Shown here: piece by piece, positions 1 to 64,000 of the stretch
Layout: each line of letters begins with the position of its first letter
How positions within the stretch are numbered: the stretch's first letter is position 1
Assembly (NCBI GenBank): GCA_034111325.1
Contig: JAWUXM010000002.1
Location: 80,774 to 144,773 of the forward strand
Origin: Rickettsiales bacterium
Lineage (GTDB): Bacteria > Pseudomonadota > Alphaproteobacteria > Rickettsiales > JABIRX01
Reading direction: 5' to 3'
Length of the DNA stretch: 64,000 nucleotides
Position numbers and translations under genes: made by a program
The notes under the pieces: model-generated
Databases searched by the model: none
What the model saw: only the letters and a program-made list of their open reading frames with translations
Told to the model about the DNA's origin: nothing

Positions 1-1677
1 CGCATCATCATTAATGTGCCAACCACTTTGCAATTGTAGCGTAAATTTTATCTGCGCATTAGGCTTAAGCGATGCTAGTTCTAACTTTGCACTATTGGGT
101 ATGGAAGTTGTGAATTGTGGTTTTGATTTGCTATATTTTGGCATTATCGGCAAAATACCAATCTCCTTATTTACGCTATCAATCACCTTGATTTGATGAT
201 GGTTAGTATCCGCAACATAATATTTATTACCGATTTTAACAATATCATTTGGCTCACTAAAGAATTCCGCCGATCTTTTACCATCACCAACAAAATTGCT
301 CAGAACGCCTTTTTTGATATCATAGTGACGAATTGAGTGATTGTAAGAATCGGCAATATAAATCCCTCCATCATTAGCAGTTAGCCCTAACGGATGTTGC
401 ATAAGTGCTGTGCCTTTTTTGCCTTCTACATAACCAAAATCAAATAGACCGCTACCGATTAGAGTTGTGATTTTCTTGCCCGATAGCACACGTAATGAAC
501 TAGTTTCGGAATCAACGAAATATAGTTTTCCCTTATGTGTAACTAAGCCACTTGGTTGTGAGAGAGAATTATATGGATAGCTACCATCATCAATCGATTC
601 CCGCCCATTTCCTGCTAGAATACTGACAGTTTTCCCTGTTACATTATATGACCAAAGCTGATGCGTGCCAGCCATAGCGATCGCTATATGATGTTCATCA
701 GGATAGAAGGCCAAATCCCAAGGTGAGGCGAGCGCAGTTTTCAATGCAGGGTCATCAAGTGCAGAGCGATTATGCCCTTGCTTGCCAGTTCCTGCGATGG
801 TTTTGACTTTTTGACTAGTTAGATCCGCCTCGCGTAAAATATGATTTTCCGTATCCGCAATATAAAGTTTACCCGCAGCGTAGAGAATTCCTTGTGGGCG
901 ATTAAACTTCGCAGTAGCAAAGGAGCCATCCTTATTACCACTTTTGCCAGAACCAATTTCAACCGTGATTTTGCCGTTTAAATCCACCCCCAATATACGA
1001 TTATTGTTACTATCGCTAATAAATAGAGTTTTGATATCTTCTGCATATTCAAGTTTACTCGGGAAATTTAATACAGATTTTGGTGCTTTGTCTTTCTCCA
1101 GATCATAAGGAAGAGGCGCACTATTAACTTTGTCGCCATGTATTTTAAGCAAGCTCGCAATATCACGCTCTATTTCTGCACGGTGACCCTCTCCTGAATA
1201 AACCTGCGATAATTTACCAAGTGGATTAATCAACATCAAGGTTGGCCAAGAACGCACGCCAAAACTATTCCATATGCGGAAATTATAATCATTAACCACA
1301 GGGTGTTCTAGCTCATAACGCAAAATAGCTTGGCGAATATTCTCACTATCTTTTTCATTATTAAACTTTGCTGAGTGCACGCCAATGACGGTTAATTTAT
1401 CACCAAATTTCTTTTCTAAATATTTCAAATCAGGCATAATATGGATGCAATTTATGCAACAAAATGTCCAGAAATCGAGCAATATCACGCGCCCTTTTAG
1501 ATCTTGCGCTTCTAGTGGGCGCGAAACATTAAGCCACCCCGCTTCTTGAACAATTGCTTTATGGATATTGGTAATTGGATATTTCATTTTTTCCTTTGAT
1601 AAGAGGTTAGATGCAAAACCTATAGTAATGCTAACTAATAAAAACATTATGAAAATCACTTTTTTACTATATCTCAT
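1..1677 (-). CDS. Thioredoxin-fold (CxxC redoxin) + NHL-repeat beta-propeller protein, partial (C-terminus runs off left window edge)
   Basis: Absent from the supplied ORF track because it has no in-window stop. My translation of the minus strand from ATG 1677-1675 stays open for all 559 codons to position 1. It reads MRYSKKVIFIMFLLVSITIGF (signal/anchor), then GRVILLDFWTFCCINCIHIMPDLKYLEKKFGDKLTVIGVHSAKF (thioredoxin fold, CxxC). NHL-like units follow: FNRPQGILYAAGKLYIADTENHILR, LSQPSGLVTHKGKLYFVDSETSSLR, MQHPLGLTANDGGIYIADSYNHSIRHY, FSEPNDIVKIGNKYYVADTNHHQIKV. Confidence 0.8.
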   Translation of the reverse strand, partial: MRYSKKVIFIMFLLVSITIGFASNLLSKEKMKYPITNIHKAIVQEAGWLNVSRPLEAQDLKGRVILLDFWTFCCINCIHIMPDLKYLEKKFGDKLTVIGVHSAKFNNEKDSENIRQAILRYELEHPVVNDYNFRIWNSFGVRSWPTLMLINPLGKLSQVYSGEGHRAEIERDIASLLKIHGDKVNSAPLPYDLEKDKAPKSVLNFPSKLEYAEDIKTLFISDSNNNRILGVDLNGKITVEIGSGKSGNKDGSFATAKFNRPQGILYAAGKLYIADTENHILREADLTSQKVKTIAGTGKQGHNRSALDDPALKTALASPWDLAFYPDEHHIAIAMAGTHQLWSYNVTGKTVSILAGNGRESIDDGSYPYNSLSQPSGLVTHKGKLYFVDSETSSLRVLSGKKITTLIGSGLFDFGYVEGKKGTALMQHPLGLTANDGGIYIADSYNHSIRHYDIKKGVLSNFVGDGKRSAEFFSEPNDIVKIGNKYYVADTNHHQIKVIDSVNKEIGILPIMPKYSKSKPQFTTSIPNSAKLELASLKPNAQIKFTLQLQSGWHINDDA

Positions 1678-1742
1678 AGCTGACACTTGATAATTAGCTG
1701 CATTGACTTAGCTTGAGGATATAACACTAATATATTATTCAT

Positions 1743-2018
1743 ATGAAAAAATTATCGTTACTGATATTATTTGCTATAGCCTTAACTTCCTGTAGCCAAG
1801 GCTTCTATCACCATAAAACAGATAAGCGCGCTCAATGTAAACATGCTGGCAAATATTTTGACAGAATTGATAAAAACGCTGATGGTCTAATTACACCAAA
1901 TGAGCAGCGTGAATTTGCTGATGAGAAATTTAAGGAGCTAGACCTTGATGCTGATGGCAGGATTTCAAGAGATGAGTTCAAGAGTCACATGCAAAATCAT
2001 CGCAAACGTTACAAATAG
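1743..2018 (+). CDS. Small secreted EF-hand calcium-binding lipoprotein
   Basis: Lipobox LTSCSQ follows a hydrophobic signal. Two canonical EF-hand loops are present: DKNADGLITPNE and DLDADGRISRDE. Confidence 0.6.
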   Translation: MKKLSLLILFAIALTSCSQGFYHHKTDKRAQCKHAGKYFDRIDKNADGLITPNEQREFADEKFKELDLDADGRISRDEFKSHMQNHRKRYK

Positions 2019-2062
2019 CCTTCTAAAAAAATATAGCCTACTTTAGCAGGCTTCTCCGACAA

Positions 2063-2078
2063 TGTTTCACGTGAAACA
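2063..2078. promoter_or_regulatory. parS: parS (ParB-binding centromere site), perfect palindrome TGTTTCACGTGAAACA
   Basis: Exact match to the consensus 16-bp parS palindrome. It is intergenic, and parAB is encoded in the same window. Confidence 0.8.
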
Positions 2079-2161
2079 TCGACACTTAAAATCAACATTT
2101 ACCTTTAAATACGTATTTAAAGATGCATGTTAGTATAAAATTAACTTACCAAACTTATTGA

Positions 2162-3553
2162 ATGATAATTACCAGTTTCTGCGTTTCTCTTTTTATTATC
2201 ATTCTAATAGGTGTTTCATCCTCCATAAAAAATCGTCATACTAGCACTGATTACTTCCTTGCTGGTCAGAGCCTAAAGCCTTGGTTGGTGTCTTTATCAG
2301 CAGTTGCTACTAATAGTAGTGGCTACATGTTTATAGGCATGATTGGCTATACTTACATGGTTGGCCTTTCCTCTATATGGCTCATGATCGGTTGGATTGG
2401 TGGTGACTTTTTATCATCCCTTTTCATTCATAAACACCTACGTGTAGCAACTGAGCGGGGGAAAGTGCTTAGCTTTGCTGGTGCCTTAAGTAACTGGCAT
2501 GGCAATAATTATCGAGTTTTACAATTCGTAGGCGGTTTAATCACTATAGCTTTTCTTGGTATATATGCCGCAGCGCAATTAAGTGCCGGCAGTAAAGCCC
2601 TACATGTATTGTTCGGGTGGGACTATGCAGTTGGAGCAATAATTGGCGCTATCATGGTAGCACTATACTGCGTTGCTGGGGGTATAAGAGCTTCTGTTTG
2701 GACAGATGTAGCACAATCTTTCATTATGATAATTGCTATGGCTGCATTGTGCGTTATGTCGATAGCCGAATTCCCGCATTTAACAGACTTTGTAGATAAA
2801 TTACACGATGTCTCTCCCAGCTATATGAGCCTTTTCCCTAAATCCTCTAACAGTATTGGTGGGCTGCTACTATTTATATTAGGGTGGGTGTTTGCCGGCA
2901 TAGGTGTAATTGGGCAACCACATATCATGGTAAGGTTTATGGCTATGAATCAGCCAAGTGATATCAAGCGAGTTCGTATTTACTATTATAGTTGGTATAG
3001 CTTGTTTTACCTTTTAACTATTGGCACAGGTTTCGCAGCACGTTTGCTTTTACCAGATATTAACAACTTTGATGCAGAATTAGCTTTGCCAACCTTGGCA
3101 CAAAATTTATTGCCGGAGATACTGGTAGGGTTGGTGTTAGCAGGGTTATTTGCAGCAACAATGTCCACTGCGGATTCTCAAATATTAAGTTGCTCAGCAG
3201 CGATTACACATGACCTCACTTTAGGCAAAAAGCTGCCTTACTTTGTCGCAAAGATAACCACGATTCTTGTCACCATAACAGCATTACTAATTGCTTTATT
3301 TGGTAGCAAAAGTGTGTTCTCCTTGGTGTTAATTGCATGGTCTGCTTTGGCAAGTTGCTTTGCACCATTATTAATTATCTATGCATTTGGTGGCAAGCCT
3401 TCCGAAAAACTAGCCCTGATGATGATTACCACTGCTATATCGACCATGTTTATTTGGCGTTATTTCAATTTAAACAACATTATGTATGAAGTAGCACCGG
3501 CTATGATAGTTGGGTTGTTAACTTATGCGCTAGGAACAGCCTTGAAAAAATAA
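2162..3553 (+). CDS. Sodium:solute symporter (SSS) family transporter, PutP-like
   Basis: Polytopic membrane protein. N-terminal YFLAGQSL..W..S..ATNSSGYMFIGMIGYTY is typical of the SSS family. Confidence 0.8.
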   Translation: MIITSFCVSLFIIILIGVSSSIKNRHTSTDYFLAGQSLKPWLVSLSAVATNSSGYMFIGMIGYTYMVGLSSIWLMIGWIGGDFLSSLFIHKHLRVATERGKVLSFAGALSNWHGNNYRVLQFVGGLITIAFLGIYAAAQLSAGSKALHVLFGWDYAVGAIIGAIMVALYCVAGGIRASVWTDVAQSFIMIIAMAALCVMSIAEFPHLTDFVDKLHDVSPSYMSLFPKSSNSIGGLLLFILGWVFAGIGVIGQPHIMVRFMAMNQPSDIKRVRIYYYSWYSLFYLLTIGTGFAARLLLPDINNFDAELALPTLAQNLLPEILVGLVLAGLFAATMSTADSQILSCSAAITHDLTLGKKLPYFVAKITTILVTITALLIALFGSKSVFSLVLIAWSALASCFAPLLIIYAFGGKPSEKLALMMITTAISTMFIWRYFNLNNIMYEVAPAMIVGLLTYALGTALKK

Positions 3554-3635
3554 AAGGGTGGGAGCCGAAGCTTCCACCCCCTTACGAGAGAGATATGAGA
3601 ATCCCTAGTGTAACACACCATAAACAACTATGCAA
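3545..3635 (-). ncRNA. Candidate small RNA gene, copy 1 (promoter + ~55-nt transcript + intrinsic terminator)
   Basis: On the minus strand: -35 TTGCAT (3635-3630), 17-nt spacer, -10 TACACT (3612-3607). The transcript reads GGGAUUCUCAUAUCUCUCUCGUAAG, followed by hairpin GGGUGGAAGC-UUCG-GCUCCCACCC and a UUUUAUUUUUU tail. About 100 bp is paralogous to 35164-35262. The hairpin could also terminate the upstream FMN-reductase gene. Confidence 0.4.
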
Positions 3636-3685
3636 CTCCTAATTGTACTATTTAACTAAAAATTCTAATAAAAGTTGTATATGCC

Positions 3686-4261
3686 CTAAGAGCCATGCTT
3701 TTTGCTTGTTTCCACAAAAGCTTCGACAGCCGCTTTTAACATCTTTTGCTGCTTTGCATCTTTCAAATCACCACTCTCATCAAAAATATTACTAGCAAAT
3801 GAGAGCGCTACTTGATTAGGTATCACCAAAACACCGATATTCCCTAGCATCATACGTAATGGCACGAGACCACGCAAACCACCAAAGCCTCCCGGAGAGG
3901 CAGCGCTGATTGCGGCGACCTTACCATTAAACGCTATAAGTGGGGCTTCGTTTGCTTCTGATGGACGAGAGATCCAATCTAAAGAATTTTTAAGTAGAGC
4001 AGAAAAAGAGCTGTTATATTCAGGGGAAGCAATGAAAAATCCATCTGCCCGACGAAACACTTCTTTTAACTTTTGGACATTTTCTGGCAAGCCAGATTCC
4101 ACTTCTAAATCACCATTGTAAATTGGCATTTCATAATTTGCCAAATCAATGACTTCTGCATTTGCACCAAGCTCAGCAGCTATCTTACAGGCTAGCTGCG
4201 CTAGTTTTGTGTTGAGAGAATCTTTACGAATTGAACCAGAGAGGAAGATTAGTTTTGTCAT
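3686..4261 (-). CDS. NADPH-dependent FMN reductase family oxidoreductase
   Basis: MTKLIFLSGSIRKDSLNTKL and SPEYNSSFSALLKNSLDW motifs. The start overlaps the pirin stop (TAATG). Confidence 0.8.
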   Translation of the reverse strand: MTKLIFLSGSIRKDSLNTKLAQLACKIAAELGANAEVIDLANYEMPIYNGDLEVESGLPENVQKLKEVFRRADGFFIASPEYNSSFSALLKNSLDWISRPSEANEAPLIAFNGKVAAISAASPGGFGGLRGLVPLRMMLGNIGVLVIPNQVALSFASNIFDESGDLKDAKQQKMLKAAVEAFVETSKKHGS

Positions 4262-4956
4262 TATTTTGCTATTTCAATTATTAAAATTTCAGCTGCATTT
4301 ATTGCGCTGATTTTTATATTTTGTAAATCTGTAATTTCAGCACCATCACCTTTTAGCATTTTTTGCCCTTCAATTTCCACCTCTCCATCTGATACTAAAA
4401 TATAGGCGTTTTCCCTGATAGAATGATTAATGACCAACCCTTGATTTAAGCGGCCACCATAGATTTTAGCATCTTGATGAATGAATAATGCATTTTTATC
4501 ATTTTTATCGCCTGAAACTAAAAGACGAAGCTTATCACTTACTAGCTCTTTAGGAAACTGTGCCTCTGCCCAGCGAGGCTGAACGCTCAGCTCTTTCGGT
4601 TCTATCCAGATCTGGTAAAGATTCGCATCAATATTTTCATTGTTATGTTCTGAATGACGAATACCTGATCCGGCACTCATAACTTGTACATCTCCAGATT
4701 CGGTACGCCCCAAATTTCCCTTGCTGTCCTTATGTGTAATGACTCCTTGGCGCACATAAGTGATGATTTCCATATCCTTATGTGGATGCGTAGCAAAACC
4801 ACCGCCAGCCTTGACGATATCATCATTGATGACTCGTAATTTGCCAAAACCCATGCGCTCAGGATTATGATAATTGGAAAAGCTAAAATGGTAATGTGCT
4901 TCTAGCCAATCATTTTTAAAAGTGCCAAGCTCGGCGTATTTTTGAATTTTGATCAT
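4261..4956 (-). CDS. Pirin family protein (cupin)
   Basis: HPHKDMEIITYV..G...H.DS.GN and GDVQVMSAGSGIRHSE pirin signatures. Confidence 0.85.
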   Translation of the reverse strand: MIKIQKYAELGTFKNDWLEAHYHFSFSNYHNPERMGFGKLRVINDDIVKAGGGFATHPHKDMEIITYVRQGVITHKDSKGNLGRTESGDVQVMSAGSGIRHSEHNNENIDANLYQIWIEPKELSVQPRWAEAQFPKELVSDKLRLLVSGDKNDKNALFIHQDAKIYGGRLNQGLVINHSIRENAYILVSDGEVEIEGQKMLKGDGAEITDLQNIKISAINAAEILIIEIAK

Positions 4957-6389
4957 TTGCTAAAAACTACTCCAATTAAAAAATGTGCAAGTAATGAGAT
5001 AATGATTACTGAAATAATGTTTAAAATCAACCCTGCGCGCATCATTTGCAGTACAGTTATGCGGTTACTTGCAAAAATAATAGCATTGGGCGGGGTGGCA
5101 ATTGGCATCATAAAAGCACAGCTTGCCGCTAAGGAGACAGGAATGGCCAAATATAATATATTGCTATCACTGCTTAGACTAATTGCTGCAACGACAGGCA
5201 AGAAAAGTGCAGTCAGTGCCATATTGCTCATTAGCTCGGTTAAGAATAAAGTTAGGGCAGTAACTAATATAATCATCAGTAACGGGCTAAAATTCCAATT
5301 GGAAATTGTCTGACCCAAATTGCTTATAAGCATTGTATTGCTTAGCATTGAAGCAATAGTTAGCCCTCCTCCGAAAAGTAGTATAAGACCCCAAGGGATG
5401 TTTTTGGCGCTTTGCCAATCTAAAGCAAATTTCTTTTTACTAAGGTCGATAGGTAGCATAAATAAAGCAATTGATGCAGCGATCGCAATGGAAGTATCGG
5501 ATAATTCACCAAGTGGCAGATTATAGGCATTAATCATAACATTAAATGGCGCTCGTAAAATCCACAATGATGCTGTAACCAAAAATACCGCAGTGACGAT
5601 TTTCTCAGCTTTTGAGAAATTACCTAATTTTTTAACTTCTTGGTGGATTATATCCGCCTGTAACGTTTTGATTTTATTTGGGAATAATATTTTTGTGAGC
5701 AATAGCCAGCAGAAAAACAGCATGCTTAATGCAAAGGGCAGCCCAACTATAAGCCATTTCGCAAAGCTGATACTGTAATTGTATTTCTCATACATAAACG
5801 CCACAAGAATTGCATTAGTCGGCGTGCCAATTAAAGTCGCTGTGCCGCCTATATTTGCTGCATAGGCAATAGAAAGCATCAAGGCTGTAGAAAAGGAAGT
5901 TTTATCATGACTAGGCAAGTTTTTAAGCACAGCCAAAGCAATAGGCAACATGATAACTGCAGTGGCAGTATTGCTAATCCACATGCTTAGAAAGGCAGTT
6001 GATACCATAAAGCCAGCAATGATGTGATTTGTATCCGTACCGATAAATTTGATTATATTAAAAGCGATCCGCTTATGCAAATTAGACTTCTGCATGGCAC
6101 TTGCGAGGAAGAAACCACCCATAAATAAAAATACTATAGGGTGAGCATAATGACTAGTAATGCTTTTAATGCTTTCTATGTTTGTCAGGGGAATTAAGGC
6201 AATTGGCAAAAGCGCCGTCATAGCCATAGGAACAATATCTGTAATCCACCAGCTAACCATCCAAGCAACTATGCCGATGATTATGACTTCCTGCTTAGGA
6301 AGGCCGAAGAAGGGCAGAATAAGTAGTGAGGCAATTAATAAAAAAGGGCCAATTAGTAAATATAGTAAATTTTTATACTTATCTAACAT
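4953..6389 (-). CDS. SLC13/DASS family anion:sodium symporter (permease)
   Basis: Polytopic protein with the duplicated hairpin motifs SNTATAVIMLPI and TPPNAI. It has a 4-nt overlap with pirin, consistent with an operon. Confidence 0.8.
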   Translation of the reverse strand: MLDKYKNLLYLLIGPFLLIASLLILPFFGLPKQEVIIIGIVAWMVSWWITDIVPMAMTALLPIALIPLTNIESIKSITSHYAHPIVFLFMGGFFLASAMQKSNLHKRIAFNIIKFIGTDTNHIIAGFMVSTAFLSMWISNTATAVIMLPIALAVLKNLPSHDKTSFSTALMLSIAYAANIGGTATLIGTPTNAILVAFMYEKYNYSISFAKWLIVGLPFALSMLFFCWLLLTKILFPNKIKTLQADIIHQEVKKLGNFSKAEKIVTAVFLVTASLWILRAPFNVMINAYNLPLGELSDTSIAIAASIALFMLPIDLSKKKFALDWQSAKNIPWGLILLFGGGLTIASMLSNTMLISNLGQTISNWNFSPLLMIILVTALTLFLTELMSNMALTALFLPVVAAISLSSDSNILYLAIPVSLAASCAFMMPIATPPNAIIFASNRITVLQMMRAGLILNIISVIIISLLAHFLIGVVFSK

Positions 6390-6407
6390 AGGCCTTTCTA
6401 GAAATTG

Positions 6408-7652
6408 TTATCTGTTGCCGCTCTGTTTATTACCAAAAGACTTGCGTGCGCCGCCGAATGGTTTCTTGCCGAAATTATTATTGCGGCTTTTACCTTTAAA
6501 TTCACGACCAAAAGGCTTTTTACCACCTTTATGTTGACCGCCGCCTCGATGATTATCATTCTTTGCTTCGCCACCGTTTAACAAAGTTTTAATTGCCTGA
6601 TATTTTTTACGATCTTCACCAGAAATAAAGCTTAAAGCTTCACCTTTTGCACCAGCACGAGCAGTTCTACCAATACGGTGGATATAATCTTCAGGGCAAC
6701 CTGGTAGATCATAATTTATCACATGTTCAATATGTGGGATATCCAAACCACGTGCAGCAACATCCGTTGCGACCATGATGCGGTGATGTTCGTCACGGAA
6801 GGATTTAATGGCACGAGCACGTTGATGTTGACGTAAATCACCATGTATTGCAACAGCACGATATTTAGCAGCATTTAATTTCTTAGATAATGCTTCAGTG
6901 TTGCGCTTAGTTTTTACAAAAATAATTACTGAACCTTGGCGCTTTTCTAACTCTTCTATTAGGCGATCATATTTTGCAGTCTGTGCAATCTCGACAAATT
7001 CTTGTTTGATATTTTCAGCTGGTGAATGAGTGCTTCCGACTGAAACACGCTCTGGCGTTACAAGATATTTGGCTGCAATTTTTTCAATTGCTTTAGGGAC
7101 AGTCGCTGAGAACATTACAGTTTGCTTAACAACTGGCAAATGCTTAACAATATCGTCAATCTGTATGCCAAAACCCATATCTAACATACGGTCCATTTCA
7201 TCAAGTACGAGGAAGTCAGAATTTTTGAGGTTTAAAGAGCGACGTTGTAAATGGTCATTGATTCTACCTGGAGTTCCAACAATTATGCGTGGGTGTTTTT
7301 TTAATTGAAAGAATTGCTTAGCAATCGGCTCACCACCGATAAGTAATGCAGCGCGAATTTGGCTGTTCTTACCAAGTAATTGTTCGATCAACGCCATAAC
7401 CTGCATAGCAAGTTCACGAGTTGGCGCAAGCACCAAGCCTGTGCTTGTATCAGAGCGAAGTAGTTTTGCAATAAGGGGGATAGCGAAGGCTGCAGTTTTA
7501 CCTGTTCCAGTTTGGGCAGATCCTAAAACGTCCTTTCCTTCTAATGCGAAAGGGATTGCCTGTGCTTGAATCGGCGTAGGTGTGTCATATTTCATTGCCA
7601 CTAGTGCATTTACAAGTGGCGTAGGCAAGTTTAATTCAGAGAAGTTTTCCAT
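6408..7652 (-). CDS. DEAD-box ATP-dependent RNA helicase (RhlE-like) with Gly/Lys/Arg-rich C-terminal tail
   Basis: Q-motif region PTPIQ, motif I AQTGTGKTAAF, motif III SAT and motif VI HRIGRTARAG are all present. Motif II reads DEMD rather than DEAD. Confidence 0.9.
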   Translation of the reverse strand: MENFSELNLPTPLVNALVAMKYDTPTPIQAQAIPFALEGKDVLGSAQTGTGKTAAFAIPLIAKLLRSDTSTGLVLAPTRELAMQVMALIEQLLGKNSQIRAALLIGGEPIAKQFFQLKKHPRIIVGTPGRINDHLQRRSLNLKNSDFLVLDEMDRMLDMGFGIQIDDIVKHLPVVKQTVMFSATVPKAIEKIAAKYLVTPERVSVGSTHSPAENIKQEFVEIAQTAKYDRLIEELEKRQGSVIIFVKTKRNTEALSKKLNAAKYRAVAIHGDLRQHQRARAIKSFRDEHHRIMVATDVAARGLDIPHIEHVINYDLPGCPEDYIHRIGRTARAGAKGEALSFISGEDRKKYQAIKTLLNGGEAKNDNHRGGGQHKGGKKPFGREFKGKSRNNNFGKKPFGGARKSFGNKQSGNR

Positions 7653-7823
7653 GATATTTAATTTAATAGTTAAAGAATTAAGAGTTCTTTAACTATTTGA
7701 GGGAATATTTGAAGAAACCAACTCAGGAAAAGAAATCTTATTTAGTAAGCAGGACTTTATATAGATGTTTCCTTAAATGTAAAGCTTTGCGAGAAATTAC
7801 GCGGAAAAATATCCCGAAAAAAG

Positions 7824-9311
7824 CTAAGCAGCATCCGCAAAGCTTTGCGATTCCCCAACATTAAGGACGATGCGAGCATGGTTGCGTGTTAGATGACGTG
7901 GAGTTTTAACGCCACATGAATGGGCTATAATGCCAACTTCTTTTTCCATGTTTCGTGCATAATTAGCTACACGCACTGCTTTATGCTCTGGATCAAGACC
8001 TGCTTGCAGGCGTTTATTATGTGTAGTTATACCAGTCGGGCAGGTATTTTTGTTACATTGCAATGCTTGTATACATCCGAGAGAAAACATAAAGCCCCGC
8101 GCATTATTGATAAAGTCAGCCCCAGCGCATAACGCCCAAGCAACATCAGCAGGATTAATTAATTTACCACTAGCAATCACGCGAATGCGCTTGCGTAATT
8201 TATGCTTCTCAAGCAAACTCACAACCTGTGGCAAACTTTCGCGAATTGGCATTCCGACATTGTCAATTAAAGCCATTGGCGCCGCACCTGTGCCGCCATC
8301 GCCGCTATCGATTGTTATAAAGTCTGGCGCTGTATCAGCCCCCGCCTTGTTAATTGCTTTGAACAAATCCGCTACTTCGGTAATATTACCCACGCAGAAT
8401 TTGATCCCCGTTGGCTTGCCGGTGACGTTACGGACATGACTAATCATCGCCAGTAACTTCTCGCTACTATCTATTTCAGGAAAGCGGTTAGGGCTAATTG
8501 CATCTTTTCCAGCAGGGATATGGCGAATTGCAGCAATTTCTTCAGTTACTTTTGCCCCAGGTAAAATCCCTCCCTTACCAGGTTTTGCTCCTTGGCTAAG
8601 TTTTATTTCAAACATACGTACCTGTTCATGGCTCGATGCTTGCAATAATTTATCATCCGATAAATTTCCCTTTTCATCAGCTAATCCAAATTTTGCTGTG
8701 CCTATTTGAAAAACAATATCACAACCCCCTTCCAAATGATAAGATGATAGACCACCCTCACCCGTGTTCATCCAGATTCCAGCCTCTTTAGCGCCTTTTG
8801 ACAGAGCTCTAATTGCTGGCTTGGAAAGTGACCCGTAACTCATCGCGGATATATTAAAGAAAGATTTATGTTTATAAGGAATGCGGGCGCCTGCTCCTAT
8901 GAGCAACTCTTCTGATTCGACAGCATCCTTGCCCAAAGTAGGAAACATGCAATTAGTGAAATACACTGTGCCAGCTATATGAATATTGCGAGTCGAACCA
9001 AAAGGAACCGTACTATCAATATTTTTAGCAGAGCGATAAACCCAAGAGCGCTGAGCGCGATTAAAGGGTAATTCTTCACGATCCATAGCGAAAAAATATT
9101 GGCGAAAGAATGTCCCCATTTCCTCAAAAACATAGCGCATTCTACCGATAACAGGGTAATTATGGCGTATTGCGTGCGAGGTTTGTAATTTGTCAATTAT
9201 ATATAAAGTGGCTATCCACAGAAAGAAGACTCCGACAAAAAACAAAAACAAATAAACCATTATTTGCATGGTTAGGATAACTGAGTGTGGTATCATTTCC
9301 TGCATCATCAT
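7824..9311 (-). CDS. FMN-binding glutamate synthase family protein (GltB-domain-2-like), N-terminal membrane anchor
   Basis: The N-terminus is hydrophobic. Core motifs are EIKLSQGAKPGKGGILPG and IDSGDGGTGAAP. Confidence 0.8.
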   Translation of the reverse strand: MMMQEMIPHSVILTMQIMVYLFLFFVGVFFLWIATLYIIDKLQTSHAIRHNYPVIGRMRYVFEEMGTFFRQYFFAMDREELPFNRAQRSWVYRSAKNIDSTVPFGSTRNIHIAGTVYFTNCMFPTLGKDAVESEELLIGAGARIPYKHKSFFNISAMSYGSLSKPAIRALSKGAKEAGIWMNTGEGGLSSYHLEGGCDIVFQIGTAKFGLADEKGNLSDDKLLQASSHEQVRMFEIKLSQGAKPGKGGILPGAKVTEEIAAIRHIPAGKDAISPNRFPEIDSSEKLLAMISHVRNVTGKPTGIKFCVGNITEVADLFKAINKAGADTAPDFITIDSGDGGTGAAPMALIDNVGMPIRESLPQVVSLLEKHKLRKRIRVIASGKLINPADVAWALCAGADFINNARGFMFSLGCIQALQCNKNTCPTGITTHNKRLQAGLDPEHKAVRVANYARNMEKEVGIIAHSCGVKTPRHLTRNHARIVLNVGESQSFADAA

Positions 9312-9330
9312 AGCTTATGCTAATTTTAAA

Positions 9331-9960
9331 TTATTTAATTGATTTAAATACGCCAGTATCTTGATTATATTCCTCTAACTTGCCATCATGCATGGAGAAA
9401 TACCAGCCGTAAAGCTTCATGCCGTTTTTCTCCACAGATTCCTTAATCCACGGGAAAGTCAGCAAGTTCTCCAAAGAGGTGATAATACTTTCTTTTTCAC
9501 AATTTGTATGGAGATCTTCTGGAGAAGATTTAGCAATAGCGCGCTTTTTTGCATCTTTGGCTATATCCATCCAGCGGCCAATAAAAGTTGAAGATTTGGT
9601 TAATTCTGCAGGGTTCAATAATGCCCTAATTCCTGCGCATCCGCTATGCCCAAGCACCACAATATTCTTCACTTCTAAATAACAAACACCAAATTCTAGC
9701 GCAGTACTAACACCGTGTAGCATTCCGTCATCCCCTGCATAAGGCGGAACAAGATTTGCAACGTTTCTCACGACAAAAATATCACCTGGGTCAGCGTCTG
9801 TAATAATTGAAGGGTCAGCTCGTGAATCACTACAGCTGATAATAAGTGTTCTTGGGCTTTGCCCTTGTGTTGAGAGATTTTGATAAAGGCTATTGTCAGT
9901 TTTAAAGTACCGTTTGAAAAAACGCCTGTAACCTTTGATTAGTTTTTTTATATCAGCCAT
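9331..9960 (-). CDS. Beta-class carbonic anhydrase
   Basis: CSDSR and HSGCAG zinc-ligand motifs. Confidence 0.85.
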   Translation of the reverse strand: MADIKKLIKGYRRFFKRYFKTDNSLYQNLSTQGQSPRTLIISCSDSRADPSIITDADPGDIFVVRNVANLVPPYAGDDGMLHGVSTALEFGVCYLEVKNIVVLGHSGCAGIRALLNPAELTKSSTFIGRWMDIAKDAKKRAIAKSSPEDLHTNCEKESIITSLENLLTFPWIKESVEKNGMKLYGWYFSMHDGKLEEYNQDTGVFKSIK

Positions 9961-10056
9961 GTTTGCTCTAAAGTGTTTTCTTGATTTTATATATGCAAAG
10001 AGATGAGTTGCAACTAGAATTTATCGCTATATTTTTTCTTATTGTAATTTACAATA

Positions 10057-11070
10057 GTGACAATGAATGTTTTTGAAATTGGTGGCGTAGAAATTTTACC
10101 TGGAGAAAGAAGAGAGATCAACCTTGATGTTGCTGAGCTCTATGATTACACCGAGATGAAAATGCCGGTTGAGGTGATCCGCGGCAAGAAAGAAGGCCCT
10201 ATTTTGTTTATATGTGCGGCAATCCATGGCGACGAAATAAACGGCGTTGAAATCATTAGGCAAATCCTAAATAAAAAAGCATTGTCTAAATTACGCGGCA
10301 CATTAATCGCCGTCCCAATCGTAAATGTCTTTGGTTTTAACGACAAATCACGCTATTTGCCAGATAGGCGTGATCTTAATCGTTGTTTCCCTGGCATGAA
10401 AGGCGGCTCCCTAGCCTCGCAAATGGCACATATATTAATGACCGAAATCATCAGTAAGTCAACACACGGGATTGATTTACATACTGGTGCTTGGCACAGA
10501 AAAAACCTGCCGCAAATCCGCGGTAATCTTAATGACCCAGAAACTGCAAAGCTTGCACAAGCTTTTGGTACACCCGTCATTATTAATGCATCGACTCGTG
10601 ACGGCTCATTGCGCCAAGCTGCCGCTGATAAAAAGATACCAACTTTGCTTTACGAAGGTGGCGAGACTTTGCGTTTTGAAGATGATGTCATTAAAATCGG
10701 TGTTAAAGGTATAATGCGTGTCATGCGTAACATTGGTATGCTACCAAAACTAGCTGTGCCAAAAACACATAAAGCATTTGTAGCACAAGCCAGCTATTGG
10801 GTTAGAGCACCACGCAGCGGCATACATGTACGTAATAAAAAACTTGGCAGCATGGTAAAAGCTGGCGAAATTCTTGGCATAATATCTAGCCCACTAGGGA
10901 AACATAGTATTCAAGTTTCTGCTGACCAAGCTGGAATTATCATAGGTAAATCAATAATTCCATTGGTCAATAAGGGTGATGCACTTTTTCATATCGCAAC
11001 TTTTGAAGATCATCGTCAGACTCAAGAAGTTTTTGACAATTTGGAAGACGTAGACCCCGTCAACCTCTAA
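10057..11070 (+). CDS. Succinylglutamate desuccinylase/aspartoacylase (AstE/AspA) family zinc hydrolase
   Basis: AAIHGDEINGVEI zinc-binding motif. Length is typical of the family. Confidence 0.75.
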   Translation: MTMNVFEIGGVEILPGERREINLDVAELYDYTEMKMPVEVIRGKKEGPILFICAAIHGDEINGVEIIRQILNKKALSKLRGTLIAVPIVNVFGFNDKSRYLPDRRDLNRCFPGMKGGSLASQMAHILMTEIISKSTHGIDLHTGAWHRKNLPQIRGNLNDPETAKLAQAFGTPVIINASTRDGSLRQAAADKKIPTLLYEGGETLRFEDDVIKIGVKGIMRVMRNIGMLPKLAVPKTHKAFVAQASYWVRAPRSGIHVRNKKLGSMVKAGEILGIISSPLGKHSIQVSADQAGIIIGKSIIPLVNKGDALFHIATFEDHRQTQEVFDNLEDVDPVNL

Positions 11071-11198
11071 AATCTCATTCTTTTGTACGCTTTTTGACAC
11101 ATAACCTCTGCTCGTTCGACTCGTGTATGTAAAATACACGTCGCTCACTCGCATAGGACATGTGTCAAAAATCAAAACAAAATTTATGAGATTTCATG
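11071..11198. repeat. Palindromic repeat element, family C (diverged copy) with 9-bp terminal inverted repeats AAATCTCAT/ATGAGATTT
   Basis: It starts immediately after the stop codon at 11070. It carries internal inverted repeats TTTTTGACACAT...ATGTGTCAAAAA. It aligns in blocks with 17996-18103 (ATAACCT..CTCG..CGT..ACG..AGGACAT..AAAATCA..ACAAAA). Confidence 0.6.
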
Positions 11199-11240
11199 CT
11201 TTGACTTGAACACCCAAAAAGATCCTATATGTAATTATTT

Positions 11241-11350
11241 TGCGTGTTTTTGTGATGATTTTTATTAAATGTTCTGCCTAAGCAAGGGATCGTATACTTC
11301 ATACGTGACCGAAGCGCAGGTAGGTTATTTGATAAAAAGGGCGCAAAAGC
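11241..11350. repeat. Palindromic repeat element, family C (inverted orientation relative to 17996-18103)
   Basis: Its reverse complement, GCTTTTGCGCCCTTTTTATCAAATAACCT...CGTATGAAGTATACG...GGCAGAACATTTAATAAAAATCATCACAAAAA, aligns end to end with 17996-18103. Confidence 0.7.
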
Positions 11351-11374
11351 ATGCAAAATAATTAGATTTTGGCA

Positions 11375-11412
11375 TAAAAAAAGCCATTTGGAGTTAACCA
11401 AATGGCTTTTTT
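11375..11412 (-). terminator. Rho-independent (bidirectional-type) terminator downstream of cspA
   Basis: AAAAAAAA-AGCCATTTGG-AGTTAA-CCAAATGGCT-TTTTTT: a perfect 10-bp stem flanked by A and T runs, about 20 nt past the cspA stop. Confidence 0.85.
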
Positions 11413-11432
11413 ATACTTATAGAATTGTGTTA

Positions 11433-11633
11433 TTACGCAATTTTTAAGTCAGTAGCAAATTCTTTGCCATTGTTGTTTCCTAGTTCAAAGGACACTTGTT
11501 GGCCTTCAGCTAGATCATCCAAACCTGCTTCTTGTAGAGCAGTGATGTGAACGAACACATCTTTTGAACCTTCGTCTGGTTGAATAAAACCGTAACCTTT
11601 AGTGGCGTTAAACCATTTAACAGTACCTTGCAT
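11433..11633 (-). CDS. cspA: Cold-shock protein, CspA family
   Basis: [15 protein letters not shown] (RNP1) and VFVHITAL (RNP2-like); 66 aa. Confidence 0.9.
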
Positions 11634-11822
11634 AATAATAATCCTCGTAGAAATAATGAAATAATAAAAATAGATAAGGAAAAGCTGAGAATAAAAAGGG
11701 GAAGAAAAGAAGCGCCTTGCGAGAAGAAATCTTATAAACTTGCCCTAGCCTAAAAGCAGCTAAAACATATCTGCATCGAAAAATAGCTTCTTTATAATAA
11801 GAAGCAAGCAATTATTTTTGTT

Positions 11823-12773
11823 CTAATCTTGATAAAGATGAACATCGCGTTGCGGGAAGGGGATCTGTATGTCATTCTCTTTGAATTTATGCCAAATAGC
11901 GCGCATAACATCACTTTTTGCAACAAGGCGACTCAAAGCAATATCACTAACCCAAAAGTGCAGTTCAAAATCTACTGAGCTATCATTGAATTCTATTAAA
12001 TAACAGCCCGGCTCTGGCTCAGCTATACAATGTGGATGTTCCATTGCAGCTTCTAAGATAAGATCACGAGCTCGTTCAATGTCAGATTTATAAGAAATCC
12101 CAATACTAATATCAATCCGCCCCTGTGAATTACTATGTGTCCAGTTGGTAACTCGGTTTGTAATAAAATCTTCATTAGGCAACATAACTTCTTTACTATC
12201 CAATGTCTCAACCAATGTATAACGTGCGCCTATATATTTAATAAAGCCATACATCCCATCATTTAACTCAACTAAATCACCAGTTTTTACTGAACGCTCA
12301 AAAAGCAGGATCAGACCACTAATAAAATTTGAAGTGATCTTTTGCAATCCAAAACCAATACCAATACCAATTGCTCCACCAAAAATTGCGAATTTCTTTA
12401 GCTCAACATTGATAATTTCCAACAAAACAAGGAAGACGATAAAATACAACAGTATCTGAAATATCTTGATAGTAAGAGCACGATTACCTGTTTTTATACT
12501 TCTCAAATGCTTCAAATATTTGACCCCAGCATCTGAAATAATACTGGCAACCCAGAGCACCAATATAATGAGCGCAATGCTACGCAAAATAATATAGAGA
12601 GAAAATTTATGCTCTAATATCGCAAATATAAATTTGTCAGAGTCTAAATAGGCAATGATAGGGTTGATATAACCGTATTTTGCTAATGCTATAATTATAG
12701 AAAATGCAAAGAATAATAACCACTTAGCCGCACTGCCGCCAGGCTTGAAAATAAAGGTAATGATTCTGTTCAT
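11823..12773 (-). CDS. Mechanosensitive ion channel family protein (MscS-like)
   Basis: N-terminal TM helices, then GDLVEL.., LPNEDFITNRVTNWT, and a C-terminal alpha/beta domain. Confidence 0.8.
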   Translation of the reverse strand: MNRIITFIFKPGGSAAKWLLFFAFSIIIALAKYGYINPIIAYLDSDKFIFAILEHKFSLYIILRSIALIILVLWVASIISDAGVKYLKHLRSIKTGNRALTIKIFQILLYFIVFLVLLEIINVELKKFAIFGGAIGIGIGFGLQKITSNFISGLILLFERSVKTGDLVELNDGMYGFIKYIGARYTLVETLDSKEVMLPNEDFITNRVTNWTHSNSQGRIDISIGISYKSDIERARDLILEAAMEHPHCIAEPEPGCYLIEFNDSSVDFELHFWVSDIALSRLVAKSDVMRAIWHKFKENDIQIPFPQRDVHLYQD

Positions 12774-13336
12774 TATTTTTTACGTATAGATTTATTCCAC
12801 GGCATCCATTTCAGCAGCAAAGCCATGCCGCACCAACCAGAATAGCCAGAAAATACCAGACCAATACCGATAAACCCTGCTAATAAAAACCAGGCGCTAG
12901 ATAACAAATAGCCAAGGGCAATAGATGTAAAAATTAAGCTTCCAGCAGTTATTTGCACTTGGCGATTAATAGAGATTGTACAAGATTTGACAATTGGGAG
13001 CCCGCATGCTTGCCAAGCTTCTATACCGCCTACGAGATTGTAAACTTTCTCAACAGAAGAATCATCACCTTCTGCTTGCATAAATTGGCAAACGGCCATG
13101 CTTCTTTTGCCAGACTTACAGTGAAATATTAGATCCTTACCTTTTATGTTTTTTGGCAAGTTAATGGAGCTTAGCAACGAAAGTGGTGACAGGTAAGAAT
13201 TAGGAATTGAGGCTTCTTTATATTCATCAATTTCACGTACATCAATTAGAATTGCTTTGCCCTCATCGAGTAATTTCTTAGCATTCTTGACATCTATCTC
13301 GCTGATCTTCATTTTAATACCTATTTTGCTTTTCAC
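12773..13336 (-). CDS. Rhodanese-domain protein with C-terminal membrane (DUF2892/YgaP-like) domain
   Basis: Active-site loop HCKSGKRS plus two C-terminal hydrophobic helices. The start may be an internal Met (MKISEIDV). Confidence 0.7.
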   Translation of the reverse strand: MKSKIGIKMKISEIDVKNAKKLLDEGKAILIDVREIDEYKEASIPNSYLSPLSLLSSINLPKNIKGKDLIFHCKSGKRSMAVCQFMQAEGDDSSVEKVYNLVGGIEAWQACGLPIVKSCTISINRQVQITAGSLIFTSIALGYLLSSAWFLLAGFIGIGLVFSGYSGWCGMALLLKWMPWNKSIRKK

Positions 13337-13401
13337 CCTTAGTAAATCTTAACAGGAATCGTTGCAAGTTAAAAATTTTTCCAATCACAACCTTTTGCCA
13401 T

Positions 13402-14052
13402 ATGAAGCTATATATTTACGATCATTGCCCATACTGCGTCAAAGCACGCATGATTTTTGGCATAAAAAATATTCCTTTTGAACTTGTGACATTACTCAAT
13501 GATGATGATAAAACGCCCATTAGTATGATCGGGCAGAAATTGGTGCCTATCCTAGAAAAGAGTGATGGCTCTTATATGGGCGAAAGCATGGATATAATAA
13601 AATATATAGATAATTCCGATGGCGTTCCTGCGCTGAATTATGATATGCACAATGAGAAAATTAGCCACTGGCTAGAAGAAGCTAGCAGATTTACTTATCA
13701 ATTATGCATGCCCCGTTGGGTACAAGCGCCGTTGGCAGAATTTGCCACTGAATCTGCTCGTAATTATTTCATCAAAAAGAAAGAAGCCTATATTGGCGAT
13801 TTTGCTGAACATCTTGCAAACTCCGATGATCTCAAAGCACAAGCAAATGGATCTTTGCAAAAGCTTGAACCTCTATTAACCCACAAATACGCTGCTGATA
13901 ATAATTTAAGTGAGTTAGATATTCACCTCTTCGCTAATCTACGCAGCCTTTCTATAGTGACTGATTTAAATTACCCAGCCAAAGTTGAGGCATATCGTCA
14001 AAATATGGCAAAACTCACGAATATATCTTTGCATGATGATTTGAGTATTTGA
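13402..14052 (+). CDS. grxB: Glutaredoxin 2
   Basis: MKLYIYDHCPYCVKARMIFG N-terminus (CPYC). The ~215-aa GST-like length is typical of Grx2. Confidence 0.8.
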   Translation: MKLYIYDHCPYCVKARMIFGIKNIPFELVTLLNDDDKTPISMIGQKLVPILEKSDGSYMGESMDIIKYIDNSDGVPALNYDMHNEKISHWLEEASRFTYQLCMPRWVQAPLAEFATESARNYFIKKKEAYIGDFAEHLANSDDLKAQANGSLQKLEPLLTHKYAADNNLSELDIHLFANLRSLSIVTDLNYPAKVEAYRQNMAKLTNISLHDDLSI

Positions 14053-14103
14053 CATAAAAACTAACAAACGGCATAAAGGGGTTTCATCCTAAAATTACAA
14101 GCC

Positions 14104-14247
14104 ATGAAAAAAATCATTCTACTTTTATCATTACTAACAATTATCCCTTCTTGCTCCAGCAAAAAAGAAGACCTTAAAAGCCCTTGTGTTTCAACTGATG
14201 AGGGGCCTTGTGGGCCTAGGCGTGCGGTCAATAAATGGCTTTCATAA
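14104..14247 (+). CDS. Small (47-aa) predicted lipoprotein, below ORF-track cutoff
   Basis: My own translation reads MKKIILLLSLLTIIPSCSSKKEDLKSPCVSTDEGPCGPRRAVNKWLS*. It has a classic signal plus lipobox (IPSC). Confidence 0.45.
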   Translation: MKKIILLLSLLTIIPSCSSKKEDLKSPCVSTDEGPCGPRRAVNKWLS

Positions 14248-14356
14248 ATTAGCCTCTTTTTGCAACAAAGATTTTACGTCTATTTTTCTTTACAAAAAGA
14301 GATTTTAAAATATAAGTCCTTTTTTCTTTTTTGTAACTATTGATAAGAGGGTTTTG

Positions 14357-15631
14357 ATGAAGGGTGATCAACACGCACGAGCCACGAAAAACATATATAA
14401 AATCAAACCTTCCAAACTATATAAAAAGGGGGCGGCACAAAGTAAATACCAGTCAATTGGGCAAGCTCTATCTTCCATAAAACCTTCCGAACCGCTAACT
14501 TGTTTACGCCTCCATACGATAGCAGAAGCAACCTCATTCTTTCTAGATAATTGGGCAGGTCGCACATTATATTCAGTTAAAAGCAACCCCTCAAAAATCA
14601 TTCTTGAAAAGCTTTATGCAGAAGGCATTCGTGAGTTTGACGTTGCATCCCTAAAAGAGGTGCAATTAATCGCCGAACTTTTTGCTGGCAAGCCTAAAAA
14701 CATGTATTTCATGCACCCTGTAAAATCACGCGAGGCTATTGCAGCTAGCTATTTTGATTATGGCATTCGTGATTTTTCATTAGATTCTATTGATGAGTTA
14801 GAAAAGATTCTGCAAGTCACCAATAATGCGCAAGATCTAAATTTGCATGTCAGGCTTGCCATTCCTAATGGTTACGCTGCTTTTGATTTATCAGGCAAAT
14901 TTGGCGTTGATATGGAACATGCGGCAGATTTAGTTAGCGAAACTCGCCAACATGCAAAAAAATTAGGCATTTGTTTCCATGTTGGCTCACAATGTATGAA
15001 TCCGCAATCTTACAAAGCAGCTTTGATTATGGTGCGTGACATATTACAGCATGCGGAAGTTAAACTAGATGTTTTGGATATTGGCGGTGGTTTTCCCTCA
15101 ATTTACCCAGATCTCATACCACCAGCCCTAATTTCTTATATGGATGTTATCAAAGCAGAAATTAAGGATCTCGGCTTGGATAATGGTTGTGAATTATGGT
15201 GTGAACCAGGTAGAGCGTTAGTTGCTGAATCCACTTCAATTATCGCACGGGTTGAATTGCGCAAAGCAAATTTTCTCTACATAAATGATGGTACATATGG
15301 TTCATTATTTGACGCTGGCACGCCAAACTTTATTTTCCCAACTAAGGCATTTCGCCTTAATGGCAAAATATCTAAAGATTTGATTCCTTTTTCTTTCTAT
15401 GGCCCAACTTGTGATTCAATCGACGTTATGAAAGGACCTTTTTATTTGCCAGAAGATATAAAGGAAGGTGACTATATCGAAATCGGTCAATTAGGTGCAT
15501 ATGGCACAACTATGCGTACAAAATTTAATGGCTTTCACTCTGATGCACAAATCGAAGTCGACAATAATCCATTAATGTCTTTATTTTTCTCTAACCAAAC
15601 AACTCTAAAAGCGGTCTCCAATGGTAACTAA
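14357..15631 (+). CDS. Type III PLP-dependent decarboxylase (ornithine/lysine decarboxylase-like)
   Basis: PLP-lysine context YSVKSNP, DIGGGFP and CEPGRALV motifs. ATG at 14357 is preceded by AGAGGG; the track begins at TTG 14354. Confidence 0.8.
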   Translation: MKGDQHARATKNIYKIKPSKLYKKGAAQSKYQSIGQALSSIKPSEPLTCLRLHTIAEATSFFLDNWAGRTLYSVKSNPSKIILEKLYAEGIREFDVASLKEVQLIAELFAGKPKNMYFMHPVKSREAIAASYFDYGIRDFSLDSIDELEKILQVTNNAQDLNLHVRLAIPNGYAAFDLSGKFGVDMEHAADLVSETRQHAKKLGICFHVGSQCMNPQSYKAALIMVRDILQHAEVKLDVLDIGGGFPSIYPDLIPPALISYMDVIKAEIKDLGLDNGCELWCEPGRALVAESTSIIARVELRKANFLYINDGTYGSLFDAGTPNFIFPTKAFRLNGKISKDLIPFSFYGPTCDSIDVMKGPFYLPEDIKEGDYIEIGQLGAYGTTMRTKFNGFHSDAQIEVDNNPLMSLFFSNQTTLKAVSNGN

Positions 15632-16643
15632 ACAAGAATTATTACAGAAAACTGTAAAGCATGTCGATATAACTTCTTTTGATGCAAGGAAGGTGATTGA
15701 TTCAATGCGTGACATGTCCTTTTCTTCAAGGGATTTAGCAAGAGCGACCGACATTTATAATGAAATGCTGGCAGATAAGGATTGCTCGGTGATTTTAACT
15801 ATTGCCGGCTCAACAGCGGCGGCGGGCTGCATGAAGCTTTATGCAGATTTGATTAAATATAATATGGTCGACGCGATTGTTGCAACTGGCGCTGCTATTG
15901 TCGATATGGATTTTTTTGAAGCACTTGGTTTTAAACATTACCAAGGCTCACCTTTCGTTGATGATAAATTCCTTCGCTCAAACTACATAAACAGGATTTA
16001 TGATACTTATATTGACGAAGAAGAATTGCAGAATTGTGATCGCACGATTTTTGAAATCGCTGAAACTCTAGAAAAACGCCCCTATTCTTCTCGTGAATTT
16101 ATTAGCGAAATGGGTAAATATTTACAGAAGAATGCTAAAAAGGAAGAATCCCTAATTCAGCTCGCCTATGAACATGATGTGCCGATTTTCTGCCCAGCAT
16201 TCTCTGATTCATCAGCTGGTTTTGGTTTAGTATTGCATCAAGTCAAACACCCTAAAACGCATCTTTCGATTGATTCAGTGGCAGATTTTCGTGAATTAAC
16301 CGATATTAAAATTGCCGCTGGGCAAACTGGGTTATTGATGATTGGCGGCGGTGTACCGAAGAATTTTGCTCAAGATACTGTAGTTTGTGCGGAGATTCTC
16401 GGCAAGGAGGTTGATATGCATAAATATGCGGTGCAAATCACCGTGGCAGATTCACGTGATGGCGCTTGCAGTAGTTCAACTTTGAAAGAAGCTTGTTCAT
16501 GGGGCAAGGTTGATCTTGTCAAAGAGCAAATGGTTTATGCAGAAGCAACTACTGTTCTACCGTTAATGATAAGCGATGCTTATCACCGTAATCACTGGAA
16601 AAATCGCGAGCGCAAAAATTTTGCAAAATTATTCAATGTTTAA
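15621..16643 (+). CDS. Deoxyhypusine synthase-like (DHS family) protein
   Basis: IGGGVPKNF and SSAGFG motifs of the DHS/homospermidine-synthase-like family. It overlaps the decarboxylase by 11 nt. Confidence 0.8.
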   Translation: MVTKQELLQKTVKHVDITSFDARKVIDSMRDMSFSSRDLARATDIYNEMLADKDCSVILTIAGSTAAAGCMKLYADLIKYNMVDAIVATGAAIVDMDFFEALGFKHYQGSPFVDDKFLRSNYINRIYDTYIDEEELQNCDRTIFEIAETLEKRPYSSREFISEMGKYLQKNAKKEESLIQLAYEHDVPIFCPAFSDSSAGFGLVLHQVKHPKTHLSIDSVADFRELTDIKIAAGQTGLLMIGGGVPKNFAQDTVVCAEILGKEVDMHKYAVQITVADSRDGACSSSTLKEACSWGKVDLVKEQMVYAEATTVLPLMISDAYHRNHWKNRERKNFAKLFNV

Positions 16644-17529
16644 ACTTCTCCCTGCCGAAAAAGGCTTCCTTGGTTTAGAGGAAGAAACCTCCTATGCAGA
16701 TGCAAAAGTTGTTGTCGTACCTTTTGGCTTGGAAGCATCAGTTAGCTATGGCGGCGGCACTAGCAAAGGCGCACAAGCAATTCTAAACGCCTCACATCAA
16801 GTTGAGTTATTTGATGAAGAACATTGGTGTGAAATCTATAAAAAGATTGGTATCACCACGATAGAAGAGCCAGAAATCAACAAGGATATTGTGCAAGCCT
16901 TAGCGCAGTTAGAACATATCACTGAACAAATTCTTGCTGATGGTAAATTTCCCTTGATTTTAGGTGGTGAACATTCACTAACCGCCGGTTCAATTCGCCC
17001 TTTCGTTAAAAGACATGATGATTTAGCGATTCTTCATTTTGATGCACATGCAGATTTGCGTGATGGTTATGATGGCGAACATTACTCACATGCAGCGGCT
17101 CTACGACGCGTTTTGGATCACCCACAAGTTACTAAACTTGTCTCATGTGGAATCCGCAATATCTCCGCTAGCGAGATTCCTTTCTTAGAAGAAAATAGCA
17201 AGCGTATTGATATTCATTGGGGCAAAGACCGTAAGGATTGGGATGTGGAAAAAATCGTTGCTCCACTTAAAGGTAAAAAAGTTTACCTAACTTTTGATTT
17301 AGACGGTTTTGATTCTAGCCTTATGCAAGCAACTGGCACACCAGAACCGGGAGGTTTTTTCTGGGATGATGCAATGGCGATAATTCGCGCTGCAAGCAAG
17401 ATTTCTGATATTATCGGCGCTGATATTGTTGAACTCGCCCCAATTCCACAATTCCACTCTTGTGATTTTTTAGCGGCTAAGTTAGCTTACAAAATATTGG
17501 GTCACGTATTTATTAACCAAAAAATATAA
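16636..17529 (+). CDS. speB: Agmatinase/ureohydrolase (arginase family)
   Basis: GGEHSLT, HFDAHADLRD and LTFDLDGFD Mn-binding motifs. The likely start is ATG 16636 (MFKLLPAEKGF), overlapping the upstream stop in ATGTTTAA. The track ORF begins at 16576. Confidence 0.8.
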   Translation: MFKLLPAEKGFLGLEEETSYADAKVVVVPFGLEASVSYGGGTSKGAQAILNASHQVELFDEEHWCEIYKKIGITTIEEPEINKDIVQALAQLEHITEQILADGKFPLILGGEHSLTAGSIRPFVKRHDDLAILHFDAHADLRDGYDGEHYSHAAALRRVLDHPQVTKLVSCGIRNISASEIPFLEENSKRIDIHWGKDRKDWDVEKIVAPLKGKKVYLTFDLDGFDSSLMQATGTPEPGGFFWDDAMAIIRAASKISDIIGADIVELAPIPQFHSCDFLAAKLAYKILGHVFINQKI

Positions 17530-17532
17530 AAA

Positions 17533-17994
17533 ATGAGCAATATAGAAAATAGACTAAAAGAGCTAAATATTACCTTGCCAGAAGCGCCAACGCCGGTGGC
17601 AAACTATGTTTCATATATGCAAACTGGGAATTTGGTTTTTGTTTCCGGGCAGATTTCTAAAGCAGGAGATGTTGAATATTTCGGCAAAGTCGGGCGTGAT
17701 TTCGATGTTGCACAAGGCATTGAAGCAGCTAAAATCTGCGGGCTGAATTTAATTGCTCAAGCCAAAGCTGCTTGTGGTGGTGATCTTGAAAAAATCTCGC
17801 AATGCGTAAAGCTCTCAATCTTTGTTAATTCAACGGATGATTTTACCAATCAAGCAAATATTGCAAATGGAGTTTCAGATTTGATGGTTGAAGTTTTTGG
17901 TGAAAAAGGCAAACATAGCCGCGCGGCAGTTAGCGCTGTTTCACTGCCTTTGAATGCTGCTGTAGAAGTTGAAGCAATTTTCCAGGTTAATTAA
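17533..17994 (+). CDS. RidA/YjgF family protein
   Basis: Length and C-terminal ...RAAVSAVSLPLNAAVEVEAIF are typical of the RidA family. Confidence 0.75.
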   Translation: MSNIENRLKELNITLPEAPTPVANYVSYMQTGNLVFVSGQISKAGDVEYFGKVGRDFDVAQGIEAAKICGLNLIAQAKAACGGDLEKISQCVKLSIFVNSTDDFTNQANIANGVSDLMVEVFGEKGKHSRAAVSAVSLPLNAAVEVEAIFQVN

Positions 17995-17995
17995 T

Positions 17996-18103
17996 CTTTT
18001 TGCGCCCTTTTTAGCAAATAACCTTCTTTCACTCGAGTCACGTACGAAGCTGTACGCTAACTCGTTCAAGCAGGACATTTACTAAAAATCATCACAAAAA
18101 TTC
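17996..18103. repeat. Palindromic repeat element, family C
   Basis: It starts 1-2 nt after the stop codon. It contains the nested hairpin CGAGT-CA-CGTAC-GAAGCT-GTACG-CTA-ACTCG. Its termini are shared with 11241-11350. Confidence 0.7.
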
Positions 18104-18142
18104 TTAATTCACACTCCGATTTGTTTAATTAAAAATAAAAAA

Positions 18143-18616
18143 ATGACCAGTATTTTATTCGTTTGCATGGGAAATATATGTCGCTCGCCAACGGCGCACG
18201 GGGTGTTTCAGCATGTTATCAATCAAGAGGGTTTCAGTGACAAAATCACCATTGATTCTGCTGGCACGCATGGCTGGCATGCAGGCGAAGCCGCCGATAC
18301 AAGATCAATAAAAACCGCACTGGAGAAAGGCTATAATTTGAGTTTTGTAAGATCACGTCTAGTCAATGAGGCTGACTTTGCAGCGTTTGATTATATTTTA
18401 GCAATGGATGCTGATAATCTCGCCAACCTAAAAAAGCAAAGCCCAACAGAGCATCACGATAAAATCGAGTTGTTTTTAAACTATACAAACTTGCCTGTTG
18501 ATGAAGTTCCCGATCCGTATTATAGCGGTGATCAAGGTTTTGATTATGTGTTGGAATTAATCGAAAGCGCCTCACATGGCTTGCTTAGACATTTGCGTGA
18601 TAGTAATAAAATCTAG
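18143..18616 (+). CDS. Low-molecular-weight protein-tyrosine phosphatase
   Basis: LFVCMGNICRSP, the C-X5-R-S P-loop, at the N-terminus, and DPYY near the C-terminus. Confidence 0.85.
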   Translation: MTSILFVCMGNICRSPTAHGVFQHVINQEGFSDKITIDSAGTHGWHAGEAADTRSIKTALEKGYNLSFVRSRLVNEADFAAFDYILAMDADNLANLKKQSPTEHHDKIELFLNYTNLPVDEVPDPYYSGDQGFDYVLELIESASHGLLRHLRDSNKI

Positions 18617-18800
18617 ATTCCTCGCTTGTTGATATATTGCAGACCCTGAACTTTCAATTAAACCTAAGATTTTGGCTTCTTGAACGTAGCATAAACCCAA
18701 CGAAAAGGGTAAGTCAGGAAATAAACTGACATGCAAACGGGGCAAGGGAAAAGTTTGAAGATTTTTATCTTATGGCAGCTTTTAGCTTTTTGAGTCATTA

Positions 18801-19310
18801 TTAATCTCTCCTAAATACATCTTTTGATAAAACGAATATTAAACCCATTACTTGTAGCAATAAAGCAAAGGTTTTGAGGCGAGTATTATCATCCATAATT
18901 GCTTCCTCATCTTTGACAAAAGAGATTCTTTCTAGATAAAGGTCATTGATTTTATCGGTAAGTTTGCTTTGTAGATTGTCCAATAAAAGCAACTGATCAG
19001 AAATTAAAGATATATCTATTGCGTTGGCTTTGCTAATTCCCACAACCCAGTTTTTGCTGAAATTCTCGGCTATTTCTATATTAGACTTTTTATCTGCAAG
19101 GCTACGTACATTTATTAACATATTCTTCTTTTCTTCAGCACTTAAAGTATGTTGCCAGAGATTATCAATTCGCTTATCAACCGACAGAGCCTTATGTTGT
19201 AATTTCTGTGTTTCTACATTATTTGCTTCAAGCAGACGATTACTAATATAGGCTGATGTAACCGTCATCAACACACCGATAAATACTAAAAATAGAGCAA
19301 TAGGACGCAT
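18801..19310 (-). CDS. Hypothetical bitopic membrane protein
   Basis: Hydrophobic helices at the N- and C-termini flank a predicted helical middle. I recognise no motif. Confidence 0.45.
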   Translation of the reverse strand: MRPIALFLVFIGVLMTVTSAYISNRLLEANNVETQKLQHKALSVDKRIDNLWQHTLSAEEKKNMLINVRSLADKKSNIEIAENFSKNWVVGISKANAIDISLISDQLLLLDNLQSKLTDKINDLYLERISFVKDEEAIMDDNTRLKTFALLLQVMGLIFVLSKDVFRRD

Positions 19311-19353
19311 TTTATTTGATAAATATGTGGATAGAGTTTTTATGTTATGATTA

Positions 19354-20844
19354 ATGAAAGGAAAAACAACTGAAATTATGAACGAAATTTTAAGCGCCGC
19401 AGAAATCTATCTTGCCGATAAATTAACTACTGAGAAATTTAGTATTTCAGGCGAACAACTTATGGAGAATGCTGGCACGGAGATTAGCAAAATCATCACG
19501 CAAAAATATCAACCTTGCGCTATTTTGGTTTTGTGTGGTTTAGGTAATAATGGTGGCGATGGCTTTGTTGTAGCACGCTTGCTACAAACGCAGGGCTTTA
19601 CAGTGCAGCTTTGTGTTTTTGGCGATGACAGCAAAATAAAAAATGATGCGTTACTTGCCAAAGCAAAATGGTTGGCTGATGGCGGCGAGATCAAAGCTTT
19701 TTCAAATGATTTACTAAAAGAGGCGGCGTTAATTATTGATGCGATTCTAGGCGTTGGTTTAAGTAAAAATATTGAGGGAGAGATTGCGCAAGCAATTGAT
19801 TATGTTAACAAATCAAAGCTGCCAATTATCGCGGTGGATATTCCAAGCGGCGTCAATGCAGATGATGGCAAAATCATGGGAGTTGCGATTCAGGCAAGCG
19901 AAACGATAAGCTTTTTCCGTCCGAAATTAGGTCATTATCTCTTACCGGGGAAGGAATATATTGGTAGATTACATATTGTTGATATTGGCATTCCAAATGA
20001 TGTATTGCTTGAGATCAAAGTACAGAATTTCTTGAATGAGCCGAGCCTTTGGCAAAATGATTTCCCACATCTAAAAGCGGCTAGCAATAAATATGATCGT
20101 GGGCATGCGATAATAATTGGTGGTGAAATGCAATCCGCCGGCGCTGCAAAAATCGCCGCTTATTCTGCACTACGTAGCGGCAGCGGCTTAGTCAGTGTGG
20201 CGTGTTCATCAGAAACATTGCTAATTTATGCAGAATCCTTAATGGCAGTGATGACCAAACTTGTTGATTCAGAGGAAGCCCTCACCAAGCTAATTGATGA
20301 TAAAAGAACCAGCGCTTTTCTCATCGGCCCGGGGAGCGGCTTGACGCAAGCAACAAAAGAAAAAACTCAACAAATTTTGCTAAGCAGAAAAGCTTGCGTA
20401 ATTGATGCAGATGCGATTTCAGTTTTTGCAGATAACCCAAAAGAGATTTTCGCCCTAACTCACGAAAATGTAATTTTCACACCACATAGCGGTGAATTTA
20501 AAAGGATTTTTGATGATAGCGGCAGCAAAATAGAGAATGCTAAAAAAGCTGCACAACAAAGCGGCGCAGTGGTAATTTTGAAAGGTAATGATACAATTAT
20601 TGCTAGCCCTGATGGACGGTTAGCGATAAATCACAATGCGCCAAATTGGCTAGCAACGGCAGGCTCTGGCGACGCATTAGCAGGAATCGCCACTGGTTTA
20701 CTCGCGCAACATATGCCAACTTTTGAAGCAGCCTGCGCTGCTGTTTGGCTTCATTCAGAAGCGGCAAACTTCTCCTCAATTGGTATGATCGCGGAAGATT
20801 TAATCGATAATATTCCAAAGGCTTTAAGTCTTATTCATATTTAG
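19354..20844 (+). CDS. nnr: Bifunctional NAD(P)H-hydrate repair enzyme (epimerase/ADP-dependent dehydratase)
   Basis: YjeF-N motif GLGNNGGDG and C-terminal carbohydrate-kinase motif GSGDALAG. Confidence 0.85.
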   Translation: MKGKTTEIMNEILSAAEIYLADKLTTEKFSISGEQLMENAGTEISKIITQKYQPCAILVLCGLGNNGGDGFVVARLLQTQGFTVQLCVFGDDSKIKNDALLAKAKWLADGGEIKAFSNDLLKEAALIIDAILGVGLSKNIEGEIAQAIDYVNKSKLPIIAVDIPSGVNADDGKIMGVAIQASETISFFRPKLGHYLLPGKEYIGRLHIVDIGIPNDVLLEIKVQNFLNEPSLWQNDFPHLKAASNKYDRGHAIIIGGEMQSAGAAKIAAYSALRSGSGLVSVACSSETLLIYAESLMAVMTKLVDSEEALTKLIDDKRTSAFLIGPGSGLTQATKEKTQQILLSRKACVIDADAISVFADNPKEIFALTHENVIFTPHSGEFKRIFDDSGSKIENAKKAAQQSGAVVILKGNDTIIASPDGRLAINHNAPNWLATAGSGDALAGIATGLLAQHMPTFEAACAAVWLHSEAANFSSIGMIAEDLIDNIPKALSLIHI

Positions 20845-21294
20845 GAAATCCAGCGCACCTTGTAACATAAAAGAAGCGGCGACCATATCGTCTGATTTAT
20901 CAGCCTGTTTTGGTGAAAAGCCAGCCTGCTCAAAAACTCGTGATGCAGCTCTGGTTGAAAACCTTTCATCCCATAGAGAAATAGGTAAATCAACATGTTT
21001 ACTTAAGCGATCAGCAAAGCTTTCAACTTGTGCAGCAGCGCGCCCAATTGAGCCGTCTAATTCAAAAGGCATGCCAATTACGACCCCGCCAATTTCTTCA
21101 TTTTTGATAATATCCGCAAGTTGTTGCAAGTCTTTCTCGAGATTATTACGTTTTAGAATTTTACGCGGGCTCGCAATCATGCGTGTAGAGTCGGAAATTG
21201 CGATACCTAGTTTTTTTGTGCCAAAATCAATACCCATTAGGCGGGTATGATTGCTTTTATCGGTGAAGAAATATTCTATAGAAACTGTAGCCAT
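20824..21294 (-). CDS. ruvX: Holliday junction resolvase-like RuvX (YqgF)
   Basis: LMGIDFGTKKLGIAISD N-terminal RNase H-fold motif; ~155 aa. Confidence 0.85.
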   Translation of the reverse strand: MATVSIEYFFTDKSNHTRLMGIDFGTKKLGIAISDSTRMIASPRKILKRNNLEKDLQQLADIIKNEEIGGVVIGMPFELDGSIGRAAAQVESFADRLSKHVDLPISLWDERFSTRAASRVFEQAGFSPKQADKSDDMVAASFMLQGALDFLNMNKT

Positions 21295-21369
21295 GTGCAG
21301 AAGTTGGTGGATTTTAAGTAAATATCAATTAAAAACAGCAACCCTCCATTATATAACTATCCTAGAGAG

Positions 21370-22893
21370 ATGAAAAAAATTACTAGAGCGTTAATTTCCG
21401 TATCAGATAAAACCAACCTTGCTGAATTAGTCAAACTTCTACGTGAGTATAATATTGATATAGTGTCTACAGGCGGCACATATAAAGCCATTAGTGATTT
21501 AGGCATAAAAGCCACTGAGATCTCTGATTATACAGGTTTTCCAGAGATTATGTCTGGCCGTGTAAAAACCCTTAACCCTTTGATTTATGGGGGGATTTTG
21601 GCAGATCGTGATAAGCAAGATCACATGCAAGCCATGCAAGATAATGAAATCAAGCAAATCGATTTAGTTATCGTAAATTTATATCCTTTTGAAGCAACTG
21701 TCGCAGGCGGAGCGGATTTTGCTACTGCTATTGAAAACATTGATATTGGTGGTCCATCGATGATTCGCGCTACAGCTAAGAATCATGCACACACCACAAT
21801 TCTAACTGACCCTGCTGATTATACGCAGTTTTTTGAACAGATGCGTGCTAATGATGGGCAAGTCTCGGCGGAGTTCCGCAAAGAGATGGCGGTTAAAGCT
21901 TTTGGGCGCACAGCAAAATATGATATAGCAATCTATAATTGGTTTAATAAAGAAGAAGAATTTGCTCCAGAACTCAAAGTGAATGCGCAGTTAAAACAAG
22001 TTTTGCGCTATGGCGAAAATCCACATCAAAAAGCTGCTTTATATCAAAATTCAGATAGAGGAATTGTCGCTAGCGAACAAATTCAGGGCAAGGAACTTAG
22101 CTATAATAATATCGCAGATAGTGATAGTGCTTTTGCTTTGATTAAAGAATTTAGTGAACCTGCAGCGGCGATTATCAAACATGCAAACCCTTGTGGCGTT
22201 GCTATTGGTGATAATATAACAGAGGCCTATCAACGCGCTCTGGAGTGCGACAAGGTCAGTGCATTTGGCGGTATTATTGCGTTAAATCGTCCGCTCAATA
22301 AAGAACTAGCCTTACTTATCAAAGAGATGTTTTTTGAGGTAATTATAACGCCAGCGATTGAGCCAGCAGCGCAGGAGATTTTAGCAGCGAAAAAGAATAT
22401 GCGTATTCTTATCGCCAATATTGAAAGCCCCGCAGATAAAGTGATGGTTAAGTCAGTTTCTGGCGGTTTTTTAGTGCAAGATAATGATAATTATACAGTA
22501 ACTAGCAAAGATCTAAAAATAGTTACTAAAAAGCAGCCAGACGAAGTAGAGATTCAAAATTTACTGTTTGCCTTCAAAGTTTGCAAACATGTAAAATCAA
22601 ACGCAATTGTTATAGCCAAAAATTTTGCCGCAATTGGTGTTGGTGCTGGGCAAATGAGCCGTGTTGATTCAGTAAGATTAGCAGTAGAAAGAGCAGGCAG
22701 TGATGCCAAAGGCGCTGTGCTTGCTTCAGACGCTTTTTTCCCTTTTGCTGATGGTTTATTAGAGGCCACAAAAGCAGGAGTAGCAGCCTTCATTCAGCCA
22801 GGTGGCTCTATGCGTGATGATGAAGTGATTAAAGCCGCCGATGATTCTGACGTGGCAATGGTCACCACTGGAATCCGCCACTTCAAACACTAA
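21370..22893 (+). CDS. purH: Bifunctional AICAR transformylase / IMP cyclohydrolase
   Basis: ALISVSDKT..., GGTYKA, and the C-terminal FIQPGGSMRDDEVI...TGIRHFKH. Confidence 0.95.
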   Translation: MKKITRALISVSDKTNLAELVKLLREYNIDIVSTGGTYKAISDLGIKATEISDYTGFPEIMSGRVKTLNPLIYGGILADRDKQDHMQAMQDNEIKQIDLVIVNLYPFEATVAGGADFATAIENIDIGGPSMIRATAKNHAHTTILTDPADYTQFFEQMRANDGQVSAEFRKEMAVKAFGRTAKYDIAIYNWFNKEEEFAPELKVNAQLKQVLRYGENPHQKAALYQNSDRGIVASEQIQGKELSYNNIADSDSAFALIKEFSEPAAAIIKHANPCGVAIGDNITEAYQRALECDKVSAFGGIIALNRPLNKELALLIKEMFFEVIITPAIEPAAQEILAAKKNMRILIANIESPADKVMVKSVSGGFLVQDNDNYTVTSKDLKIVTKKQPDEVEIQNLLFAFKVCKHVKSNAIVIAKNFAAIGVGAGQMSRVDSVRLAVERAGSDAKGAVLASDAFFPFADGLLEATKAGVAAFIQPGGSMRDDEVIKAADDSDVAMVTTGIRHFKH

Positions 22894-23022
22894 AAATCTA
22901 ATTCTTTTGAGTGCTTTTTTGCCAATAACTTTTGAGTGCTTTTCTGCCAAATAGCTTGCACTTGTGTATTAACTAAATTCTTCTAGAGTACGCTCGCCTT
23001 AATCTATCTATATATTTATTTT

Positions 23023-24843
23023 ATGACTGACATTAGAAATATCGCCATTATTGCCCACGTTGATCACGGGAAAACAACATTGATTGATTCACTTTTTCAA
23101 CAAAGTGGTTCCTTTCGTGATAATCAGCAAATGGGTGAACGCATCATGGACTCTAATGATTTAGAGCGTGAGCGCGGCATTACGATTTTAGCTAAATGTA
23201 CATCAATTAAATGGCAGGAAAGTAAAATTAATATTATCGACACTCCGGGACACGCAGATTTCGGTGGTGAGGTTGAACGTGTATTATCTATGGCTGATGG
23301 TGTGTTATTGCTAGTTGATTCAAGCGAAGGCCCTATGCCACAAACAAAATTCGTTTTAACCAAAGCTTTAGCGCTTGGTCTAAAACCAATCGTAGTTATC
23401 AATAAAATCGACAAACCAGATAGCCGAGCAGATGAAGTTTTGGACGAAGTTTTTGACTTATTCGTATCGCTTAACGCTAATGACCAACAATTAGACTTTC
23501 CAACTCTATATGCTTCAGGGCGTGATGGTTGGTGTGTACGTGACCTTGAAGATGAACGTAAAGATTTAACGCCGCTTTTAGGTGCTGTACTAGAATATGT
23601 TAGCCCGCCACAAGTAGATAAAGAGGCACCATTTTCAATGTTGGCAACAATATTGCAGGCTGACCCATATTTAGGGCCAGTATTAATTGGTAAGGTCTAT
23701 AGCGGTGTAGCAAAAATCAATATGCCAGTTCATGCAATAGATTTGAATGGTAAGGAAGTTGAAAAAGGGCGTTTAACAAAATTACAATCTTTTGAGGGCG
23801 TTAGTCGTGTGCCGATTGAAGAAGCGCAAGCAGGTGATATCATCGCTATTGCGGGAATGGTCAAAAGTGGCGTTTCTGATACTATTGCAGATATATCTGT
23901 TACTGAGCCAATTTATTCAACACCAGTTGACCCTCCAACCATCGCAATTACCATTAGTGTGAATGATTCTCCTTTTGCTGGGCAAGAAGGTACAAAAGTA
24001 ACTTCTCGGATGATTGCTGATCGTTTAACTCATGAAGAAGCAGTTAACGTTGCAATCACTGTGACAGAAACTGAGAAAAAAGATGCGTTTGAAGTAGGTG
24101 GCCGTGGTGAGCTACAGTTAGGCGTGTTGATCGAAACTATGCGTCGTGAAGGTTTTGAACTTTCCGTTTCTAAGCCAAGAGTACTTCTGCAAGAAATTGA
24201 TGGCGTATTATCTGAGCCTTTGGAAGAAGTAACCATCAATGTTGATGATGAATATAGTGGTGTTGTAGTTGAAAAACTTAGTAAAAGAAAAGGTGAATTA
24301 CGTGAGATGAAGCCTAGTGAAGGCGGAAGGACGTCGATTGAATTCCTAATTCCTGCTCGTGGCTTGATCGGTTATCAAGGTGAATTTATGACTGATACAC
24401 GTGGTACTGGGCTATTAAATCGCCTGTTCCATTCTTATGGCAAATATCGTGGACCGATTGAAAATCGCCGCAATGGTGCGCTCATTTCTACTGGTCAGGG
24501 TGAAACTGTAGCCTATGCTTTATTTAATCTACAAGAGCGCGGCATGATGTTCCTAAATAGTGGTGAAAAAGTCTATGCAGGCATGGTAATTGGTGAACAT
24601 AATCGTGATAATGATTTAGAAGTTAACATCCTCAAAGGTAAGCAATTAACCAATATGCGTGCTTCAGGTAAAGACGAAGCCGTAAAAGTTACAGCTCCTA
24701 AAAAAATGACTTTAGAGGAAATGATTTCTTATATTGGTGACGATGAATTAGTCGAAGTCACGCCAGAATCGCTTCGTATACGTAAAAAATTGCTTGATCC
24801 AAACGCGCGGAAAAGAGCCGAAAGATCTGGAGACAAACTATAG
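23023..24843 (+). CDS. typA: Translational GTPase TypA/BipA
   Basis: [21 protein letters not shown] and NKID G-motifs; ~606 aa. Confidence 0.95.
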
Positions 24844-24877
24844 ATCCCTTGTTACACAAGCGTAAGGGATAGTTTAT

Positions 24878-25651
24878 ATGGTAAAGAAAATGAATTATAT
24901 CGGTTTTTATACACTCTATTATAAAGAATCCTTTCGCTTTCTAAAAGTCTATAATCAGACATTATTTGCTCCTGTTATTAACACCCTCATTTTTCTGGCG
25001 ATTTTCATGTTAGCTATCGGTGGTAGTGACCGTTCTATCGGTGGCATACCTTTTAGTGAGTTTATGGTCCCCGGGCTCATTATGATGGTGATAACACAAA
25101 ACGCCTTTGCAAACAGCTCTTCTTCCATGACTATGGGCAAAGTTTTGGGGCATATAATTGATCTATTAATTCCACCCCTTTCAGCAGGAGAGATCACTAA
25201 TGCTATGCTTTTAGCTGCGATAACCAGAGGCGTTATTGTTGGCATTCTTACTGCAATGGCGATTTATATCTTTGTGCCTTTTCAAATCCACCATGTTGGC
25301 TTGCTGATTTTTTATGTATTATCTGCAAGTTTTTTGCTTGGCCTGTTAGGCTTGCTCTGTGGCTTGTTATCAAATACATTCGACCAAATGTCAGCAATTA
25401 CCAGCTATATCATAACGCCGCTTTCCTTTTTATCAGGAACCTTCTATTCGGTAAAAAACCTGCCTGATTTCTGGTATCAAGTAAGCACTTATAATCCATT
25501 TTTCTATATGATTGACGGGATAAGATATGCAATGACAAACTATGCTGATGGCTCCATCAATGTTGGAATAATTTATTTAACGGCAACTAATATTGTGATG
25601 TGGTTAGTAGTTTATTACTTGATTCGCATAGGATTTAGGCTAAAATCTTAA
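24878..25651 (+). CDS. ABC-2 type transporter permease (YadH-like)
   Basis: Six hydrophobic segments with ABC-2 family topology. No adjacent ATPase gene. Confidence 0.7.
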   Translation: MVKKMNYIGFYTLYYKESFRFLKVYNQTLFAPVINTLIFLAIFMLAIGGSDRSIGGIPFSEFMVPGLIMMVITQNAFANSSSSMTMGKVLGHIIDLLIPPLSAGEITNAMLLAAITRGVIVGILTAMAIYIFVPFQIHHVGLLIFYVLSASFLLGLLGLLCGLLSNTFDQMSAITSYIITPLSFLSGTFYSVKNLPDFWYQVSTYNPFFYMIDGIRYAMTNYADGSINVGIIYLTATNIVMWLVVYYLIRIGFRLKS

Positions 25652-25674
25652 TTTATAATCACGTTATTCCTCTA

Positions 25675-25788
25675 CACGTCACTCCCTGAATTCTGAAAGA
25701 ATTCAAGGGGAGCCTAGAAGCAAAGAGCGAGATAATTGTTTGTGGCTGTGGATAACCCTAGAATTCCTATGGAATTCAGGGCATTATG
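25675..25788. repeat. Two-hairpin MITE/RPE-like element, family A
   Basis: CACGTCACTCCCTGAATTCTGAAAGAATTCAAGGGGA ... CCCTAGAATTCCTATGGAATTCAGGGC. It aligns over its whole length with the reverse complement of 28519-28630. Confidence 0.75.
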
Positions 25789-25819
25789 AATCTATTACGG
25801 AGAATTAAAAAAGAAAAAA

Positions 25820-26353
25820 ATGGCAAAATTACCAATTATCGAATGGCCTGATAAAAGGCTCAAAAAGAAATCTCTACCAGTTGCAAAGGTTGATGATGAG
25901 TTGCGCAAATTCATGGATGACATGTTAGAGACCATGTATGATGCTAGTGGTGTGGGCTTGGCGGCCGTTCAGGTTGGCGTGTTAAAACGTATTTTAGTAA
26001 TGGATGTTAGCTATGGCTCAGCACGTTACGAAGATTCGAAAGAAGAAAGTAAACCGCAGCCATATTTTCTAATTAACCCAGAAATCCTTACAGAAGATCA
26101 AAATCTAGCTCCTTATGATGAAGGCTGCCTTTCCTTCCCTGGTCAATATGCTGAAGTTATTCGCCCAGAGACGGTTCGTGTGAGCTATCTTGACTATCAC
26201 GGAAAAGAAAGGGAGATGAAAGCGGAAGGGCTAATGGCGGTTTGTGTACAGCATGAGATCGACCATCTAAACGGCATTGTTTTTGTTGATCATATTTCAC
26301 GGTTAAAACGTGCCTTCGTCCTCAAAAAACTCGAAAAAGCTAAGAAATTCTAA
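25820..26353 (+). CDS. def: Peptide deformylase
   Basis: GVGLAAVQVG, EGCLSFPG and HEIDHLNG motifs. Confidence 0.9.
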   Translation: MAKLPIIEWPDKRLKKKSLPVAKVDDELRKFMDDMLETMYDASGVGLAAVQVGVLKRILVMDVSYGSARYEDSKEESKPQPYFLINPEILTEDQNLAPYDEGCLSFPGQYAEVIRPETVRVSYLDYHGKEREMKAEGLMAVCVQHEIDHLNGIVFVDHISRLKRAFVLKKLEKAKKF

Positions 26354-26355
26354 TC

Positions 26356-27210
26356 ATGCAACTAGTTCAAAATATTCAAGAAATTATCGATCAATATGAT
26401 TTTTTCATATTAGATTTATGGGGAGTTATCCACGATGGACAAGCGACTTACCCAAATGTCCTCGCAACGTTAGAGTTATTAAAAGCCAAAGATAAGAAAG
26501 TGATTTTCCTTTCTAATGCACCACGCCGCGCCTCTAAAGCAGAGGAAGTCTTGACGCAGCTAGGGATTAAGGGAGATTTATATATTGATATTATAACCTC
26601 TGGTGAGGTTGCATATCAAACTTTTAAAGCAGAACAAACGGAGCAAATTAAACCATATTTCTATATCGGGCCAGAAAAAGACCGTGCTGTTTTTGATGGT
26701 TTAAATTGCCAAGAAATAATGGATGCAAGTAAAGCAGAGTTTGTTTTAGCGACTGGTTTTGAAGTCGGTGGGAAAATGGATGATGTGATGCCACAATTAA
26801 AGGATGCTGCGCGATATAAACTCCCTATGCTTTGTGTGAACCCTGATAAAATCGTCGTTCGTCAGGATGGCTCTGTGCAGCTTTGCTCAGGTTTGATGGC
26901 TGATGAATATAAACAATTAGGTGGTGAAGTAACATATTACGGCAAGCCTTATCCAAAGGTTTACGAACATATTTTTACTAAATATCCTACTATTGATCGT
27001 AGCAAAATCCTTGTCGTTGGCGATGCTTTGGAGACGGATATTAAAGGTGCGCACGATAATGGGCTAGATTCTGCGTGGATTGTTTCAGGAATTCACCTAA
27101 AAGATCTAAATATTAAATTTGGCGAGATGCCAGAGCTAGCAGATCTCAAAGCAATGACCCAAGATTTCAATACTGTTCCAAACTATATTTTGCCAAAATT
27201 TGGCATTTAA
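26356..27210 (+). CDS. HAD-superfamily hydrolase, subfamily IIA
   Basis: FILDLWGVIHDG (motif I), LSNAP, and GDALETDIKGA (motif IV). Confidence 0.75.
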   Translation: MQLVQNIQEIIDQYDFFILDLWGVIHDGQATYPNVLATLELLKAKDKKVIFLSNAPRRASKAEEVLTQLGIKGDLYIDIITSGEVAYQTFKAEQTEQIKPYFYIGPEKDRAVFDGLNCQEIMDASKAEFVLATGFEVGGKMDDVMPQLKDAARYKLPMLCVNPDKIVVRQDGSVQLCSGLMADEYKQLGGEVTYYGKPYPKVYEHIFTKYPTIDRSKILVVGDALETDIKGAHDNGLDSAWIVSGIHLKDLNIKFGEMPELADLKAMTQDFNTVPNYILPKFGI

Positions 27211-27218
27211 TTATAAAA

Positions 27219-27234
27219 TGTTTCACGTGAAACA
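27219..27234. promoter_or_regulatory. parS: parS site, perfect TGTTTCACGTGAAACA
   Basis: Exact consensus palindrome, 9 nt after the HAD hydrolase stop. The flanking sequence is related to the parS modules at 28402 and 28706. Confidence 0.8.
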
Positions 27235-27433
27235 TTGACGAGATCATGCGGAAACCGCAGACCCTTCATTTTTTAGAGCTTGTTTTTAACCTACAATGTC
27301 TAGCAAGCCACAAAACTGGCTCGCCCTCCCTCAATTGACTTTTACTACTTCTCCATTTTGCCTTTGCAAAAAACATTTAATAGTGCGTTAATGGATATAA
27401 AAGTAATATAACCAACCGAAAAACTGTAATATC

Positions 27434-28393
27434 ATGAGTAAAATCGAGATTTATACTAATAAAAACAATGAGGCTTCAATTGAAGTCCAGTTTGAAAACG
27501 AAACTGTTTGGCTTACACAAAGTCAGATAAGTGACCTTTTTGGAAGAGACAGAACTGTAATTTCAAGGCATTTAAATAATGTATTTAAAGAAGGTGAGCT
27601 TGAGAAAAAAAGCAATATGCAAAAAATGCATATTGCAAATTCTGACAAGCCCGTCGAGCTTTATAACCTTGATGTGATTATCTCAGTTGGCTATCGAGTC
27701 AAATCAAAACAAGGCACGCAATTTAGAATTTGGGCGACTAATCGCTTAAAAGAATATTTAGTTCAAGGCTATTCCATCAACGAAGAGAGGCTCAACCAAT
27801 TACAAAAAACCATTAAACTTATTGGTAAAAATATTGATGTAGAGAATGTTGATTTGGGGGAAGCAAAGGGTATGCTTAATATAATCAAAAACTACAATGA
27901 GAGCTTTGTTTTGCTTAATCAATTTGATAGCAATAGCTTAGAAACAAAGCATCTTAATAGAAACATCACTTACGCAATAAAGCATGATGAAGCTTTGCTA
28001 GCAATAACCGAACTCAAAAACCAACTCATTAAGAAAAAAGAAGCAACCGAGTTGTTTGGTAATCGAAAAGACGATTCTTTTCAGGGCACTTTGGGTAATA
28101 TTTTACAAAGTTTCGGCGGAGAATATCTATATCCCTCAATTGAAGAACAGGCGGCAAATTTGCTTTATTTAACCATTAAAAACCACTCGTTTTCTGACGG
28201 CAATAAACGCATCGGCGCCTTTATGTTTATTTGGTTTTTAGAGAAAAACAAACACTCCTTTAAAAAAACAGGCGAGCTCAAGATAAATGATAATGCCTTG
28301 GTGGCTCTTGCTTTATTGGTTGCGAGCAGCAACCCAAGTGACAAAGATTTAATGGTAAAATTAATAATTAATTTAATCAAAGACCAAAAATAG
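27434..28393 (+). CDS. RhuM-N-terminal domain fused to Doc-type Fic domain (RhuM/Fic/DOC family protein)
   Basis: The N-terminal half, VWLTQSQISDLFGRDRTVISRHLNNVF...YNLDVIISVGYRVKSKQGTQFRIWATNRLKEYLVQGY, matches the RhuM family. The C-terminal half has the Fic/Doc core HSFSDGNKRIGAF (HxFxDGNKR, Doc-like NKR). Confidence 0.8.
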   Translation: MSKIEIYTNKNNEASIEVQFENETVWLTQSQISDLFGRDRTVISRHLNNVFKEGELEKKSNMQKMHIANSDKPVELYNLDVIISVGYRVKSKQGTQFRIWATNRLKEYLVQGYSINEERLNQLQKTIKLIGKNIDVENVDLGEAKGMLNIIKNYNESFVLLNQFDSNSLETKHLNRNITYAIKHDEALLAITELKNQLIKKKEATELFGNRKDDSFQGTLGNILQSFGGEYLYPSIEEQAANLLYLTIKNHSFSDGNKRIGAFMFIWFLEKNKHSFKKTGELKINDNALVALALLVASSNPSDKDLMVKLIINLIKDQK

Positions 28394-28401
28394 AGATGGG
28401 A

Positions 28402-28479
28402 AACCATAATGTTTCACGTGAAACATTCACAGGATCCCGCAGATAACTAAGCTTTATGGTTTTTTTGAGCGTCAAATTT
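28402..28479. repeat. parS-carrying ~78-bp direct repeat, copy A
   Basis: AACCATAATGTTTCACGTGAAACATTCACAGGATCCCGCAGATAACTAAGCTTTATGGTTTTTTTGAGCGTCAAATTT is near-identical to 28706-28782. Confidence 0.85.
28410..28425. promoter_or_regulatory. parS: parS site, perfect TGTTTCACGTGAAACA
   Basis: Exact consensus, 17 nt after the Fic/Doc gene stop. Confidence 0.8.
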
Positions 28480-28518
28480 AATAAATAGTTCTTATGGCAT
28501 CTCACACTAAAATATCGT

Positions 28519-28630
28519 CATAGCCTGAATTGCGTAGCAATTCTAAGGCTATCCAGGAGCTACAAACAATTATTGCGCCCTTTACTCCTAGACTCCCTTA
28601 GAATTCCTGCGGAATTCAGGGAGTGACGCG
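28519..28630. repeat. Two-hairpin MITE/RPE-like element, family A (inverted copy)
   Basis: Its reverse complement, CGCGTCACTCCCTGAATTCCGCAGGAATTCTAAGGGAG...ATAATTGTTTGTAGCTCCTGGATAGCCTTAGAATTGCTACGCAATTCAGGCTATG, aligns with 25675-25788. Confidence 0.75.
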
Positions 28631-28705
28631 GCAAGCAAGGGAGTAATAAATATTTTTATCCGGTAGTGTGATGGCATATATAAAACAGCCTTAACATCAT
28701 AATTG

Positions 28706-28782
28706 AACCATAATGTTTCACGTGAAACATTGACAGGATCCCGCAGATAACTAAGCTTTGTGTTTTTTTGAGCGTCAATTTT
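28706..28782. repeat. parS-carrying ~78-bp direct repeat, copy B
   Basis: AACCATAATGTTTCACGTGAAACATTGACAGGATCCCGCAGATAACTAAGCTTTGTGTTTTTTTGAGCGTCAATTT. Confidence 0.85.
28714..28729. promoter_or_regulatory. parS: parS site, perfect TGTTTCACGTGAAACA
   Basis: Exact consensus within direct-repeat copy B. Confidence 0.8.
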
Positions 28783-28804
28783 TCTATTTATCACTCCGCA
28801 GCGA

Positions 28805-29077
28805 CTATGTTTTTTCGCTGATAATCACTGAAAAACCATTTTCCTCACAACTTTTCAACAGCTCTGTAGATAGATAATCAAGTTTACGAATAGTTTCCTG
28901 ATATTTTCTGAGCCAATCTTCCGTAACAAACAATTGGAATTTCTGGAGCTTATTAGCAAAATCTTCACAGCTTTTCATAGCATAGCGCATATTATTCTGC
29001 ACTTGTGCATAGCTACTCACAATATTTTGCATCTCAATATAAACGTTGGTGGGGTTGGTAGATTTGGATTTTGTCAT
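28805..29077 (-). CDS. Hypothetical 90-aa protein (island orphan)
   Basis: Clean ORF starting MTKSKS. It looks helical and has no motif I recognise. It shares an upstream hairpin architecture with the KAP NTPase gene. Confidence 0.45.
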   Translation of the reverse strand: MTKSKSTNPTNVYIEMQNIVSSYAQVQNNMRYAMKSCEDFANKLQKFQLFVTEDWLRKYQETIRKLDYLSTELLKSCEENGFSVIISEKT

Positions 29078-29484
29078 GATGGTTACCTATAAAAGTTACT
29101 AAGCTTTAAAACGCACACATATAAGGAGCAGGTGCTAGGGCGTTAGTAAGCCGCCAAAGACAGCCGACTGCACCTTACGATACAGCCCGCCCTAGCATAA
29201 AAGCATAATCTTTGAAGGTTACTAAGCCTTAGTGGCTAGAATGGTAATCTACCACTTGAAAGTCAATGAAAAGCTTCTCTTTCTATGAATTTGCGCACTT
29301 TGCATCTTAAGGAAGCGCTGAGATGAGCTGGCTGATATTTTGTCTTCTTGGGAATTTATTTGGTTGCGAGGGTTAAAGCCTTTGTTTATAAGGATTTGAC
29401 ATAGTAGTTGCGGCACATCAAAATCTTTTTTAGAGAAAAATTAGAATAGCACCAATTATTACTAAACCCGCAATGGTCATAATA

Positions 29485-30924
29485 TTAATCAAAGAAATTT
29501 AGACACATATCAACCTTTTTTGATATACTGTCCATAAAACTACCACTGCCATTATAACTGCCATGATGAGAACCAAGAATGCTTTGAGCCCCTCTAAGAA
29601 GATAGCTTTGCTGAGCTTGATAAGCCTGGTCTTGGGCACTAATTAGAATAAAAGGGTGAAGATATTCTATAAGAAAGTCTGTATTTGCTTGATAATTTTC
29701 TTTGGTTTTAATTATATAAAGCGTCATTTCAGCCCACCAAGAACTGCCAACTAAATTATCTTTTTTAATTAATCCATGTTTTTCAAAGAGCTGAATATAG
29801 TCTTGGTATAAAAAGCTACCTTCTCTAATTCTTTTTGCATTTTCTTCATTATCTAACAAAATCGCAATATAAAGAATCGCTGCAAGTAAAATTCCATGCA
29901 CCTTCTTTGTGCCTTGCTGTGCTGTTAGAGTATGAGATAATATTCTAAAAAACTCATCTACTTGTCTTGGAGACAAGTTAAAACAATTACAAATCTCGCA
30001 TATTTGCTCTTGTACGTACTCAATTATATTGTTTGTATAGAATCTATCTGCCCGCCCTTGTCCAAAATACTCTTCAACTTTTGACTTAATATATGACAGA
30101 ACAGCGTTCTCATCTGGCTTTGGAAGGCTAACATTCCTGTGAATGAATTTTCTGTAATATTCTGAAAAATCTAGGTCTCCATATAAGCATCTAATTGATG
30201 ATTCTAGATGCCCTTTGTCTACCCCTAAAATAAATACTACCCCTTTAGTTTGAAAGAAGTGTTTAAGGGTTTCTAGAAAATGAACTGCGTAATTTGGTCT
30301 AGACCTATCCAACTCATCAACTAGGATGAACAAAGGCTTATTTTCTAATGAAGAAATATAACTTTTTAATGACTTATTTAGCTGTTCAAACAAATTGCTC
30401 TTTTCAACATATTCTTTGAAAATTGCATTACCCATTTTTTCATCTCTATCTTTCATGTCTTTTTCAACTATTTCAGCGCATTCCTTTACATTAATCCCTG
30501 TAAATTTATTGATAACTTGATTGGTTGCAATTGCACAACTGCCAATCACCATAAAAAGAGTCTCTTTCAGGCAACTTGTTATTTCTTCATCCAACCCTTT
30601 TTTCTTGTTTAAATGGTCTATTATCTCAGAAGCGATTGTAACTACTGGTTCGTCAAAAAAGTCATTTTTCCAAGCATTGATATGAATAACATCATATTCT
30701 TGACCAACTTCTAAACGGTTCTTCATCATTTCTAAAAAACATGATTTGCCAGAACCAAACTGTCCATTTAGACTCATTACCAAGCTACCTTCAACATGAG
30801 GATATTCAGCAACTACATGTTTTATTAATTTCTCAGCAAAACTTTTTAGGTCCAATTTGTCAAAATGATCAAATGTTTTATCTAAGTTGTTTTTTGCTAA
30901 TTCTGGACCAGTCTCTTTTGTCAT
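29485..30924 (-). CDS. KAP family P-loop NTPase
   Basis: Walker A LNGQFGSGKSCFLEMM is followed by INAWKNDFFDEP. After a long insert comes Walker B FILVDELDRSRPNYAVHFLETLKHFF, then VFILGVDKGHLESSIRCLYG. This is the canonical KAP motif order. Confidence 0.85.
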   Translation of the reverse strand: MTKETGPELAKNNLDKTFDHFDKLDLKSFAEKLIKHVVAEYPHVEGSLVMSLNGQFGSGKSCFLEMMKNRLEVGQEYDVIHINAWKNDFFDEPVVTIASEIIDHLNKKKGLDEEITSCLKETLFMVIGSCAIATNQVINKFTGINVKECAEIVEKDMKDRDEKMGNAIFKEYVEKSNLFEQLNKSLKSYISSLENKPLFILVDELDRSRPNYAVHFLETLKHFFQTKGVVFILGVDKGHLESSIRCLYGDLDFSEYYRKFIHRNVSLPKPDENAVLSYIKSKVEEYFGQGRADRFYTNNIIEYVQEQICEICNCFNLSPRQVDEFFRILSHTLTAQQGTKKVHGILLAAILYIAILLDNEENAKRIREGSFLYQDYIQLFEKHGLIKKDNLVGSSWWAEMTLYIIKTKENYQANTDFLIEYLHPFILISAQDQAYQAQQSYLLRGAQSILGSHHGSYNGSGSFMDSISKKVDMCLNFFD

Positions 30925-31242
30925 TATTTATCTAAATAAAAATTCATTTCACGTAAAAAAGGTGTCAGGGTGTTTGTAGATCGTACATAGTCGACCCTGA
31001 AAGCGTTACCACAATCAGCACCCTGACATAATAGGCCACTATCGCTTCCTAAGAAACGCTATGTACGTGCTACAAAACACAAACGAAGTATTAATCTCTG
31101 GTTAGGCAGGTGTCAATATAGGATGCGTAAGCTTTGCGATAATTAAAAAAATATAATCGCACGAACGATATTTTGCGGCAACAGTGCGGCAATGAGTTTT
31201 TATGTGGGGCTGAGGCAAAAGCCAAGAAGCCTTGGTTTTATG

Positions 31243-31319
31243 TGGTTGCGGGGGCAGGATTTGAACCTACGGCCTTCAGGTTATGAGCCTGACGAGCTAC
31301 CAGACTGCTCCACCCCGCG
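31243..31319 (-). tRNA. Initiator tRNA-fMet (anticodon CAT), CCA encoded
   Basis: The reverse complement reads CGCGGGGTGGAGCAGTCTGGTAGCTCGTCAGGCTCATAACCTGAAGGCCGTAGGTTCAAATCCTGCCCCCGCAACCA. It is 77 nt and near-identical to E. coli tRNA-fMet. It has the C1:A72 mismatch hallmark. The anticodon stem is UCAGG/CCUGA, giving two rather than three G:C pairs next to the loop. Confidence 0.95.
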
Positions 31320-31803
31320 CTAATGACTTAGATTGTTTATGCGTTTTGCACATTGGAATCTAAGGAGAGCGCATTTTGTGGGTTTTCGGCTAAGAGTCAA
31401 GGTTTTATACTAGGCAGCCTGCTCTTATGTGCTGGATATTGTAAATTAATTCGTGACACTCGCACAGTATGGACCCCTGCCTGCGCAGGGATGACGGCTT
31501 GGACGTTATTTTGCGCAAACGTCAGCCTAATAACGACATTCATCTTTAAATGCACATTTCTTGTAGGCATAAAAGCTAGGGGTTTTTGTCACAATCCTAC
31601 GGATAGAAGTAAAATTAGCGATATAGCTTCGTGCAATTTCTCGCCAATAGCTTTGGCTATTAGCTTTACGATTCTACGTGGCTACTCAGCATCTAATTTT
31701 ACATAACTGCAAATGCGTATTTAAAGATGAATGTCGGTATAAGATAAGATATTGCATTAGCAGGAAACCCCTACTATAACTGAAAAAATCACTGAATTTA
31801 TAC

Positions 31804-32733
31804 ATGATGCTTATGTCTCGGAGGTTGATCTCATGCTACTTCTCTCTACTTATCGCGCTTAGCAGCTGTTCACAACGCTCGGCGGAGATCGTCTATAAGG
31901 ACGGGATTTTTTATGGTAAAAACCGCACTGTACAAGCACAAAGACGCACTCAGCCTAACCGCCAAAAAACGACAAATGCCAATGCAATTTATGTTGAGGA
32001 AGGAGACACACTTTATAGCATTGCACGCCGCAATAAAATCTCAACACGTGCCTTAATAAACACTAACTCTCTTAGGCCGCCATATCTTTTAAAAGTTAAT
32101 CAAGAGTTACAAGTTCCATCTGAAAGGCTCACCCATATAGTAAAATCTGGCGATAGTACTTATCAAGTCGCTAATTCATATAACATCTCCGCTAATGATT
32201 TGATTTCGCTAAATCGCCTGGAAAAGCCATATAGACTGCAAACTGGGCAAGTCTTAGTTTTACCTTATGAGGCAAAACGCTCCTCTTCTAAACAAGTAGC
32301 AACAGCTCGCTCAAAGAATAGCCCAACCTCAATCATCCGTAATTCTTCAACCAAACAGAATTTCATATGGCCAGTTAGCGGAAAGATTGTCTCAAATTTC
32401 GGGCCAAAATCCGGCGGGCTGTATAATGATGGTATAAATATTCAAGTTCCTGAAGGCACGCCTATTAAGGCTGCCGCAAGTGGCAAAGTTGTATATATCG
32501 GCAATGAGTTGCGAGGCTATGGGAATTTAATTATTATTCGTCATGATAATGGCTGGTTAACTGCCTATGCACATAGCAAATCCGTCCTGACTAAAAAAGG
32601 CAGCTATGTTAAAACTGGTGACGTTATAGCTTCCGCTGGGCGTACTGGTAATGTGAAATCATCACAGCTACATTTTGGCTTACGCAAAGGTCGTAAGGCT
32701 GTTGATCCGCAAAAATATCTGCACAAATCTTAA
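31804..32733 (+). CDS. nlpD: LysM-domain M23 peptidase lipoprotein (NlpD-like)
   Basis: Lipobox ALSSCSQ and two LysM repeats (YVEEGDTLYSIARRNKIS, HIVKSGDSTYQVANSYNIS). M23 core GINIQVPEGTPIKAAASGKVVY...GNLIIIRHDNGWLTAYAHS. Confidence 0.85.
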   Translation: MMLMSRRLISCYFSLLIALSSCSQRSAEIVYKDGIFYGKNRTVQAQRRTQPNRQKTTNANAIYVEEGDTLYSIARRNKISTRALINTNSLRPPYLLKVNQELQVPSERLTHIVKSGDSTYQVANSYNISANDLISLNRLEKPYRLQTGQVLVLPYEAKRSSSKQVATARSKNSPTSIIRNSSTKQNFIWPVSGKIVSNFGPKSGGLYNDGINIQVPEGTPIKAAASGKVVYIGNELRGYGNLIIIRHDNGWLTAYAHSKSVLTKKGSYVKTGDVIASAGRTGNVKSSQLHFGLRKGRKAVDPQKYLHKS

Positions 32734-33365
32734 TGCAAAACCCCTCCCCTGATCTAGAAAAAATCTATATAAATCTGTGTAACATCACGAATGTTTCACG
32801 TGAAACATTCGTGAGATTGCAGCAATACGTTGACTTCCTTATAAAAAACAACGCTAAAATAAATTTAATTGGCAAGAATACCACAGCAGATATTTGGCAT
32901 CGCCACATATTCGATTCAGCACAAATTCTACAACATCTACCAAAAGACACAAAACGAGTTATAGATATAGGAACTGGCGCTGGTTTGCCAGGAATTATCC
33001 TATCTATTCTTGGTATTGAGGAAGTTGATTTAGTTGAATCAATTACTAAAAAAGCTAATTTTTTACGTGAAGCTGCACAATTCTCGCCTAATAAAATTAA
33101 TGTTTTTAACGATAGGGCTGAGGATTTGATAGCATGGGAAAGCGATGTGGTCACCTCTCGTGCCTGCGCACCGCTTGATAAATTACTTGGTTTTACTGAA
33201 AAATTGATTGCAAAAAGCAAAATTTGCGTATTCCTTAAAGGTAGAAATGTAGAGGAAGAAATTTTGCAGGCTAAAAATACATGGTCTTTTGATTATGATT
33301 TAGCCAAAAGCCTTACTGCGGAAGATTCTTACATCATTAAAATAAACAACGTAAAACATTTATAG
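32733..33365 (+). CDS. rsmG: 16S rRNA (guanine527-N7)-methyltransferase RsmG (GidB)
   Basis: NVSRETFVRLQQYVDFLIKNNAKINL N-terminus and SAM motif DIGTGAGLPGI. It lies immediately upstream of parAB. Confidence 0.9.
   Translation: MQNPSPDLEKIYINLCNITNVSRETFVRLQQYVDFLIKNNAKINLIGKNTTADIWHRHIFDSAQILQHLPKDTKRVIDIGTGAGLPGIILSILGIEEVDLVESITKKANFLREAAQFSPNKINVFNDRAEDLIAWESDVVTSRACAPLDKLLGFTEKLIAKSKICVFLKGRNVEEEILQAKNTWSFDYDLAKSLTAEDSYIIKINNVKHL
32792..32807. promoter_or_regulatory. parS: Intragenic parS site (perfect) inside rsmG
   Basis: TGTTTCACGTGAAACA is embedded in a 28-bp perfect palindrome at 32786-32813. It encodes the conserved VSRET of RsmG. Confidence 0.8.
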
Positions 33366-33368
33366 CAC

Positions 33369-34154
33369 ATGGGCGAAATAATAGCTATAGCAAACCAAAA
33401 AGGCGGCGTAGGGAAAACTACTACCTCAATTAACTTAGCCACATCATTCGCTGCTATAAAACGTAAAACCCTATTAATTGACCTTGATCCCCAAGGGAAT
33501 ACTGGCACAGGGCTTGGTTATGAAGCTAAAAATCGTGAATTTACGATTTATGATGCTATCAGTGGTATTAAAGAAATAGAAGAAGTTATCAAACATACAG
33601 GCATTAAAAACCTTGATCTGATCTCCTCTACTGTTGATTTATCAGCAGCTGAGCTAGAACTTAAAGATGTTCCGGAACGTGAGTTTGTCTTAAGAAAACT
33701 CTTACAGAAAGTTAGCGCCCAATATGATTATATTATTATTGATTGCCCACCATCGTTAGGTTTATTAACAATCAATGCCTTAGTTGCGTCTGATAGCTTG
33801 CTCGTGCCTATGCAATGTGAGTTTTTTGCCCTTGAAGGCTTGAGCCATTTATTACGCACTGTCTATTTAATTCAAAAAAGCCTAAATCGTGATTTAGAAA
33901 TTAAAGGCGTGTTATTAACAATGTATGACAAACGTAACCGCCTTTCTGGACAAGTAGCAGATGATGTGCGTGCCTTCCTTGGTGAAAAAGTATATAAAAC
34001 AATGATTCCACGTAATGTCCGAGTTTGTGAAGCGCCGTCACACGGCAAACCAGTAATTGTCTATGATATAAAATGCGCTGGTTCAAAAGCATATTTAGCA
34101 TTGGCAAAAGAGATTATTAACGACGAAGCAGAGATCAAAAAAGCTGCGGCATAA
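33369..34154 (+). CDS. parA: Chromosome partitioning ATPase ParA (Soj)
   Basis: Deviant Walker A NQKGGVGKTTT and DCPPSLG. Confidence 0.95.
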   Translation: MGEIIAIANQKGGVGKTTTSINLATSFAAIKRKTLLIDLDPQGNTGTGLGYEAKNREFTIYDAISGIKEIEEVIKHTGIKNLDLISSTVDLSAAELELKDVPEREFVLRKLLQKVSAQYDYIIIDCPPSLGLLTINALVASDSLLVPMQCEFFALEGLSHLLRTVYLIQKSLNRDLEIKGVLLTMYDKRNRLSGQVADDVRAFLGEKVYKTMIPRNVRVCEAPSHGKPVIVYDIKCAGSKAYLALAKEIINDEAEIKKAAA

Positions 34155-34176
34155 TATCTATTATATAGAGGTGAGT

Positions 34177-35028
34177 ATGAAAAAACACGGCTTAGGACAA
34201 GGTCTATCAGCACTTTTTGGTGAAGGTAATTTACCAGTTAATGATAGTGAGCAAATTACTAATGTAGCTATCACTAAATTAGAGGCTGGTCCATACCAAC
34301 CAAGAACTGAGTTTAAAGAGGAAGAGTTACAAGAACTTGCAGATTCCATAGTAGAGAATGGCATCTTACAGCCTATTATCGTAAAAAAGGCTCATGGTAA
34401 TGAAAACTACAAAATCATTGCTGGAGAGCGCCGTTTCCGTGCAGCGCAACTTGCAAACCTTGCTGAAGTCCCAGTTATTATAAAAGATATAACTGACTCA
34501 CAAGCATTAGAAATCGCTATCGTTGAGAATATCCAACGCCAGAACCTTACGCCAATTGAAGAAGCAAGCGCCTTTACTCGCCTTATTGAAGAATATTCAT
34601 ATACGCAGGAAGAGCTGGCAACTCATTTAGGTAAAAGCCGTAGCCACATAACAAATCTATTACGCTTACTTACCTTGCCAGAAAAAGTCCAAGATATGGT
34701 TAATAACGGCTCTCTTTCAATGGGACATGCACGTGCCTTAGTAAAATTAGAAAATGCTCTGCATGTTGCTGAAGAGATTATCGAGAAAAAACTAAGCGTT
34801 CGTGATACAGAAAGGCTAATCAACAAAGATACTCAGGATAGGAAAAAAGCACTTTTAGTACAGTTTGAAGCGGGAAAGCGTAAGCATCTACAAAGTTTAG
34901 AACAAAAACTAGCCGAAAAACTTAACACACAAGTTAAAATCAAAAATAAAGCTCAGGCGGGTAGAATTGAAATTTCCTTTGCTACAATTAAAGAAATGGA
35001 TGCGCTGATAGATCTTTTATTAGCATAG
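34177..35028 (+). CDS. parB: Chromosome partitioning protein ParB (Spo0J)
   Basis: GLGQGLSAL, the arginine patch IIAGERRFRAA, and the HTH region. ATG 34177 is preceded by GAGGTG; the track begins at GTG 34171. Confidence 0.95.
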   Translation: MKKHGLGQGLSALFGEGNLPVNDSEQITNVAITKLEAGPYQPRTEFKEEELQELADSIVENGILQPIIVKKAHGNENYKIIAGERRFRAAQLANLAEVPVIIKDITDSQALEIAIVENIQRQNLTPIEEASAFTRLIEEYSYTQEELATHLGKSRSHITNLLRLLTLPEKVQDMVNNGSLSMGHARALVKLENALHVAEEIIEKKLSVRDTERLINKDTQDRKKALLVQFEAGKRKHLQSLEQKLAEKLNTQVKIKNKAQAGRIEISFATIKEMDALIDLLLA

Positions 35029-35036
35029 TTTGGGAA

Positions 35037-35052
35037 TGTTTCACGTGGAACA
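35037..35052. promoter_or_regulatory. parS: parS site TGTTTCACGTGGAACA (one position off perfect palindrome)
   Basis: It lies 9 nt after the parB stop. The sequence equals the reverse complement of the classic B. subtilis parS TGTTCCACGTGAAACA. Confidence 0.8.
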
Positions 35053-35171
35053 TTGCTGTAAAACCCTAGTTTTCTGGGATCCTCTTTAATTTTAGAGCTC
35101 TAAAAGATTATTGTTTCACAAATACACACCCTGAATAATCACCTGATGCTAGAATAAAATTCAATTAGTGG

Positions 35172-35262
35172 TTGCATTGCTGTTTGCCCTATGTTATAAT
35201 GGGGATTCTCATATCTCTCTTGTAAGGGGGTGGAAGCTTCGGCTCCCACCCTTTTATTTTTT
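35172..35262 (+). ncRNA. Candidate small RNA gene, copy 2 (sigma70-like promoter + ~55-nt transcript + intrinsic terminator)
   Basis: -35 TTGCAT (35172-35177), exact 17-nt spacer, -10 TATAAT (35195-35200). The transcript reads GGGGAUUCUCAUAUCUCUCUUGUAAG. The hairpin is GGGUGGAAGC-UUCG-GCUCCCACCC (35228-35251) with tail UUUUAUUUUUU (35252-35262). Confidence 0.5.
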
Positions 35263-35303
35263 CTAGCACCAAAAGAATCATCACTCCGCTCCGCAAAAAA
35301 GGC

Positions 35304-35450
35304 GTCATCCTGAACTTGTTTTAGGATCTACTGAATTAGCCAATAGTTTAATAAGTATAGCTTTTATCATTAACAGCATGATGTTATTACAAATTTCTTA
35401 CCCCTTATTTTTGTTTGGCTACGCAGATCCTGAAACAAGTTCAGGATGAC
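35304..35450. repeat. MITE-like unit bounded by 26-bp inverted repeats
   Basis: GTCATCCTGAACTTGTTTTAGGATCT (35304-35329) matches the reverse complement of AGATCCTGAAACAAGTTCAGGATGAC (35425-35450) at 25/26 positions. Each arm is itself a small hairpin (ATCCTGAA/TTCAGGAT). Confidence 0.65.
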
Positions 35451-35481
35451 TTGTTTGGTAGGCACTCTACGCCATTATTCG

Positions 35482-36606
35482 TTATTCCTGCGCCGGCAGG
35501 AATCCATATGCTTTTATCATTTTTGCGAGCCTAATAATATCTTTTCGCTTATGCTGCGCAGAGAAGCTAATCCGCAAGCGGGCAGTGTTTTTCGGCACGG
35601 TGGGCGGCCTAATTGCAGCTAAAAGGAAACCTTCTTTTTTAAACATTTCGCTAAACTCTAACAAGCGTGCATCATCGCCAATAATAATATTAACGATCTG
35701 GCTCTCAGGCTCGGCTAAACCTGCTAACTTACAGAATAATTTAGCATTTACTAATGGCTTGCGACAAAGTGCTTTGTTGCTCTCTATAATCTTTAATGAT
35801 TGCACCATCGCCGCTAAAATCGGATATGGTAAAGCAGTTGAGTAAATCAATGATTTTGCCTTATTGGTTAGATAATCAATAAGCTGCTTATCCCCTGCTA
35901 CATAGCCGCCATACAGCCCTGCGGCTTTTGATAACGTTCCCATTTGTACTAAATTTGCTGATTTATGTTTTTGCTCGATAACGCCTAAACCATGCGCATC
36001 ATCAGTTAAAAGCATGCAATCATGCTTCTCTGCTAGTGTTAATAACTCCCCTACTCGCCCTAAATCACCATCCATTGAAAAAATTGTCTCCGTAATGAGC
36101 AAACAATTATCATATGATTTACGATGTTTTTTAAGCAAAGCTTGGCATTCCGCAACGTCATTATGGGCAAAACGTAAGACCTTGGCACGTGATAATAGCG
36201 CGCCATCGATTGATGATGAGTGAATTAATTTATCAGCAATGATTAGATCCTTACGACCAACAAGGGCTGAAATCGTTCCGATTGCTGTTAAATAGCCACT
36301 ACCAAAAATTAAAGCTTTGTCAGTGTTTTTAATTTTTGCAATTAGCTTTTCTGCTTGATCGTAATATTTATTATTCCCCGTGACTAAACGTGAAGCAGCA
36401 CTCCCAACACCATATCGCTTAATTGCCTTAATAGCAGCTTTTTTAACGGCTTTATTTTGTGCCAACCCCAAATAATCATTACACGCAAAAGAGACGTATT
36501 TATGGCTCTTTTCGCATAGATAGCGACCTTTGCGTTCATAGCTTATCAATTTTCGATAAAGATTTAGTTCTTTTATCTGTTTGATTTTTAATTCAAAACT
36601 TGTCAT
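35482..36606 (-). CDS. bioF: 8-amino-7-oxononanoate synthase
   Basis: Class II aminotransferase fold with PLP-lysine context GTLSKAAG. It is divergent from bioB. Confidence 0.85.
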   Translation of the reverse strand: MTSFELKIKQIKELNLYRKLISYERKGRYLCEKSHKYVSFACNDYLGLAQNKAVKKAAIKAIKRYGVGSAASRLVTGNNKYYDQAEKLIAKIKNTDKALIFGSGYLTAIGTISALVGRKDLIIADKLIHSSSIDGALLSRAKVLRFAHNDVAECQALLKKHRKSYDNCLLITETIFSMDGDLGRVGELLTLAEKHDCMLLTDDAHGLGVIEQKHKSANLVQMGTLSKAAGLYGGYVAGDKQLIDYLTNKAKSLIYSTALPYPILAAMVQSLKIIESNKALCRKPLVNAKLFCKLAGLAEPESQIVNIIIGDDARLLEFSEMFKKEGFLLAAIRPPTVPKNTARLRISFSAQHKRKDIIRLAKMIKAYGFLPAQE

Positions 36607-36658
36607 AAAATCCCGCGAGTAAAATATTTACGCGTGACATTATAAGGAATAACAGAAA

Positions 36659-37639
36659 ATGCAAAATCTCAGTACAGCCGACAAAACTATAAAGGAAGAT
36701 CTTTACTCGCCAAAGCAATTAAAAGAGATACTCGCCTTGTTTGAACTGCCGTTTAATGATTTATTATTCAAAGCGCAGCAAATACATCGTGAAAATTTTA
36801 AACCTAATGAAGTACAGGTTTCTAGCCTTTTAAGCATCAAAACCGCCTCTTGCCCTGAGGATTGTAAATATTGTCCACAATCGGCTCATAATAAAACTGC
36901 TATTGTAAAAGCAGATTTTATTGATGTCAGCGAAGTGGTCAAAAATGCACAAGCTGCCAAGGAACAGGGTGCAACACGCTTTTGCATGGGGGCTGCTTGG
37001 CGCCAACTACATGATCGTGACCTTGATAAGGTTTGTGATATGGTCAAAGCAGTAAAAGATCTAGGACTGGAGAGTTGCGTTACGTTAGGCATGTTAGATA
37101 AAGCACAAAGCACAAAACTCAAAGAAGCAGGGCTGGATTATTACAATCACAATCTCGATACTTCTCGTGAATATTACAAAGAAATCATTACTACACGTAC
37201 TTATGATGACCGTTTAAATACACTAAAAAACATCAAAGAAGCAGGGCTAAAAACCTGCTCTGGCGGTATTGTAGGCATGGGCGAGACACGAATTGATCGT
37301 GCTAAAATGCTTGCGACGTTAGCAGGGTTAGATAAGCAGCCAGAAAGCGTCCCTATTAATCGCTTAGTGAAAGTTCCCGGTACGCCACTTGCAAATGTCG
37401 ATGATATTGATGATTTCGAATTCATTAGAACAATAGCTATTGCACGAATTATATTAAAAAAATCATATGTGAGATTATCCGCTGGACGTGAAGAAATGAG
37501 CGATGAAACCCAGGCTCTCTGCTTCTTTGCGGGGGCTAACTCAATTTTCTATGGTGAGAAATTATTAACCCAATCTAATCCTTCTGTAAAAAAAGATTTG
37601 CATTTATTAAAAAAGCTTGGCATTAAACTAGAAGCGTAA
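36659..37639 (+). CDS. bioB: Biotin synthase
   Basis: Radical-SAM cluster motif [11 protein letters not shown], plus FCMGAAWR and YNHNLDTS. Confidence 0.95.
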
Positions 37640-37726
37640 TGCAATATTACTGCTAATAGCAAAAACCCCCTTTGCTTTTTTAATATTGTGATCTTGCATT
37701 ACGCAATCTTACGAGAGAGATATGAC

Positions 37727-38281
37727 ATGTTAAATATACCCTATTCACCAGCCAGAGTGGCAAATAGCTTTTTAGCCTTGGCTAACAAGAATAATGCCAC
37801 TATTACGCAAATGCAGATCCAAAGTCTGATCTACCTTGCGCAAGGCTGGTGTCTAGCTCTCAAAAACAAGCCTTTAATCAACGAAGCCTTGCTTGCTTGG
37901 CGCTTCGGCACAATCTCCACGTCAATTTTTCATGAGTTCAAACATTTTGGCAACGGCGCCATCAAATCACCAATGTTAGAGCTTCTCGTTGAAAAGGGTA
38001 ATGCACGCTGGCATCATACGACAATATCAGACACTGACAAATTTACTATGAACCTTCTTGCAGAAATTTGGGAATCTTACAGCGACTATCAGACTGACGA
38101 ACTAACCCAGATGACCTGCTGCGCTAAAAGCCCTTGGCAAAAAATATATAAAATAGGAGAGAAAGAAGGCATTGTTTTTGGCAAAGAAGTTCCCAATTGT
38201 GATATAAAAGAGTTCTTTCTAAGTAACCTCGCAACGAAAACCCCGCAAATTCCTCTGTTGGAGAATTCTCCTGCAACTTAA
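37727..38281 (+). CDS. Panacea-domain (DUF4065, SocA/PanA-like) protein, orphan
   Basis: ITQMQIQSLIYLAQGWCLALKNKPLINEALLAWRFGTISTSIFHEFKHFG matches the DUF4065 core pattern (LQKLLYxAQGW...PLFxExxxAWxxGPVxxxxYxxFKxFG). The likely start is ATG 37727; the track ORF starts at GTG 37688. Confidence 0.7.
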   Translation: MLNIPYSPARVANSFLALANKNNATITQMQIQSLIYLAQGWCLALKNKPLINEALLAWRFGTISTSIFHEFKHFGNGAIKSPMLELLVEKGNARWHHTTISDTDKFTMNLLAEIWESYSDYQTDELTQMTCCAKSPWQKIYKIGEKEGIVFGKEVPNCDIKEFFLSNLATKTPQIPLLENSPAT

Positions 38282-38290
38282 AAAGCGGTA

Positions 38291-39661
38291 TTAAACCAAC
38301 CTTTTTAAAACTTCCTCCTTTCCCAAAACCTCCATTGCCTCAAAAATACTCGGTGAGATGTTTGAGCCAGTAAGCGCTGCGCGAATTACCTGTGCATAAT
38401 CTTTTAACTTTGCACCTTTTGCTTCAACATAAGCCTTTAAATCCTCATAAAGCGCTTGATGATCAAAATCTGTAGTTTCACCAACAAAGCCGATGATTTC
38501 CGCAAGTAACTCTTTATTTGCAGATAGAATCTCTTGCGCCTTATCATTTAATATCAGTTCTCTATCTAGCAGAAACAACGCAGAATTAGCTATTTCCTGC
38601 GGGAAAATCGCCCTCTCTTTAAGGGAATTCATCATTTTTAAAATTCTATTTTTTTCAACATCACTAATTTCACCTGTAATGAACGGCAAAATTAACTCTA
38701 AAATATCTACGTTAGGCTTTTGTCGTAAATAATAAGCATTGAGATTATCTAGCTTCTTTCTATCAAACCGCGCTGGTGATTTACCAATTGCTTCAATATT
38801 AAACCATTCCTGCGCTTGCTTATCTGAAATTATTTCATCATCACCATGCGACCAGCCCAAACGTAATAAGTAATTACGTACAGCCTCAGGAAGGTAGCCA
38901 GCATCGGCATAGTCTGTAAGCGCCGTTGCTCCGTGTCTTTTCGACATTTTCTTACCATCTTCGCCATAGATCAACGGGATATGAGCGAATTGCGGAACTT
39001 GCCAGCCTAAAGCTTCAAATAATATTTTTTGCCTTGTTGAATTGGTTAAATGGTCATCACCACGAATTATATGAGTGATGTTCATGTCATAATCATCAAC
39101 AACGACCGCTAACATATAGGTTGGTGTGCCATCACCACGTAAAATCACAAAATCATCTAATTCAGAATTTTGCACAACCACCCTGCCCTGCACAAGATCC
39201 TCTATTACCGTTTCGCCTTCAAGCGGTGCTTTTATACGAATCACTGGTTGGACATCTTGTGGAATAGTTTTGTCTCCTGCATCACGCCAACGATTATCAT
39301 ATTTAAAGCGTTGATTGTTATTTTGTGCTGCTTGCCGCAATTCATCTAACTCTTCCTTAGATGAATAACAATAATAGGCTTTGCCCTCAGCCAATAATTG
39401 ATGCGCAACTTCTTTGTGGCGCTCAATATTAGCTGATTGATAGATTATTTCATCATCATAATCCAACCCAAGCCATCTCAAACCATCAACAATAACTTGC
39501 TTAGCATCTTCTGTCGAGCGCGCTACATCAGTATCCTCAACTCGCAATAGGAATTTACCTTTTGTTGCCTTAGCAAATAAGTAATTAAACAAAGCCGTCC
39601 TTGCGCCGCCTATATGTAATTGACCAGTTGGTGACGGAGCGAATCTTACAATATTTGTCAT
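38291..39661 (-). CDS. gltX: Glutamate--tRNA ligase
   Basis: HIGH motif (PTGQLHIGGARTALFN) and KMSKS-type KMSKR. Confidence 0.95.
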   Translation of the reverse strand: MTNIVRFAPSPTGQLHIGGARTALFNYLFAKATKGKFLLRVEDTDVARSTEDAKQVIVDGLRWLGLDYDDEIIYQSANIERHKEVAHQLLAEGKAYYCYSSKEELDELRQAAQNNNQRFKYDNRWRDAGDKTIPQDVQPVIRIKAPLEGETVIEDLVQGRVVVQNSELDDFVILRGDGTPTYMLAVVVDDYDMNITHIIRGDDHLTNSTRQKILFEALGWQVPQFAHIPLIYGEDGKKMSKRHGATALTDYADAGYLPEAVRNYLLRLGWSHGDDEIISDKQAQEWFNIEAIGKSPARFDRKKLDNLNAYYLRQKPNVDILELILPFITGEISDVEKNRILKMMNSLKERAIFPQEIANSALFLLDRELILNDKAQEILSANKELLAEIIGFVGETTDFDHQALYEDLKAYVEAKGAKLKDYAQVIRAALTGSNISPSIFEAMEVLGKEEVLKRLV

Positions 39662-39793
39662 GTTTTTTGTACAATAGTTGTGTAAATTGAGAGAAGCCTT
39701 GATTTGCGCGGAAAAACTATTGCAAATAGATTTACTGTCTATATGTTTACACCCTCATTTTTATAAACAACAAGTAAAATTAAGTTCTTTATT

Positions 39794-40357
39794 ATGTCAA
39801 TTAAGTTAAGGTTTGCAAGGGGAGGAAGCAAAAAAAATCCATTTTATAGATTAGTTGCAACAGACACACGTTCACCACGTGATGGAAAATTCCTAGAAAA
39901 AGTAGGTACGTACGATCCGATGCTAGATTCTAAGGATGAAAATCGTTTCACCTTCAAGCTAGACAGAGTAGAATATTGGCTTTCTAAAGGCGCAACACCG
40001 TCTGAAAAAGTAGCTGTATTATTATTTAACAAAGATGTTCCCATCCCTACGAAATACTTACCTTTTTCTTATCCTAAAAGCAAAAAAGAGTTGGAAGAAT
40101 TAAGAACAACAAGAGATCAAAAGAAAGCTGACGAACTCCAAGCAAAGCTTGATGCAGCTAAAAAACTAGAGGATGAAGCAGCAGCAGCTACAAAAGCTGC
40201 AGACGATGAAGCAGCGGCGGCTACAAAAGCTGCTGAAGCTGAAGCAAAAGCCGCTAGCGATGCAGAAGCTGCAAACGCTCCTGAGCCTGTAGTGGAAGAA
40301 ACTCCTAGCGAAACTCCAGCAGAAGCAGAAAAACCTGCAGAAAAAACAGGCGAATAA
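39794..40357 (+). CDS. rpsP: 30S ribosomal protein S16 with long Ala/Glu/Lys-rich C-terminal extension
   Basis: MSIKLRFARGGSKKNPFYRLVATDTRSPRDGKFLEKVGTYDP is the S16 core. The remaining ~100 aa are low-complexity and include a 33-bp tandem repeat. Confidence 0.9.
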   Translation: MSIKLRFARGGSKKNPFYRLVATDTRSPRDGKFLEKVGTYDPMLDSKDENRFTFKLDRVEYWLSKGATPSEKVAVLLFNKDVPIPTKYLPFSYPKSKKELEELRTTRDQKKADELQAKLDAAKKLEDEAAAATKAADDEAAAATKAAEAEAKAASDAEAANAPEPVVEETPSETPAEAEKPAEKTGE

Positions 40358-40385
40358 GCTTCTATGTTTCGATTTATTTTCTAGC

Positions 40386-40901
40386 ATGCCGAATAAACAT
40401 TACGTCTCTATCGGCAAAATTACCAGCGCACATGGCATTAAAGGCCTCGTGAAAATCCGCCATTACCTAGAAAACGCTAATGATTTCCTAAATTATGGCG
40501 AAATTTCCGACCAAAATGGACAAAAACTAGATATCCAAATCAATGGCAAAAAGGGTGATTTACTAATCGCTGCACTTAAAAATGTTACTGACCGAAATGG
40601 TACAGAAGCTTTGCGTGATCTGGAATTATTCGTTCCGCGCGAAAAATTACCGAAAATTACCGATAAAAGCTTTTACCATATCGACCTAATTGGTCTTACG
40701 GTTCTGAAAAAAAACAAAGATATGGTTGGTAGTGTTAAGGATGTACATAATTATGGAGCAGGGGATATTATTGAAATTCTACTGGAAAATGGCAAAACAC
40801 TGCTTTTTCCCTTTTCTGATAACATCTTCCCTGAAGTGAATTTGGCAGAAAAATTCATTACTATTAAATTCCCCGAAGAAATTATTGCCAAAGAAGATTA
40901 A
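40386..40901 (+). CDS. rimM: Ribosome maturation factor RimM
   Basis: IGKITSAHGIKGLVKI N-terminus, a PRC-barrel C-terminus, and position between rpsP and trmD. Confidence 0.85.
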   Translation: MPNKHYVSIGKITSAHGIKGLVKIRHYLENANDFLNYGEISDQNGQKLDIQINGKKGDLLIAALKNVTDRNGTEALRDLELFVPREKLPKITDKSFYHIDLIGLTVLKKNKDMVGSVKDVHNYGAGDIIEILLENGKTLLFPFSDNIFPEVNLAEKFITIKFPEEIIAKED

Positions 40902-40902
40902 C

Positions 40903-41616
40903 ATGAAATTTAATATTCTAACCTTATTCCCAGAGATGTACCCTGGGCCTCTTGGCCGCTCTTTAAGCGGCAAGGCGCTAGAAAAAGGCTTGTGGAATTT
41001 AGAAGTAACAAACATTAGGGACTTTGCCGAGGACACCCATAAAACCGTGGATGACAAGGGTTTTGGTGGTGGCAATGGCTTGGTGATGAAGCCTGATATT
41101 TTAGGAAAAGCATTAGACCATGTAATTGCTAAACAACCATCACCACCAACGATATATTATATGTCGCCACGTGGCAAGCCACTCTCGCAAAAGAAAATAG
41201 TTGATATTGTAAAGAAAAACAATATTGTGCTGCTCGCTGGTCGCTATGAAGGCATTGATGAGCGTGTAATTGAGGAATATAACATTGAGGAACTTAGCCT
41301 TGGTGACTTTATTCTCTCAGGGGGTGAAATCGCGACATTTGCAATTATGGATGCCTGTGTTAGGCTGCTGCCCGATGTAATCGAGAACTTAGAAACTCTT
41401 GATTATGAAAGCTTCACCTATGCAGGAAAACCTTCAGCTTTGCTAGAGTATCCTCACTATACTAGACCAAATGTTTGGAATGGTAGGGAAGTCCCAGAGA
41501 TTTTACTTTCTGGTGATCATGCAAAAATTGCTAAGTGGCGCCTAAAGAAGGCAGAAGAGCTTACAGAAAAAAGAAGGCCCGATTTATGGGAACAACATAT
41601 TAAAGATAAGATTTAA
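40903..41616 (+). CDS. trmD: tRNA (guanine37-N1)-methyltransferase
   Basis: [13 protein letters not shown]..., [10 protein letters not shown] and [15 protein letters not shown] 40903 lies 1 nt after the rimM stop; the track begins at 40885. Confidence 0.9.
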
Positions 41617-41632
41617 TTTTAGAGGTTATAAA

Positions 41633-42076
41633 ATGTCATCGATTGTACAAAATTTTGAAAAAGCTGAAGTAGCTAGATTATCTGAAGGAAAAAGCATTCC
41701 TGATTTCAGAGCTGGTGATACGTTAAAAGTTGGCGTAAAAATCGTCGAAGGTGATACTGAGCGCCTACAATATTTCGAAGGGCTGTGTATTGCAAAATCT
41801 AACAACGCTCTAAGTTCAAGCTTTACTGTGCGTAAAATCTCTAACGGGGAAGGCGTTGAAAGAAAATTCCCACTATATTCACCACGTGTTGATTCAATCA
41901 CCCTCATAAGAAAAGGAATCGTAAAAAGAGCGAAGCTCTATTACATGCGTGAATTACGCGGTAAAGCTTCCCGTATTAAAGAAAAGATGGATCTTAACTT
42001 CAAGAAGAAAGTAGCTCAGCCTGCGGTTAAAGCAGCACCAGCGAAAGCATCTTCTGCTCCACAAGAAGACAACTAA
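41633..42076 (+). CDS. rplS: 50S ribosomal protein L19
   Basis: [12 protein letters not shown]..., the [12 protein letters not shown] core, and YSPRVDSI. Confidence 0.9.
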
Positions 42077-42112
42077 GCCAGATTCTTACTGGCTGTAAAA
42101 AACTTTATAAAC

Positions 42113-43534
42113 ATGCCAGCACCTAGTACTTTATATGACAAAATTTGGGACAACCATTTAGTAACAACTAAGGATGATGGTGTTGCTATTTTATATGTTG
42201 ATCACCACTTAATTCATGAAGTTACCAGCCCACAAGCTTTCGAAGGTTTGCGTTTAGCAAATCAAAAACCACGCAATCCAAAAGCTGCCTTAGCGGTTGC
42301 TGATCATAATATTCCTACCGAAAACAGGGCAGGGGGAATCAAAGATAAAACATCACGCATTCAAATCGAAACTTTAGAGCATAATTGTGCAGAATTCGGC
42401 ATTGAATATTTCCCAATTAATGATGTTCGTCAAGGAATCGTACATATTATAGGACCTGAGCAAGGCTTTACACAACCGGGGATGACAATTGTCTGTGGGG
42501 ATTCGCACACTTCAACACATGGTGCGTTTGGTGCCTTAGCTTTTGGTATTGGCACAAGTGAAGTTGAACATGTTTTAGCAACTCAAACCTTATTACAAAG
42601 CAAAGCCAAAAATATGTTAATCCATATTGAAGGTGACTTGCACCCTGGCTTTACTGCTAAAGATATAATATTAGCCATAATAGCCAAAACTGGCACAGCT
42701 GGCGGCACAGGTTATGTTGTCGAATTTACAGGCAAGGTGATCGAAAGCCTTTCTATGGAAGGACGCATGACTATCTGCAACATGTCAATTGAGCTTGGTG
42801 CTAGAGCAGGTTTAATTGCTCCAGATCAAACTACATTTAACTATCTAAAAGGACGACCTAAGTCACCAAAAGGAACAGACTTTGACAAAGCACAAGCGTT
42901 TTGGCAAAGCCTATATTCTGATGAAGGCGCTAAATATGATAAAGAAATTACTTTAGACATAAGCGATATTGCTCCTGTTGTTACTTGGGGAACGAGCCCT
43001 GAGGATGTTGTGCCTATTACTGGCAATGTTCCTGACCCTGCTAATGAAACAGATAATGGTCGTCGCGCATCAAAACAACGCTCGCTTGAATATATGGATT
43101 TAACCGCTGGCATGGCCATTGAGGATATCAAAATCGATAAAGTCTTTATTGGCTCTTGTACCAATTCACGCATTGAGGATCTGCGCTCTGTGGCAGATTT
43201 AGTTAAAGGAAAGCAGGTTAATCAAAAGATTTATGCAATGATTGTGCCGGGTTCTGGCTTAGTAAAACAACAAGCTGAGGAAGAGGGTTTGGACAAAATT
43301 TTTATTGCAGCAGGTTTTGATTGGCGTGAAGCGGGTTGCTCTATGTGTTTAGCAATGAATGCTGATCAATTAGAACCCGGTGAGCGCTGCGCCTCTACTT
43401 CAAATCGTAATTTTGAGGGCAGACAGGGCAGGGGAGGGCGCACACATCTTATGAGTCCAATTATGGCAGCAGCCGCAGCTATTAACGGTCATTTAACTGA
43501 CGTTAGGGCAATGCTCAATGCCTCAGCAAAATAA
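42113..43534 (+). CDS. leuC: 3-isopropylmalate dehydratase large subunit
   Basis: [26 protein letters not shown] and [11 protein letters not shown] aconitase-family motifs. Confidence 0.9.
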
Positions 43535-43749
43535 CAAAACATCCTATATAAACAGACTCTAGGATCCTCAGGCGGAAAGATTTGTGTTTTGCTGTATTTT
43601 CAGCCAGTGGCAACATAGACGATTATGTTTTATTTTACCTAAGTAGCCAAGACTTATCGAAACATTCTTAGCAAATCGCTGATATTTTTTTAACTTGCGT
43701 GATATAGATTTTTACCGCAGGATTACCCAAAAATACACTTATCTCGCCA

Positions 43750-44376
43750 ATGTCACACGAAAGACATAAATTATCCACATCAGATTTCCTTCACCATGTT
43801 GTTAGAGATGGCAATTCGGACCGCATTACTCTTATTGACTTGATGCATTCTATCCATGAACGGGGGTTTGGCCTATTAACCTTAATTTTCTCGCTTCCTT
43901 TAGCGATACCTATGCCTTATATTCCAGGGCTTACTACTATACTTGCTGCACCATTATTGCTTTTTTCCATACAAATGATGATTGGCTCAAATGCGCCTTG
44001 GTTGCCTAAATGGTTAGCTCATAAATCAATACGCAGACAAACTTTAGCTAAAATCATTGAAAAAGCTTCGCCAATTCTCAGGCGTTTTGAAAAACTCCTC
44101 CGTTTACGTTTAGACTTTATTAGCTCTAATTGGGGTCATAAAGTCATTGGTTTTTTTATGATAATTTTTACGATCTCAATTGCGATACCTCTTCCACTTA
44201 CCAATCTATTGCCCGCGATTGGCATATTGCTTATATCACTAGGCTTGCTAAGTAGGGACGGGATCATTATAATTTGCGGGATTTTAATCGGGGTTATCGG
44301 CGTAGTGTTTACTGGCGCAGTTTTACTCCTTGGCAAAAAAATCGTTTTTGGTATAATTCACTCAATATTTAATTAA
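43750..44376 (+). CDS. Exopolysaccharide biosynthesis protein ExoD family (membrane)
   Basis: ITLIDLMHSIHERGFGLLTLIFSLPLAIPMP is typical of the ExoD family N-terminus. Multiple TM segments follow. Confidence 0.7.
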   Translation: MSHERHKLSTSDFLHHVVRDGNSDRITLIDLMHSIHERGFGLLTLIFSLPLAIPMPYIPGLTTILAAPLLLFSIQMMIGSNAPWLPKWLAHKSIRRQTLAKIIEKASPILRRFEKLLRLRLDFISSNWGHKVIGFFMIIFTISIAIPLPLTNLLPAIGILLISLGLLSRDGIIIICGILIGVIGVVFTGAVLLLGKKIVFGIIHSIFN

Positions 44377-44382
44377 AGAGAT

Positions 44383-45291
44383 ATGCATATTGAAAAAAAA
44401 GAGCGCTTAGCAAAGCCTGATTGGATAAGAGTCAAAGCGCCAAACTCCAAAAGCTTTGGCGATACGAAAGATCTTATCAAGAGCCTAGGACTTAATACAG
44501 TCTGCGAAGAGGCCGCCTGTCCAAATATTGGCGAATGTTGGAGCAAAAAACATGTTACAGTGATGATTCTTGGTTCAGTTTGCACAAGAGCTTGCGCCTT
44601 CTGCAACATCAAAACTGGTACGCCCGATTTACTTGATCCACATGAACCAGAAAATCTTGCTAAAGCAGTAAAAGGCCTTGGTCTTGAACATATGGTAATT
44701 ACTTCTGTTGACCGTGATGATTTGCCTGATGGTGGCGCTGAGCATTTCGCACAATGTATTACAAATATTCGTCAAACCTCGCCCAAAACAACGATTGAAG
44801 TTCTCACGCCTGATTTCTTACGGAAAGGCGATTCTTATCTAAAAGTCGTAGAAGCAAAACCAGATGTATTTAATCATAATATTGAAACTGTGCCAAGCCT
44901 TTATAATAAAATCCGTCCTGGTGCACGTTATTTTAATTCGCTAAATTTACTAAAAAGAGTCAAAGAAGCAGACCCGACAATTTTTACTAAATCAGGCATT
45001 ATGGTAGGACTTGGCGAAACAAAAGATGAAGTCTTGCAATTAATGGATGATTTACGCGCTGCAGAGGTTGATTTCATGACAATAGGTCAATATCTTCGCC
45101 CAACCCCAAAACATGCTAAAATTGATCGCTTTGTGAATCCTGAAGAGTTTAAATATTATGAAAGAGTGGCAAAAGCTAAAGGCTTCCTCATGGTTTCTAG
45201 CTCACCACTAACTCGCTCTTCTTACCATGCGGGTGATGATTTTGCAATTATGCGTAAAAACAGAGAGGAACAGTTACAAAAGGCTAATTAA
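44383..45291 (+). CDS. lipA: Lipoyl synthase
   Basis: [13 protein letters not shown] and the radical-SAM motif CTRACAFC. Confidence 0.95.
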
Positions 45292-46109
45292 CTTTTATCC
45301 TGTTGTAATAACTGTGCTAATTGCCCTGTGATCGTAGTTTTCTGATATTTCTCTACAGACTGAATTTCCTTAATTGGCATAATTCCCCACGCAACATTAC
45401 AAATAAACACCTCCTCTGCGCCTTTCAGATCCTTTAGTTTATAATTGCCTTCTATAACAGGGTAGGGAGATAAGCGAGCAACGGCAGCACGAGTTGTGCC
45501 CTCAACGATTGATGAATCGAGGCTTGGCGTATATAATTTACCTTTTTTATACCAAAAAATATTTGCTGACGAGGTTTCACAAACTTGACCTTTATCGCCT
45601 AACAACAAAACATCGAACACGCCTTTCTCTTGCGCCTCTAACCTTGCTAAAGTTGAGCCAACACCTTGCATCAATTTACTATTTGTCGGCAGGCTTGCTA
45701 AAGGAAGTTTTTGATATTGCGAAATTGCTAGAGTTTTTGCTGCCTTATCAATTTTTTTAACCTTAACTGTTTCAATAATGATTGTTGCTTTCTTACTAGT
45801 TGGTAAATAACCAATACTACCAATACCACGGCTGACTGAGATGCGCAGAAAACCCTTTGTGATATTATTCTTTTTGATTAGGAGTAGGCTATTGCGCTCT
45901 AATTTACTTAGATCCGTATTGATTTTTAGTTCTGCCAAACCTTGTTTTAGGCGCTTAAGATGCAAGGCCCATTGATACGGCTTTGCGTTATGAATATAAA
46001 TTGTTTCAAAAACACCATCGCCAAATCTGAAGCCTCGTTCAGTGATTGATATTTTTGCCTGGTTAGCTGGTAAGAAATTACCTTTTACGAAACTATATTC
46101 TATATCCAT
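45288..46109 (-). CDS. Class IV (fold type IV) PLP aminotransferase family protein (PabC/D-amino-acid/BCAT-like)
   Basis: [12 protein letters not shown]-terminal motif and ~270 aa length. I cannot resolve the subfamily by eye. Confidence 0.65.
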
Positions 46110-46112
46110 AAA

Positions 46113-48380
46113 CTACTGTAGTGGCTGCGACTGTAAGTTATTTAACAGCTCTAACTCCAACTTGTCTTTTAACTTACGCTCTATTCTTTTCTTCTCCTCC
46201 TCTGCTTTACGTGCCGCCTCAGCCGCTTCGAATGCAGCCCTTCTCTTAGCACGCTCCACAGCTCTTTTCTTAGCTTTTTCTACCTCACGACGCGCTAATT
46301 CTTTATAGTCCAACTCATATTTATAATTCACCAATTGCCCAGTAATGTTAATTGGCACGACAAAATCCTTGATTTTGGGCTCTAATGTAGCTTTGATTTT
46401 TTCAGTAATAAGATCAATCGCCCCAATGGCTGAAATTTGCACACTCCCACTTTGAACTAAAACATTACTATTTGGCAATATTACGCCTTTAGCTATAGAT
46501 AAATTCGCAGCGGCAACATCAAGCTTTAATGCTTTCTCCGACCTGCCGCTTTTTATGGTATCAATTGTTGTTTTTGGGTTGCTCATTATATCTTCTATAT
46601 CAACATTTTCAATTGCACCATCTACAACATTAAGCATTATATTGCCCTTCAAATTTGCAACTACTTCTTTTATTGACTCACCCTTACTATTAAGTTTTGC
46701 ATCACCTTTTAACTTTCCAGAGAATCTTTGAAAAGCTGAGATTTCTTCAATAAACTCGTGTGTTTGTGCATCCTTAAATTGCGTATTATTAGTGATTAAC
46801 AGACCATTCTCTGACTGTTTGGTTATTTGCAACTTATTACTCACCTCTCCCCCTGAAGCCAACTCCACTTGTGAAATATCGGCAATTGCCTGACCATCTA
46901 CTATTTGCATAGCCGCTTTAATTTCTTTTATAGCGAAGCTATTATAAGCAAAATCTTTTCCTTCCAAAACTATTTTTGCATTGACCCTATCTAGAAAGCC
47001 TAAATTAAACTTATTACTCGACCAGTTGAATAACCTTCTCTCCTCTGCAATATTGCTTGTCTCTACAGCATTTTTATTACTTGATGGTTGGCTAGGAATT
47101 TCAGCATGGGCTGGCTCTTCCTCGGAGGATATGTAGTCTTTTACGTTAATATTTGCTGCATAGATCTTGGCGGCAACATCCATTTTTTCTTTTAATGATA
47201 TTATTACTTCGCTTTGAATAATGTCATCAAATGAAGTAATGTTGATGTTTTCAAACTTAATTATATCATCCCTATATTGATAATCAGCTATAATATCTAG
47301 CACTGAGCCGATCTGAATGTTTTTGATAGCACCCCTGCTAAATATAGAATATAGCGCCTGTGTATCGGGAATTTTGATTTGGCTATGCCCAGATAAATCT
47401 TTGTTTTTTAAACCGATAATCAGTGCATTATTAACTGTAATGCTATTTAGGGCTATATCTAATTTATCAACTTTCAGCTGCTCTCTATTTAAAGTAAGTT
47501 TTGTTTTAATATCTAGTGGATTATTTAAATCAAAAACCTCTTGGCTATAAGCAACTCCTAGACCTTGCAATAATTTTTGTATTGAAATCGTACTAGCATT
47601 TAACTCCACATTGAGCGCCTCTTCACCTACTTGTTGAGGAATAGAGATGTTGGACTGTATATAAAGATAGTCTGAACTTAATTCTGTATCAATTTGCACT
47701 GCAAAATCTTCATTATCAGAAACATCACCAACTAATTTAAACTCTTGCTCACCGATACTAAACAAAGATTTAAAGCTTAGCTTACCTTTCAAGCCTTTAT
47801 TTTCTGCATTAAAGTATATTTCTTTTAATATAGCTTCATGCTCTGGAAATTTGATGTTGGCTTTTCCCCTCTCAATAGCAATTTTCCCACCACTAAATTC
47901 GTACTTTTTTACGAAATAATCTTTGTTGTCAATTGCAGAAGGGGCTACCTCTTCGATTACGCCTTCTTCTGCACTAAATTCTTCGCGCTGCGTAAATAGA
48001 AAATTACGATTGCCTTCGGCATCTGTTTCAAAAGTAAATTGTGGCCCTTTCACTTGAAACTTAGTTAAGTATATTTGTTTTTTGAAAAGCGGTAAAAAAG
48101 CTACTTCAGTCTTAATTGCAGGGATTATTCCAAATGTTTCAGATGCAAAGAGACCTTCATTCGGGTTATGTATTATAATGTTGCGAGCAATAAGTTTAAT
48201 CTTTGGGAAAACCCTGAGCTCTAACTTGCTTTTTATTTCAACTTTTCTATCTAGCGCCTTTTCAAGCTTAGCTATGATTTGGGGCTTGTATTTTTCGATT
48301 GATATAAAAAATGGCGCAACAACTAATGCGACCATTACCAAAAACACTATAGTAAAAACAACCAGTATTAGACGCTTCAT
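46113..48380 (-). CDS. AsmA family outer-membrane assembly protein
   Basis: The N-terminal anchor plus VAPFFISIEKYKPQIIAKLEKALDRKVEI is typical of AsmA N-termini. The body is long and predicted beta-rich. The C-terminus is basic and coiled-coil-like. Confidence 0.65.
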   Translation of the reverse strand: MKRLILVVFTIVFLVMVALVVAPFFISIEKYKPQIIAKLEKALDRKVEIKSKLELRVFPKIKLIARNIIIHNPNEGLFASETFGIIPAIKTEVAFLPLFKKQIYLTKFQVKGPQFTFETDAEGNRNFLFTQREEFSAEEGVIEEVAPSAIDNKDYFVKKYEFSGGKIAIERGKANIKFPEHEAILKEIYFNAENKGLKGKLSFKSLFSIGEQEFKLVGDVSDNEDFAVQIDTELSSDYLYIQSNISIPQQVGEEALNVELNASTISIQKLLQGLGVAYSQEVFDLNNPLDIKTKLTLNREQLKVDKLDIALNSITVNNALIIGLKNKDLSGHSQIKIPDTQALYSIFSRGAIKNIQIGSVLDIIADYQYRDDIIKFENINITSFDDIIQSEVIISLKEKMDVAAKIYAANINVKDYISSEEEPAHAEIPSQPSSNKNAVETSNIAEERRLFNWSSNKFNLGFLDRVNAKIVLEGKDFAYNSFAIKEIKAAMQIVDGQAIADISQVELASGGEVSNKLQITKQSENGLLITNNTQFKDAQTHEFIEEISAFQRFSGKLKGDAKLNSKGESIKEVVANLKGNIMLNVVDGAIENVDIEDIMSNPKTTIDTIKSGRSEKALKLDVAAANLSIAKGVILPNSNVLVQSGSVQISAIGAIDLITEKIKATLEPKIKDFVVPINITGQLVNYKYELDYKELARREVEKAKKRAVERAKRRAAFEAAEAARKAEEEKKRIERKLKDKLELELLNNLQSQPLQ

Positions 48381-48467
48381 GACTCCTTTATAAAACCTTT
48401 GACTAATGCATTATTTATATGCTTTACTGAGCATCTCTTAAATTAATGTTAAATGCAAAAGGTAAAT

Positions 48468-49064
48468 ATGTCCATAACTCTTCCTAATCTTCCATATGAT
48501 AAAAATGCGTTGGAACCGCATATATCCGCACAAACTCTTGATTACCACTACGGGAAACATCACAATGCATATGTTGTTAATGGTAACAAATTAATTGAAG
48601 GCACTGAATATGAAAATATGCCTTTGGAAGAAATTATCAAAGCAACTGCTAATGATGCTGCCAAAGCCGGGATTTTTAATAATACTGCGCAAGTATGGAA
48701 TCACACATTTTATTGGAATTCAATGAAGCCAAATGGTGGCGGTAAACCAACTGGTGCTTTATTAGCAAAAATTGAAGAAGATTTTGGCTCTTATGAAGCT
48801 TTTGCTGAAGCCTTTGCAGCAGCTGGGGCAACCCAATTCGGTAGTGGATGGGCATGGTTAGTTTTAGATAATGGTACGTTGAAAGTTACAAAAACAGCAA
48901 ATGCAGCAACACCAATTACTGAAGGCACAAAGCCTTTAATTACTATGGATGTTTGGGAGCATGCTTATTATCTAGATTATCAAAATCTACGCCCTAAATA
49001 CATCGAAACTTTTTTAAATAGTTTAGTTAATTGGGATTTTGCTGAAGAAAATTTCAACGGTTAA
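48468..49064 (+). CDS. sodB: Iron superoxide dismutase
   Basis: LPYDKNALEPHIS, HHNAYV, AQVWNHTFYW (Fe-type signature) and DVWEHAYYLDYQN. The start is at MSITLP; the track starts 15 nt earlier. Confidence 0.9.
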   Translation: MSITLPNLPYDKNALEPHISAQTLDYHYGKHHNAYVVNGNKLIEGTEYENMPLEEIIKATANDAAKAGIFNNTAQVWNHTFYWNSMKPNGGGKPTGALLAKIEEDFGSYEAFAEAFAAAGATQFGSGWAWLVLDNGTLKVTKTANAATPITEGTKPLITMDVWEHAYYLDYQNLRPKYIETFLNSLVNWDFAEENFNG

Positions 49065-49860
49065 TTTTAACAATGAATTTCTGCAGCTCTTCTATGAGCT
49101 GCAGATCATTAAAATCTGAATGTCCTTTTTCATTAAACACTATCATATCTTTTGGATAGTTAGCAGCTTTAAAAATCTTTTTACCATTTTCTATAGGAAC
49201 TAATCTATCTTTTACACCGTGAAAAATTAACAATGGTGTGTGGATATTTGGGATTTTAGCTAACGTATTATATTTCTCTTTTACCAAGAATCGTGCCGGG
49301 ATATACCAATATTTCTGCTGTGCAATATCAGGCAATGATGTAAAAGGCGCTTCTAATATTAAAGCTTTAAATTGATCTTTTACTGCTAGCTCTGTGGCAA
49401 CCGCACTTCCTAAAGACTCACCGTATAAAATAATATCTTCTGTTTGTACTCCCTGCTCTTGCAAAAATCTAACTGCAGCTTGCGCATCAATATAAAGACC
49501 TTCTTCACTTGGGTTGCCGCTACTTCTACCATAGCCTCTATAGCTAAGAGCCAATAATCCGTAACCACTTTCTTGGGTGAATTTTATATATTTCTGGGAG
49601 CGCCAAGCAATATTACCAGCATTTCCATGAAAGTAGATAATTGTTGGAGAATTAAATTTACTTGGTTTTTTGTACCAAAGAACAAGATTCTCTAAATCGT
49701 GAGTTTTTAAACGCACTTCATAAAAACCATGCTCAGCGATGTTATATTCATTAATCGCTTTTAAATTTTTATCTGTTGAATAGAGAAGCCTGTCTTGCAA
49801 CAAAAACATAAATAGGCAGAACAACCCATAAACAAACAGCGCTTTTATAATATTTCTCAT
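49054..49860 (-). CDS. Alpha/beta hydrolase (serine hydrolase) with N-terminal anchor
   Basis: Nucleophile elbow GESLGS, FHGNAGN, and a C-terminal GHSDF. Confidence 0.7.
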   Translation of the reverse strand: MRNIIKALFVYGLFCLFMFLLQDRLLYSTDKNLKAINEYNIAEHGFYEVRLKTHDLENLVLWYKKPSKFNSPTIIYFHGNAGNIAWRSQKYIKFTQESGYGLLALSYRGYGRSSGNPSEEGLYIDAQAAVRFLQEQGVQTEDIILYGESLGSAVATELAVKDQFKALILEAPFTSLPDIAQQKYWYIPARFLVKEKYNTLAKIPNIHTPLLIFHGVKDRLVPIENGKKIFKAANYPKDMIVFNEKGHSDFNDLQLIEELQKFIVKINR

Positions 49861-50735
49861 TTATCTTCTCTGCTTACCTTTTCACGCGCAACTAAACGAT
49901 GTCCTCGTCTTTTTTCTATGTGATAGTTAAATTCTGCTCCATAGATAAAAATCATCGCAATGATATAGAAGAACAACAAACTAATAATTACACCTCCTAA
50001 ACTCCCATAGATAACATTTACTTGTTTAAAGCGGCTCAGATATACAGAAAACAACTCACTTGTACCAAGCCATAATAACACTGTAAAAAAAGCTCCAGGG
50101 AAAACATTGTAACATTTTTGCCGCACGTTAGGAATAACATAATAAAGAAACGATGCAGAAAGAAAGAGCAAAGTCGTACTAAATATATAACTAATATTTG
50201 ACCAGCTCGATGGAAGATACTTAAAATCAAGATGAGTAATTTCAATTACTTTATTCATGATCACAGGAGCAACAACAAGTATTAACAAACCAGCTATTAC
50301 AATAAATGTCATAATTAAAAATTGACCAATACTAAGCAAGCGACGCCATATATAGGCAGGTGGAGTAGGCACGCGGTAAGCACGGTTTAGAATTGTACGC
50401 AAACCTTCAACAGCAGAAGAGGCTGTCCAAATTGCGCCGAGAATCGCCAAAGTTAACAAGCCTTGCGGTGGGCCAGAGATTATTTCTTCAATACGCGGCA
50501 ATAGTGCTTTTCCTACATGCTCAGGCAAACTGTCTAGAAACAGCGTAACAAATTTTGTTCCGATCTCTGTTTCGCCGACCATTCCTAAAATCGCCACAAA
50601 AAACACCAAAAAAGGAAAGAGTGATAATAGCGAGAGGAAGGAGAGATAGCCAGCATGCTCAACACCATCATGCTTTATCATGTCTGACAAAGCATCTATA
50701 GAGCTTTTATAAAAATCTTTAGCATGGTTCTTCAT
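49857..50735 (-). CDS. YihY/BrkB family membrane protein
   Basis: AGYLSFLSLLSLFPFLVF and six TM segments are characteristic of the YihY family. Confidence 0.75.
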   Translation of the reverse strand: MKNHAKDFYKSSIDALSDMIKHDGVEHAGYLSFLSLLSLFPFLVFFVAILGMVGETEIGTKFVTLFLDSLPEHVGKALLPRIEEIISGPPQGLLTLAILGAIWTASSAVEGLRTILNRAYRVPTPPAYIWRRLLSIGQFLIMTFIVIAGLLILVVAPVIMNKVIEITHLDFKYLPSSWSNISYIFSTTLLFLSASFLYYVIPNVRQKCYNVFPGAFFTVLLWLGTSELFSVYLSRFKQVNVIYGSLGGVIISLLFFYIIAMIFIYGAEFNYHIEKRRGHRLVAREKVSREDK

Positions 50736-50756
50736 CTCCTTTATGATTTTAGTGAT

Positions 50757-53099
50757 TTATGAACGTAATTTGGCGTTAAATTTACTCTCTATATTTTGTA
50801 TTATTTTATTACTTAAAGCATCTATTTCTTCAGAAGTAAGCGTTTTCTCCTGCGGTTGAATTTTAACATTTAAAGCTATGGATTTCTCCCCTGACTTTAT
50901 CCCCTGACCTTTATAAACGTCAAAAATTCGCACATCCTCTATTAAACCTTTAGCACTACGATAAATATTATCACTAATATTTGCTGCCTCTATTTCATCA
51001 CTTAATATAAAAGCAAAATCTCGACTTACCGCTTGCAAATCATTTAATATAAATGGCTGTGTTGTTTTTATCATAGGAATATTATCTGGAAAAATTTCAA
51101 ATGCATTTATGCGTTGATCAAACCCTAGATTTTTTAATATTTGTGGATGAATTTCACCGAAATAACCAATAATATTTTTACCAAACTTAATTGTAGCAGA
51201 GCGAGTAGGGTGGAAATAATCAGGAAAGCCTTCCTTGCTAAAAGACAGTTTTTTTACATCAACTCCACTAAGTGCGATTGCCTTTATCGAATCATCCTTT
51301 ACATCAAAAACATCAAAATCACGGCTATCATTATTGACCGATTTTTCACAAGAAACCCCGCAACGAATTCCCGCCAAACTGCTGATTTGATCTTCTGGCT
51401 TTGTGCCATGGAATATGCTGCCTAATTCAAAAATTGTTGTTTTGGTAAAGTTCCGATCATCATTTTTAATAGCTTTGTCAACTAGGTTAGGCAAAAGAGA
51501 AGCACGCATAACATCTAGATCTTCACTAATCGGGTTAAGAAGTCCTATGCTGTTTAAAGCAAAAAGCTTGGCTTTCTTGCTGGAAATAAAGGACCAGCTA
51601 ATAACTTCATCCAACCCGCAAGCGGCCATGTTTTTACGTAGATTTTTATGAGCCGCATGATGTGAAGGAAGCGTGTTTAATTGTTCGCTTGCAAAGCTCT
51701 GCGGGATAATTTTATCTAAACCATAAAGGCGCAAAACTTCTTCGATCAAATCTACCTCAATGGTAAGATCCGAGCGCCAGCTAGGAACCCTAACTTTTCC
51801 TGACTCTATACTGCAACCTAATTTCTTTAGAATTTCTTCTACTTTCTTTTGCGGAACGTCTACTCCGGTAATTTTAGCAATTTGGGCAAAATCAAATTTA
51901 ATTTCTCTTATTTGCGCCGTGCTTTTATCGGCAATTGTTTTTTTACTTAACTCACCACCGCAAATCTCATGAATTAGGCTTGCCGCATAATCCAAAGCCT
52001 GCTCAACAAAAGCCACATCAACATTCCTCTCAAAGCGATATCTTGCATCACTTTCTATGTTAATTTTACGCCCTGTAAGGGTAATATTTTCAGAGGCAAA
52101 AAATGCGGCTTCAACAAGGATATTTTGGCTTTTATCATTAATTGCGGAATCTTTCCCGCCAATAATTCCCGCTAGAGATAAAATCTTCTCTTTATCGCTA
52201 ACGACTATCATTTCTTTGCCAAGCGTATAATTTTCATCAAGCAATGATTTAAACTTTTCACCTTCTTTTGCATGGCGAACTTCTATATCACCAGCGATTT
52301 CATCAGCATCATATGCATGAATTGGCTGACCAAAATTATAGGCAATATAGTTTGTTACATCAATTATGGCATTTCTGCTCTCGATGCCAATCGCCGCTAA
52401 GCGTACTTTTAGCCATTCAGGGCTTGGTTTGTTTTGCAGGTTTTTAATATAGCGAGTGGTGAATTTACAATTAGCAATAGTTACAGTGCTTTTAACTGGA
52501 TTATCAAACCTATCTTTAATTTTAGGAGCGGCGAGTGGTTTTAACTTGCCTGCACCAGCTGCGGCTAGGTCTCGCGCTATGCCATATACACCTAAGCAAT
52601 CCCCACGATTTGGCGTGATTGCGATTTCAATTATTGCATCTAACCCTAATATTTTAGCAATATCTGACTGCATGTTTGTGTTTTCAGGCAAGTCAATTAT
52701 CCCCTCAGAATCTTGTCCTAAACCAAGCTCTGCCTTTGAACAAAGCATACCGCTTGATTCAACGCCGCGAATTTTGGCTTTTTTAACTTCCATCCCATTA
52801 GCTGGAACAATTCCACCAATTGGCGCTAAAATTGTTTTTAGCCCCTTACGAACATTTGGGGCGCCACAAACTATTTGTAGCTTTTGCCCATCTGCTTCTA
52901 CTTCGCAAATATTGAGGCGGTCTGCATCTGGATGTTTTTTGAAATTTGTAATTTGTGCTATTTGGAAATTTTTCAAACTTGCAGCTTGATCAATGACTGA
53001 TTCAACCTCTAAACCAATGGAGGTTAGAATCTCGCAAATTTCATCAACGGAAAGATTGGTATCTAGATATTCCTGTAGCCAATTAAAGGTGAATTTCAT
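50757..53099 (-). CDS. pheT: Phenylalanine--tRNA ligase beta subunit
   Basis: MKFTFNWLQEYL, a tRNA-binding domain (KHPDADRLNICEV), B3/4 and B5 regions, and a C-terminal FDX-ACB domain. Confidence 0.95.
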   Translation of the reverse strand: MKFTFNWLQEYLDTNLSVDEICEILTSIGLEVESVIDQAASLKNFQIAQITNFKKHPDADRLNICEVEADGQKLQIVCGAPNVRKGLKTILAPIGGIVPANGMEVKKAKIRGVESSGMLCSKAELGLGQDSEGIIDLPENTNMQSDIAKILGLDAIIEIAITPNRGDCLGVYGIARDLAAAGAGKLKPLAAPKIKDRFDNPVKSTVTIANCKFTTRYIKNLQNKPSPEWLKVRLAAIGIESRNAIIDVTNYIAYNFGQPIHAYDADEIAGDIEVRHAKEGEKFKSLLDENYTLGKEMIVVSDKEKILSLAGIIGGKDSAINDKSQNILVEAAFFASENITLTGRKINIESDARYRFERNVDVAFVEQALDYAASLIHEICGGELSKKTIADKSTAQIREIKFDFAQIAKITGVDVPQKKVEEILKKLGCSIESGKVRVPSWRSDLTIEVDLIEEVLRLYGLDKIIPQSFASEQLNTLPSHHAAHKNLRKNMAACGLDEVISWSFISSKKAKLFALNSIGLLNPISEDLDVMRASLLPNLVDKAIKNDDRNFTKTTIFELGSIFHGTKPEDQISSLAGIRCGVSCEKSVNNDSRDFDVFDVKDDSIKAIALSGVDVKKLSFSKEGFPDYFHPTRSATIKFGKNIIGYFGEIHPQILKNLGFDQRINAFEIFPDNIPMIKTTQPFILNDLQAVSRDFAFILSDEIEAANISDNIYRSAKGLIEDVRIFDVYKGQGIKSGEKSIALNVKIQPQEKTLTSEEIDALSNKIIQNIESKFNAKLRS

Positions 53100-53155
53100 A
53101 TTGTAATTATGGTGCTTTCATTTATTTTCTGAACTGCGCAGAACTATAAATTTGT

Positions 53156-54388
53156 ATGACCGAAAAGACAATTATAAAAAGACACAAAACCCACGCTGTA
53201 AAAGTTGGTAATGTTACGATTGGTGGCGATTCTCCTGTTATTGTCCAATCAATGACCAATACTGACACAGTCGATAGCGCCAAAACCGCCGCACAAATAA
53301 TTGAGCTCTTTCAAGCAGGCTCAGAAATTGTCCGCATTACCGTCAATAATGAAGAGTCCGCCAAAGCTGTTCCCATAATTCGCAATATCCTAATTCAAAA
53401 CGGTTTTCCTAATATCCCTTTGGTTGGGGATTTTCATTATAACGGTCACCAGCTTTTGCAAGATTTTCCTGAATGTGCGAAAGCACTTGATAAATATCGT
53501 ATAAACCCTGGCAATGTTGGCTTCGGCAATAAAAAAGATGCCCAGTTTGAAATGATGATCAAACAAGCAATAAAATATGATAAACCTGTACGGATTGGTG
53601 TTAATTGGGGCAGTTTGGATCAAGCATTATCAGCAGAATTGATGGATAAAAACGCCAAGTCAAAATCACCAAAATCTTCCGAGGAGATTCTTCAAGAAGC
53701 GTTAATCCTCTCTAGTTTGAACAGTGCTAAAATGGCCGAGAGCCTTGGCCTGGCAAAAGATAAAATCATCATTTCTTGTAAAGTTAGTAAAGTTCAATCA
53801 TTGATTTTTATCTATCGCGAATTAGCAAAAAGATGCAGCTATCCCCTCCACCTTGGGCTAACCGAAGCAGGAATTGGCTCAAAGGGAATTGTTGCAACTA
53901 CCGCCGCTTTATCAACCCTTTTACAAGAAGGAATTGGCGATACAATTCGTGCATCGCTAACTCCAGAAGTCGGGCAATCACGTGATGTCGAAGTTATTGT
54001 CTGTCAGGAGATCTTACAAACCTTGGGGATTCGGGCATTTTCGCCATTAGTTACCGCATGTCCCGGCTGTGGACGCACGACTAGCTCATATTTTCAAAAG
54101 CTAGCTGGCGACATTCAACGTTTTATTCGCAAGAAAATCCCCGAATGGAAAGAAAAATACCCTGGTGTTGAAAATATGGATGTTGCGGTTATGGGCTGTA
54201 TAGTTAATGGCCCTGGGGAAAGTAAACATGCAAATATAGGTATTAGCTTACCAGGAACTGGGGAATCACCAGCTGCGCCAGTTTTTATGGACGGAAAGAA
54301 AACACAAACTTTGCGCGGCGACAATATAGCAGCTGAGTTTCAAAAACTACTGGAAAATTACGTTATATCAAAATATTCTAAAAAGTAA
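53156..54388 (+). CDS. ispG: 4-hydroxy-3-methylbut-2-en-1-yl diphosphate synthase
   Basis: [23 protein letters not shown] and GCIVNGPGE. Confidence 0.95.
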
Positions 54389-54393
54389 AAACC

Positions 54394-54720
54394 ATGCATA
54401 AAATCATCATCCTTAGCTTGTTGTTCATAACCTCTTGTTCTTCTGCACCAAAAATCCTCCCTAACACTCAAACTGATTATCGTCTGACTTGTAAGCAGAT
54501 CAAAACAGAAGTTGCCTCTTTGCAAGAATATAGAAAAAAATTAGAAGAAAGTGATCGCTTCTCTATGAAAAACATGTTGATTGTTCCTGCAATTAAAATT
54601 GCCTTTACCAAGGACAAAAATCAAAAAAAGATTGATGCAAGGGTAAACCACTTACGTAAGGCCTATGTCTATAATGGCTGTTCTCAACGCTCAGGTCAAA
54701 ACCCAAATTATTATCAGTAA
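54394..54720 (+). CDS. Hypothetical lipoprotein
   Basis: Signal plus lipobox FITSCSS. No other motif recognised. Confidence 0.5.
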   Translation: MHKIIILSLLFITSCSSAPKILPNTQTDYRLTCKQIKTEVASLQEYRKKLEESDRFSMKNMLIVPAIKIAFTKDKNQKKIDARVNHLRKAYVYNGCSQRSGQNPNYYQ

Positions 54721-54872
54721 CTTCTAAATCTGGTCTTTTTGCACCCTTTTTAGTAAAAAAGCTTAGATTTTAGAGAGGAAAAGATACATAAGTAAGGAAC
54801 AGAAAAAGAATTAAGAGATCTCATTAAAAAGTCCTTTATCTATAAAGTAAGTTAATAATATTCGGTATAAAC

Positions 54873-55985
54873 ATGCGAAATTTAAAAATAACATCATCCC
54901 TATTATTAGGGGAAATCTATAAAATTAAATTATACGTCCATTGGACTTTCCTGCTTTTAATTGGCTGGGTTCTGTTTATAAAATTTGACGATGGTTTTAA
55001 TTTAGAGCAAGCAATTCTCAGGGTGGTTTTTATTGTCGCGTTATTTAGCTGTGTGATTGCGCATGAATTAGGCCACGCCTTGACTGCTAGGAAGTTTGGT
55101 TTTCAAACTAAAAATATTATTTTATTGCCTATTGGGGGAGTTGCGCAAATTGAGAAAATGCCTGAAGAGCCTTGGCAGGAATTAATCGTGGCGATTGCCG
55201 GCCCTTTAGTGAGTTTTGCTATTGCCATATTGCTTTATACCATTGTAAATATTACTGGTGAATTTCCCTCTCCTATCCAAATGGAGAATATAAGTATGGA
55301 TAATTTTATCGGTAATCATTTCCTTCTTTATCTGTCTTTGATTAATTTTATGTTAGCAATTTTTAACCTTATCCCAGCGTTCCCAATGGATGGAGGGCGC
55401 ATCTTGCGTGCTTTATTGTCCATGGGTTTAGGGCGTTTAAAAGCTACTGAGGTTTCGTCTGTAATTGGTCAATTTTTATCAATTATATTTATCATCTTTG
55501 CGATCCAGAGTCATAACCCTTGGTTAGCTATTATAGGAGCCTTTATATTTCTAGCCGCTAAAGGTGAAGCAGTGCATGAGGATGTTAAATCCTTATTATC
55601 TAAATATAGAGTGCGGGATTTAACTATGAGTAAATACACTACCCTGAATTCTGATGATAGCGTAGATAAGGCAGTTGCTATAATACTAAATGGTCAGGAA
55701 AGGGACTTCATTGTGGCTAAGGGGCAAGAGACAGTCGGGATTTTAACTAGGGACGATATTATCAAAGCTTTATCACAGAAAAATAACTCACCTTTGGTTC
55801 ATCAAGTGATGAATAAGAATTTTCTAAAGTTAGATCCAAATATGAATCTTGCCGAAGCTTATGAGCAAATGTTGGTTAAGCGTTTTGCTGTAGCGGCAAT
55901 TGTTGAAGATGGTAAGTTAATTGGCATATTAGATACTGAGAATATTCAAGAAAGCCTGTTGTTTCAAAAGGCTCTAAAGAAATAG
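54873..55985 (+). CDS. Site-2 protease family (M50) metalloprotease with C-terminal CBS pair
   Basis: HELGHAL zinc motif, NLIPAFPMDGGRIL, and CBS-like C-terminal repeats. Confidence 0.8.
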   Translation: MRNLKITSSLLLGEIYKIKLYVHWTFLLLIGWVLFIKFDDGFNLEQAILRVVFIVALFSCVIAHELGHALTARKFGFQTKNIILLPIGGVAQIEKMPEEPWQELIVAIAGPLVSFAIAILLYTIVNITGEFPSPIQMENISMDNFIGNHFLLYLSLINFMLAIFNLIPAFPMDGGRILRALLSMGLGRLKATEVSSVIGQFLSIIFIIFAIQSHNPWLAIIGAFIFLAAKGEAVHEDVKSLLSKYRVRDLTMSKYTTLNSDDSVDKAVAIILNGQERDFIVAKGQETVGILTRDDIIKALSQKNNSPLVHQVMNKNFLKLDPNMNLAEAYEQMLVKRFAVAAIVEDGKLIGILDTENIQESLLFQKALKK

Positions 55986-55993
55986 CTAGGTTT

Positions 55994-56362
55994 TTAGGAA
56001 GTCTTTTTAATGTGACTTTGCTCTCTAAAATAAAAATAAATTAACACACTAACAATAGCCGCGAAGAAGCACCAGATAGAAATATAAACTTCAGTATATA
56101 TAAAATATGCTACGCAGAACATTAATAGGTTAGCAACGCCGATTTGATGTATGAATGGCTTGCTTGATAGGAAGAATGGCAGAGCTATGGTCGCTAGATA
56201 AACCCATCTAACATAACCAATATTCTCTAAGGGAGAGCTATAGCCAATGCAGTGATCAATAATTTCTGCACTAAAGCCGCCTACGAACATAGTCTTTATT
56301 GTGAAAAACACTACTATGAGCCCAGTGCAAAATGTTGCCATTATTAGGCGCAGCCAAAGCAT
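55994..56362 (-). CDS. Hypothetical integral membrane protein
   Basis: Four hydrophobic segments, located downstream of secD. Too short and unlike SecF. Confidence 0.4.
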   Translation of the reverse strand: MLWLRLIMATFCTGLIVVFFTIKTMFVGGFSAEIIDHCIGYSSPLENIGYVRWVYLATIALPFFLSSKPFIHQIGVANLLMFCVAYFIYTEVYISIWCFFAAIVSVLIYFYFREQSHIKKTS

Positions 56363-56394
56363 AGATGATTTGTTATAGGCCTAAAAAACAGATT

Positions 56395-57954
56395 TTAAAG
56401 TGGGATGGTTTTTGATTTTGTTTTTCTTAACCACGTAACAACCATCAAGCGGGTAAGAGAGGTTGCTGAAAACATTGATGTTAAAATTCCTATTGATAGC
56501 GTTACCGCAAAACCTTTAACTGGGCCAGAGCCAAAATAGAAAAGAACTAAAGCAGCAACCAACGTCGTAATATTAGAATCAACAATAGTTTTAAAAGCGC
56601 TAGAAAAGCCTTTTTCCACAGAACCAAAAGCTGTGTTTCCAGAATCAAACTCTTCCTTTATTCGTTCAAAAATTAACACATTAGAATCAACCGCCATTCC
56701 TATTGTTAGGACGATTCCAGCAATTCCTGGCAATGTCAAAGTCGCACCAAAGATTGACAATAGGGCTGTGATAAAAACAATGTTCATGATCAAGGCAATA
56801 TTAGAGAAAATACCAAATAATCCATAGCTTAAAATCATAAATACCATTACGGCAACTATACCAATTACTACCGCTTTTCTGCCTGCCTTTATTGAATCTA
56901 GCCCAAGGCTTGGGCCAACTGTACGTTCTTCAATAATGTTAAGTGGCGCAGGCAAAGCTCCCGCACGTAAAAGTAAGGCTAAGTCATTAGCTGATTCTAT
57001 AGTAAAGCTACCAGATATTATTCCCTCACCACCTAAAATAGGCTCTCTTATAACAGGGGCGCTGATTACCTTATTATCAAAAACTATCGCAAGTGAAACG
57101 CCTACATTTTCAGTGGTTAGTTTTGCGAATTTCTTAGCCCCTAAACTATCAAATTTAAAATTCACTACTGCTTCAGCTTGGTTAAGGGTTGCCCTTGCAT
57201 CAATTAGTGACTCCCCATTTATTTCTACTTTTTTACGAACTGAGTAACGATATTTTGGTGCTCCAAACTCATCGGCTTCAATACTAGAGATTGTTCTTGT
57301 GCCTATTTCACCATAAGATTCTCTTTCAACAAGGCCGTTTTTACCCAGCAAATGAAATGATATTTTAGCAGTTTTGCCAAGTAGGTTTTTAAGTCTTTCA
57401 GGATTTCCAACCCCCGGAACTTGTAATAATATTCTATTATTGCCTTGGCTTTGAATAAGCGGCTCTTTTGTGCCTGTTTCATCAACTCTTCTTCTGACAA
57501 TTTCTATAGACTGCTCAAGAACTTTCACTCGCATATCCCGCATGAAATTATCTGAGTATCTCACTCCGACATTTTGCCCGTCACGCACAAGGATAATTTC
57601 ATTCCCCAAACTTTTACTAATAGAAGAAATATCGAGCTTCTCCTCGGCGCGGCGCAGTTCAAAAGATACGCCACTTTCATTAAGCGCAAGATTCATGTAA
57701 CCAACCCTATCTTTACGTAGGGTGTTCCTTACTTCATCTTTTAAAATGTCTAGTTTTTCTTTGAAGTAACTATCAAAATCAACCTCTAAAAGAAGGTGTG
57801 CTCCACCTTGCAAATCAAGCCCCGCATTTATTTCTGTGTTTTTAAGAAACTCAGGACGATCATTTTTATCAATAAAATTAGGAAAAGAAAACAATATTGC
57901 TAGCGCGCAAATTGTAAGAATCGACGATATTTTCCAAGTTGGGAAATTAAGCAT
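56395..57954 (-). CDS. secD: Protein translocase subunit SecD
   Basis: GLDLQGGAHLLLEV, a periplasmic P1 region, and C-terminal TM block with AGIAGIVLTIGMAVDSNVLIFERI. Confidence 0.9.
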   Translation of the reverse strand: MLNFPTWKISSILTICALAILFSFPNFIDKNDRPEFLKNTEINAGLDLQGGAHLLLEVDFDSYFKEKLDILKDEVRNTLRKDRVGYMNLALNESGVSFELRRAEEKLDISSISKSLGNEIILVRDGQNVGVRYSDNFMRDMRVKVLEQSIEIVRRRVDETGTKEPLIQSQGNNRILLQVPGVGNPERLKNLLGKTAKISFHLLGKNGLVERESYGEIGTRTISSIEADEFGAPKYRYSVRKKVEINGESLIDARATLNQAEAVVNFKFDSLGAKKFAKLTTENVGVSLAIVFDNKVISAPVIREPILGGEGIISGSFTIESANDLALLLRAGALPAPLNIIEERTVGPSLGLDSIKAGRKAVVIGIVAVMVFMILSYGLFGIFSNIALIMNIVFITALLSIFGATLTLPGIAGIVLTIGMAVDSNVLIFERIKEEFDSGNTAFGSVEKGFSSAFKTIVDSNITTLVAALVLFYFGSGPVKGFAVTLSIGILTSMFSATSLTRLMVVTWLRKTKSKTIPL

Positions 57955-58322
57955 TATTTCTTGATTTTTTGCTTCTTGTTTTTAGCCGTCGTTTTTTTAG
58001 CTTCAACTGCTTTGAATTTTTCCTGAGAAAGGTTAGCTATCGTTGATTTTAAAACTTTAACATTGATGCTATCTGCAATTTCTAAAACAACTATGTCATT
58101 TTCTTCAACCTTAAGAATCTTGCCAATAACGCCACCAGCAGTAACAACAACGTCGCCTTTTTTAACACCCTCGATCATTAATTTATGTTCCTTAACTCTT
58201 TTTTGTTGTGGACGGATCAATAAGAAATAAAAAATAAAGAATATTAAAATTATTGGCATCAAGCCAGCAAATGGTGATGTGGTTGAAGAAGTACCTATGG
58301 CCGCAAAAGCTTGAGAAATCAT
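57954..58322 (-). CDS. yajC: Preprotein translocase subunit YajC
   Basis: LIRPQQKRVKEHKLMIEGVKKGDVVVTAGGVIGKI core. Its stop overlaps the secD start. Confidence 0.85.
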   Translation of the reverse strand: MISQAFAAIGTSSTTSPFAGLMPIILIFFIFYFLLIRPQQKRVKEHKLMIEGVKKGDVVVTAGGVIGKILKVEENDIVVLEIADSINVKVLKSTIANLSQEKFKAVEAKKTTAKNKKQKIKK

Positions 58323-58450
58323 GATTTAAATTGGTTTGAGTTAGATTTTGCACACAAGATGCAAGAAGTAACTCTTTAAGCAAGTAATTATTGTAAAAAA
58401 CATAAGTTTTTCATAGGATGCTTCTCCATCAGATATAAATAATAAAAATT

Positions 58451-59104
58451 ATGAGCAAAGCCATAAAAATTTCTCCCTCTATCCTATCTGCAAATTTTGC
58501 TGATCTTGGTAATGAGGTAAAAGCCATCACAGAGGCTGGGGCAGATTATATCCATGTCGATGTGATGGATGGAAATTTCGTTCCTAATATCACAATCGGG
58601 CCCGATGTAGTTTCTGCAATTCGCCCATATAGCGAACTGGTTTTTGATGTGCACTTAATGATTAATAACCCTGAAAAATATGTAGGTAGCTTCGCTAAGG
58701 CTGGTGCAGATATCATAACTATTCACTATGAAGCTGTGGACGATTTGGATGCTGCAATATCCCAAATTCAAAAACTCGGCGTTAAAGCAGGCGTTTCTAT
58801 TGTTCCCGCCACACCCGCAAATGTTTTGGATTCTATAATTGATAAAGTAGATTTGATTTTAGTTATGACTGTTAACCCAGGTTTTGGCGGGCAAAGCTTT
58901 ATGGCGGATCAATTAGACAAAATAAAAGCGCTTCGTCAGAAAATTGAGCAAAGCGGTAGGAAAATAGACCTTGAGGTTGATGGCGGAATTAACCCCGAAA
59001 CTGCAAAACTTTGTATCCAAGCAGGTGCAAATGTCCTCGTTGCCGGCTCCGCAATCTTCAAAGGCACTGGCTCTTATAAGGAGAATATTGAGAGTTTGCG
59101 GTAA
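58451..59104 (+). CDS. rpe: Ribulose-phosphate 3-epimerase
   Basis: PSILSANFA, HVDVMDGNFVPN and MTVNPGFGGQ. Confidence 0.95.
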   Translation: MSKAIKISPSILSANFADLGNEVKAITEAGADYIHVDVMDGNFVPNITIGPDVVSAIRPYSELVFDVHLMINNPEKYVGSFAKAGADIITIHYEAVDDLDAAISQIQKLGVKAGVSIVPATPANVLDSIIDKVDLILVMTVNPGFGGQSFMADQLDKIKALRQKIEQSGRKIDLEVDGGINPETAKLCIQAGANVLVAGSAIFKGTGSYKENIESLR

Positions 59105-59399
59105 CAAGATTTATCAGAATAATTTCGATCTAAATACTTTGCAGGTAAAAGCACTTCTGGAAATGTCTGATCAAGTGTATGATACATTGCTAGCGTTGAT
59201 TTCGGTTTCGGCCAACATATCAACAAAACAATTGATGGAGTAGATCTCTTTAATTAGCAATGTTCGTAATTTAAAAAACCAATATGTTGTAGCAACCAAA
59301 TCTCTGGCGAGATTCTAAGGAAAGCGTCACAATGCAGATACAGGGGTTTGTGCAATCTGCATTATTTACTAGTAATGTGGTTAAGCGTAATTCCAAAAC

Positions 59400-62300
59400 C
59401 TAGCTTAGTTTGGATAAATCAAGCACAAGTATCTTTGTTTTTTCTTCATCTAAATCTTTATTTAATAGATCCAGCATTTCTGAAGGGGTAGTGGGAGTTA
59501 GCAAATTTTTAGGTTTTTTGATAGCTCTATTTTGACTAGTGTTAGTTCCAAACCAAAGAACGCAGTATATGCCTCTTCCTCCAACCCTGCCATCCTTTTG
59601 ATAATTTGCTAATTGCTGATAGTGGGCAGTCCACACATCTTTATGCCACTGACCCTTGATTTCTATTGGAAGCTTTAACAGGGAATGTGAGCAAAGTATG
59701 TCGCAGCGCTTATCATCTACCACATCCCCCTCTCTACCGCAAGACACGTTGAAGCTATTTAAATAATGAGATAACTCATCTATTATTAAGTCTCTACAGT
59801 GGTTCTCTACACGAGGCTCATCCTCCAATTTCCAAAATTTTGTTATACGAGTGTTATTGCCACTCCTTAAGTAGTTCTGCAATCTAACTAATTGATCAAA
59901 TACAACTGCCTGCAAATCTTCATGGTCAGAAGGTTCGCTTTGCATTAATATTTTCCTAACCCCATGAAGAGTTACGATTTTTATCTCCTCATTAGCCTTT
60001 TTTGTTTTCTGGTTGTAATGCAGATTCTTTATAAGATTTTGATATTGTTCCAATCCAGAGTAATTTACTAAATCACCTAGTTTTTTTATACCTTCGTCAG
60101 AATAATTATTTGATAAGTTTTGTATTTGCTGACGAATAAAGTCGGAAGCTTGCCGCGCATTCTTATTGCCAGAGCCGGAAGAAGGCATATCAACTGGAGG
60201 CCACAAAGAACCAAATAGTGTTATCAAAAAATAACTCTGCTCAATGCTTAAAATATTTATATTTGATTCACAGTACGAAACAAGATATTTTAGGTACCAT
60301 ATAGTTTCTTTTTTATCCTCAATATAAGTTTTTAAGGTTTTTTGACTAAATTCATAATCAACTATAAATGCAGCTCCCATCCATAGCCCTTTAATCTCTT
60401 CCCTCTCCCACTTATCTGCCTTGATTTTTCCTCTTATAATTTTTTTTAACCTCTCAGGGGCATGCTTTATGGCAATTGATAAAATCTCCTTCAGAGGATT
60501 AAATGAAACGCTGCTAAATTTGTTTAGCCAAGCAATTGATAAATCTTCTAAAATATCGTAAAATATTTCATCTCGTGCAATTTCGCATAATCCCCTAACA
60601 TGATCCACCTTTGCGCCCAGTTGTGATTCAATCAAGATGCGTAAAAATTCTTTTTTGGTCTTGTTGTTACCAAAAACTATATCTCGCAAATAGAGTTCTA
60701 GGTTTCTTATCTCAAAATTTTCTCTGAATAATTCCCATCGGCACGAGGCTAAAATAGAAAATAAGATTTCTTTTGGTTGATGATGTAGCTCATTTCTTTC
60801 TAGCAAAATAATGCCATACGCCAATAAAATCGATTCATGGAGATAAGATTTATTTAATGCATGCGCCTCGCAAATTTTATATACCGAAGGAATGTCCTCA
60901 CATTTCTTTATAAAAGAATTTAATCCCTCTAATGCAATTAACACGTTTTGTTTACCGGCAAGCTCTTCAACCCTCTCCAGAGAAGAATTGCCGCTTATTT
61001 TTGAAAAACATTCTCCTAAATATGCACAGGATATTCGGTGAATTTGTCCAAAATTAGTTCCGGATTTTATCTCAATTTGCGCTGAGTCATAACACTTATG
61101 GCGCTTTAGCTTTTCTTCTTCTTTTTCTCTTTTTGATTTTTCTTCACGTTCCTGAGATTTTCTTGCCCAGTCATTTTCAGCAGGCTTTTCTAAGGAAGTT
61201 AAATATTCCTTTAGCAAGTTATTTTGTTCAGCGTGAATTCTTACAAGCTTTAAGACTTCGCCAGAAGATGAGGATCTGACAAGACCTATGTAGCAATTAC
61301 TCCAGTTTTTATCTTTTATCTCTTCTTTAAATAAATCATCTAAATGTTTTATTATATCTTCTTCGCTAAAGGATAATCCTATACTTAGATTCTTAATTTC
61401 ATGTACAGTCATAAGTGTATTATTAGAATCACGCAAAGCTAATTTCTGAATAATATATTTTAGACCTTTATTTTCTTGAAAGTAGTTTAAACTAAATTCA
61501 TCCCATGCAGAGTGATCATGGGGACTCATATTCTCCAAACCCTTAATCCAGCTCCATAATTTTTCTGCATCAAGATTGGGAACAAGTTCTAAATATCTTT
61601 TTGTAAACTTAAAAACCCACTCCCCGATAGAACTATTATGGTTTTCATATGTGTTTTCAGAAATTGTGTGTAGTGCAGTTTCTAGTTGTTCAGAAGATAG
61701 GTTTTTCTCTATTCCATGTCCTATTCCAAACACAGGGATTTCATCATCTTTCCCGTTCAGAAAGTCTATTTTAATTAGGATATTTGCTATGTCGTTTCCA
61801 CTAAATGTAAAAGATTTATCCTGTATTATATCAATCGCTAAGCATAAAGAGTTAAAGTCACCACCGTATTCTTGAAGTTTAGATATTATTTTTTGCCAAT
61901 TGTCATATTTTTCCGATGCCAATAAAGCGCCAATTGCGGCATCTCGCTCAATGAAACTTTTTGTTTTATCAAGAATGAATTTTTCTAGTTTTTGGTAAAT
62001 AGAATCAGGAAAGAGATCAACCTGTATTGCCTCTAAAACCAGACATATTATTTGTCTGGAAGGCCCTTGAATGATCTTAACAATTTCATTATAAACCTCT
62101 GGTTCTGAGATATTTCTTTGGGTTTTTATACCTCTATTAGATATATGAAACCACGGATCTTTGTCATTTAGATACTCTAAGCACAATAAAAGATGCCTAA
62201 GTTGACTTGCATTTAATTCTGACGCATCAGCATATATTAGTATTCCGTATGGGTCTCTCTCAATTAAACCGTTAACTAAGTCCTTATTTTCTAAGGCCAA

Positions 62301-63350
62301 GAAAGTGGTTAAATGCGCATACAACCCTCTTAAAGAAGAAGGGACAATTCTATGGCTTCCATAAAATATGGTATTTAATCTTCTAGGGGAAATTGGTTTT
62401 TCAAGAAAATAAGAGATCCATTTTCCCGCTAGATATTCAGCAATTGTTCTGTGAAAAGGCTCTATTGTTATACTAGAGACAATATTAAATAATTTTGTTG
62501 ATACAGCATATTTTAAAGTCTTCAGTTGATATTCTTCGTTAGCTAAATCTTTTAATGAAGGAAGGGATGTGTTTTGCGTTCCTATATGTATTCCGCCAAT
62601 GCCAGACAAAATTAATTGAGAAAATATAAAGCCGCAGGTTTCTATTAACTTTTGATTAGAAGGGCGGTCATCACTTCCCATATCAAGGTGAATGAGATTA
62701 CTTTCTTCTACAAGAATCTCACAAAAATCATTATATAATTTATGTTTTGAATCAGGCCACCCTCCTTCCTTAACCACCTCTATGAACATTTTAAGAATTA
62801 AAGGATTGTATATCATGTCTTCTTCTACTCCACACTTTACGGACTTAGATAAGAATGTTTGGGGGGTAATATTTGTATACTTTGTTGTGATAAACTCTAT
62901 AACATCGGCATCACTAAATCTTTGAAGTATCCCTATGGTTAGTTCGCAACCCCATCTTTTTTTTATTCTATCTTCATATGTAGATTTCCAATCAACCGAT
63001 CTACAAGTAATGATAAAATTTGGCTTTTCTAAATGAGATATTTTTGACCAAACCTGATTAGATTCATATTGAGAATAAGCTGTAACCTCATCCAATCCAT
63101 CAATTATTATTTTTACGTCATTATTGCCACTTTCAACCGAAGAATAAATAGAGAGATCTGAAGCGTTGTATATGCTAGACCCACTCCTTTTTCTATACTC
63201 CTCAACCAAACAACTTTTACCCAATCCAGGTTCTCCTAAAATAATTAGCGGCCCATCCAAGTTAAGAAAATCTTCATCAGAGTATTCTTTGCTATCGTTG
63301 TTGCTATCGTTGTTTTGATTTACAAATATTTTACGCGAGATGTAATTCAT
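59400..63350 (-). CDS. Large (1316-aa) NACHT/STAND-like P-loop NTPase with helical-repeat body and C-terminal PD-(D/E)xK-like nuclease-fold module (candidate defence protein)
   Basis: Walker A is GEPGLGKS (aa 39-46) and Walker B is IIIDGLDEV. About 1000 aa follow that look helical by composition. The C-terminus reads HCRDLIIDEL...GDVVDDKRCDILCSHSLLKLPIEIKGQWHKDVW...GIYCVLWFG, giving an E...D...(E-x-K) arrangement. The gene is visibly more AT-rich than neighbouring housekeeping genes. Confidence 0.7.
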   Translation of the reverse strand: MNYISRKIFVNQNNDSNNDSKEYSDEDFLNLDGPLIILGEPGLGKSCLVEEYRKRSGSSIYNASDLSIYSSVESGNNDVKIIIDGLDEVTAYSQYESNQVWSKISHLEKPNFIITCRSVDWKSTYEDRIKKRWGCELTIGILQRFSDADVIEFITTKYTNITPQTFLSKSVKCGVEEDMIYNPLILKMFIEVVKEGGWPDSKHKLYNDFCEILVEESNLIHLDMGSDDRPSNQKLIETCGFIFSQLILSGIGGIHIGTQNTSLPSLKDLANEEYQLKTLKYAVSTKLFNIVSSITIEPFHRTIAEYLAGKWISYFLEKPISPRRLNTIFYGSHRIVPSSLRGLYAHLTTFLALENKDLVNGLIERDPYGILIYADASELNASQLRHLLLCLEYLNDKDPWFHISNRGIKTQRNISEPEVYNEIVKIIQGPSRQIICLVLEAIQVDLFPDSIYQKLEKFILDKTKSFIERDAAIGALLASEKYDNWQKIISKLQEYGGDFNSLCLAIDIIQDKSFTFSGNDIANILIKIDFLNGKDDEIPVFGIGHGIEKNLSSEQLETALHTISENTYENHNSSIGEWVFKFTKRYLELVPNLDAEKLWSWIKGLENMSPHDHSAWDEFSLNYFQENKGLKYIIQKLALRDSNNTLMTVHEIKNLSIGLSFSEEDIIKHLDDLFKEEIKDKNWSNCYIGLVRSSSSGEVLKLVRIHAEQNNLLKEYLTSLEKPAENDWARKSQEREEKSKREKEEEKLKRHKCYDSAQIEIKSGTNFGQIHRISCAYLGECFSKISGNSSLERVEELAGKQNVLIALEGLNSFIKKCEDIPSVYKICEAHALNKSYLHESILLAYGIILLERNELHHQPKEILFSILASCRWELFRENFEIRNLELYLRDIVFGNNKTKKEFLRILIESQLGAKVDHVRGLCEIARDEIFYDILEDLSIAWLNKFSSVSFNPLKEILSIAIKHAPERLKKIIRGKIKADKWEREEIKGLWMGAAFIVDYEFSQKTLKTYIEDKKETIWYLKYLVSYCESNINILSIEQSYFLITLFGSLWPPVDMPSSGSGNKNARQASDFIRQQIQNLSNNYSDEGIKKLGDLVNYSGLEQYQNLIKNLHYNQKTKKANEEIKIVTLHGVRKILMQSEPSDHEDLQAVVFDQLVRLQNYLRSGNNTRITKFWKLEDEPRVENHCRDLIIDELSHYLNSFNVSCGREGDVVDDKRCDILCSHSLLKLPIEIKGQWHKDVWTAHYQQLANYQKDGRVGGRGIYCVLWFGTNTSQNRAIKKPKNLLTPTTPSEMLDLLNKDLDEEKTKILVLDLSKLS

Positions 63351-63499
63351 GTCCTCATTTTGATTTTTTATTTAAGATAAACGGCGCAATGCTATGTGAT
63401 TATTAATAATTTTCAAAATATTGCCTAAGCCCTTTTCTTCCCACTCCCCACTAAACTCAGGAAGCCTCAATTTTAAAATGTTATTTTTTGCTTTAATAT

Positions 63500-64000
63500 T
63501 CATTTAATGTTTTTAATTTTCTCTTCTAATTGATCTAACTCTTTCAAATCTTCGTCATCAGCTAGCTTGGCATCAAATGCTTTTCTTTTTAAGTCAAAAT
63601 CTTCATAGATTTCTTTAACTTCTTTTTCCATTTGGGCATTACTAATTTTGCCAGAATTTTGAAGAAGATTCATGTCGTTAGATTGTAAAATGCGATCAAC
63701 ATTTTCTTGCCAAAATTTCATAATAATATCCTTGCGGCTTTTTGCTCTAAGCTCTGCTGTTTCTAAGAAAATTGTTACTAAACGATTTAAAATATCTAAC
63801 TCTTCTGCTGATAAATAATTTTTGGCAATAATAATATCTTGCTTTCTAACAACGCCACCTTGCCAAGAAGTTAGTGCCATATTGGGTTTATTAGCATCTG
63901 CTCTATTAAGAATTATTTCTGCGGCAGTTTTATTGGTAACAGCATATAAAAGTTTATTTTGCGTCCCGGCAAAGAACATTTGAGTTGCTTTATCACTTTT
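63500..64000 (-). CDS. RhuM family protein, partial (N-terminus beyond right window edge)
   Basis: FFAGTQNKLLYAVTNKTAAEIILNRADANKPNMALTSWQGGVVRKQDIIIAKNYLSAEELDILNRLVTIFLETAELRAKSRK matches the conserved C-terminal half of RhuM-family proteins. The frame stays open upstream of the track's Met to position 64000. Confidence 0.8.
   Translation of the reverse strand, partial: KSDKATQMFFAGTQNKLLYAVTNKTAAEIILNRADANKPNMALTSWQGGVVRKQDIIIAKNYLSAEELDILNRLVTIFLETAELRAKSRKDIIMKFWQENVDRILQSNDMNLLQNSGKISNAQMEKEVKEIYEDFDLKRKAFDAKLADDEDLKELDQLEEKIKNIK

Follow-up and report, generated by a model that had tools for sequence, protein, structure and literature searches.

A gene for a KAP-family P-loop NTPase lies beside an initiator tRNA gene (tRNA-fMet) in the 64,000-nt stretch of DNA analyzed here (the window) and is bracketed by an 18-nt imperfect direct repeat of the tRNA 3′ end. 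Is this repeat the scar of a site-specific integration and, if so, what was integrated? The comparison drew on 64 kb of genome with about 2 kb of additional flank and on a single 7.3-kb contig of the same metagenome (sample 3300041951); mapped features are listed in Table 1.

Table 1. Mapped features of the tRNA-fMet locus, in window coordinates, with the evidence or remarks for each.
Feature	Position	Strand	Evidence or remark
Initiator tRNA-Met(CAT), putative target (attB side)	31243-31319	-	ARAGORN; Rfam tRNA, 63.8 bits
Proximal recombination core (putative), T-loop to CCA, TTCAAATCCTGCCCCCGCAACCA	31243-31265	-	16/16 then 6/7 versus L034 3928-3951
First post-tRNA bases, CATAAAACCAAGG, diverged P′ arm start	31230-31242	-	Alignments
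Promoter/leader preA	31035-31136	-	Sigma-70-like TTGACA-18-AATACT at 31116 to 31087 (promoter-like)
RNA element A, three-way junction (earlier called the upstream hairpin)	30952-31034	-	27 nt upstream of the KAP ATG
KAP-family P-loop NTPase, 479 aa, putative cargo of the tRNA-proximal element	29485-30924	-	Pfam, PADLOC
16-codon hydrophobic micro-ORF (putative), MTIAGLVIIGAILIFL	29430-29480	-	Starts 5 nt after the KAP stop
P arm, conserved right end of element, …CCTTATAAACAAAGGCTTTAACCC	29370-29397	-	96% versus L034 3895-3922
Distal 18-mer, truncated tRNA-fMet core plus P′ arm start	29355-29372	-	Repeat match, L034 alignment
P′ arm, AATAAATTCCCAAGAAGACAAAA, putative left end of older distal element	29338-29360	-	90% versus L034 3946-3975
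RNA element B, paralogue of A	29122-29203	-	44 nt upstream of the 90-aa ORF; ~70% identity
90-aa orphan ORF, first gene of the putative distal element	28805-29077	-	94%-identical copy on L034 (P0244)
113-nt multi-hairpin palindrome	28516-28628	.	Accessory region
RhuM-Fic/Doc fusion, 319 aa, putative distal cargo	27434-28393	+	Pfam RhuM and Fic; TIGR01550 Doc
Three perfect palindromes, presumably parS type	27219-27234, 28410-28425, 28714-28729	.	Palindrome scan, accessory region

The C1×A72 mismatch, an established hallmark of initiator tRNAs, is visible in the alignment of the tRNA-Met(CAT) gene, which is therefore assigned to the initiator type. The tRNA-side copy of the repeat (TTTATGTGGTTGCGGGGG, 31237-31254) comprises 12 nt of the tRNA 3′ end, including CCA, and 6 nt of flank. 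Its distal counterpart (TTTATTTGGTTGCGAGGG, 29355-29372) lies on the 3′ side of the tRNA in the same orientation and matches at 16 of 18 positions, exactly where a first-pass annotation had placed it. That annotation also had the two copies bracket the KAP gene, a hairpin upstream of it (30952-31034), and a micro-ORF, and the mapped features (29430-31034) agree. Of the features that Islander-type searches look for, the locus has the intact tRNA gene and, displaced and directly oriented, a fragment of its 3′ end; it lacks the integrase gene expected inside the island, the KAP gene being the sole long ORF of the islet. Domain searches of all genes detected neither an integrase nor any other recombinase or transposase, whether in the 64 kb or on the sibling contig. 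No third copy of the tRNA end was found further out.

Within the window, the repeat is only weakly significant. Matches with up to 3 mismatches on both strands are expected 0.04 times per window. A geometry-aware test compared a 51-nt query around the tRNA end with same-strand sequence up to 5 kb downstream and scored the best ungapped match; P was 0.004 against Markov (simulated) sequence and 0.05 against other 5-kb pieces of the window, and random queries, each tested on its own 5 kb, gave 0.034. The tRNA-flank query matches equally well at 19525-19540 (15/16) and 40238-40252 (14/15), and the repeat does not extend significantly into the flanks beyond the 18-mer (alignment P, 0.33). Given these P values, the equal matches elsewhere, and the nonaligning flanks, the first-pass estimate of a chance probability well below 1e-3 was overstated for the window alone. 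As a caution on method, the att scar could not be established by window statistics alone; a sibling contig from the same metagenome was needed.

That contig (L034; 7,257 bp), the only sibling known, carries at the homologous site TTCAAATCCTGCCCCCTGCCACCA, a 24-nt tRNA-fMet fragment that spans the T-loop through CCA and is identical at 16/16 and then 6/7 positions. L034 3895-3922 corresponds to window 29397-29370 (96%), TTCAAATCCTGCCCCCTGCCACCA follows, and L034 3946-3975 then corresponds to window 29367-29338 (90%), so that the same arms flank the L034 core over 24 to 28 nt on one side and ~23 nt on the other. Both the P and the P′ arm sequences are unique in the window. The P arm follows the KAP gene in the window and a T5orf172 gene on L034, where the cargo is a DEAD helicase, the T5orf172 protein, and a type IIG restriction-modification gene instead of KAP; cargo-side homology between the two molecules ends ~25 to 28 nt from the core, with unrelated genes beyond. 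Compared with L034, the distal core of the window lacks 22 nt of T-loop and T-stem between CCCC microhomologies. The leading CCC of the distal copy is part of the neighboring conserved arm, which leaves CGCAACCA (8 to 9 nt) and a related flank as the strictly tRNA-derived remnant.

The longer tRNA fragment at the homologous site indicates that the 18-mer of the window is a truncated but genuine tRNA-derived recombination core. On this alignment, the repeat is real homology and the 18-mer a tRNA-derived core shortened by a 22-nt deletion. The P-core-P′ segment of L034 and window 29397-29338 align colinearly, in the arm-to-arm layout of an inner junction between accreted cis-mobilizable elements (CIMEs), and the 18-mer would mark the junction of two tandem integrase-less elements. 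As in CIMEs, attL and attR are kept, with a core at either end of the KAP unit, and integration and transfer genes are absent, the distal core being truncated. The earlier proposal of an att scar at the tRNA 3′ end and of an integrase-less, decayed or satellite-type islet is thus supported by L034, with its longer tRNA-fMet fragment, same arms, and unrelated cargo. The limits proposed for the islet stand in part: the scar at 29355-29372 is upheld, but it is not the end of the foreign DNA, since the layout there is arm, core, arm, as in an attP or where two tandem elements meet, and accessory DNA (RNA element B, the 90-aa ORF, and the RhuM-Fic gene) runs on to the HAD gene. On the other side, the P′ arm after the intact tRNA has diverged and is followed by ~77 extra nt; a terminator-like hairpin (31222-31235) overlaps the first post-tRNA bases.

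L034 is a circular or tandem unit, judged by gene order across the contig ends: a single type IIG gene spans positions 4986-6506 (profile 27-479), 6644-7255 (551-757), and 3-482 (763-910), and the reading frame would need ~2 nt more at the end junction to continue. Its core reads TGCCACCA and may represent a junction that has decayed, not an active attP, because this sequence rebuilds no working acceptor stem if the crossover lies in the T-loop. A tetranucleotide comparison of L034 with the window was not discriminating, as all AT-rich loci correlate at ≥0.9.

The promoter-like region preA and RNA element A form a 181-nt block that is 96% identical to L034 3971-4150. On L034 the block stands directly after P′ and precedes the 90-aa ORF; in the window it precedes the KAP gene. 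A block shared at 96% with a different gene behind it suggests that left arm, promoter, and RNA leader together are the conserved left end of family members. Differences between elements A and B include compensatory stem changes. In three sequences, the RNA fold has 25 pairs, 12 of them with double changes, and pairing holds in 93% of cells, against 31 to 47% with the partners slid; covariation thus supports a three-way junction with a closing stem and a CACC-U tail. The G-U pairs fall on the sense strand only. Our own model of the RNA (R1) scored element A at 94 bits on the minus strand and 10 on the other, and element B at 90.7 bits, and both R1 copies of the 64 kb are located in the 4-kb gap between the HAD and tRNA genes. 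Scores against the Rfam family sRNA-Xcc1 (RF02221) were 34.2 bits for A, 26 for B, and 24.8 for a copy at locus L020; all lie below the gathering score of 53, so by Rfam's rule the elements are not members. A c4-like antisense role, with the RNA loops pairing with a downstream leader, gave no cognate signal. When viral contigs were scanned for patterns of the RNA element, promoter, and P arm, only chance matches or none were returned, and the 90-aa ORF has no similarity to a 172-aa ORF found behind a marine copy of the RNA.

The KAP protein matches Pfam PF07693 (E, 4.9e-37; 128.2 bits versus a cutoff of 20) and, over residues 15 to 476 of 479, the PADLOC PDC-S20 profile PDLC04959 (E, 2.1e-70), a full-length match to a candidate defense family. 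Walker A (GQFGSGKS, 54-61) and Walker B (LFILVDE, 198-204) are both intact. The gene has a GC content of 0.326 (z, −2.1). An AF2 model (pLDDT 84) has RdrA and ORC/Cdc6 as its best PDB neighbors; a KAP profile search of Protein Data Bank sequences gave no match. Many KAP-family members have transmembrane helices inserted in the P-loop domain. In the model, the P-loop insert (113-192) is helical, not hydrophobic, with pLDDT below 50 at 135-160, and the C-terminal domain is helical. The only segment with hydropathy above 1.6 is 339-360 (best 19-residue value, 1.75), in a helix packed within the model. Against the QatA NCBIfam equivalog, the protein scored 71.7 bits (cutoff, 600), and none of QatB, QatC, or QatD is among its neighbors, which are the tRNA, the 90-aa ORF, and RhuM-Fic.

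The first-pass annotation called KAP function largely uncharacterized, which no longer holds in full, as some single-gene KAP NTPases were shown to block phages in 2026 (PMC13552941). We found no published experimental test of PDC-S20 or of this KAP protein. The islet probably carries one candidate anti-phage gene, and we infer that its product is a candidate ATP-dependent single-gene anti-phage protein, expressed from the element promoter through the RNA leader. KAP homologues elsewhere (L009, L010, L013, L035/L036) have defense-island or housekeeping neighbors, and these contexts hold no tRNA, hairpin element, or integrase; the micro-ORF was not found behind the homologues of L009, L010, and L013. 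The protein clusters of KAP, HAD, and NlpD contain this organism only. A genome-collection scan with the HAD protein gave two clostridial loci only, at 20% identity; the nearest HAD homologue among 5.8 billion proteins was 49% identical without synteny, and three HAD homologue contexts (L004-L008) likewise had no synteny. These searches yielded neither an empty site nor a close relative.

Beyond the 18-mer, the 90-aa ORF retrieved just two distant relatives from 1.8 billion representative proteins and had no Pfam match above the gathering cutoff and no NCBIfam or PHROG match; no relatives of the 90-aa and T5orf172 proteins were found in viral contigs. The RhuM-Fic fusion is a PADLOC PDC-S23 candidate (E, 5.6e-129), and on L034 only fragments of its gene are present. 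The three palindromes are taken to be parS sites from the known consensus. No second P or P′ arm or core was recognizable near the HAD side of the distal element.

Our preferred reading, with a probability of about 0.6, is that the gap between the HAD and tRNA-fMet genes (27211-31242) consists of two tandemly accreted members of a family of small, integrase-less mobile elements. Each member would have a short left arm (P′), a promoter, an ~80-nt three-way-junction RNA leader, one or more cargo genes, and a right arm (P) of ~25 nt, and recombination of members would use a core copied from the T-loop-to-CCA part of the tRNA-fMet gene. The T-loop is a classic sublocation of tyrosine integrases. 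Recombination there would rebuild the tRNA and leave a displaced 3′ fragment. The KAP islet (31242 to 29373; 1.87 kb), with promoter, RNA leader, and KAP gene, would be the tRNA-proximal member; the distal one would hold the second RNA leader, the 90-aa ORF, the parS sites, and RhuM-Fic/Doc. Under the usual order of accretion, an incomer joins at the intact tRNA, which would make the tRNA-proximal KAP islet the later arrival. The distal 18-mer would then be what remains of the displaced core at the junction of P (new element), core, and P′ (old element). The islet is probably locked in place now, because the 22-nt deletion removed the T-loop part of the distal core. The recombinase would be supplied in trans by a helper island or prophage that sits elsewhere in the genome and has the same tRNA-fMet specificity. 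The repeat, the longer tRNA fragment on L034, the common arms with exchanged cargo, the gene order across the contig ends, the lack of recombinase genes, and the covarying RNA are observed; site-specific integration, its order, the trans-acting integrase, and the loss of mobility are what we infer.

Homologous recombination could have built the locus without any site-specific step, and we regard this as a credible but distinctly less probable account. A tRNA fragment with its flanks would once have been copied from the tRNA locus within a segment; a small plasmid (L034) and the chromosome would swap modules through shared homologies, and KAP would have arrived by this route, the 1.87-kb unit never having been integrated site specifically. 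The blocks shared by window and L034 (RNA leaders, 90-aa ORF, parS repeat) are 93 to 100% identical over ~100 to 400 nt, long enough for RecA, and the A-type leader precedes one gene in the window and another on L034, an arrangement that resembles the product of a crossover at the leader. The lack of an integrase in the 64 kb and on L034 and the damaged core in both copies fit such shuffling as well. It leaves unexplained, however, why tRNA identity runs exactly from T-loop to CCA, a signature of integrase attachment sites, why the element sits precisely at the 3′ end of an intact tRNA-fMet gene, and why cargo-side homology stops sharply ~25 nt from the core.

The remaining accounts fare worse. 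We give little credence to one larger integrase-bearing island or prophage that decayed in place at tRNA-fMet, with the 18-mer as its outer attR, ordinary chromosome beyond, and KAP as leftover cargo; islands are typically recognized by an intact tRNA accompanied by a displaced, directly oriented fragment, and they commonly lose their integrase by deletion (PMC5704250), but what lies outside the 18-mer is a P′ arm, an RNA leader, the 90-aa ORF, parS, and RhuM-Fic, all shared with L034, and a second RNA element and a second PADLOC candidate fall beyond the supposed boundary. A chance resemblance in AT-rich DNA, with KAP a variable chromosomal gene, agrees with the empirical P values of 0.03 to 0.05, the equal-scoring tRNA-flank matches elsewhere, and flanks that extend nothing, yet it is effectively refuted by the 16 further consecutive tRNA-identical bases at the homologous L034 site. 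Slimmer still is the prospect of a degenerate integron cassette array (an attC cluster without integrase) in which the hairpins are attC sites. It is prompted by the subthreshold sRNA-Xcc1 matches flanking KAP, sRNA-Xcc1 being at home in Xanthomonas integron cassettes; against it, there is no intI, no RYYYAAC...GTTRRRY pair occurs in 26.8-31.7 kb (8 occur in the whole window, both strands), the hairpins are three-way junctions with sense-strand G-U pairs, unlike the single imperfect hairpins of attC, and the Xanthomonas sRNA is cassette cargo rather than attC.

Islands that target tRNA genes through T-loop attachment sites are known from the Williams 2002 classification and the Islander database. 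As in these islands, identity with the tRNA extends from the T-loop as far as the 3′ end, and an intact tRNA at one side is matched by a displaced, directly oriented 3′ fragment at the other; the locus differs in having no integrase gene beside the tRNA, a size smaller by an order of magnitude, and a fragment of only 8 to 9 nt. By analogy, two integrase-less elements in tandem come closest to the concept of cis-mobilizable elements accreted at a tRNA. Accretion in tandem of att-flanked elements that lack an integrase has been documented for the CIMEs of the ICESt1/ICESt3 family in Streptococcus thermophilus (PMC5704250), which likewise lack integration and transfer genes, are stacked at the 3′ end of their target gene, join the arms of adjacent elements at the inner junction, and are expected to move only with a helper integrase. 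The elements here are much smaller (1.9 kb and ~2 to 4 kb; sibling, 7.3 kb), carry defense-type cargo on a backbone of promoter and structured RNA leader, and belong to an uncultured low-GC host that is not a firmicute, with a circular or tandem copy and no known helper.

As for the cargo, EF_KAP and its metagenomic relatives (PMC13552941), PifA of the F plasmid, QatA, and PDC-S20 share with the protein described here the KAP P-loop, intact Walker motifs, and an uncharacterized C-terminal region, and the single-gene anti-phage proteins among KAP NTPases are, as here, stand-alone genes in a mobile or defense context. EF_KAP is modeled with two transmembrane helices (PMC13552941), whereas hydropathy reveals none clearly in this protein; from QatA it differs by scoring far below the cutoff and by the absence of QatBCD partners. 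The RNA leader resembles sRNA-Xcc1, an ~90-nt sRNA of Xanthomonas integron cassettes that is also annotated in APSE phages and Xylella islands (RF02221), in its long closing stem, two hairpins, 6-nt 3′ junction strand, and CACC(U) tail, and in its location within mobile DNA, where it shortly precedes a variable small gene on the same strand: symE or an ORF6N protein gene behind sRNA-Xcc1, KAP, the 90-aa ORF, or the 172-aa ORF behind the RNA here. The latter, a predicted RNA, differs in its scores (34, 26, and 25 bits, below 53), its AT-rich host, and its position within the conserved left end of an att-bearing element. RNAs of the sRNA-Xcc1-like kind recur in front of toxin or defense genes in mobile DNA.

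Defense cassettes of sedentary chromosomal integrons (bioRxiv 10.1101/2024.07.02.601686) are similarly compact, often single-gene units in tandem at one recombination platform; here there is no attC, attI, or IntI, the site mimics a tRNA 3′ end, and each unit has its own promoter. A bolder and rather doubtful extension of this parallel would be a dedicated capture system with a tRNA mimic, in which small circularizable units (a tRNA-fMet-like core, a private promoter, a leader of sRNA-Xcc1 type, and one or a few defense genes) would be stacked and swapped at the initiator tRNA gene by a dedicated recombinase acting in trans, the leader having a role in the life cycle of the element, either in gating expression or in recognition of the unit.

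If the reading of two accreted elements is true, defense genes would travel as stripped-down units of ~2 to 7 kb, made of attachment site, promoter, and RNA leader, that borrow a recombinase, and island finders that require an integrase would miss such turnover of defense genes. It would also give a concrete context in which to study the stand-alone KAP NTPases of PDC-S20 type and the sRNA-Xcc1-like RNA, both of which are poorly understood.

The single tRNA gene in the window is tRNA-Met(CAT), with C as base 1 opposite A72; C1 facing A72 is a hallmark of bacterial initiator tRNA. An 18-mer spanning the end of this gene recurs on its 3' side in the same orientation (16/18 positions). The first-pass annotation had described this pair as bracketing a KAP NTPase gene, the hairpin immediately 5' of it (RNA element A below) and a micro-ORF, and coordinates and content were all recovered.

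Positions of features in the window and on comparison metagenome contigs
Feature	Molecule	Position	Strand	Remark
tRNA-Met(CAT)	window	31243-31319	-
Proximal 18-mer TTTATGTGGTTGCGGGGG	window	31237-31254		final 12 bases of the tRNA (CCA included) and 6 of flank
Distal 18-mer TTTATTTGGTTGCGAGGG	window	29355-29372
KAP NTPase ORF, 479 aa	window	29485-30924	-	Pfam PF07693, E 4.9e-37
Micro-ORF MTIAGLVIIGAILIFL, 16 codons	window	29430-29480	-	begins 5 nt past KAP stop
RNA element A, ~80 nt	window	30952-31034	-	mini-ORF at 31028-31014
RNA element B, ~80 nt	window	29122-29203	-	mini-ORF at 29197-29174
RNA element copy	L020	3326-3407	-	mini-ORF at ~3401-3378
RNA element copy	L022	2218-2299	-
90-aa ORF	window	28805-29077	-
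10-nt repeat TTTTATGTGG	window	31199-31208, 31236-31245		tRNA CCA + CATAAAA
33-nt inverted repeats	window	31527-31559, 31711-31743		88% complementary, 151 nt between
parS-type sites TGTTTCACGTGAAACA	window	2063-2078, 27219-27234, 28410-28425, 28714-28729, 32792-32807, 35037-35052
parS-type palindrome	L034	~4535-4550
113-nt multi-hairpin palindrome	window	28516-28628		DNA fold z -4.7
77-nt direct repeats	window	28402-28478, 28706-28782		95% identical, parS-bearing
cspA thermoregulator 5' UTR match	window	11378-11777	-	55.6 bits, below gathering score 78; overlaps cold-shock-domain gene and upstream region
Low-GC accessory spot	window	59400-63979
Type IIG pieces	L034	4986-6506, 6644-7255, 3-482		profile 27-479, 551-757, 763-910
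Blastn block	L034	3895-3922		window 29397-29370, 96%
Blastn block	L034	3946-3975		window 29367-29338, 90%
Blastn block	L034	3971-4150		window 31136-30956, 96%
Blastn block	L034	4165-4564		window 29102-28706, 93%
Blastn block	L034	4490-4702		window 28476-28264, 94%
Blastn block	L034	4692-4791		window 28153-28054, 100%

At up to 3 mismatches, 0.04 matches to the 18-mer are expected per window. A register-free test (51-nt query around the tRNA end against 5 kb downstream, same strand, scored by best ungapped match) gave p = 0.004 against Markov sequence and p = 0.05 against other 5-kb pieces of the window; random queries against their own neighbourhoods gave p = 0.034. All three are higher than the chance "well below 1e-3" estimated previously. 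The tRNA-flank query had two equally good matches at other window sites, and alignment of the flanks outside the 18-mer was not significant. On evidence from the window only, the repeat is no more than suggestive. Two smaller features lie close to the tRNA: the exact 10-nt repeat either side of the terminator-like hairpin after the tRNA, which could be another small recombination scar or chance, and inverted repeats in the tRNA-nlpD spacer that look like a miniature inverted-repeat element.

The window comes from JGI metagenome 3300041951, where its contig is 113 kb long, and databases contain no close relative of the organism: the best non-self match to the HAD hydrolase (far side of the accessory gap) was 49% identical, the closest KAP homologue was 57% identical, and protein clusters held this organism alone. 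A genome-collection scan gave nothing useful for comparison, and no synteny with the window was found around distant HAD homologues. A 7,257-bp contig from the same sample (L034) carries a 94%-identical copy of the 90-aa ORF, together with a DEAD/ResIII helicase, a T5orf172 protein and a type IIG restriction-modification gene. Pieces of the latter follow profile order across the contig ends, so L034 is a circle or a tandem unit; the end joint is ~2 nt short of preserving the reading frame.

Between the first two blocks aligned with the window (blastn), L034 reads TTCAAATCCTGCCCCCTGCCACCA, to be set beside the tRNA from T-loop through CCA, TTCAAATCCTGCCCCCGCAACCA. At this position the window retains only TCGCAACCA, with a 22-nt deletion bounded by CCCC microhomologies. 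Because L034 carries a T-loop-to-CCA fragment at the homologous site, the distal 18-mer is what is left of a true tRNA-fMet 3' fragment. Williams is said to have noted in 2002 that integrase attachment sites of the T-loop class are marked by identity from the T-loop to the tRNA 3' end.

This core is preceded by a P arm of ~25-28 nt (...CCTTATAAACAAAGGCTTTAACCC) and followed by a P' arm of ~23 nt (A[AT/GC]AAATTCCCAAGAAGACAAAA) in both the window, where each arm occurs once, and L034. Past the P arm the two molecules carry unrelated cargo, KAP in the window and T5orf172, helicase and restriction-modification gene on L034. Since the arms flank the core on both molecules, window 29397-29338 is laid out arm-core-arm, as in an attP or a two-element tandem junction; it is not an attR abutting private chromosome. 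Away from the tRNA, with its intact core, the window runs through a diverged P' start (CATAAAACCAAGG), a terminator-like hairpin, ~77 extra nt, a promoter region (preA) with TTGACA-18-AATACT, element A, KAP and the micro-ORF; then P arm, truncated core, P' arm, 134 nt, element B and the 90-aa ORF; then parS, palindrome, second parS, RhuM-Fic (opposite strand), third parS and HAD. L034 runs core, P', preA, A-type RNA element, 90-aa ORF, parS, RhuM-Fic fragments, restriction-modification gene, helicase, T5orf172, P and core again. A common plan of left arm, promoter, RNA leader, cargo and right arm underlies all three units. The L034 core (TGCCACCA) would rebuild no proper acceptor stem if crossover were in the T-loop, so it may not be an active attP but a tandem-array junction that has been displaced and is decaying.

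Tandem accretion at the tRNA would be the simplest history, with the 1.87-kb KAP unit, which adjoins the intact tRNA, probably the later arrival by the usual accretion order. Neither the 64 kb nor L034 encodes an integrase, any other recombinase or a transposase. A helper located elsewhere in the genome would be required for recombination; the accretion documented for integrase-less cis-mobilizable elements (PMC5704250) matches the units here. Exchange of chromosomal and small-plasmid DNA purely by homologous recombination is a less likely source of this arrangement, leaving unexplained both the start of tRNA identity at the T-loop and the exact siting at the tRNA 3' end. The core, arms and swapped cargo of L034 support the essentials of the first-pass reading, a tRNA 3'-end att scar without an integrase. 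The proposed islet bounds stand in part: the tRNA-derived scar is real, but foreign DNA (P' arm, element B, 90-aa ORF) continues past the distal 18-mer, and no outer end of the distal element was recognisable near HAD.

RNA elements A and B are paralogues, each 27-44 nt upstream of a co-oriented ORF, and are the only two copies in the 64 kb, both within the HAD-tRNA gap. Against Rfam sRNA-Xcc1, whose gathering score is 53, they reached no more than 34.2 (A) and 26 bits (B). Published copies of sRNA-Xcc1 precede symE in integron cassettes of Xanthomonas and an ORF6N gene in APSE phages; in the HAD-tRNA region no attC-type boxes were found. A metagenome pattern scan returned a clear homologue on two marine contigs (L020 and L022). 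A, B and the L020 copy fold as a three-way junction of 25 pairs, at 12 of which both partners have changed, and the share of paired cells is 93% against 31-47% with partners slid. The sense strand has several G-U pairs, and our own covariance model scored 86-94 bits on it and ~10 on the opposite strand; both observations point to an RNA. No antisense complementarity to downstream leaders was found. The element is treated as a putative cis leader or small RNA, part of the conserved left end. Both marine copies precede an orphan ORF of 172 aa; their island has a tmRNA 3' end at its start and encodes a HATPase_c protein with a DUF4325 (STAS-like) partner. In A, B and L020 an ATG is conserved at the closing stem's 5' edge and opens mini-ORFs of 4-7 codons (MSGC, MLGRAVS, MSGCWKW) with no ribosome-binding site seen; two of three end in the conserved GUAA loop.

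The KAP protein is a full-length match to PADLOC candidate PDC-S20 (E 2.1e-70) and only a weak one to QatA and PifA; its Walker A and Walker B motifs are intact. Its AlphaFold model (pLDDT 84) shows a P-loop domain together with a C-terminal region of helices, with RdrA of RADAR and ORC/Cdc6 as best solved neighbours at low TM-scores; no solved structure exists among its sequence relatives. Work from 2026 showed Walker-B-dependent phage blocking by stand-alone KAP NTPases whose C-terminal regions are unknown (PMC13552941), and by analogy the window protein would also block phages. The gene has the second-lowest GC among 53 ORFs (0.326, z -2.1) and unremarkable codon usage. The micro-ORF product is hydrophobic at 15/16 residues; the ORF has no obvious ribosome-binding site, and no counterpart follows KAP homologues on three other contigs. 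Elsewhere, KAP homologues neighbour HipA, RhuM, reverse transcriptase, HEPN or housekeeping genes, and none of those examined adjoins a tRNA or hairpin element; KAP is single-gene cargo that moves freely. RhuM-Fic/Doc matches PDC-S23 (E 5.6e-129). On another metagenome contig (L009 2743-5085), a 55%-identical KAP homologue adjoins a RhuM-family gene that shares 51% identity with the N-terminal portion of the window RhuM-Fic, which may be a recurring pairing or RhuM merely being common in defence islands.

Around parAB the parS-type palindrome forms a cluster of six copies, five of them perfect, where chance would give 0.04. One is in rsmG, another 9 nt past the parB stop, and three are within the HAD-tRNA gap. 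With its own copy, L034 might use the host partition system. The 77-nt repeats lie either side of the 113-nt palindrome, which has no Rfam match; L034 has one repeat copy and lacks the palindrome, hence a ~304-nt insertion/deletion difference. A second low-GC accessory spot encodes a 1316-aa ORF (GC 0.338, no Pfam or PADLOC match) beside a RhuM-family gene that the window end truncates (PDC-S05, E 3.5e-57; GC 0.312, the window minimum).

The units in the HAD-tRNA gap would be integrase-less, att-bearing mini-elements accreted at a tRNA, a known kind, here with defence-type genes behind a conserved structured RNA leader.

Follow-up and report, generated by a model that had tools for sequence, protein, structure and literature searches.

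Two three-way-junction leader RNAs in a Rickettsiales genomic island as candidate expression-control cassettes of the sRNA-Xcc1/C4 type

Two related elements on the minus strand of the window (the whole 64,000-nucleotide stretch of Rickettsiales DNA analyzed here) precede a KAP-family NTPase gene (copy 2) and a 90-aa ORF (copy 1), and we consider it reasonably probable that each is a self-contained minus-strand expression-control cassette built around an antisense RNA of the sRNA-Xcc1/C4 type. Judged from sequence and predicted structure, they are new, divergent variants within the class of phage "immunity" antisense RNAs represented by sRNA-Xcc1 and C4, and they probably form a portable switch that throttles whichever island gene follows. 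The cassette order is sigma-70-like promoter, 5' hairpin, linker, junction RNA, U-run (copy 2) or target hairpin (copy 1), and start codon. An earlier note on this DNA had described a 10-bp stem closing a 45-nt loop in front of both genes. The stem is a real helix, but it forms just P1, the outer helix of a three-way junction that also engages in two long-range pairings; the presumed loop holds two more helices (P2 and P3), and the whole element reaches ~50-90 nt further upstream than the stem first noticed.

Architecture of the two leaders

Features in and around the two leaders, all on the minus strand:
31243..31319: tRNA-Met, its 3' end toward the island
31111..31116: copy 2 -35-like hexamer TTGACA (promoter scan and sequence)
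31088..31093: copy 2 -10-like hexamer TAATAC, 17 nt past the -35 (promoter scan, sequence, and relatives)
31067..31080: copy 2 5' hairpin B, GUG-UUUUGUAG-CAC, whose loop a1 pairs with J3/1 CUACAAA (7-nt perfect complement)
31059..31065: copy 2 linker b1 UACAUAG, pairing with P3 loop CUAUGUA (8-nt perfect complement)
31043..31058: copy 2 extra small hairpin CGUUUC-UUAG-GAAGCG, between b1 and the junction RNA (read from sequence)
30963..31028: copy 2 three-way-junction RNA (fold; RF02221, 34.2 bits; model R2, 55 bits)
31019-31028 (CACCCTGACA) with 30963-30972 (TGTCAGGGTG): copy 2 P1
30997-31018: copy 2 P2 (GUAA loop)
30979-30996: copy 2 P3 (loop b' 30984-30990)
30973-30979: copy 2 J3/1 (a')
30955..30962: copy 2 CC + U6 straight after P1, intrinsic-terminator-like (sequence; the Rfam consensus ends aCCCuuuu)
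29485..30924: KAP-family P-loop NTPase gene, 479 aa, behind copy 2 (Pfam, PADLOC)
29355..29372: degenerate copy of the tRNA-Met 3' end (att-like repeat D3), between the KAP gene and copy 1
29261..29266: copy 1 -35-like hexamer TTGACT (read from sequence and relatives; not in the consensus scan list)
29238..29243: copy 1 weak, tentative -10-like hexamer CATTCT, 17 nt past the -35 (3 of 6 positions match)
29215..29230: copy 1 5' hairpin B, AAGG-CUUAGUAA-CCUU, whose loop a1 pairs with J3/1 UUACUAA (repeat D11; 7-nt perfect complement)
29210..29214: copy 1 linker b1 CAAAG, pairing with P3 loop CUUUG (6-nt complement including the adjoining base)
29133..29197: copy 1 three-way-junction RNA (fold z = -3.17; RF02221, 26.0 bits; R2, 55.4 bits)
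29188-29197 (CGCCCTAGCA) with 29133-29142 (TGCTAGGGCG): copy 1 P1
29166-29187: copy 1 P2 (GUAA loop)
29149-29165: copy 1 P3 (loop 29155-29159)
29143-29149: copy 1 J3/1
29092..29107: copy 1 a2 hairpin AAAG-CUUAGUAA-CUUU, between RNA and start codon (direct repeat D11)
29087..29091: copy 1 b2 position UAUAG, adjoining the Shine-Dalgarno AGG (imperfect P3-loop partner)
28805..29077: 90-aa ORF behind copy 1 (ORF; one homologue, 94% identity)

The outer stems pair exactly as the earlier note described, and its observation that 3 of the 10 P1 pairs differ between the copies, with each substitution matched on the opposite arm, holds. These differences lie at left-arm positions 3, 4, and 9 (C/T, T/C, C/T), and the right-arm partner positions 8, 7, and 2 co-change so as to keep C-G/T-A, T-A/C-G, and C-G/T-A. 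As for the flanks said to be conserved, GGTG, GTT(A/T)GTA, and CATAA are common to both copies, but the CAG before the right arm is out of register (CAGCC-CGCCC versus CAG-CACCC). The GGTGYYAGGGYGTTWGTA motif is present only at these two sites in the 64 kb, against an expectation of 0.18, and the gap between stem and ATG is 55 nt in copy 1 and 38 nt in copy 2. Moreover, helix P1 is kept in ~70 metagenomic relatives with double-sided changes at 4 of its 10 pairs, and the stem signal exceeds chance.

Both copies fold as a three-way junction on the minus strand, with z values of -3.2 and -3.0 for copies 1 and 2, compared to -0.5 and -2.6 on the plus strand. The suggestion that the structure is selected is borne out by this gene-strand fold and by covariation that is upheld in a large family. 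The proposed role of leader RNA fits the position of the elements, which lie in the 5' leaders of both ORFs and downstream of their own promoter-like sites.

The position of the -10-like hexamer predicts a copy 2 transcript start at ~31081. Loop a1 of this copy pairs UUUGUAG with CUACAAA, the longest perfect J3/1 complement in its own 5' domain being 7 nt, and the b1/P3-loop duplex has z = -3.85. The extra small hairpin occupies the position that a hairpin/pseudoknot or terminator takes in the relatives. An attenuator-like sequence had been remarked upon after the KAP copy, and CC + U6 does follow the 10-bp P1; this tail is absent from the terminator scan listing because its "loop" is the entire junction. 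The tail likewise marks where the KAP cassette joins on, and near-identity to a leader on another contig, L182, ends there. The downstream protein matches Pfam KAP_NTPase (4.9e-37) and PADLOC PDC-S20 (2.1e-70), and an exact look-up of it on contigs gave no record. In the KAP leader, a2/b2 complementarity is not above chance in a duplex-energy test (z about 0), and copy 2 would therefore be limited to the terminator route. A KAP-specific link of the RNA was considered and rejected: only 2 of 80 KAP-homologue genome loci carry the RNA, neither of them before the KAP gene, and it is absent from the four closest homologue loci.

Copy 1 has no U-run after P1. Its a2 loop repeats the 8 nt of a1 exactly, although the duplex energy reaches only z = -1.25, and the b2/P3-loop duplex is not above chance. 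The 90-aa ORF has no family match; its one homologue, on L182, is preceded by an RNA of the copy 2 type. In that leader, a2 is UUUUGUAA, which matches L182's own RNA type, and b2 is UACAUAG at the Shine-Dalgarno sequence, a perfect 7-bp partner of the L182 P3 loop. Window copy 1 has the same leader, but its a2 is CUUAGUAA, matching its own J3/1. A single RNA type thereby stands before KAP in the window and before the 90-aa gene in L182, and the comparison shows cassettes that appear to have passed from one gene to another across an exact boundary, the a-type target site switching together with the RNA type. An att-like tRNA-Met 3'-end segment also precedes the RNA in L182.

Covariation and kinship with sRNA-Xcc1

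A pattern scan recovered ~70 metagenomic relatives, ~65 of which are distinct in the covariation support. Across P1, P2, and P3, 17 of 25 pairs are changed on both sides among the relatives, and 97.7% of cells are paired, compared to 35-57% when the partners are slid. As an independent check, 44 extended sequences were aligned by MAFFT without regard to structure, and RNAalifold recovers the helices from this alignment. In these 44 relatives the helix between loop B and J3/1 is 93.8% paired and shows the swaps UA/AU, AU/GC, and GC/UA, and the helix between the linker and the P3 loop covaries at all seven of its pairs. Alignment-free comparisons point the same way. The perfect complement of the P3 loop averages 6.9 nt in a member's own 5' domain versus 4.1 nt in those of others (at least 6 nt in the own domain for 46 of 50 members), and that of J3/1 is 6.8 nt versus 4.4 nt. 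The corresponding complements to P3 loop and J3/1 in the window are 6 and 7 nt in copy 1 and 8 and 7 nt in copy 2.

The promoter is likewise conserved before the RNA (-35 TTGAYN, present in most relatives, 17-nt spacer, -10 TAAYRT). P1 is followed by ACC(A/U), which is reminiscent of a tRNA acceptor end; C4 is processed by RNase P, in which respect the resemblance is suggestive only. A blastn search with a 236-nt family member gave no match among plasmids and phages. Two other identities were considered, namely a tRNA-like cloverleaf for the 5' domain, which was dropped since the 8-nt loop of hairpin B pairs within the RNA, and a self-cleaving ribozyme, of which the element contains no known core motif.

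The search of Rfam proposed in the earlier note supplied the key lead, sRNA-Xcc1 (RF02221). In a 2.9-kb search, copy 2 matches this model at 30956-31027 (34.2 bits, E 0.0017) and copy 1 at 29126-29196 (26.0 bits, E 0.15), each over model positions 1-87 of 87. Both scores are below the gathering cut-off (53 bits), at which the whole window gives no match, but all 20 of the 20 relatives tested also match RF02221 over its full length. In the reverse direction, model R2, built from the window copies and metagenomic relatives, matches E. coli sRNA-Xcc1 sequences (69-80 RF02221 bits) with 17-31 bits (E 3e-6 to 0.017). The features of full-length sRNA-Xcc1 are found here, with P1 closing P2 and P3, a J3/1 of 6 nt, and an ACC tail. 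The family was originally discovered in Xanthomonas campestris and also occurs in E. coli prophages, APSE phages, and Xylella.

The E. coli prophage copies have the same layout as the window elements, plus target sites on the downstream ribosome-binding site. In these modules b1, P3 loop, and b2 co-change (CAAGUAG/CUACUUG/CAAGUAG, GCAAAG/CUUUGC/GCAAAG, GCGAUAG/CUAUCGC/GCGAUAG, and UCAGUAG/CUACUGA/UCAGUAG), b2 adjoins the Shine-Dalgarno sequence, and a1, J3/1, and a2 co-change as well (CUCAAAA versus CUGAACA).

Mode of action and alternative explanations

On the level of sequence, the structure, both long-range pairings, the promoter- and terminator-like signals, the fixed geometry, and the cognate a2/b2 sites of close and canonical relatives are established; transcription, processing, action in trans, and repression are what we infer from them. 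In the working model, the cassette's own promoter would yield mainly a short RNA, terminated after P1 or processed. Segments a' and b' of the junction RNA would then pair with a2/b2 at the translation start of read-through transcripts and block their translation, and the upstream a1/b1 sites would hold the RNA closed, self-paired within the primary transcript. Expression of the downstream gene would therefore stay low and autoregulated. Masking of translation is not general, however, because the loops of the metagenomic subfamily have no complementarity to the start region. In those members, which lack a2/b2, the output must be the terminator or something else.

These members bear on the first alternative, a riboswitch-like attenuator in which a pseudoknotted aptamer decides whether the terminator after P1 forms and no antisense step takes place. 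The large, doubly knotted fold with highly conserved unpaired nucleotides agrees with this idea, as do the hairpin and T-rich tail that follow P1 in 41 of 44 metagenomic members, using bases of the P1 3' arm, and the CC + U6 after P1 in copy 2. Three features speak against an aptamer, namely that the downstream genes share no function hinting at a ligand, that the terminator stem hardly competes with P1 (the overlap is 4-5 nt), and that both window copies have a plain GUAA hairpin for P2, the arm whose internal loop is the best conserved one in the relatives. Moreover, in L182 and in the canonical members the loops co-change with target sites at the ribosome-binding site, which an aptamer model does not predict. 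We regard this alternative as unlikely.

The published view of sRNA-Xcc1 is that of a stand-alone, trans-acting, Hfq-type sRNA with distant targets, for which the neighboring ORF would be incidental. sRNA-Xcc1 does accumulate as a discrete 88-nt RNA, established in Xcc 8004 by Northern blot and RACE (PMC2996969), target predictions have been published (PMC12189769), and copy 2 ends in a stem and U-run like Hfq-dependent sRNAs. An incidental ORF is nevertheless difficult to reconcile with the genomic setting, since in most of ~60 loci an ORF with a Shine-Dalgarno sequence begins 35-50 nt past the RNA, always on the same strand, leaving no space for a separate promoter. In addition, the exposed loops pair and covary with sites in the same transcript, and a conserved trans target is impossible because the P3-loop sequence differs in nearly every member. 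Taken together, this leaves the trans-acting reading improbable.

The nature of the downstream genes is relevant to a third idea, that the RNA is a type III-like antitoxin or a cofactor binding the protein encoded behind it. Several of these proteins are nucleases or defense candidates (HNH, GmrSD_N, PDC-S11, and PDC-S20), and the window layout resembles that of ToxIN, which is RNA, terminator, gene. The same fold, however, precedes unrelated proteins in the relatives, whose differing downstream genes include lipoproteins, small membrane proteins, and zinc-ribbon proteins; tandem RNA repeats are absent; and a single RNA type serves both KAP and the 90-aa gene. We therefore give this explanation little credence.

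A DNA-level element marking cassette boundaries, either a cruciform, which the earlier note had also envisaged, or a folded single-strand recombinase site (attC-like), is largely refuted and very improbable. It would account for the exact exchange of cargo genes at the element end and for the tRNA-derived att-like repeats that flank the modules, and sRNA-Xcc1 has been found inside integron cassettes (10.1101/2025.06.18.660453). Many conserved G-U pairs become A-C mismatches on the opposite strand, however, and on the plus strand copy 1 folds no better than its shuffled sequence does. A promoter lies upstream and a Shine-Dalgarno sequence downstream, always in gene orientation, and no integrase is present within 5 kb. 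Identity as an integron attC site was rejected because the fold is strand-specific and paired core sites are absent: the only AAC/GTT lies partnerless in the unpaired J3/1, and the R'' (RYYYAAC) and R' (GTTRRRY) cores do not occur in paired register.

Least probable is a dispersed repeat of the MITE or REP type without any link to the genes. Other repeat families (D1) do lie nearby in the window, but either model finds just two copies in the 64 kb, each related locus has a single copy, terminal inverted repeats and target duplications are absent, and orientation and ORF distance are nearly fixed among the relatives.

Comparison with known regulatory RNAs

sRNA-Xcc1, which is filed in Rfam as a Xanthomonas "virulence sRNA", shares with phage P1 C4, in the sequences examined, the logic of upstream site, RNA, and downstream site. 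We found no published link between the two in the literature searched, and Rfam does not unite them in a clan. A large related subfamily lies below the Rfam cut-off, before very diverse cargo in defense islands and prophages, and genome annotation therefore leaves these leaders blank. The exchange between window and L182 also suggests, in a directly testable form, how genes gained by horizontal transfer, a candidate defense NTPase among them, might bring their own expression brake. More tentatively, and with real doubt, sRNA-Xcc1, C4, and the uncatalogued subfamily (~200-230 nt, doubly pseudoknotted) might form one superfamily of portable promoter/antisense-RNA/target cassettes by which mobile elements silence new cargo. 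Possibly harmful cargo would then be kept silent and self-limited, including single-gene defense candidates (the PDC-S20 KAP NTPase, for example), nucleases, SymE toxins, and exclusion lipoproteins, with exchangeable a/b "address" loops preventing cross-talk among cassettes within one cell. Many "single-gene" defense systems would, on the same supposition, have an unrecognized RNA partner resembling a type I antitoxin, the loss of which during phage takeover would release the effector.

Among known RNAs, sRNA-Xcc1 is one of the closest to the window elements. Both have a three-way junction with a 9-10-bp P1 (G..GGG.G / C.CCC..C), a P3 loop CU.UG, a J3/1 segment, and an ACC(+U) tail; in both, J3/1 is the partner of the 5' hairpin loop and the P3 loop that of the linker, and an ORF lies ~40 nt downstream on the same strand. 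The covariance-model matches are reciprocal. The window copies differ in that P2 is a plain 9-bp GUAA hairpin rather than a longer arm with a conserved internal loop, J3/1 is UAC(U/A)AAC instead of UUUGAG, and no leader terminator lies between b1 and the junction RNA. Furthermore, the window copies are followed by a KAP NTPase gene and an orphan ORF and not by symE or ORF6N/Ant; sRNA-Xcc1 has been reported upstream of symE and ORF6N genes (10.1101/2025.06.18.660453; 10.1101/2020.03.17.996009).

C4 of phages P1 and P7 (RF01695 and RF03163, clan CL00128) is also a three-way junction, which in the Rfam model has AUGG ahead of P1, GGGG/CCC further in, AAC leading into the 3' arm, and CCACC behind that arm; the likeness extends to these AUGG...GGGG...AACCC...CCACC landmarks. 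As in C4, for which a separate Rfam family draws the a1 and b1 targets as two upstream hairpins, two exposed segments pair with two upstream sites in the same transcript, and this is so for both window copies. The ribosome-binding site of the following gene offers these segments a second set of partners in L182 and the E. coli modules, and perhaps in copy 1, where a2 is an exact repeat but b2 is imperfect. C4 blocks translation of ant by pairing around the ribosome-binding site (PMC12197685), and here too the RNA is encoded in sense in the leader of the gene that it would control. Nevertheless, RF01695 gives no match at E up to 10 in 28380-31250, and R2 scores just 8.5 bits on true C4 RNAs. 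P1 has 10 bp in the window and 17 in C4, and b1 is linear rather than contained in a hairpin loop. The downstream genes are not antirepressors, and no phage genes were found near the window elements.

IsrK of Salmonella Gifsy-1 (RF01394) offers a further parallel, being a promoter-proximal leader in which a hairpin region pairs long-range with a downstream RNA, a pairing that has been shown experimentally to switch translation; termination yields a short form and read-through a longer mRNA (PMC4825925). The isrK and c4-a1b1 elements of E. coli overlap and sit just before C4, which is the place of the 5' domain in the window copies. The latter, however, lack both an isrK match and a terminator within that domain, and the short RNA of Gifsy-1 activates translation, whereas regulation in the window could have either sign.

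The type I toxin-antitoxin pair SymR/SymE resembles the proposed cassette by analogy, in that a small RNA blocks a neighboring, potentially harmful gene at its ribosome-binding site. The window RNA lies upstream on the same strand and is not antisense-encoded, and toxicity of the KAP or 90-aa protein is not assumed. In Xanthomonas cassettes, sRNA-Xcc1 itself replaces SymR before symE (10.1101/2025.06.18.660453).

Fold and relatives of the minus-strand RNA

Inspection of the sequence places the stems where the earlier note had reported them, with compensated differences at three of the ten stem pairs between copies and minus-strand ORFs downstream of both elements:
29133-29197, minus strand: copy 1, before the 90-aa ORF
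30963-31028, minus strand: copy 2, before the KAP gene

In the window, the motif common to the copies, GGTGYYAGGGYGTTWGTA, is confined to these elements; the expected number of occurrences is 0.18. The minus-strand RNA folds into the same three-way junction in both copies (z-scores of -3.2 for copy 1 and -3.0 for copy 2), and the plus-strand fold of copy 1 is no better than shuffled sequence. Its parts, on the minus strand of both copies, are:
10-bp helix P1; helix P2 with a GUAA cap; helix P3 with a CU.UG loop
3' part: unpaired UAC(U/A)AA, then CACC

The proposal that the hairpin is a selected structure holds in that it is real and belongs to a leader RNA, but the stem alone is only helix P1 of this junction. 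No element passes the Rfam gathering threshold; a relaxed Rfam search over 2.9 kb, as the earlier note had proposed, matches sRNA-Xcc1 (RF02221) at exactly both elements, covering the whole model at 34.2 bits for copy 2 and 26.0 bits for copy 1, below the 53-bit cut-off.

A covariance model made from the two copies, also suggested there, yielded two further members at KAP-homologue loci in alphaproteobacterial MAGs, neither of which sits in front of a KAP gene. A degenerate-pattern search, which left P2 and P3 unconstrained, gave one viral locus and at least 80 metagenomic loci, with end-to-end model matches for 73 of 80 metagenomic loci among the matches listed. The share of paired cells over 65 distinct sequences is 97.7%, compared to 35-57% when the partners are slid, and two-sided changes occur at 17 of 25 pairs, including all P2 and most P3 pairs. 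Conserved pairs are often G-U, so the structure is a property of the transcribed strand; this, together with the strand-specific fold, leaves the cruciform reading unsupported, as are the readings as a recombination site or a MITE. All 20 members tested match RF02221 below threshold (29-41.5 bits), and standard annotation would therefore leave the metagenomic members unlabelled. In the reverse direction, the subfamily model, built from the window copies and their metagenomic relatives, matches bona fide E. coli sRNA-Xcc1. About 70 metagenomic members (L082-L161) form a doubly pseudoknotted leader of roughly 200-230 nt; the P2 internal loop UAUGUCCAA / CUAAAG, conserved in metagenomic members, is absent from both window copies.

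The ORF behind copy 2 encodes a 479-aa KAP-family NTPase (Pfam, 4.9e-37; PADLOC candidate PDC-S20, 2.1e-70), and family searches found no family for the 90-aa ORF. In most members a same-strand ORF with a Shine-Dalgarno sequence begins 35-50 nt past the RNA, in neighbourhoods holding genes typical of defence islands and prophages. Because the products are mutually unrelated (lipoproteins, small membrane proteins, zinc-ribbon proteins, HNH, GmrSD_N, DUF4268, DUF2726 and PDC-S11 among them) and no such RNA accompanies the closest KAP homologues, the RNA is a portable leader rather than a KAP partner.

The 5' domain and long-range pairings

Extending the alignment beyond the junction revealed a promoter-like site conserved across relatives (TTGAYN, 17 nt, TAAYRT), which this alignment and a consensus promoter scan place in copy 2 at:
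31116-31111, minus strand: -35-like TTGACA
31093-31088, minus strand: -10-like TAATAC

Hairpin B (8-nt loop), a 7-nt linker and a further hairpin or pseudoknot precede the junction in 5' to 3' order, and most members carry a hairpin with a T-rich tail immediately 3' of P1. The hairpin-B loop (a1) pairs with the unpaired strand from P3 to P1 (J3/1, or a'), and the linker (b1) with the P3 loop (b'). In a structure-blind alignment the paired fraction of the first is 93.8%, and UA/AU, AU/GC and GC/UA swaps occur in it; the second varies at 7 of 7 pairs; in an alignment-free test, perfect complements span 6.9 nt in a member's own 5' domain versus 4.1 nt in those of others. Both pairings are present in both window copies:
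Copy 1: CUUAGUAA with UUACUAA; CAAAG with CUUUG
Copy 2: UUUGUAG with CUACAAA; UACAUAG with CUAUGUA

Cassette exchange and the surroundings of the island

The single homologue of the 90-aa ORF (94% identity) lies on a metagenomic contig, L182, that also encodes a DEAD helicase, a T5orf172 protein and an MmeI-type enzyme. The RNA before it (92 bits) is nearly identical to copy 2 rather than copy 1, and the interval between RNA and ATG holds UUUUGUAA and UACAUAG, the latter a perfect 7-bp partner of the P3 loop in that RNA that touches the Shine-Dalgarno sequence. Copy 1 shares its leader and start region with L182; its a-site is instead CUUAGUAA, matching its own J3/1, and its b-site UAUAG is a partial match only. 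Similarity between copy 2 and L182 stops just past CACC and U5, the start of the KAP cassette. On sequence comparison of the three, cassettes and cargo genes have been reshuffled, and across the swap the a-type target site has followed the RNA type, the b-site doing so in L182 only. Both window ORFs begin ATGACAAAA (29075-29083 and 30922-30930), which may be coincidence; the 90-aa start region, including GGUAACCAUCAUGAC, is kept in L182 and so, for that gene, is part of the leader-gene junction.

Two tRNA-related features lie beside these cassettes:
31243-31319, minus strand: tRNA-Met, 3' end facing the island
29355-29372, minus strand: degenerate tRNA-Met 3' end, then AAATTCCCAAGAAGACAA, between the KAP gene and copy 1

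The degenerate end with AAATTCCCAAGAAGACAA recurs upstream of the L182 RNA (L182 3930-3985). These copies resemble att-site remnants left as the island accreted stepwise; no integrase is encoded in the vicinity.

A 64-nt repeat family (27211-27274, 28402-28465, 28706-28769; L182 ~4500-4565) contains a perfect 20-nt palindrome, AATGTTTCACGTGAAACATT, with an outer stem AACCATAA/TTATGGTT and then a T-run on the plus strand, and GCUUAGUUA, similar to the hairpin-B loop, on the minus strand; the family could represent a terminator, a REP-like element or debris of the RNA 5' domain. Between two of its copies lies an inverted repeat (28516-28628; 44-nt arms, 77% complementary, 25-nt spacer) for which Rfam gave only a chance-level miRNA match. 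A RhuM-Fic/Doc gene (27434-28393, plus strand; PADLOC PDC-S23, 5.6e-129) adjoins the island, and a RhuM-domain gene stands beside a 55%-identical KAP homologue elsewhere (L178 574-1083), perhaps a recurrent pairing. Just past the tRNA, a 33-nt inverted repeat (31527-31559 / 31711-31743; 88% complementary, 151 nt apart) overlaps a doubtful 117-aa ORF.

Proposed mechanism and known antisense RNAs

Structure, pairings, signals and geometry, together with cognate sites in relatives, are seen in the sequences; we infer that the RNA is transcribed, is processed and acts in trans, and also in which direction it regulates. The promoter would produce a leader with its a1 and b1 folded back on the junction RNA; termination past P1, or processing, would let a short RNA build up, whose a' and b' would pair with matching sites near the downstream ribosome-binding site (a2 and b2) at the starts of read-through transcripts, blocking translation. 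Cognate a2/b2 sites were not found for copy 2 and the KAP gene, which would leave P1 and its U6 terminator as the sole route there. They were likewise not found in the metagenomic subfamily, which has a terminator 3' of P1, and the mode may thus be purely attenuator-type or ligand-sensing. The finding is real and more than a hairpin: the copies are two divergent leader antisense RNAs of the sRNA-Xcc1/C4 kind, placed before non-phage cargo genes beside tRNA-Met.

In Xanthomonas, sRNA-Xcc1 is a transcript of 88 nt (PMC2996969); in integron cassettes it precedes symE, and in phage APSE it precedes an ORF6N gene (10.1101/2025.06.18.660453; 10.1101/2020.03.17.996009). Bona fide copies from E. coli prophages score 69-80 bits, lie ~40 nt before ORF6N, BRO-N, Ant and AntA/B genes, and share the promoter, hairpin-B pairing and linker pairing of the family. 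Past P1 they carry a second hairpin with a loop identical to that of hairpin B, and the linker sequence appears there once more, touching the Shine-Dalgarno sequence. The three b sites covary among variants, as do the a sites.

The three b sites in E. coli variants
Variant 1: CAAGUAG / CUACUUG / CAAGUAG
Variant 2: GCAAAG / CUUUGC / GCAAAG
Variant 3: GCGAUAG / CUAUCGC / GCGAUAG
Variant 4: UCAGUAG / CUACUGA / UCAGUAG

This layout is already known from the C4 RNA of P1 and P7 phages; there the RNA pairs around the ribosome-binding site and so blocks ant translation (PMC12197685). The Rfam C4 model is also a three-way junction and has sequence landmarks in common with sRNA-Xcc1-type RNA; an Rfam family for the C4 'a1, b1 targets' overlaps isrK. 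For IsrK, long-range pairing of leader and downstream RNA and translation switching have been shown experimentally (PMC4825925). Two E. coli prophage loci (L175 147-564, L172 1963-3069) carry two tandem units on a single strand, one of isrK/c4-a1b1 and C4, the other of sRNA-Xcc1, with a Rha/ORF6N-type gene behind each; in L175, C4 is followed by the 5' domain of sRNA-Xcc1, which lacks a matching promoter there. In these prophages, two related antisense systems appear to be stacked.

Follow-up and report, generated by a model that had tools for sequence, protein, structure and literature searches.

A first-pass annotation of the 64-kb stretch of DNA analysed here (the window) pointed to two inverted units, each with a promoter, a short transcribed part and a hairpin terminator, and read them as a duplicated small-RNA gene. 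Are these units genes for a regulatory RNA, or are they repeats or terminators without such a function, and which mRNA would a small RNA (sRNA) of this kind control? We propose, with a probability of roughly 0.6, that they represent a family of trans-encoded antisense sRNA, present in two copies, which occludes the ribosome-binding site of a Panacea-domain gene in the same window. The features on which this proposal is built are listed in Table 1.

Table 1. Positions and strands of the predicted promoters, RNAs, seed and target in the window, with the basis of each assignment.
Feature	Position	Strand	Description and basis
Promoter, copy A	35162..35201	+	CAATTAG, TTGCAT, 17-nt spacer, TG, TATAAT; sequence and alignment of the copies
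Promoter, copy B	3606..3645	-	CAATTAG, TTGCAT, 17-nt spacer, TG, TACACT; alignment of the copies
Predicted sRNA, copy A	35205..35262	+	~52-58 nt; folding and exact two-copy occurrence
Predicted sRNA, copy B	3545..3602	-	as copy A except for C in place of U (complement of G3586)
Seed, copy A	35209..35226	+	UCAUAUCUCUCUUGUAAG; pairs with 37708-37725, including one G.U pair at 35221
Predicted target site	37708..37725	+	CUUACGAGAGAGAUAUGA of the Panacea-domain mRNA; best non-self duplex of the window scan
Predicted target gene, SocA/Panacea-domain (PanA-like), 184 aa	37727..38281	+	Pfam, PHROG, JGI call

The two copies and their surroundings

Reading of the sequence and a repeat search in the window both confirmed two inverted units at the places where they had been described. 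They form an inverted repeat pair of 105 nt with 87% identity, consisting of copy A (35162-35266, plus strand) and copy B (3541-3645, minus strand). With up to three mismatches permitted, the window contains exactly two occurrences of the 32-nt 5' part and two of the 24-nt hairpin, compared with 0.00 expected from shuffled sequences. The annotation had recommended a search for further paralogues; nhmmer and blastn-short returned copies A and B and no others in the window and an additional 7.8 kb of the contig on its upstream side (L009). The homology between the copies ends abruptly on both sides, and the flanks are not duplicated.

Both copies sit between convergent genes. Copy A is preceded by parB and copy B by an FMN reductase gene, each co-directional with its unit. 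On the other side, copy A is followed by the 3' end of bioF and copy B by the 3' end of a sodium:solute symporter gene, each on the opposite strand. Since no co-directional gene lies 3' of either terminator, the units are not leaders, and a cis-acting leader or attenuator was rejected. The earlier statement that neither copy overlaps an ORF has to be restricted to copy A, because the last three codons of the symporter ORF (2162-3553), which is convergent, share positions 3545-3553 with the U-tail of copy B. No strong terminator was called between the upstream stop codon and either unit; a weak hairpin of 5 pairs (35065-35078) precedes copy A.

Divergence is distributed unevenly over the units. 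The promoter part differs between the copies at 12 of 40 positions, the predicted transcript at 1 of 61 (Fisher p = 4e-5). Unchanged in the promoter part are the blocks CAATTAG, GTTGCAT and TGTTT, the TG of an extended -10 element, positions T1, A2, A4 and T6 of the -10 element and the 17-nt spacing. The 26 nt directly 5' of the hairpin (35202-35227) are kept at 25 of 26 positions. All sequence-level tests that we ran, including this sparing of the transcript, support the reading as a duplicated small-RNA gene, and it is very likely, judged from the sequence, that copies A and B are paralogous small-RNA genes that are independently transcribed. Their likeness could have been kept by gene conversion rather than by selection. 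A peptide-coding unit was rejected. In copy A an 8-codon ORF opens with an ATG that is located within the -10 element and corresponds to CTA in copy B, and the mini-ORFs on the reverse strand differ between the copies (7 vs 15 codons).

Promoters

In copy A the CAATTAG block (35162-35168) is followed by the -35 element TTGCAT (35172-35177), the TG of the extended -10 element (35192-35193) and the -10 element TATAAT (35195-35200); the 17-nt spacer contains the conserved TGTTT. Copy B shows CAATTAG at 3645-3639, TTGCAT at 3635-3630 and, after a 17-nt spacer, TACACT at 3612-3607, in agreement with the conserved -35 element and the TACACT that had been reported for this copy. Both -10 elements are preceded by TGn, which had previously gone without mention, and followed by GGGA. 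A GGGA directly after the -10 element is an optimal discriminator for region 1.2 of sigma70. These four bases may therefore have been conserved as part of the promoter and not of the transcript.

The description as a near-consensus sigma70 promoter is appropriate for the -10 element of copy A (TATAAT) only, whereas the -35 element agrees with TTGACA at 3 of 6 positions. For this reason a consensus scanner calls no promoter at either copy. The pattern CAATTAGNNGTTGCATNNNTGTTT was found in the window at copies A and B only. A common transcription-factor site that also occurs elsewhere was rejected on the same grounds, since CAATTAG..GTTGCAT..TGTTT is confined to the two copies. The unequal quality of the -10 elements suggests, as far as can be judged from these hexamers, that the promoters differ in strength. 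As is usual for a trans-acting sRNA, each unit has a predicted promoter of its own, namely TTGCAT-17 nt-TGtTATAAT in copy A and TTGCAT-17 nt-TGtTACACT in copy B.

Predicted RNA

On the assumption that transcription begins ~5-9 nt after the -10 element, the start site of copy A would be located at 35205-35209. The unpaired 5' seed AUUCUCAUAUCUCUCUUGUAAG of this copy is followed by a hairpin core (35228-35251) and a U-tail (35252-35262); in copy B the hairpin core is found at 3579-3556 and the U-tail at 3555-3545. The hairpin reads GGGUGGAAGC-UUCG-GCUCCCACCC with one A.C mismatch and is followed by UUUUAUUUUUU. With a GC-rich stem of 9-12 bp, a UUCG loop and the U-tail, it has the features of a rho-independent terminator. 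RNAs of 58-61 nt fold with -21.6 to -25.5 kcal/mol (z = -4.3 to -4.5 compared with shuffled sequences), the weakest of these values being -21.6 kcal/mol with z = -4.3; the UUCG-tetraloop hairpin with U-tail that had been noted is present in the fold. The A.C mismatch in the stem is apparently the reason why the consensus scanner calls the terminator of neither copy. According to the folding the 5' end of the predicted sRNA is CU-rich and unpaired over 17-20 nt, with AUUCUCAUAUCUCUCUU as the 17-nt segment.

An Rfam search, which had been suggested as a check, gave no family match for the units at either gathering or permissive thresholds. With Rfam 15 at gathering thresholds, the sole match in the whole window is a tRNA (31246-31319). 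At E<=10 the region 35100-35330 yields LhrC with 21.2 bits (threshold 110), sbrA with 17.9 bits (45) and SorY with 16.1 bits (111). All of these sub-threshold scores come from the terminator, and those of LhrC and SorY do not indicate membership. A motif search in the six-frame translation of the 64-kb window found no Hfq; the sRNA has a U-tail and a terminator.

The arrangement of the units could also be explained by duplicated intrinsic terminators of the parB and FMN-reductase transcripts, with fortuitous promoter hexamers and, at most, a processed 3'-UTR fragment as product. Each copy indeed follows a co-directional gene between convergent genes, nothing stronger than the weak hairpin ahead of copy A separates it from the upstream stop codon, and the poor match of the -35 element leaves the scanner without a promoter call. 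For a terminator, however, hairpin and U-tail suffice, yet the 26 nt further 5' are kept almost completely, and TTGCAT, the 17-nt spacing, TGn and TAnAnT are kept while neighbouring bases have diverged. In addition, the extra conserved segment is exactly the part that is complementary to the ribosome-binding site of the Panacea-domain gene, as described below. We consider duplicated terminators rather unlikely, and a fragment derived from the 3'-UTR would still carry the same seed.

Predicted target site

The CU-rich 5' part of the RNA had been compared to the anti-Shine-Dalgarno seeds of trans-acting sRNAs, and a prediction of targets had been recommended. This was performed as a duplex scan of the 26-nt 5' segment of the sRNA against both strands of the whole window. 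One site stands out. The best non-self duplex is formed at 37708-37725 with -28.3 to -29.1 kcal/mol; the next one reaches -22.6 kcal/mol, and the background is -7.8 +/- 3.1 kcal/mol. The site, CTTACGAGAGAGATATGA, is the exact 18-nt reverse complement of the copy B seed. Copy B can therefore form 18 Watson-Crick pairs, copy A 17 and one G.U pair, and the single difference between the two transcripts preserves the pairing (C-G to U.G). For the complete sRNA and mRNA, cofolding leaves a net gain of -16 kcal/mol (copy A) or -18 kcal/mol (copy B) after both partners have been unfolded.

The position of the site is that expected of an anti-Shine-Dalgarno seed. It corresponds to -19 to -2 of the ATG at 37727, covers the Shine-Dalgarno sequence GAGAGAG (37713-37719) and ends 1 nt before the start codon. 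It is antisense to the seed on the transcribed strand at a distance of 2.4 kb from copy A, so that the unpaired seed is complementary to the initiation region of an mRNA encoded elsewhere. When the window was searched with the 18-mer at up to three mismatches, this site was the sole extra match, with 0.12 matches expected per shuffled window. None of 5000 shuffled seeds had an 18-nt complement in the window, the longest being 16 nt. Because of repeats, about 0.5% of random 26-mers taken from the window match at least 18 nt elsewhere. The 18-mer may also be shared by ancestry and have no function.

A third, degenerate copy of the unit at the target was rejected. At this place nhmmer aligns model positions 46-65 only (20 nt), and since the homology is limited to these seed positions the target is not such a copy. 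Around it the promoter scan calls nothing but a 9/12 site, which is on the minus strand; the single hairpin there that resembles a terminator (37767-37741) precedes the seed-like sequence instead of following it.

The units could also be a small dispersed repeat or the remnant of a mobile element, with the 18-nt match as a third fragment and no regulatory function. The window contains 64-nt repeats that bear parS and REP/MITE-like palindromes at 25677/28558 and 35304/35425 (see below), and the rate of matches among random 26-mers points in the same direction. A dispersed terminator-carrying repeat had also been named as the finding that would overturn the small-RNA reading. However, just two full copies are present in 72 kb, the terminator sequence is never found there apart from seed and promoter, and on reading the sequence neither copy has terminal inverted repeats or target-site duplications at the borders of the homology; a MITE- or REP-type repeat was rejected for these reasons. 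The divergence is not uniform, but as expected of a gene with a promoter. Furthermore, the third match would have to be restricted to the seed, antisense and located on a ribosome-binding site, which are three independent coincidences. A dispersed repeat is hence quite improbable.

A CU-rich seed is able to pair with many Shine-Dalgarno-like sequences, and two gene copies are typical of sRNAs that control regulons. The RNA could accordingly be a genuine sRNA that acts as a global regulator of many GA-rich targets, for which the Panacea-domain gene is incidental or minor. Two further sequences are in line with this. At the lipA start codon, AGAGATATG (44377-44385) is a 9-nt complement of the seed, and CUUGUACGAGGGAAGAUAUAGAGA at 5480-5509 (minus strand) of locus L009, ~2.3 kb ahead of the window start, pairs with the seed in an interrupted duplex of -27.3 kcal/mol (duplexfold), nearly as strong as that at the Panacea-domain gene. 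The lipA match, however, is at chance level, with about 5 matches of seed 9-mers seen in the window and roughly 10 expected. The L009 duplex is located inside a GNAT/GrpB coding sequence (~codon 47) and not at a ribosome-binding site; it may be due to chance or represent a second target. No other initiation region in the window scores near the Panacea-domain site, and 18 contiguous Watson-Crick pairs go far beyond what seed-type pairing needs and are typical of dedicated antisense pairs. We assign a rather low probability to global regulation as the main role and prefer the dedicated antisense sRNA, although other and possibly more important targets may exist outside the ~72 kb examined. The region 44330-44385 also contains an extended -10 promoter of lipA, TTGGCA-N14-TGgTATAAT.

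The Panacea-domain gene

The 184-aa protein encoded behind the site matches Pfam PF13274 (SocA_Panacea; E=1.8e-11) and phrog_1281 (E=6e-31). Its gene is preceded by bioB on the same strand with a gap of 87 bp and faces gltX, which is convergent. The start codon is called differently by JGI (ATG 37727, 184 aa) and NCBI (GTG 37688, 197 aa). We favour ATG 37727, because the PHROG profile alignment on the 197-aa version starts exactly at the Met of 37727 and no Shine-Dalgarno-like purine run was seen before GTG 37688 when the sequence was read. With the GTG start, the sRNA site would fall at codons 7-13 and not on the ribosome-binding site.

No toxin domain was detected in the protein with Pfam, PADLOC or PHROGs, and no toxin gene is adjacent, i.e. 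within the ~100 bp or less of a two-gene PanAT locus. The family signature GPV reads GTI (WRFGTIS, residues 58-64); GPV is important for toxin neutralisation in Panacea-domain proteins (PMC8832971). Shared 5-residue words revealed no relatives among 5.8 billion proteins, and there was no sequence match in the PDB. No consensus promoter was found between bioB and the Panacea-domain gene, and the bioB terminator is weak (6-bp AT-rich stem, ~37658-37680). In the divergent intergenic region of bioF and bioB (36606-36659), an imperfect palindrome, TCCCGCGAGTAAAATATTTACGCGTGACA, is located between TATAAT-like elements and may be the operator of a biotin regulator.

Proposed mechanism

From the features described above, we propose that each sRNA gene would be transcribed from its own sigma70-type extended -10 promoter up to the strong intrinsic terminator. 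The predicted product would expose its unpaired, CU-rich 5' end in front of a single GC-rich UUCG hairpin with U-tail. This 5' end could then form the 18-nt duplex with the Panacea-domain mRNA, over the Shine-Dalgarno sequence. The pairing would prevent the 30S subunit from binding and thereby repress translation, after which the duplex may be cleaved; for this part of the model we rely on the analogy with sRNAs that occlude ribosome-binding sites and with trans-encoded type I antitoxin RNAs. The sRNA pair probably switches off translation of the Panacea-domain gene. With no clear promoter behind bioB and a weak terminator at its end, the Panacea-domain gene may be transcribed by read-through from bioB, in which case the sRNA would selectively silence the distal cistron of that transcript. 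The hairpins of the two units probably serve as terminators for parB and the FMN reductase gene, too.

Comparison with known systems

In IstR-1/tisB, OhsC/shoB, OrzO/zorO and RalA/ralR of E. coli, the RNA measures ~60-85 nt, is transcribed from a promoter of its own and ends at an intrinsic terminator. These RNAs contain a perfect complement of 16-21 nt to the 5' region of one mRNA encoded nearby, the translation of which is blocked. The RNA described here likewise is short, has a predicted promoter of its own and a terminator, and shows a perfect complement of 18 nt over a ribosome-binding site, from which a block of translation would be expected. There is neither a sequence nor an Rfam relationship to IstR-1, OhsC, OrzO or RalA. 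In contrast to type I systems, of which RalR/RalA is one (PMC8832971), the partner is a protein of 184 aa with an antitoxin (Panacea) domain, rather than a small hydrophobic or enzymatic toxin. Moreover, the sRNA genes neither overlap the partner gene nor lie directly beside it: the partner gene is 2.4 kb from copy A, from which bioF and bioB separate it, and 34 kb from copy B.

As a pair of paralogues with conserved seed and terminator and diverged promoters, the units also resemble AbcR1/2 and CcsR1-4 of Alphaproteobacteria, LhrC1-5 of Listeria, OmrA/B and PrrF1/2. A pyrimidine-rich unpaired region directed against Shine-Dalgarno regions and a terminator hairpin with U-tail are common to these sRNAs and our RNA. 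The latter is shorter, however, possesses a single hairpin and would pair over 18 nt with one target instead of 7-12 nt. By analogy, its working mode would most resemble type I antitoxin RNAs and multicopy sRNAs with CU-rich seeds. With 3'-UTR sRNAs of the DapZ/MicL type it has in common a terminator shared with the upstream mRNA and a likely independent promoter; that promoter is intergenic, after the stop codon, and not inside the upstream coding sequence.

The predicted target shares the Panacea domain PF13274 with PanA/PanT and SocA/SocB. Unlike in PanA/PanT, bioB and gltX take the place of an adjacent toxin gene, and GTI that of GPV. Panacea-domain proteins neutralise many types of toxin, SocA being a proteolytic adaptor, and about half of them are encoded outside two-gene loci (PMC8832971). 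A full-text literature search returned no account of a Panacea-domain gene under the control of an sRNA.

It is tempting to combine the sRNA pair and the orphan Panacea-domain gene into an undescribed hybrid RNA-protein circuit of toxin-antitoxin type, but we regard such a circuit, in either of two versions, as speculative and unlikely. In one version the antisense RNA could be an 'anti-antitoxin' and determine how much of a PanA/SocA-like neutraliser or protease adaptor is made. The toxin partner could then be encoded elsewhere, for example as the RhuM-Fic protein (27434-28393); Fic/Doc toxins are known partners of PanA (PMC8832971). In the other version the divergent Panacea protein, with GTI for GPV, could itself inhibit growth, with the RNA as a type I-style antitoxin of which two copies could be kept as insurance.

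If confirmed, the units would add a new family of sRNAs, found in an alphaproteobacterial lineage that is uncultured, deep-branching and AT-rich and has MAGs of Rickettsiales as its closest named matches. To our knowledge, almost no sRNA with an assigned target has been described in this part of the tree. The 18 bp over the ribosome-binding site of one gene are an unusually explicit and testable prediction. We know of no earlier indication that any Panacea-domain (PanA/SocA-like) gene is controlled by RNA, and such antisense control, if confirmed, would link RNA-based with protein-based toxin-antitoxin logic. Apart from the link to Panacea, the sRNA would be a regulator of a common and well-known type.

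Host and relatives

The window belongs to contig Ga0455689_028910 (113 kb) of JGI metagenome 3300041951, and its proteins are also encoded on an NCBI contig of 154 kb. It has a GC content of 38%. The best ParB relative is 48% identical and the best TypA relatives are 72-73% identical, the named ones among the latter being MAGs of a 'Rickettsiales bacterium' and an 'Alphaproteobacteria bacterium'. Exact matches of the seed in genome contigs (3) and metagenome contigs (4) are unrelated coding or chance sequences; these collections are without a close relative of the host. In viral contigs the 18-mer has 6 matches, 5 of which are in homologous contigs (apparently a conserved coding stretch) and 1 is unrelated, and the unit terminator has 0. 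The loci of two relatives, L010 (50% GC) and L011, contain no seed match, lack the element and show no synteny downstream of the query gene. A ParE-like gene is found near typA in L010, and a short distance ahead of the window (L009 3419-3949) there is a toxin-antitoxin pair of the relB / yafQ(parE) type.

Other repeats in the window

A parS-type palindrome, AATGTTTCACGTGAAACATT, is present in six copies (2061-2088, 27217-27244, 28408-28435, 28712-28739, 32790-32817 and 35035-35062), which cluster around gidB-parA-parB and are presumably origin-proximal partition sites. The last of them lies 110 nt upstream of sRNA copy A. Directly downstream of this sRNA copy there is a REP/MITE-like inverted repeat of 26 nt (35304-35329 / 35425-35450) with 96% identity and a spacer of 95 nt.

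A 64-nt direct repeat (27211-27274, 28402-28465 and 28706-28769) combines a parS site with GGATCCCGCAGATAACTAAGCTTT...TTTTTT. Two of its copies are 95% identical, the third is weaker, and they bracket the RhuM-Fic gene. A REP/MITE-like inverted pair of 71 nt (25677-25747 / 28558-28628, 83%) is built on GTCACTCCCTGAATTC...GAATTCAGGGAG. Finally, inverted repeats of ~100 nt with 81-83% identity (11247-11348 / 17998-18100) flank a segment of 6.7 kb, possibly as the ends of an element that has been inserted or can invert.

Follow-up and report, generated by a model that had tools for sequence, protein, structure and literature searches.

The leader of a Panacea-domain gene carries, next to its start codon, 18 nucleotides that are complementary to the predicted 5' part of a small RNA (sRNA) encoded in two copies within the same 64,000-nt stretch of DNA (the window), which is origin-proximal chromosome of an uncultivated Rickettsiales-like alphaproteobacterium. 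We hold, with about even confidence, that this is a dedicated trans-antisense sRNA that would block translation initiation of the Panacea gene. The features involved are as follows, numbered from the first letter of the window.

37727-38281, plus strand: Panacea-domain (DUF4065/SocA-like) gene, 184 aa, without an adjacent toxin gene and with GTI in the place of the GPV signature
37708-37725, plus strand: target site in the leader of the Panacea mRNA, from -19 to -2 of the ATG, with the purine run GAGAGAGA inside it
37659-37681, plus strand: weak A/T-rich hairpin and T-run 3' of bioB, with no convincing promoter between it and the Panacea ATG
3607-3645, minus strand: promoter of sRNA copy 1, with CAATTAG at 3645-3639, -35 TTGCAT at 3635-3630, a 17-nt spacer and the extended -10 TGTTACACT (hexamer 3612-3607)
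3545-3603, minus strand: predicted sRNA copy 1, ~59 nt, with 5' GGAUUC, the 18-nt seed, GG, the hairpin GGGUGGAAGC-UUCG-GCUCCCACCC at 3579-3556 and a U-run at 3555-3545
3581-3598, minus strand: seed of sRNA copy 1, UCAUAUCUCUCUCGUAAG, 18/18 Watson-Crick with 37708-37725
35162-35200, plus strand: promoter of sRNA copy 2, with CAATTAG, -35 TTGCAT at 35172-35177, a 17-nt spacer and the extended -10 TGTTATAAT (hexamer 35195-35200)
35204-35262, plus strand: predicted sRNA copy 2, ~59 nt, equal to copy 1 except for C>U in the seed, with the hairpin at 35228-35251 and the U-run at 35252-35262
35209-35226, plus strand: seed of sRNA copy 2, UCAUAUCUCUCUUGUAAG, 17 Watson-Crick pairs and one G:U with 37708-37725

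A scan of both strands of the window located CTTACGAGAGAGATATGA exactly at 3581-3598 and 37708-37725 on the plus strand, and the complementary sequence, which has one C>T change, at 35209-35226. When up to three mismatches are allowed, these three sites in the 64-kb window compare with 0.01 expected from 100 dinucleotide-preserving shuffles, none of which (0/100) reached three sites. The match is far beyond chance, and the figure of about 1e-4 that a sequence-only reading of this DNA had given for an exact 18-mer match to a 60-nt query in 128 kb is arithmetically correct. Copy 1 is encoded on the minus strand and copy 2 on the plus strand, so both sRNAs are complementary to the plus-strand 18-mer at 37708, as that reading had described: the scan and the sequences bear out the perfect complementarity to copy 1, the identity to plus-strand 3581-3598 and the single wobble with copy 2. 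The sole difference in the copy 2 seed (T for C) faces a G, and the resulting G:U pair keeps the pairing intact. In the leader, the 18-mer is followed by C37726 and then by the ATG at 37727-37729, and so ends 1 nt short of the start codon.

The placement of the site depends on where the Panacea gene begins. The NCBI annotation starts it at GTG 37688 (197 aa), in which case the 18-mer would fall within the coding sequence, whereas the JGI annotation (contig Ga0455689_028910 of metagenome 3300041951) starts it at ATG 37727 (184 aa). An exhaustive HMMER search with the Panacea protein recovered 5,152 homologues at E <= 0.001 (a word-indexed search returned the self-match only), and in 24 homologues the N-termini, of the form 'MPYS..AVAN.FL', align to 'MLNIPYSPARVANSFL'. 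Since the two coincide, ATG 37727 is the start, as first proposed and against the NCBI GTG, and the 18-mer spans -19 to -2; a leaderless or GTG-initiated Panacea mRNA is ruled out by the same N-termini. The assignment of the gene to the DUF4065/Panacea family is confirmed by Pfam (SocA_Panacea, PF13274, E = 1.8e-11). The further claim that the 18-mer covers the Shine-Dalgarno region stands in part: the site is within the usual ribosome footprint, with or without a Shine-Dalgarno role, but Shine-Dalgarno use is weak in this organism and, because most of its genes have no clear one, to read GAGAGAGA as the Shine-Dalgarno of the Panacea gene is an assumption, if a plausible one.

The sRNA unit is 105 nt long, and its two copies are 87% identical and lie in opposite orientations. 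Both follow the order CAATTAG block, -35 TTGCAT, 17-nt spacer, extended -10, ~8 nt, 18-nt CU-rich stretch, hairpin and T-run, with a common promoter pattern (TTGCAT-17 nt-TGnTAYAMT) and a common terminator made up of a GC-rich UUCG hairpin and then UUUUAUUUUUU. As judged from the sequence, each copy is an independent transcription unit with promoter and Rho-independent terminator signals of its own. With the 5' ends placed from the promoter spacing, the predicted RNA has a CU-rich, unstructured 5' part of ~22 nt and the terminator directly after it, and folds at -26 kcal/mol (z = -4.5); the 18 nt that match the Panacea leader are its accessible part.

Differences between the two copies are unevenly spread: 12/42 promoter positions are mismatched, as against 1/60 transcribed positions (Fisher p = 7e-5). 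The promoters have kept their -35, TG and -10, and the spacer differs at 7/17 positions (41%). The homology sets in sharply at CAATTAG, ~20 nt before the -35, and breaks off directly behind the T-run; outside these limits the copies are unrelated. This is the pattern that a real, constrained RNA gene would be expected to leave, although the high identity of the transcribed part could have come from gene conversion limited to that segment and not from selection. The sRNA had no match in Rfam at gathering thresholds, and the best hits of a permissive search (E = 0.45-8) fell far short of the cut-offs. The hairpin and the upstream block occur twice each in the 64-kb window, and a third sRNA copy was not found in 7.8 kb of added contig to its left. 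The sequence-only reading had allowed for the case that the 18-mer is a mere fragment of a dispersed repeat; this is unlikely, since 64 kb + 7.8 kb yielded two complete units and a single 18-nt match, which do not make up a large repeat family or a MITE. An att integration site or an inversion junction was rejected because core genes (rsmG, parAB, def, bipA) occupy the 34 kb between the direct copies, and is also disfavoured in that the copies share nothing past the 18 nt with the Panacea site. At the 3' end of copy 1 (region 3545-3598), the U-run overlaps the last codons and the stop of a convergent sodium:solute symporter gene (2162-3553); in the direction of the symporter the hairpin has no T-run, so that transcription of the symporter may continue through it and give the mRNA a 3' end perfectly antisense to the sRNA.

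The pairing, its position and its energetics, like the promoter and terminator signals and the constraint, come from sequence and computation. The duplex with the Panacea leader has an energy of -30.4 kcal/mol for copy 1 and -28.3 kcal/mol for copy 2, and the opening costs are 5.7 and 5.1 kcal/mol for the respective seeds and 4.8 kcal/mol for the target. The duplex-energy check proposed along with the original claim thus gave strong pairing after accessibility costs, at a net of about -20 and -19 kcal/mol (cofold ddG of -20.3 for copy 1 and -18.8 for copy 2). In a scan of both strands of the window (128 kb), with the antisense strands of the sRNA genes themselves set aside, the Panacea site was the best, against a background of -8.6 +/- 3.3 and a next best of -24.7, which belongs to a bulged duplex within a coding sequence. 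In a comparison of 59 translation-initiation regions, the Panacea site stood at -30.4 vs -15.7 for the runner-up, and a reverse scan from the Panacea leader led to the two sRNAs at z = -8.7 and -8.0. As the site is an outlier both among window sites and among the 59 start regions, the pair looks dedicated, and the window shows no regulon to which it would belong; the target scan covers the 64-kb window and the copy count the 64 kb + 7.8 kb, or ~72 kb of genome.

In the mechanism proposed here, two near-identical sRNA genes would be transcribed independently, each yielding an RNA of ~59 nt, from ~3603 to 3545 on the minus strand for copy 1 and from ~35204 to 35262 on the plus strand for copy 2. 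The 5' end of this RNA would pair with 18 contiguous bases of the Panacea mRNA (-19 to -2), in the purine-rich region that leads up to the start codon, and the duplex would bar the 30S subunit from the leader, so that Panacea protein would be made only once sRNA levels fall. A perfect 18-bp duplex could also draw cleavage by RNase III. We infer here the transcription of both partners, the 5' end of the sRNA, the repression and its physiological purpose. The earlier prediction of trans-antisense occlusion of the ribosome-binding site is favoured by the signals, the constraint, the accessible seed, the placement and the energy, but no relative with the sRNA or the 18-mer was found in the genome, metagenome, viral, phage and plasmid collections.

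Genome contigs scanned with TCATATCTCTCTYGTAAG gave seven single matches in unrelated phyla and none in a relative, which by our estimate is about the chance level. Metagenome contigs (a set to which the source sample does not belong) gave 42 single matches to the same pattern in unrelated contexts, 0 of them with the sRNA hairpin. Viral contigs did not contain the hairpin pattern, and a blastn search of phages and plasmids with the sRNA unit gave no match. Around the nearest ParB homologue (51% identical) the gene order downstream of parB differs, and the locus is not syntenic. In the two closest Panacea homologues (42-45% identity) the leaders are unrelated and the 18-mer site is absent, and an antisense partner was not found in their short contigs. 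The pairing is known from a single genome. The contigs of these closest homologues are AT-rich, and each Panacea gene is followed by co-directional uncharacterised genes, which in one contig (3400-7165) encode proteins of 257 and 777 aa to which Pfam assigns no domain with confidence and in the other (709-2865) a 462-aa protein with a DnaT DNA-binding domain. Such downstream genes could be unrecognised toxin partners.

Among the alternatives, the one that survives best, though we consider it unlikely, is an evolutionary leftover, in which the leader 18-mer and the seed share ancestry through a short duplication, a templated patch or a rearrangement and no regulation takes place, one or both partners being unexpressed or the two never meeting. 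The identity of the 18-mer does prove common origin and not function. Moreover, the Panacea gene could be a decaying foreign gene: its GC3 of 0.43 is the highest among 15 genes compared (0.23-0.37 in the others), which is a mild hint at foreign origin, a sequence scan of the bioB-to-gltX region recognised neither a promoter nor a terminator of its own, and the GPV signature, with Pro in at least 90% of 25 aligned sequences, is replaced by GTI. Read-through from bioB is possible, because only the weak hairpin and no convincing promoter precede the Panacea ATG, and at the other end a mere 9 nt, with no terminator among them, separate the Panacea stop from that of the convergent gltX. A cis-antisense promoter opposite the leader was rejected, as the sole minus-strand promoter-like site would start downstream of the 18-mer.

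Against decay, the Panacea ORF is complete and can be aligned with its homologues from one end to the other. The GTI cannot be read as inactivation either, since substitutions of one GPV residue were tolerated in experiments and neutralisation was lost only in a double mutant (PMC8832971). Only the 18 nt bounded by the 5' end of the sRNA and its terminator stem are shared by the leader and the sRNA unit, both flanks being unrelated, and the similarity so stops abruptly at the exact limits of the functional seed, which would not be expected of a random fragment of a 105-nt unit. Such a fragment would also be unlikely to come to lie antisense on -19 to -2 of a start codon (an estimated ~1% of window positions). 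Finally, the promoter spacer has diverged by 41%, yet the 18 nt are kept at 18/18 and 17/18 (G:U).

It is rather improbable that the sRNA is real but has its main job elsewhere in the genome, with the Panacea leader as a secondary target or a titrating decoy. CU-rich seeds can pair with many purine-rich ribosome-binding sites, the genome examined amounts to ~72 kb, and two sRNA genes are generous for one target. However, no start region in the 64 kb comes near as a competitor (-15.7 vs -30.4). Members of a regulon tend to share only short seed matches, and perfect 18-nt pairing is typical of dedicated pairs. The pairing seen here is unusual for regulons and fits dedicated pairs such as OrzO/zorO (PMC3919570).

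The remaining readings turn on the surroundings of the gene. The gene order is rsmG-parA-parB, sRNA copy 2, bioF (minus strand), bioB (plus strand), Panacea, gltX (minus strand) and rpsP-rimM-trmD-rplS. The best ParB relatives are 43-51% identical, and their few named sources include Rickettsiales MAGs and Wolbachia. The palindrome TGTTTCACGTGAAACA, which we take to be the canonical parS centromere site, is present in six copies (five exact and one with 1 mismatch, vs 0 expected), one of them between the parB stop and sRNA copy 2:

2063-2078, 27219-27234, 28410-28425, 28714-28729, 32792-32807 and 35037-35052: palindrome TGTTTCACGTGAAACA

The window is placed near the origin because these parS-like palindromes cluster around rsmG-parA-parB. 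Between the terminator of sRNA copy 2 and the end of bioF, 35304-35450 forms a long hairpin of 147 nt (26-nt arms 96% complementary; RNA fold -56 kcal/mol, z = -9) followed by a U-run on the minus strand; this is probably either an element of bioF (terminator or 3' UTR) or a small MITE. An island-like stretch at ~27200-31320 adjoins a tRNA-Met (31243-31319, minus strand), contains a KAP-family P-loop NTPase gene (29485-30924), a Fic/RhuM-domain gene and small ORFs without assigned function, and has 64-nt repeats with parS-like palindromes (27211, 28402, 28706) at its flanks. On the same contig, ~4 kb left of the window start (3419-3949 of the flanking sequence), there is a type II toxin-antitoxin (TA) pair of the relB / yafQ(parE) kind.

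There is no adjacent co-directional toxin gene, bioB lying upstream of the Panacea gene and the convergent gltX 9 nt downstream. To call the gene an orphan is therefore correct but unremarkable, given that only about half of Panacea proteins are in TA-like loci (PMC8832971). The yafQ-like and the Fic-domain genes are possible unlinked toxins for an orphan antitoxin. On that footing a hybrid RNA/protein TA system can be imagined, in which the duplicated sRNA would act as an 'anti-antitoxin' that sets the level of the unlinked Panacea antitoxin and hence the toxin threshold, the candidate toxins being the YafQ-like gene to the left of the window and, at a distance of ~10 kb, the Fic/Doc-like gene (at about 27.4-28.4 kb); in the mirror image, a diverged Panacea protein would itself be toxic and the RNA its antitoxin. 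We regard this as improbable and speculative, but if true, either version would add an RNA layer, so far undescribed, to Panacea modules.

A type I-like TA system would keep the same pairing mechanism and change its biological meaning: the Panacea protein, with its altered GPV and no partner, would be growth-inhibitory and the sRNAs its RNA antitoxins. A small sRNA, 16-21 nt of perfect pairing by the 5' end and duplicated sRNA genes one base apart are all in keeping with such systems (PMC3919570; RalA with 16 nt, PMC4041452). Nevertheless, the target is a soluble-looking protein of 184 aa rather than a short hydrophobic peptide, the sRNA genes lie at distances of 2.5 and 34 kb and not next to it, and Panacea proteins are known as antitoxins and not as toxins (PMC8832971), which makes this reading quite improbable.

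The idea that the 18-mer is a DNA operator of a shared transcription factor, one that closely follows both sRNA promoters and precedes the Panacea gene, can take up the three identical or near-identical copies near transcription or translation starts, but is very improbable, as the 18-mer has no dyad or direct-repeat symmetry, it faces one way relative to transcription at the sRNA genes and the other way at the Panacea gene, its sole substitution is of the kind that preserves RNA pairing, and protein-binding sites are rarely known to need 18/18 identity.

We return to the dedicated trans-antisense sRNA. If its pairing is functional, a Panacea-domain gene would for the first time have been linked to an RNA regulator, and this regulator would be a very clean, minimal antisense RNA (seed and terminator) in an uncultivated, deep-branching Rickettsiales-like bacterium; to our knowledge, very few sRNA-target pairs have been reported from this group. 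With one sRNA and one site, the pair offers a simple test case. Occlusion of the ribosome-binding site by a trans-encoded sRNA is a textbook principle, and the advance would therefore lie in its scope and not in its mechanism, with a new target and a new sRNA family, as predicted from the sequence, for a well-known type of regulation. Its weight would rise if the sRNA gates an antitoxin that guards an unlinked toxin.

The earlier statement that such a layer had not been described for Panacea/PanA modules agrees with the literature within a limited search, in which work on sRNA control of antitoxin mRNAs gave no Panacea example and a word search of PMC8832971 gave no RNA regulator (sRNA or antisense) of Panacea genes. 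The asRelE2 RNA of Mycobacterium tuberculosis, which acts on the type II TA locus relBE2, is the one precedent for such antisense control, but it is cis-encoded and targets the toxin mRNA via RNase III (PMC9325379), whereas the sRNA described here would be trans-encoded with an antitoxin-like target. As in PanA/PanT, the Panacea domain is present and the protein aligns over its full length with more than 5,000 homologues; unlike these type II systems, the gene has GTI for GPV and no neighbouring toxin gene, and for the latter reason it falls outside PanAT.

Among trans-acting sRNAs of TA systems, IstR-1 acts at a ribosome standby site far upstream and not at the start codon, and IstR-1/tisB and OhsC/shoB have membrane peptides as targets and adjacent genes. 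RalA needs Hfq and pairs in the coding region, and RalR is a demonstrated toxin. The present pair is like IstR-1/tisB and OhsC/shoB of E. coli in that the sRNA lies outside the target gene and its 5' end has 18-21 nt (19 nt in OhsC) of complementarity to the 5' UTR (PMC3919570). It is like RalA/ralR of the rac prophage in that a trans-encoded sRNA has a perfect match (16 nt in RalA) to the mRNA of a non-membrane, enzyme-type TA protein (PMC4041452).

The closest resemblance in sRNA anatomy is to short-complementarity type I antitoxin RNAs of the OrzO/zorO type. The 5' end of OrzO represses zorO through 18 continuous perfect pairs, of which 15 contiguous nt suffice, and this extent of pairing makes Hfq dispensable (PMC3919570). 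As in OrzO/zorO and OrzP/zorP of E. coli O157:H7, the predicted pairing comprises 18 bp, is made by the sRNA 5' end and involves the 5' region of one mRNA, and as with OrzO and OrzP, which differ by few bases, there are two homologous sRNA genes (PMC3919570). The zor genes, however, encode small, hydrophobic toxic peptides and sit beside their sRNA genes in divergent orientation, whereas here the gene encodes a 184-aa Panacea protein and housekeeping genes lie between it and the sRNA genes. Set beside the features that define type I TA systems, the perfect complementarity of 16-21 nt is present (18/18 for copy 1; 17/18 + G:U for copy 2), but the target is not a small (usually <60 aa) hydrophobic toxin and the sRNA genes are not adjacent, divergent or overlapping, copy 2 being 2.5 kb away with bioF and bioB between and copy 1 34 kb away, and on these two counts the pair does not belong to type I. 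If it is functional, the short-perfect-complementarity design of enterobacterial type I systems would reach a new target class and a new gene arrangement.
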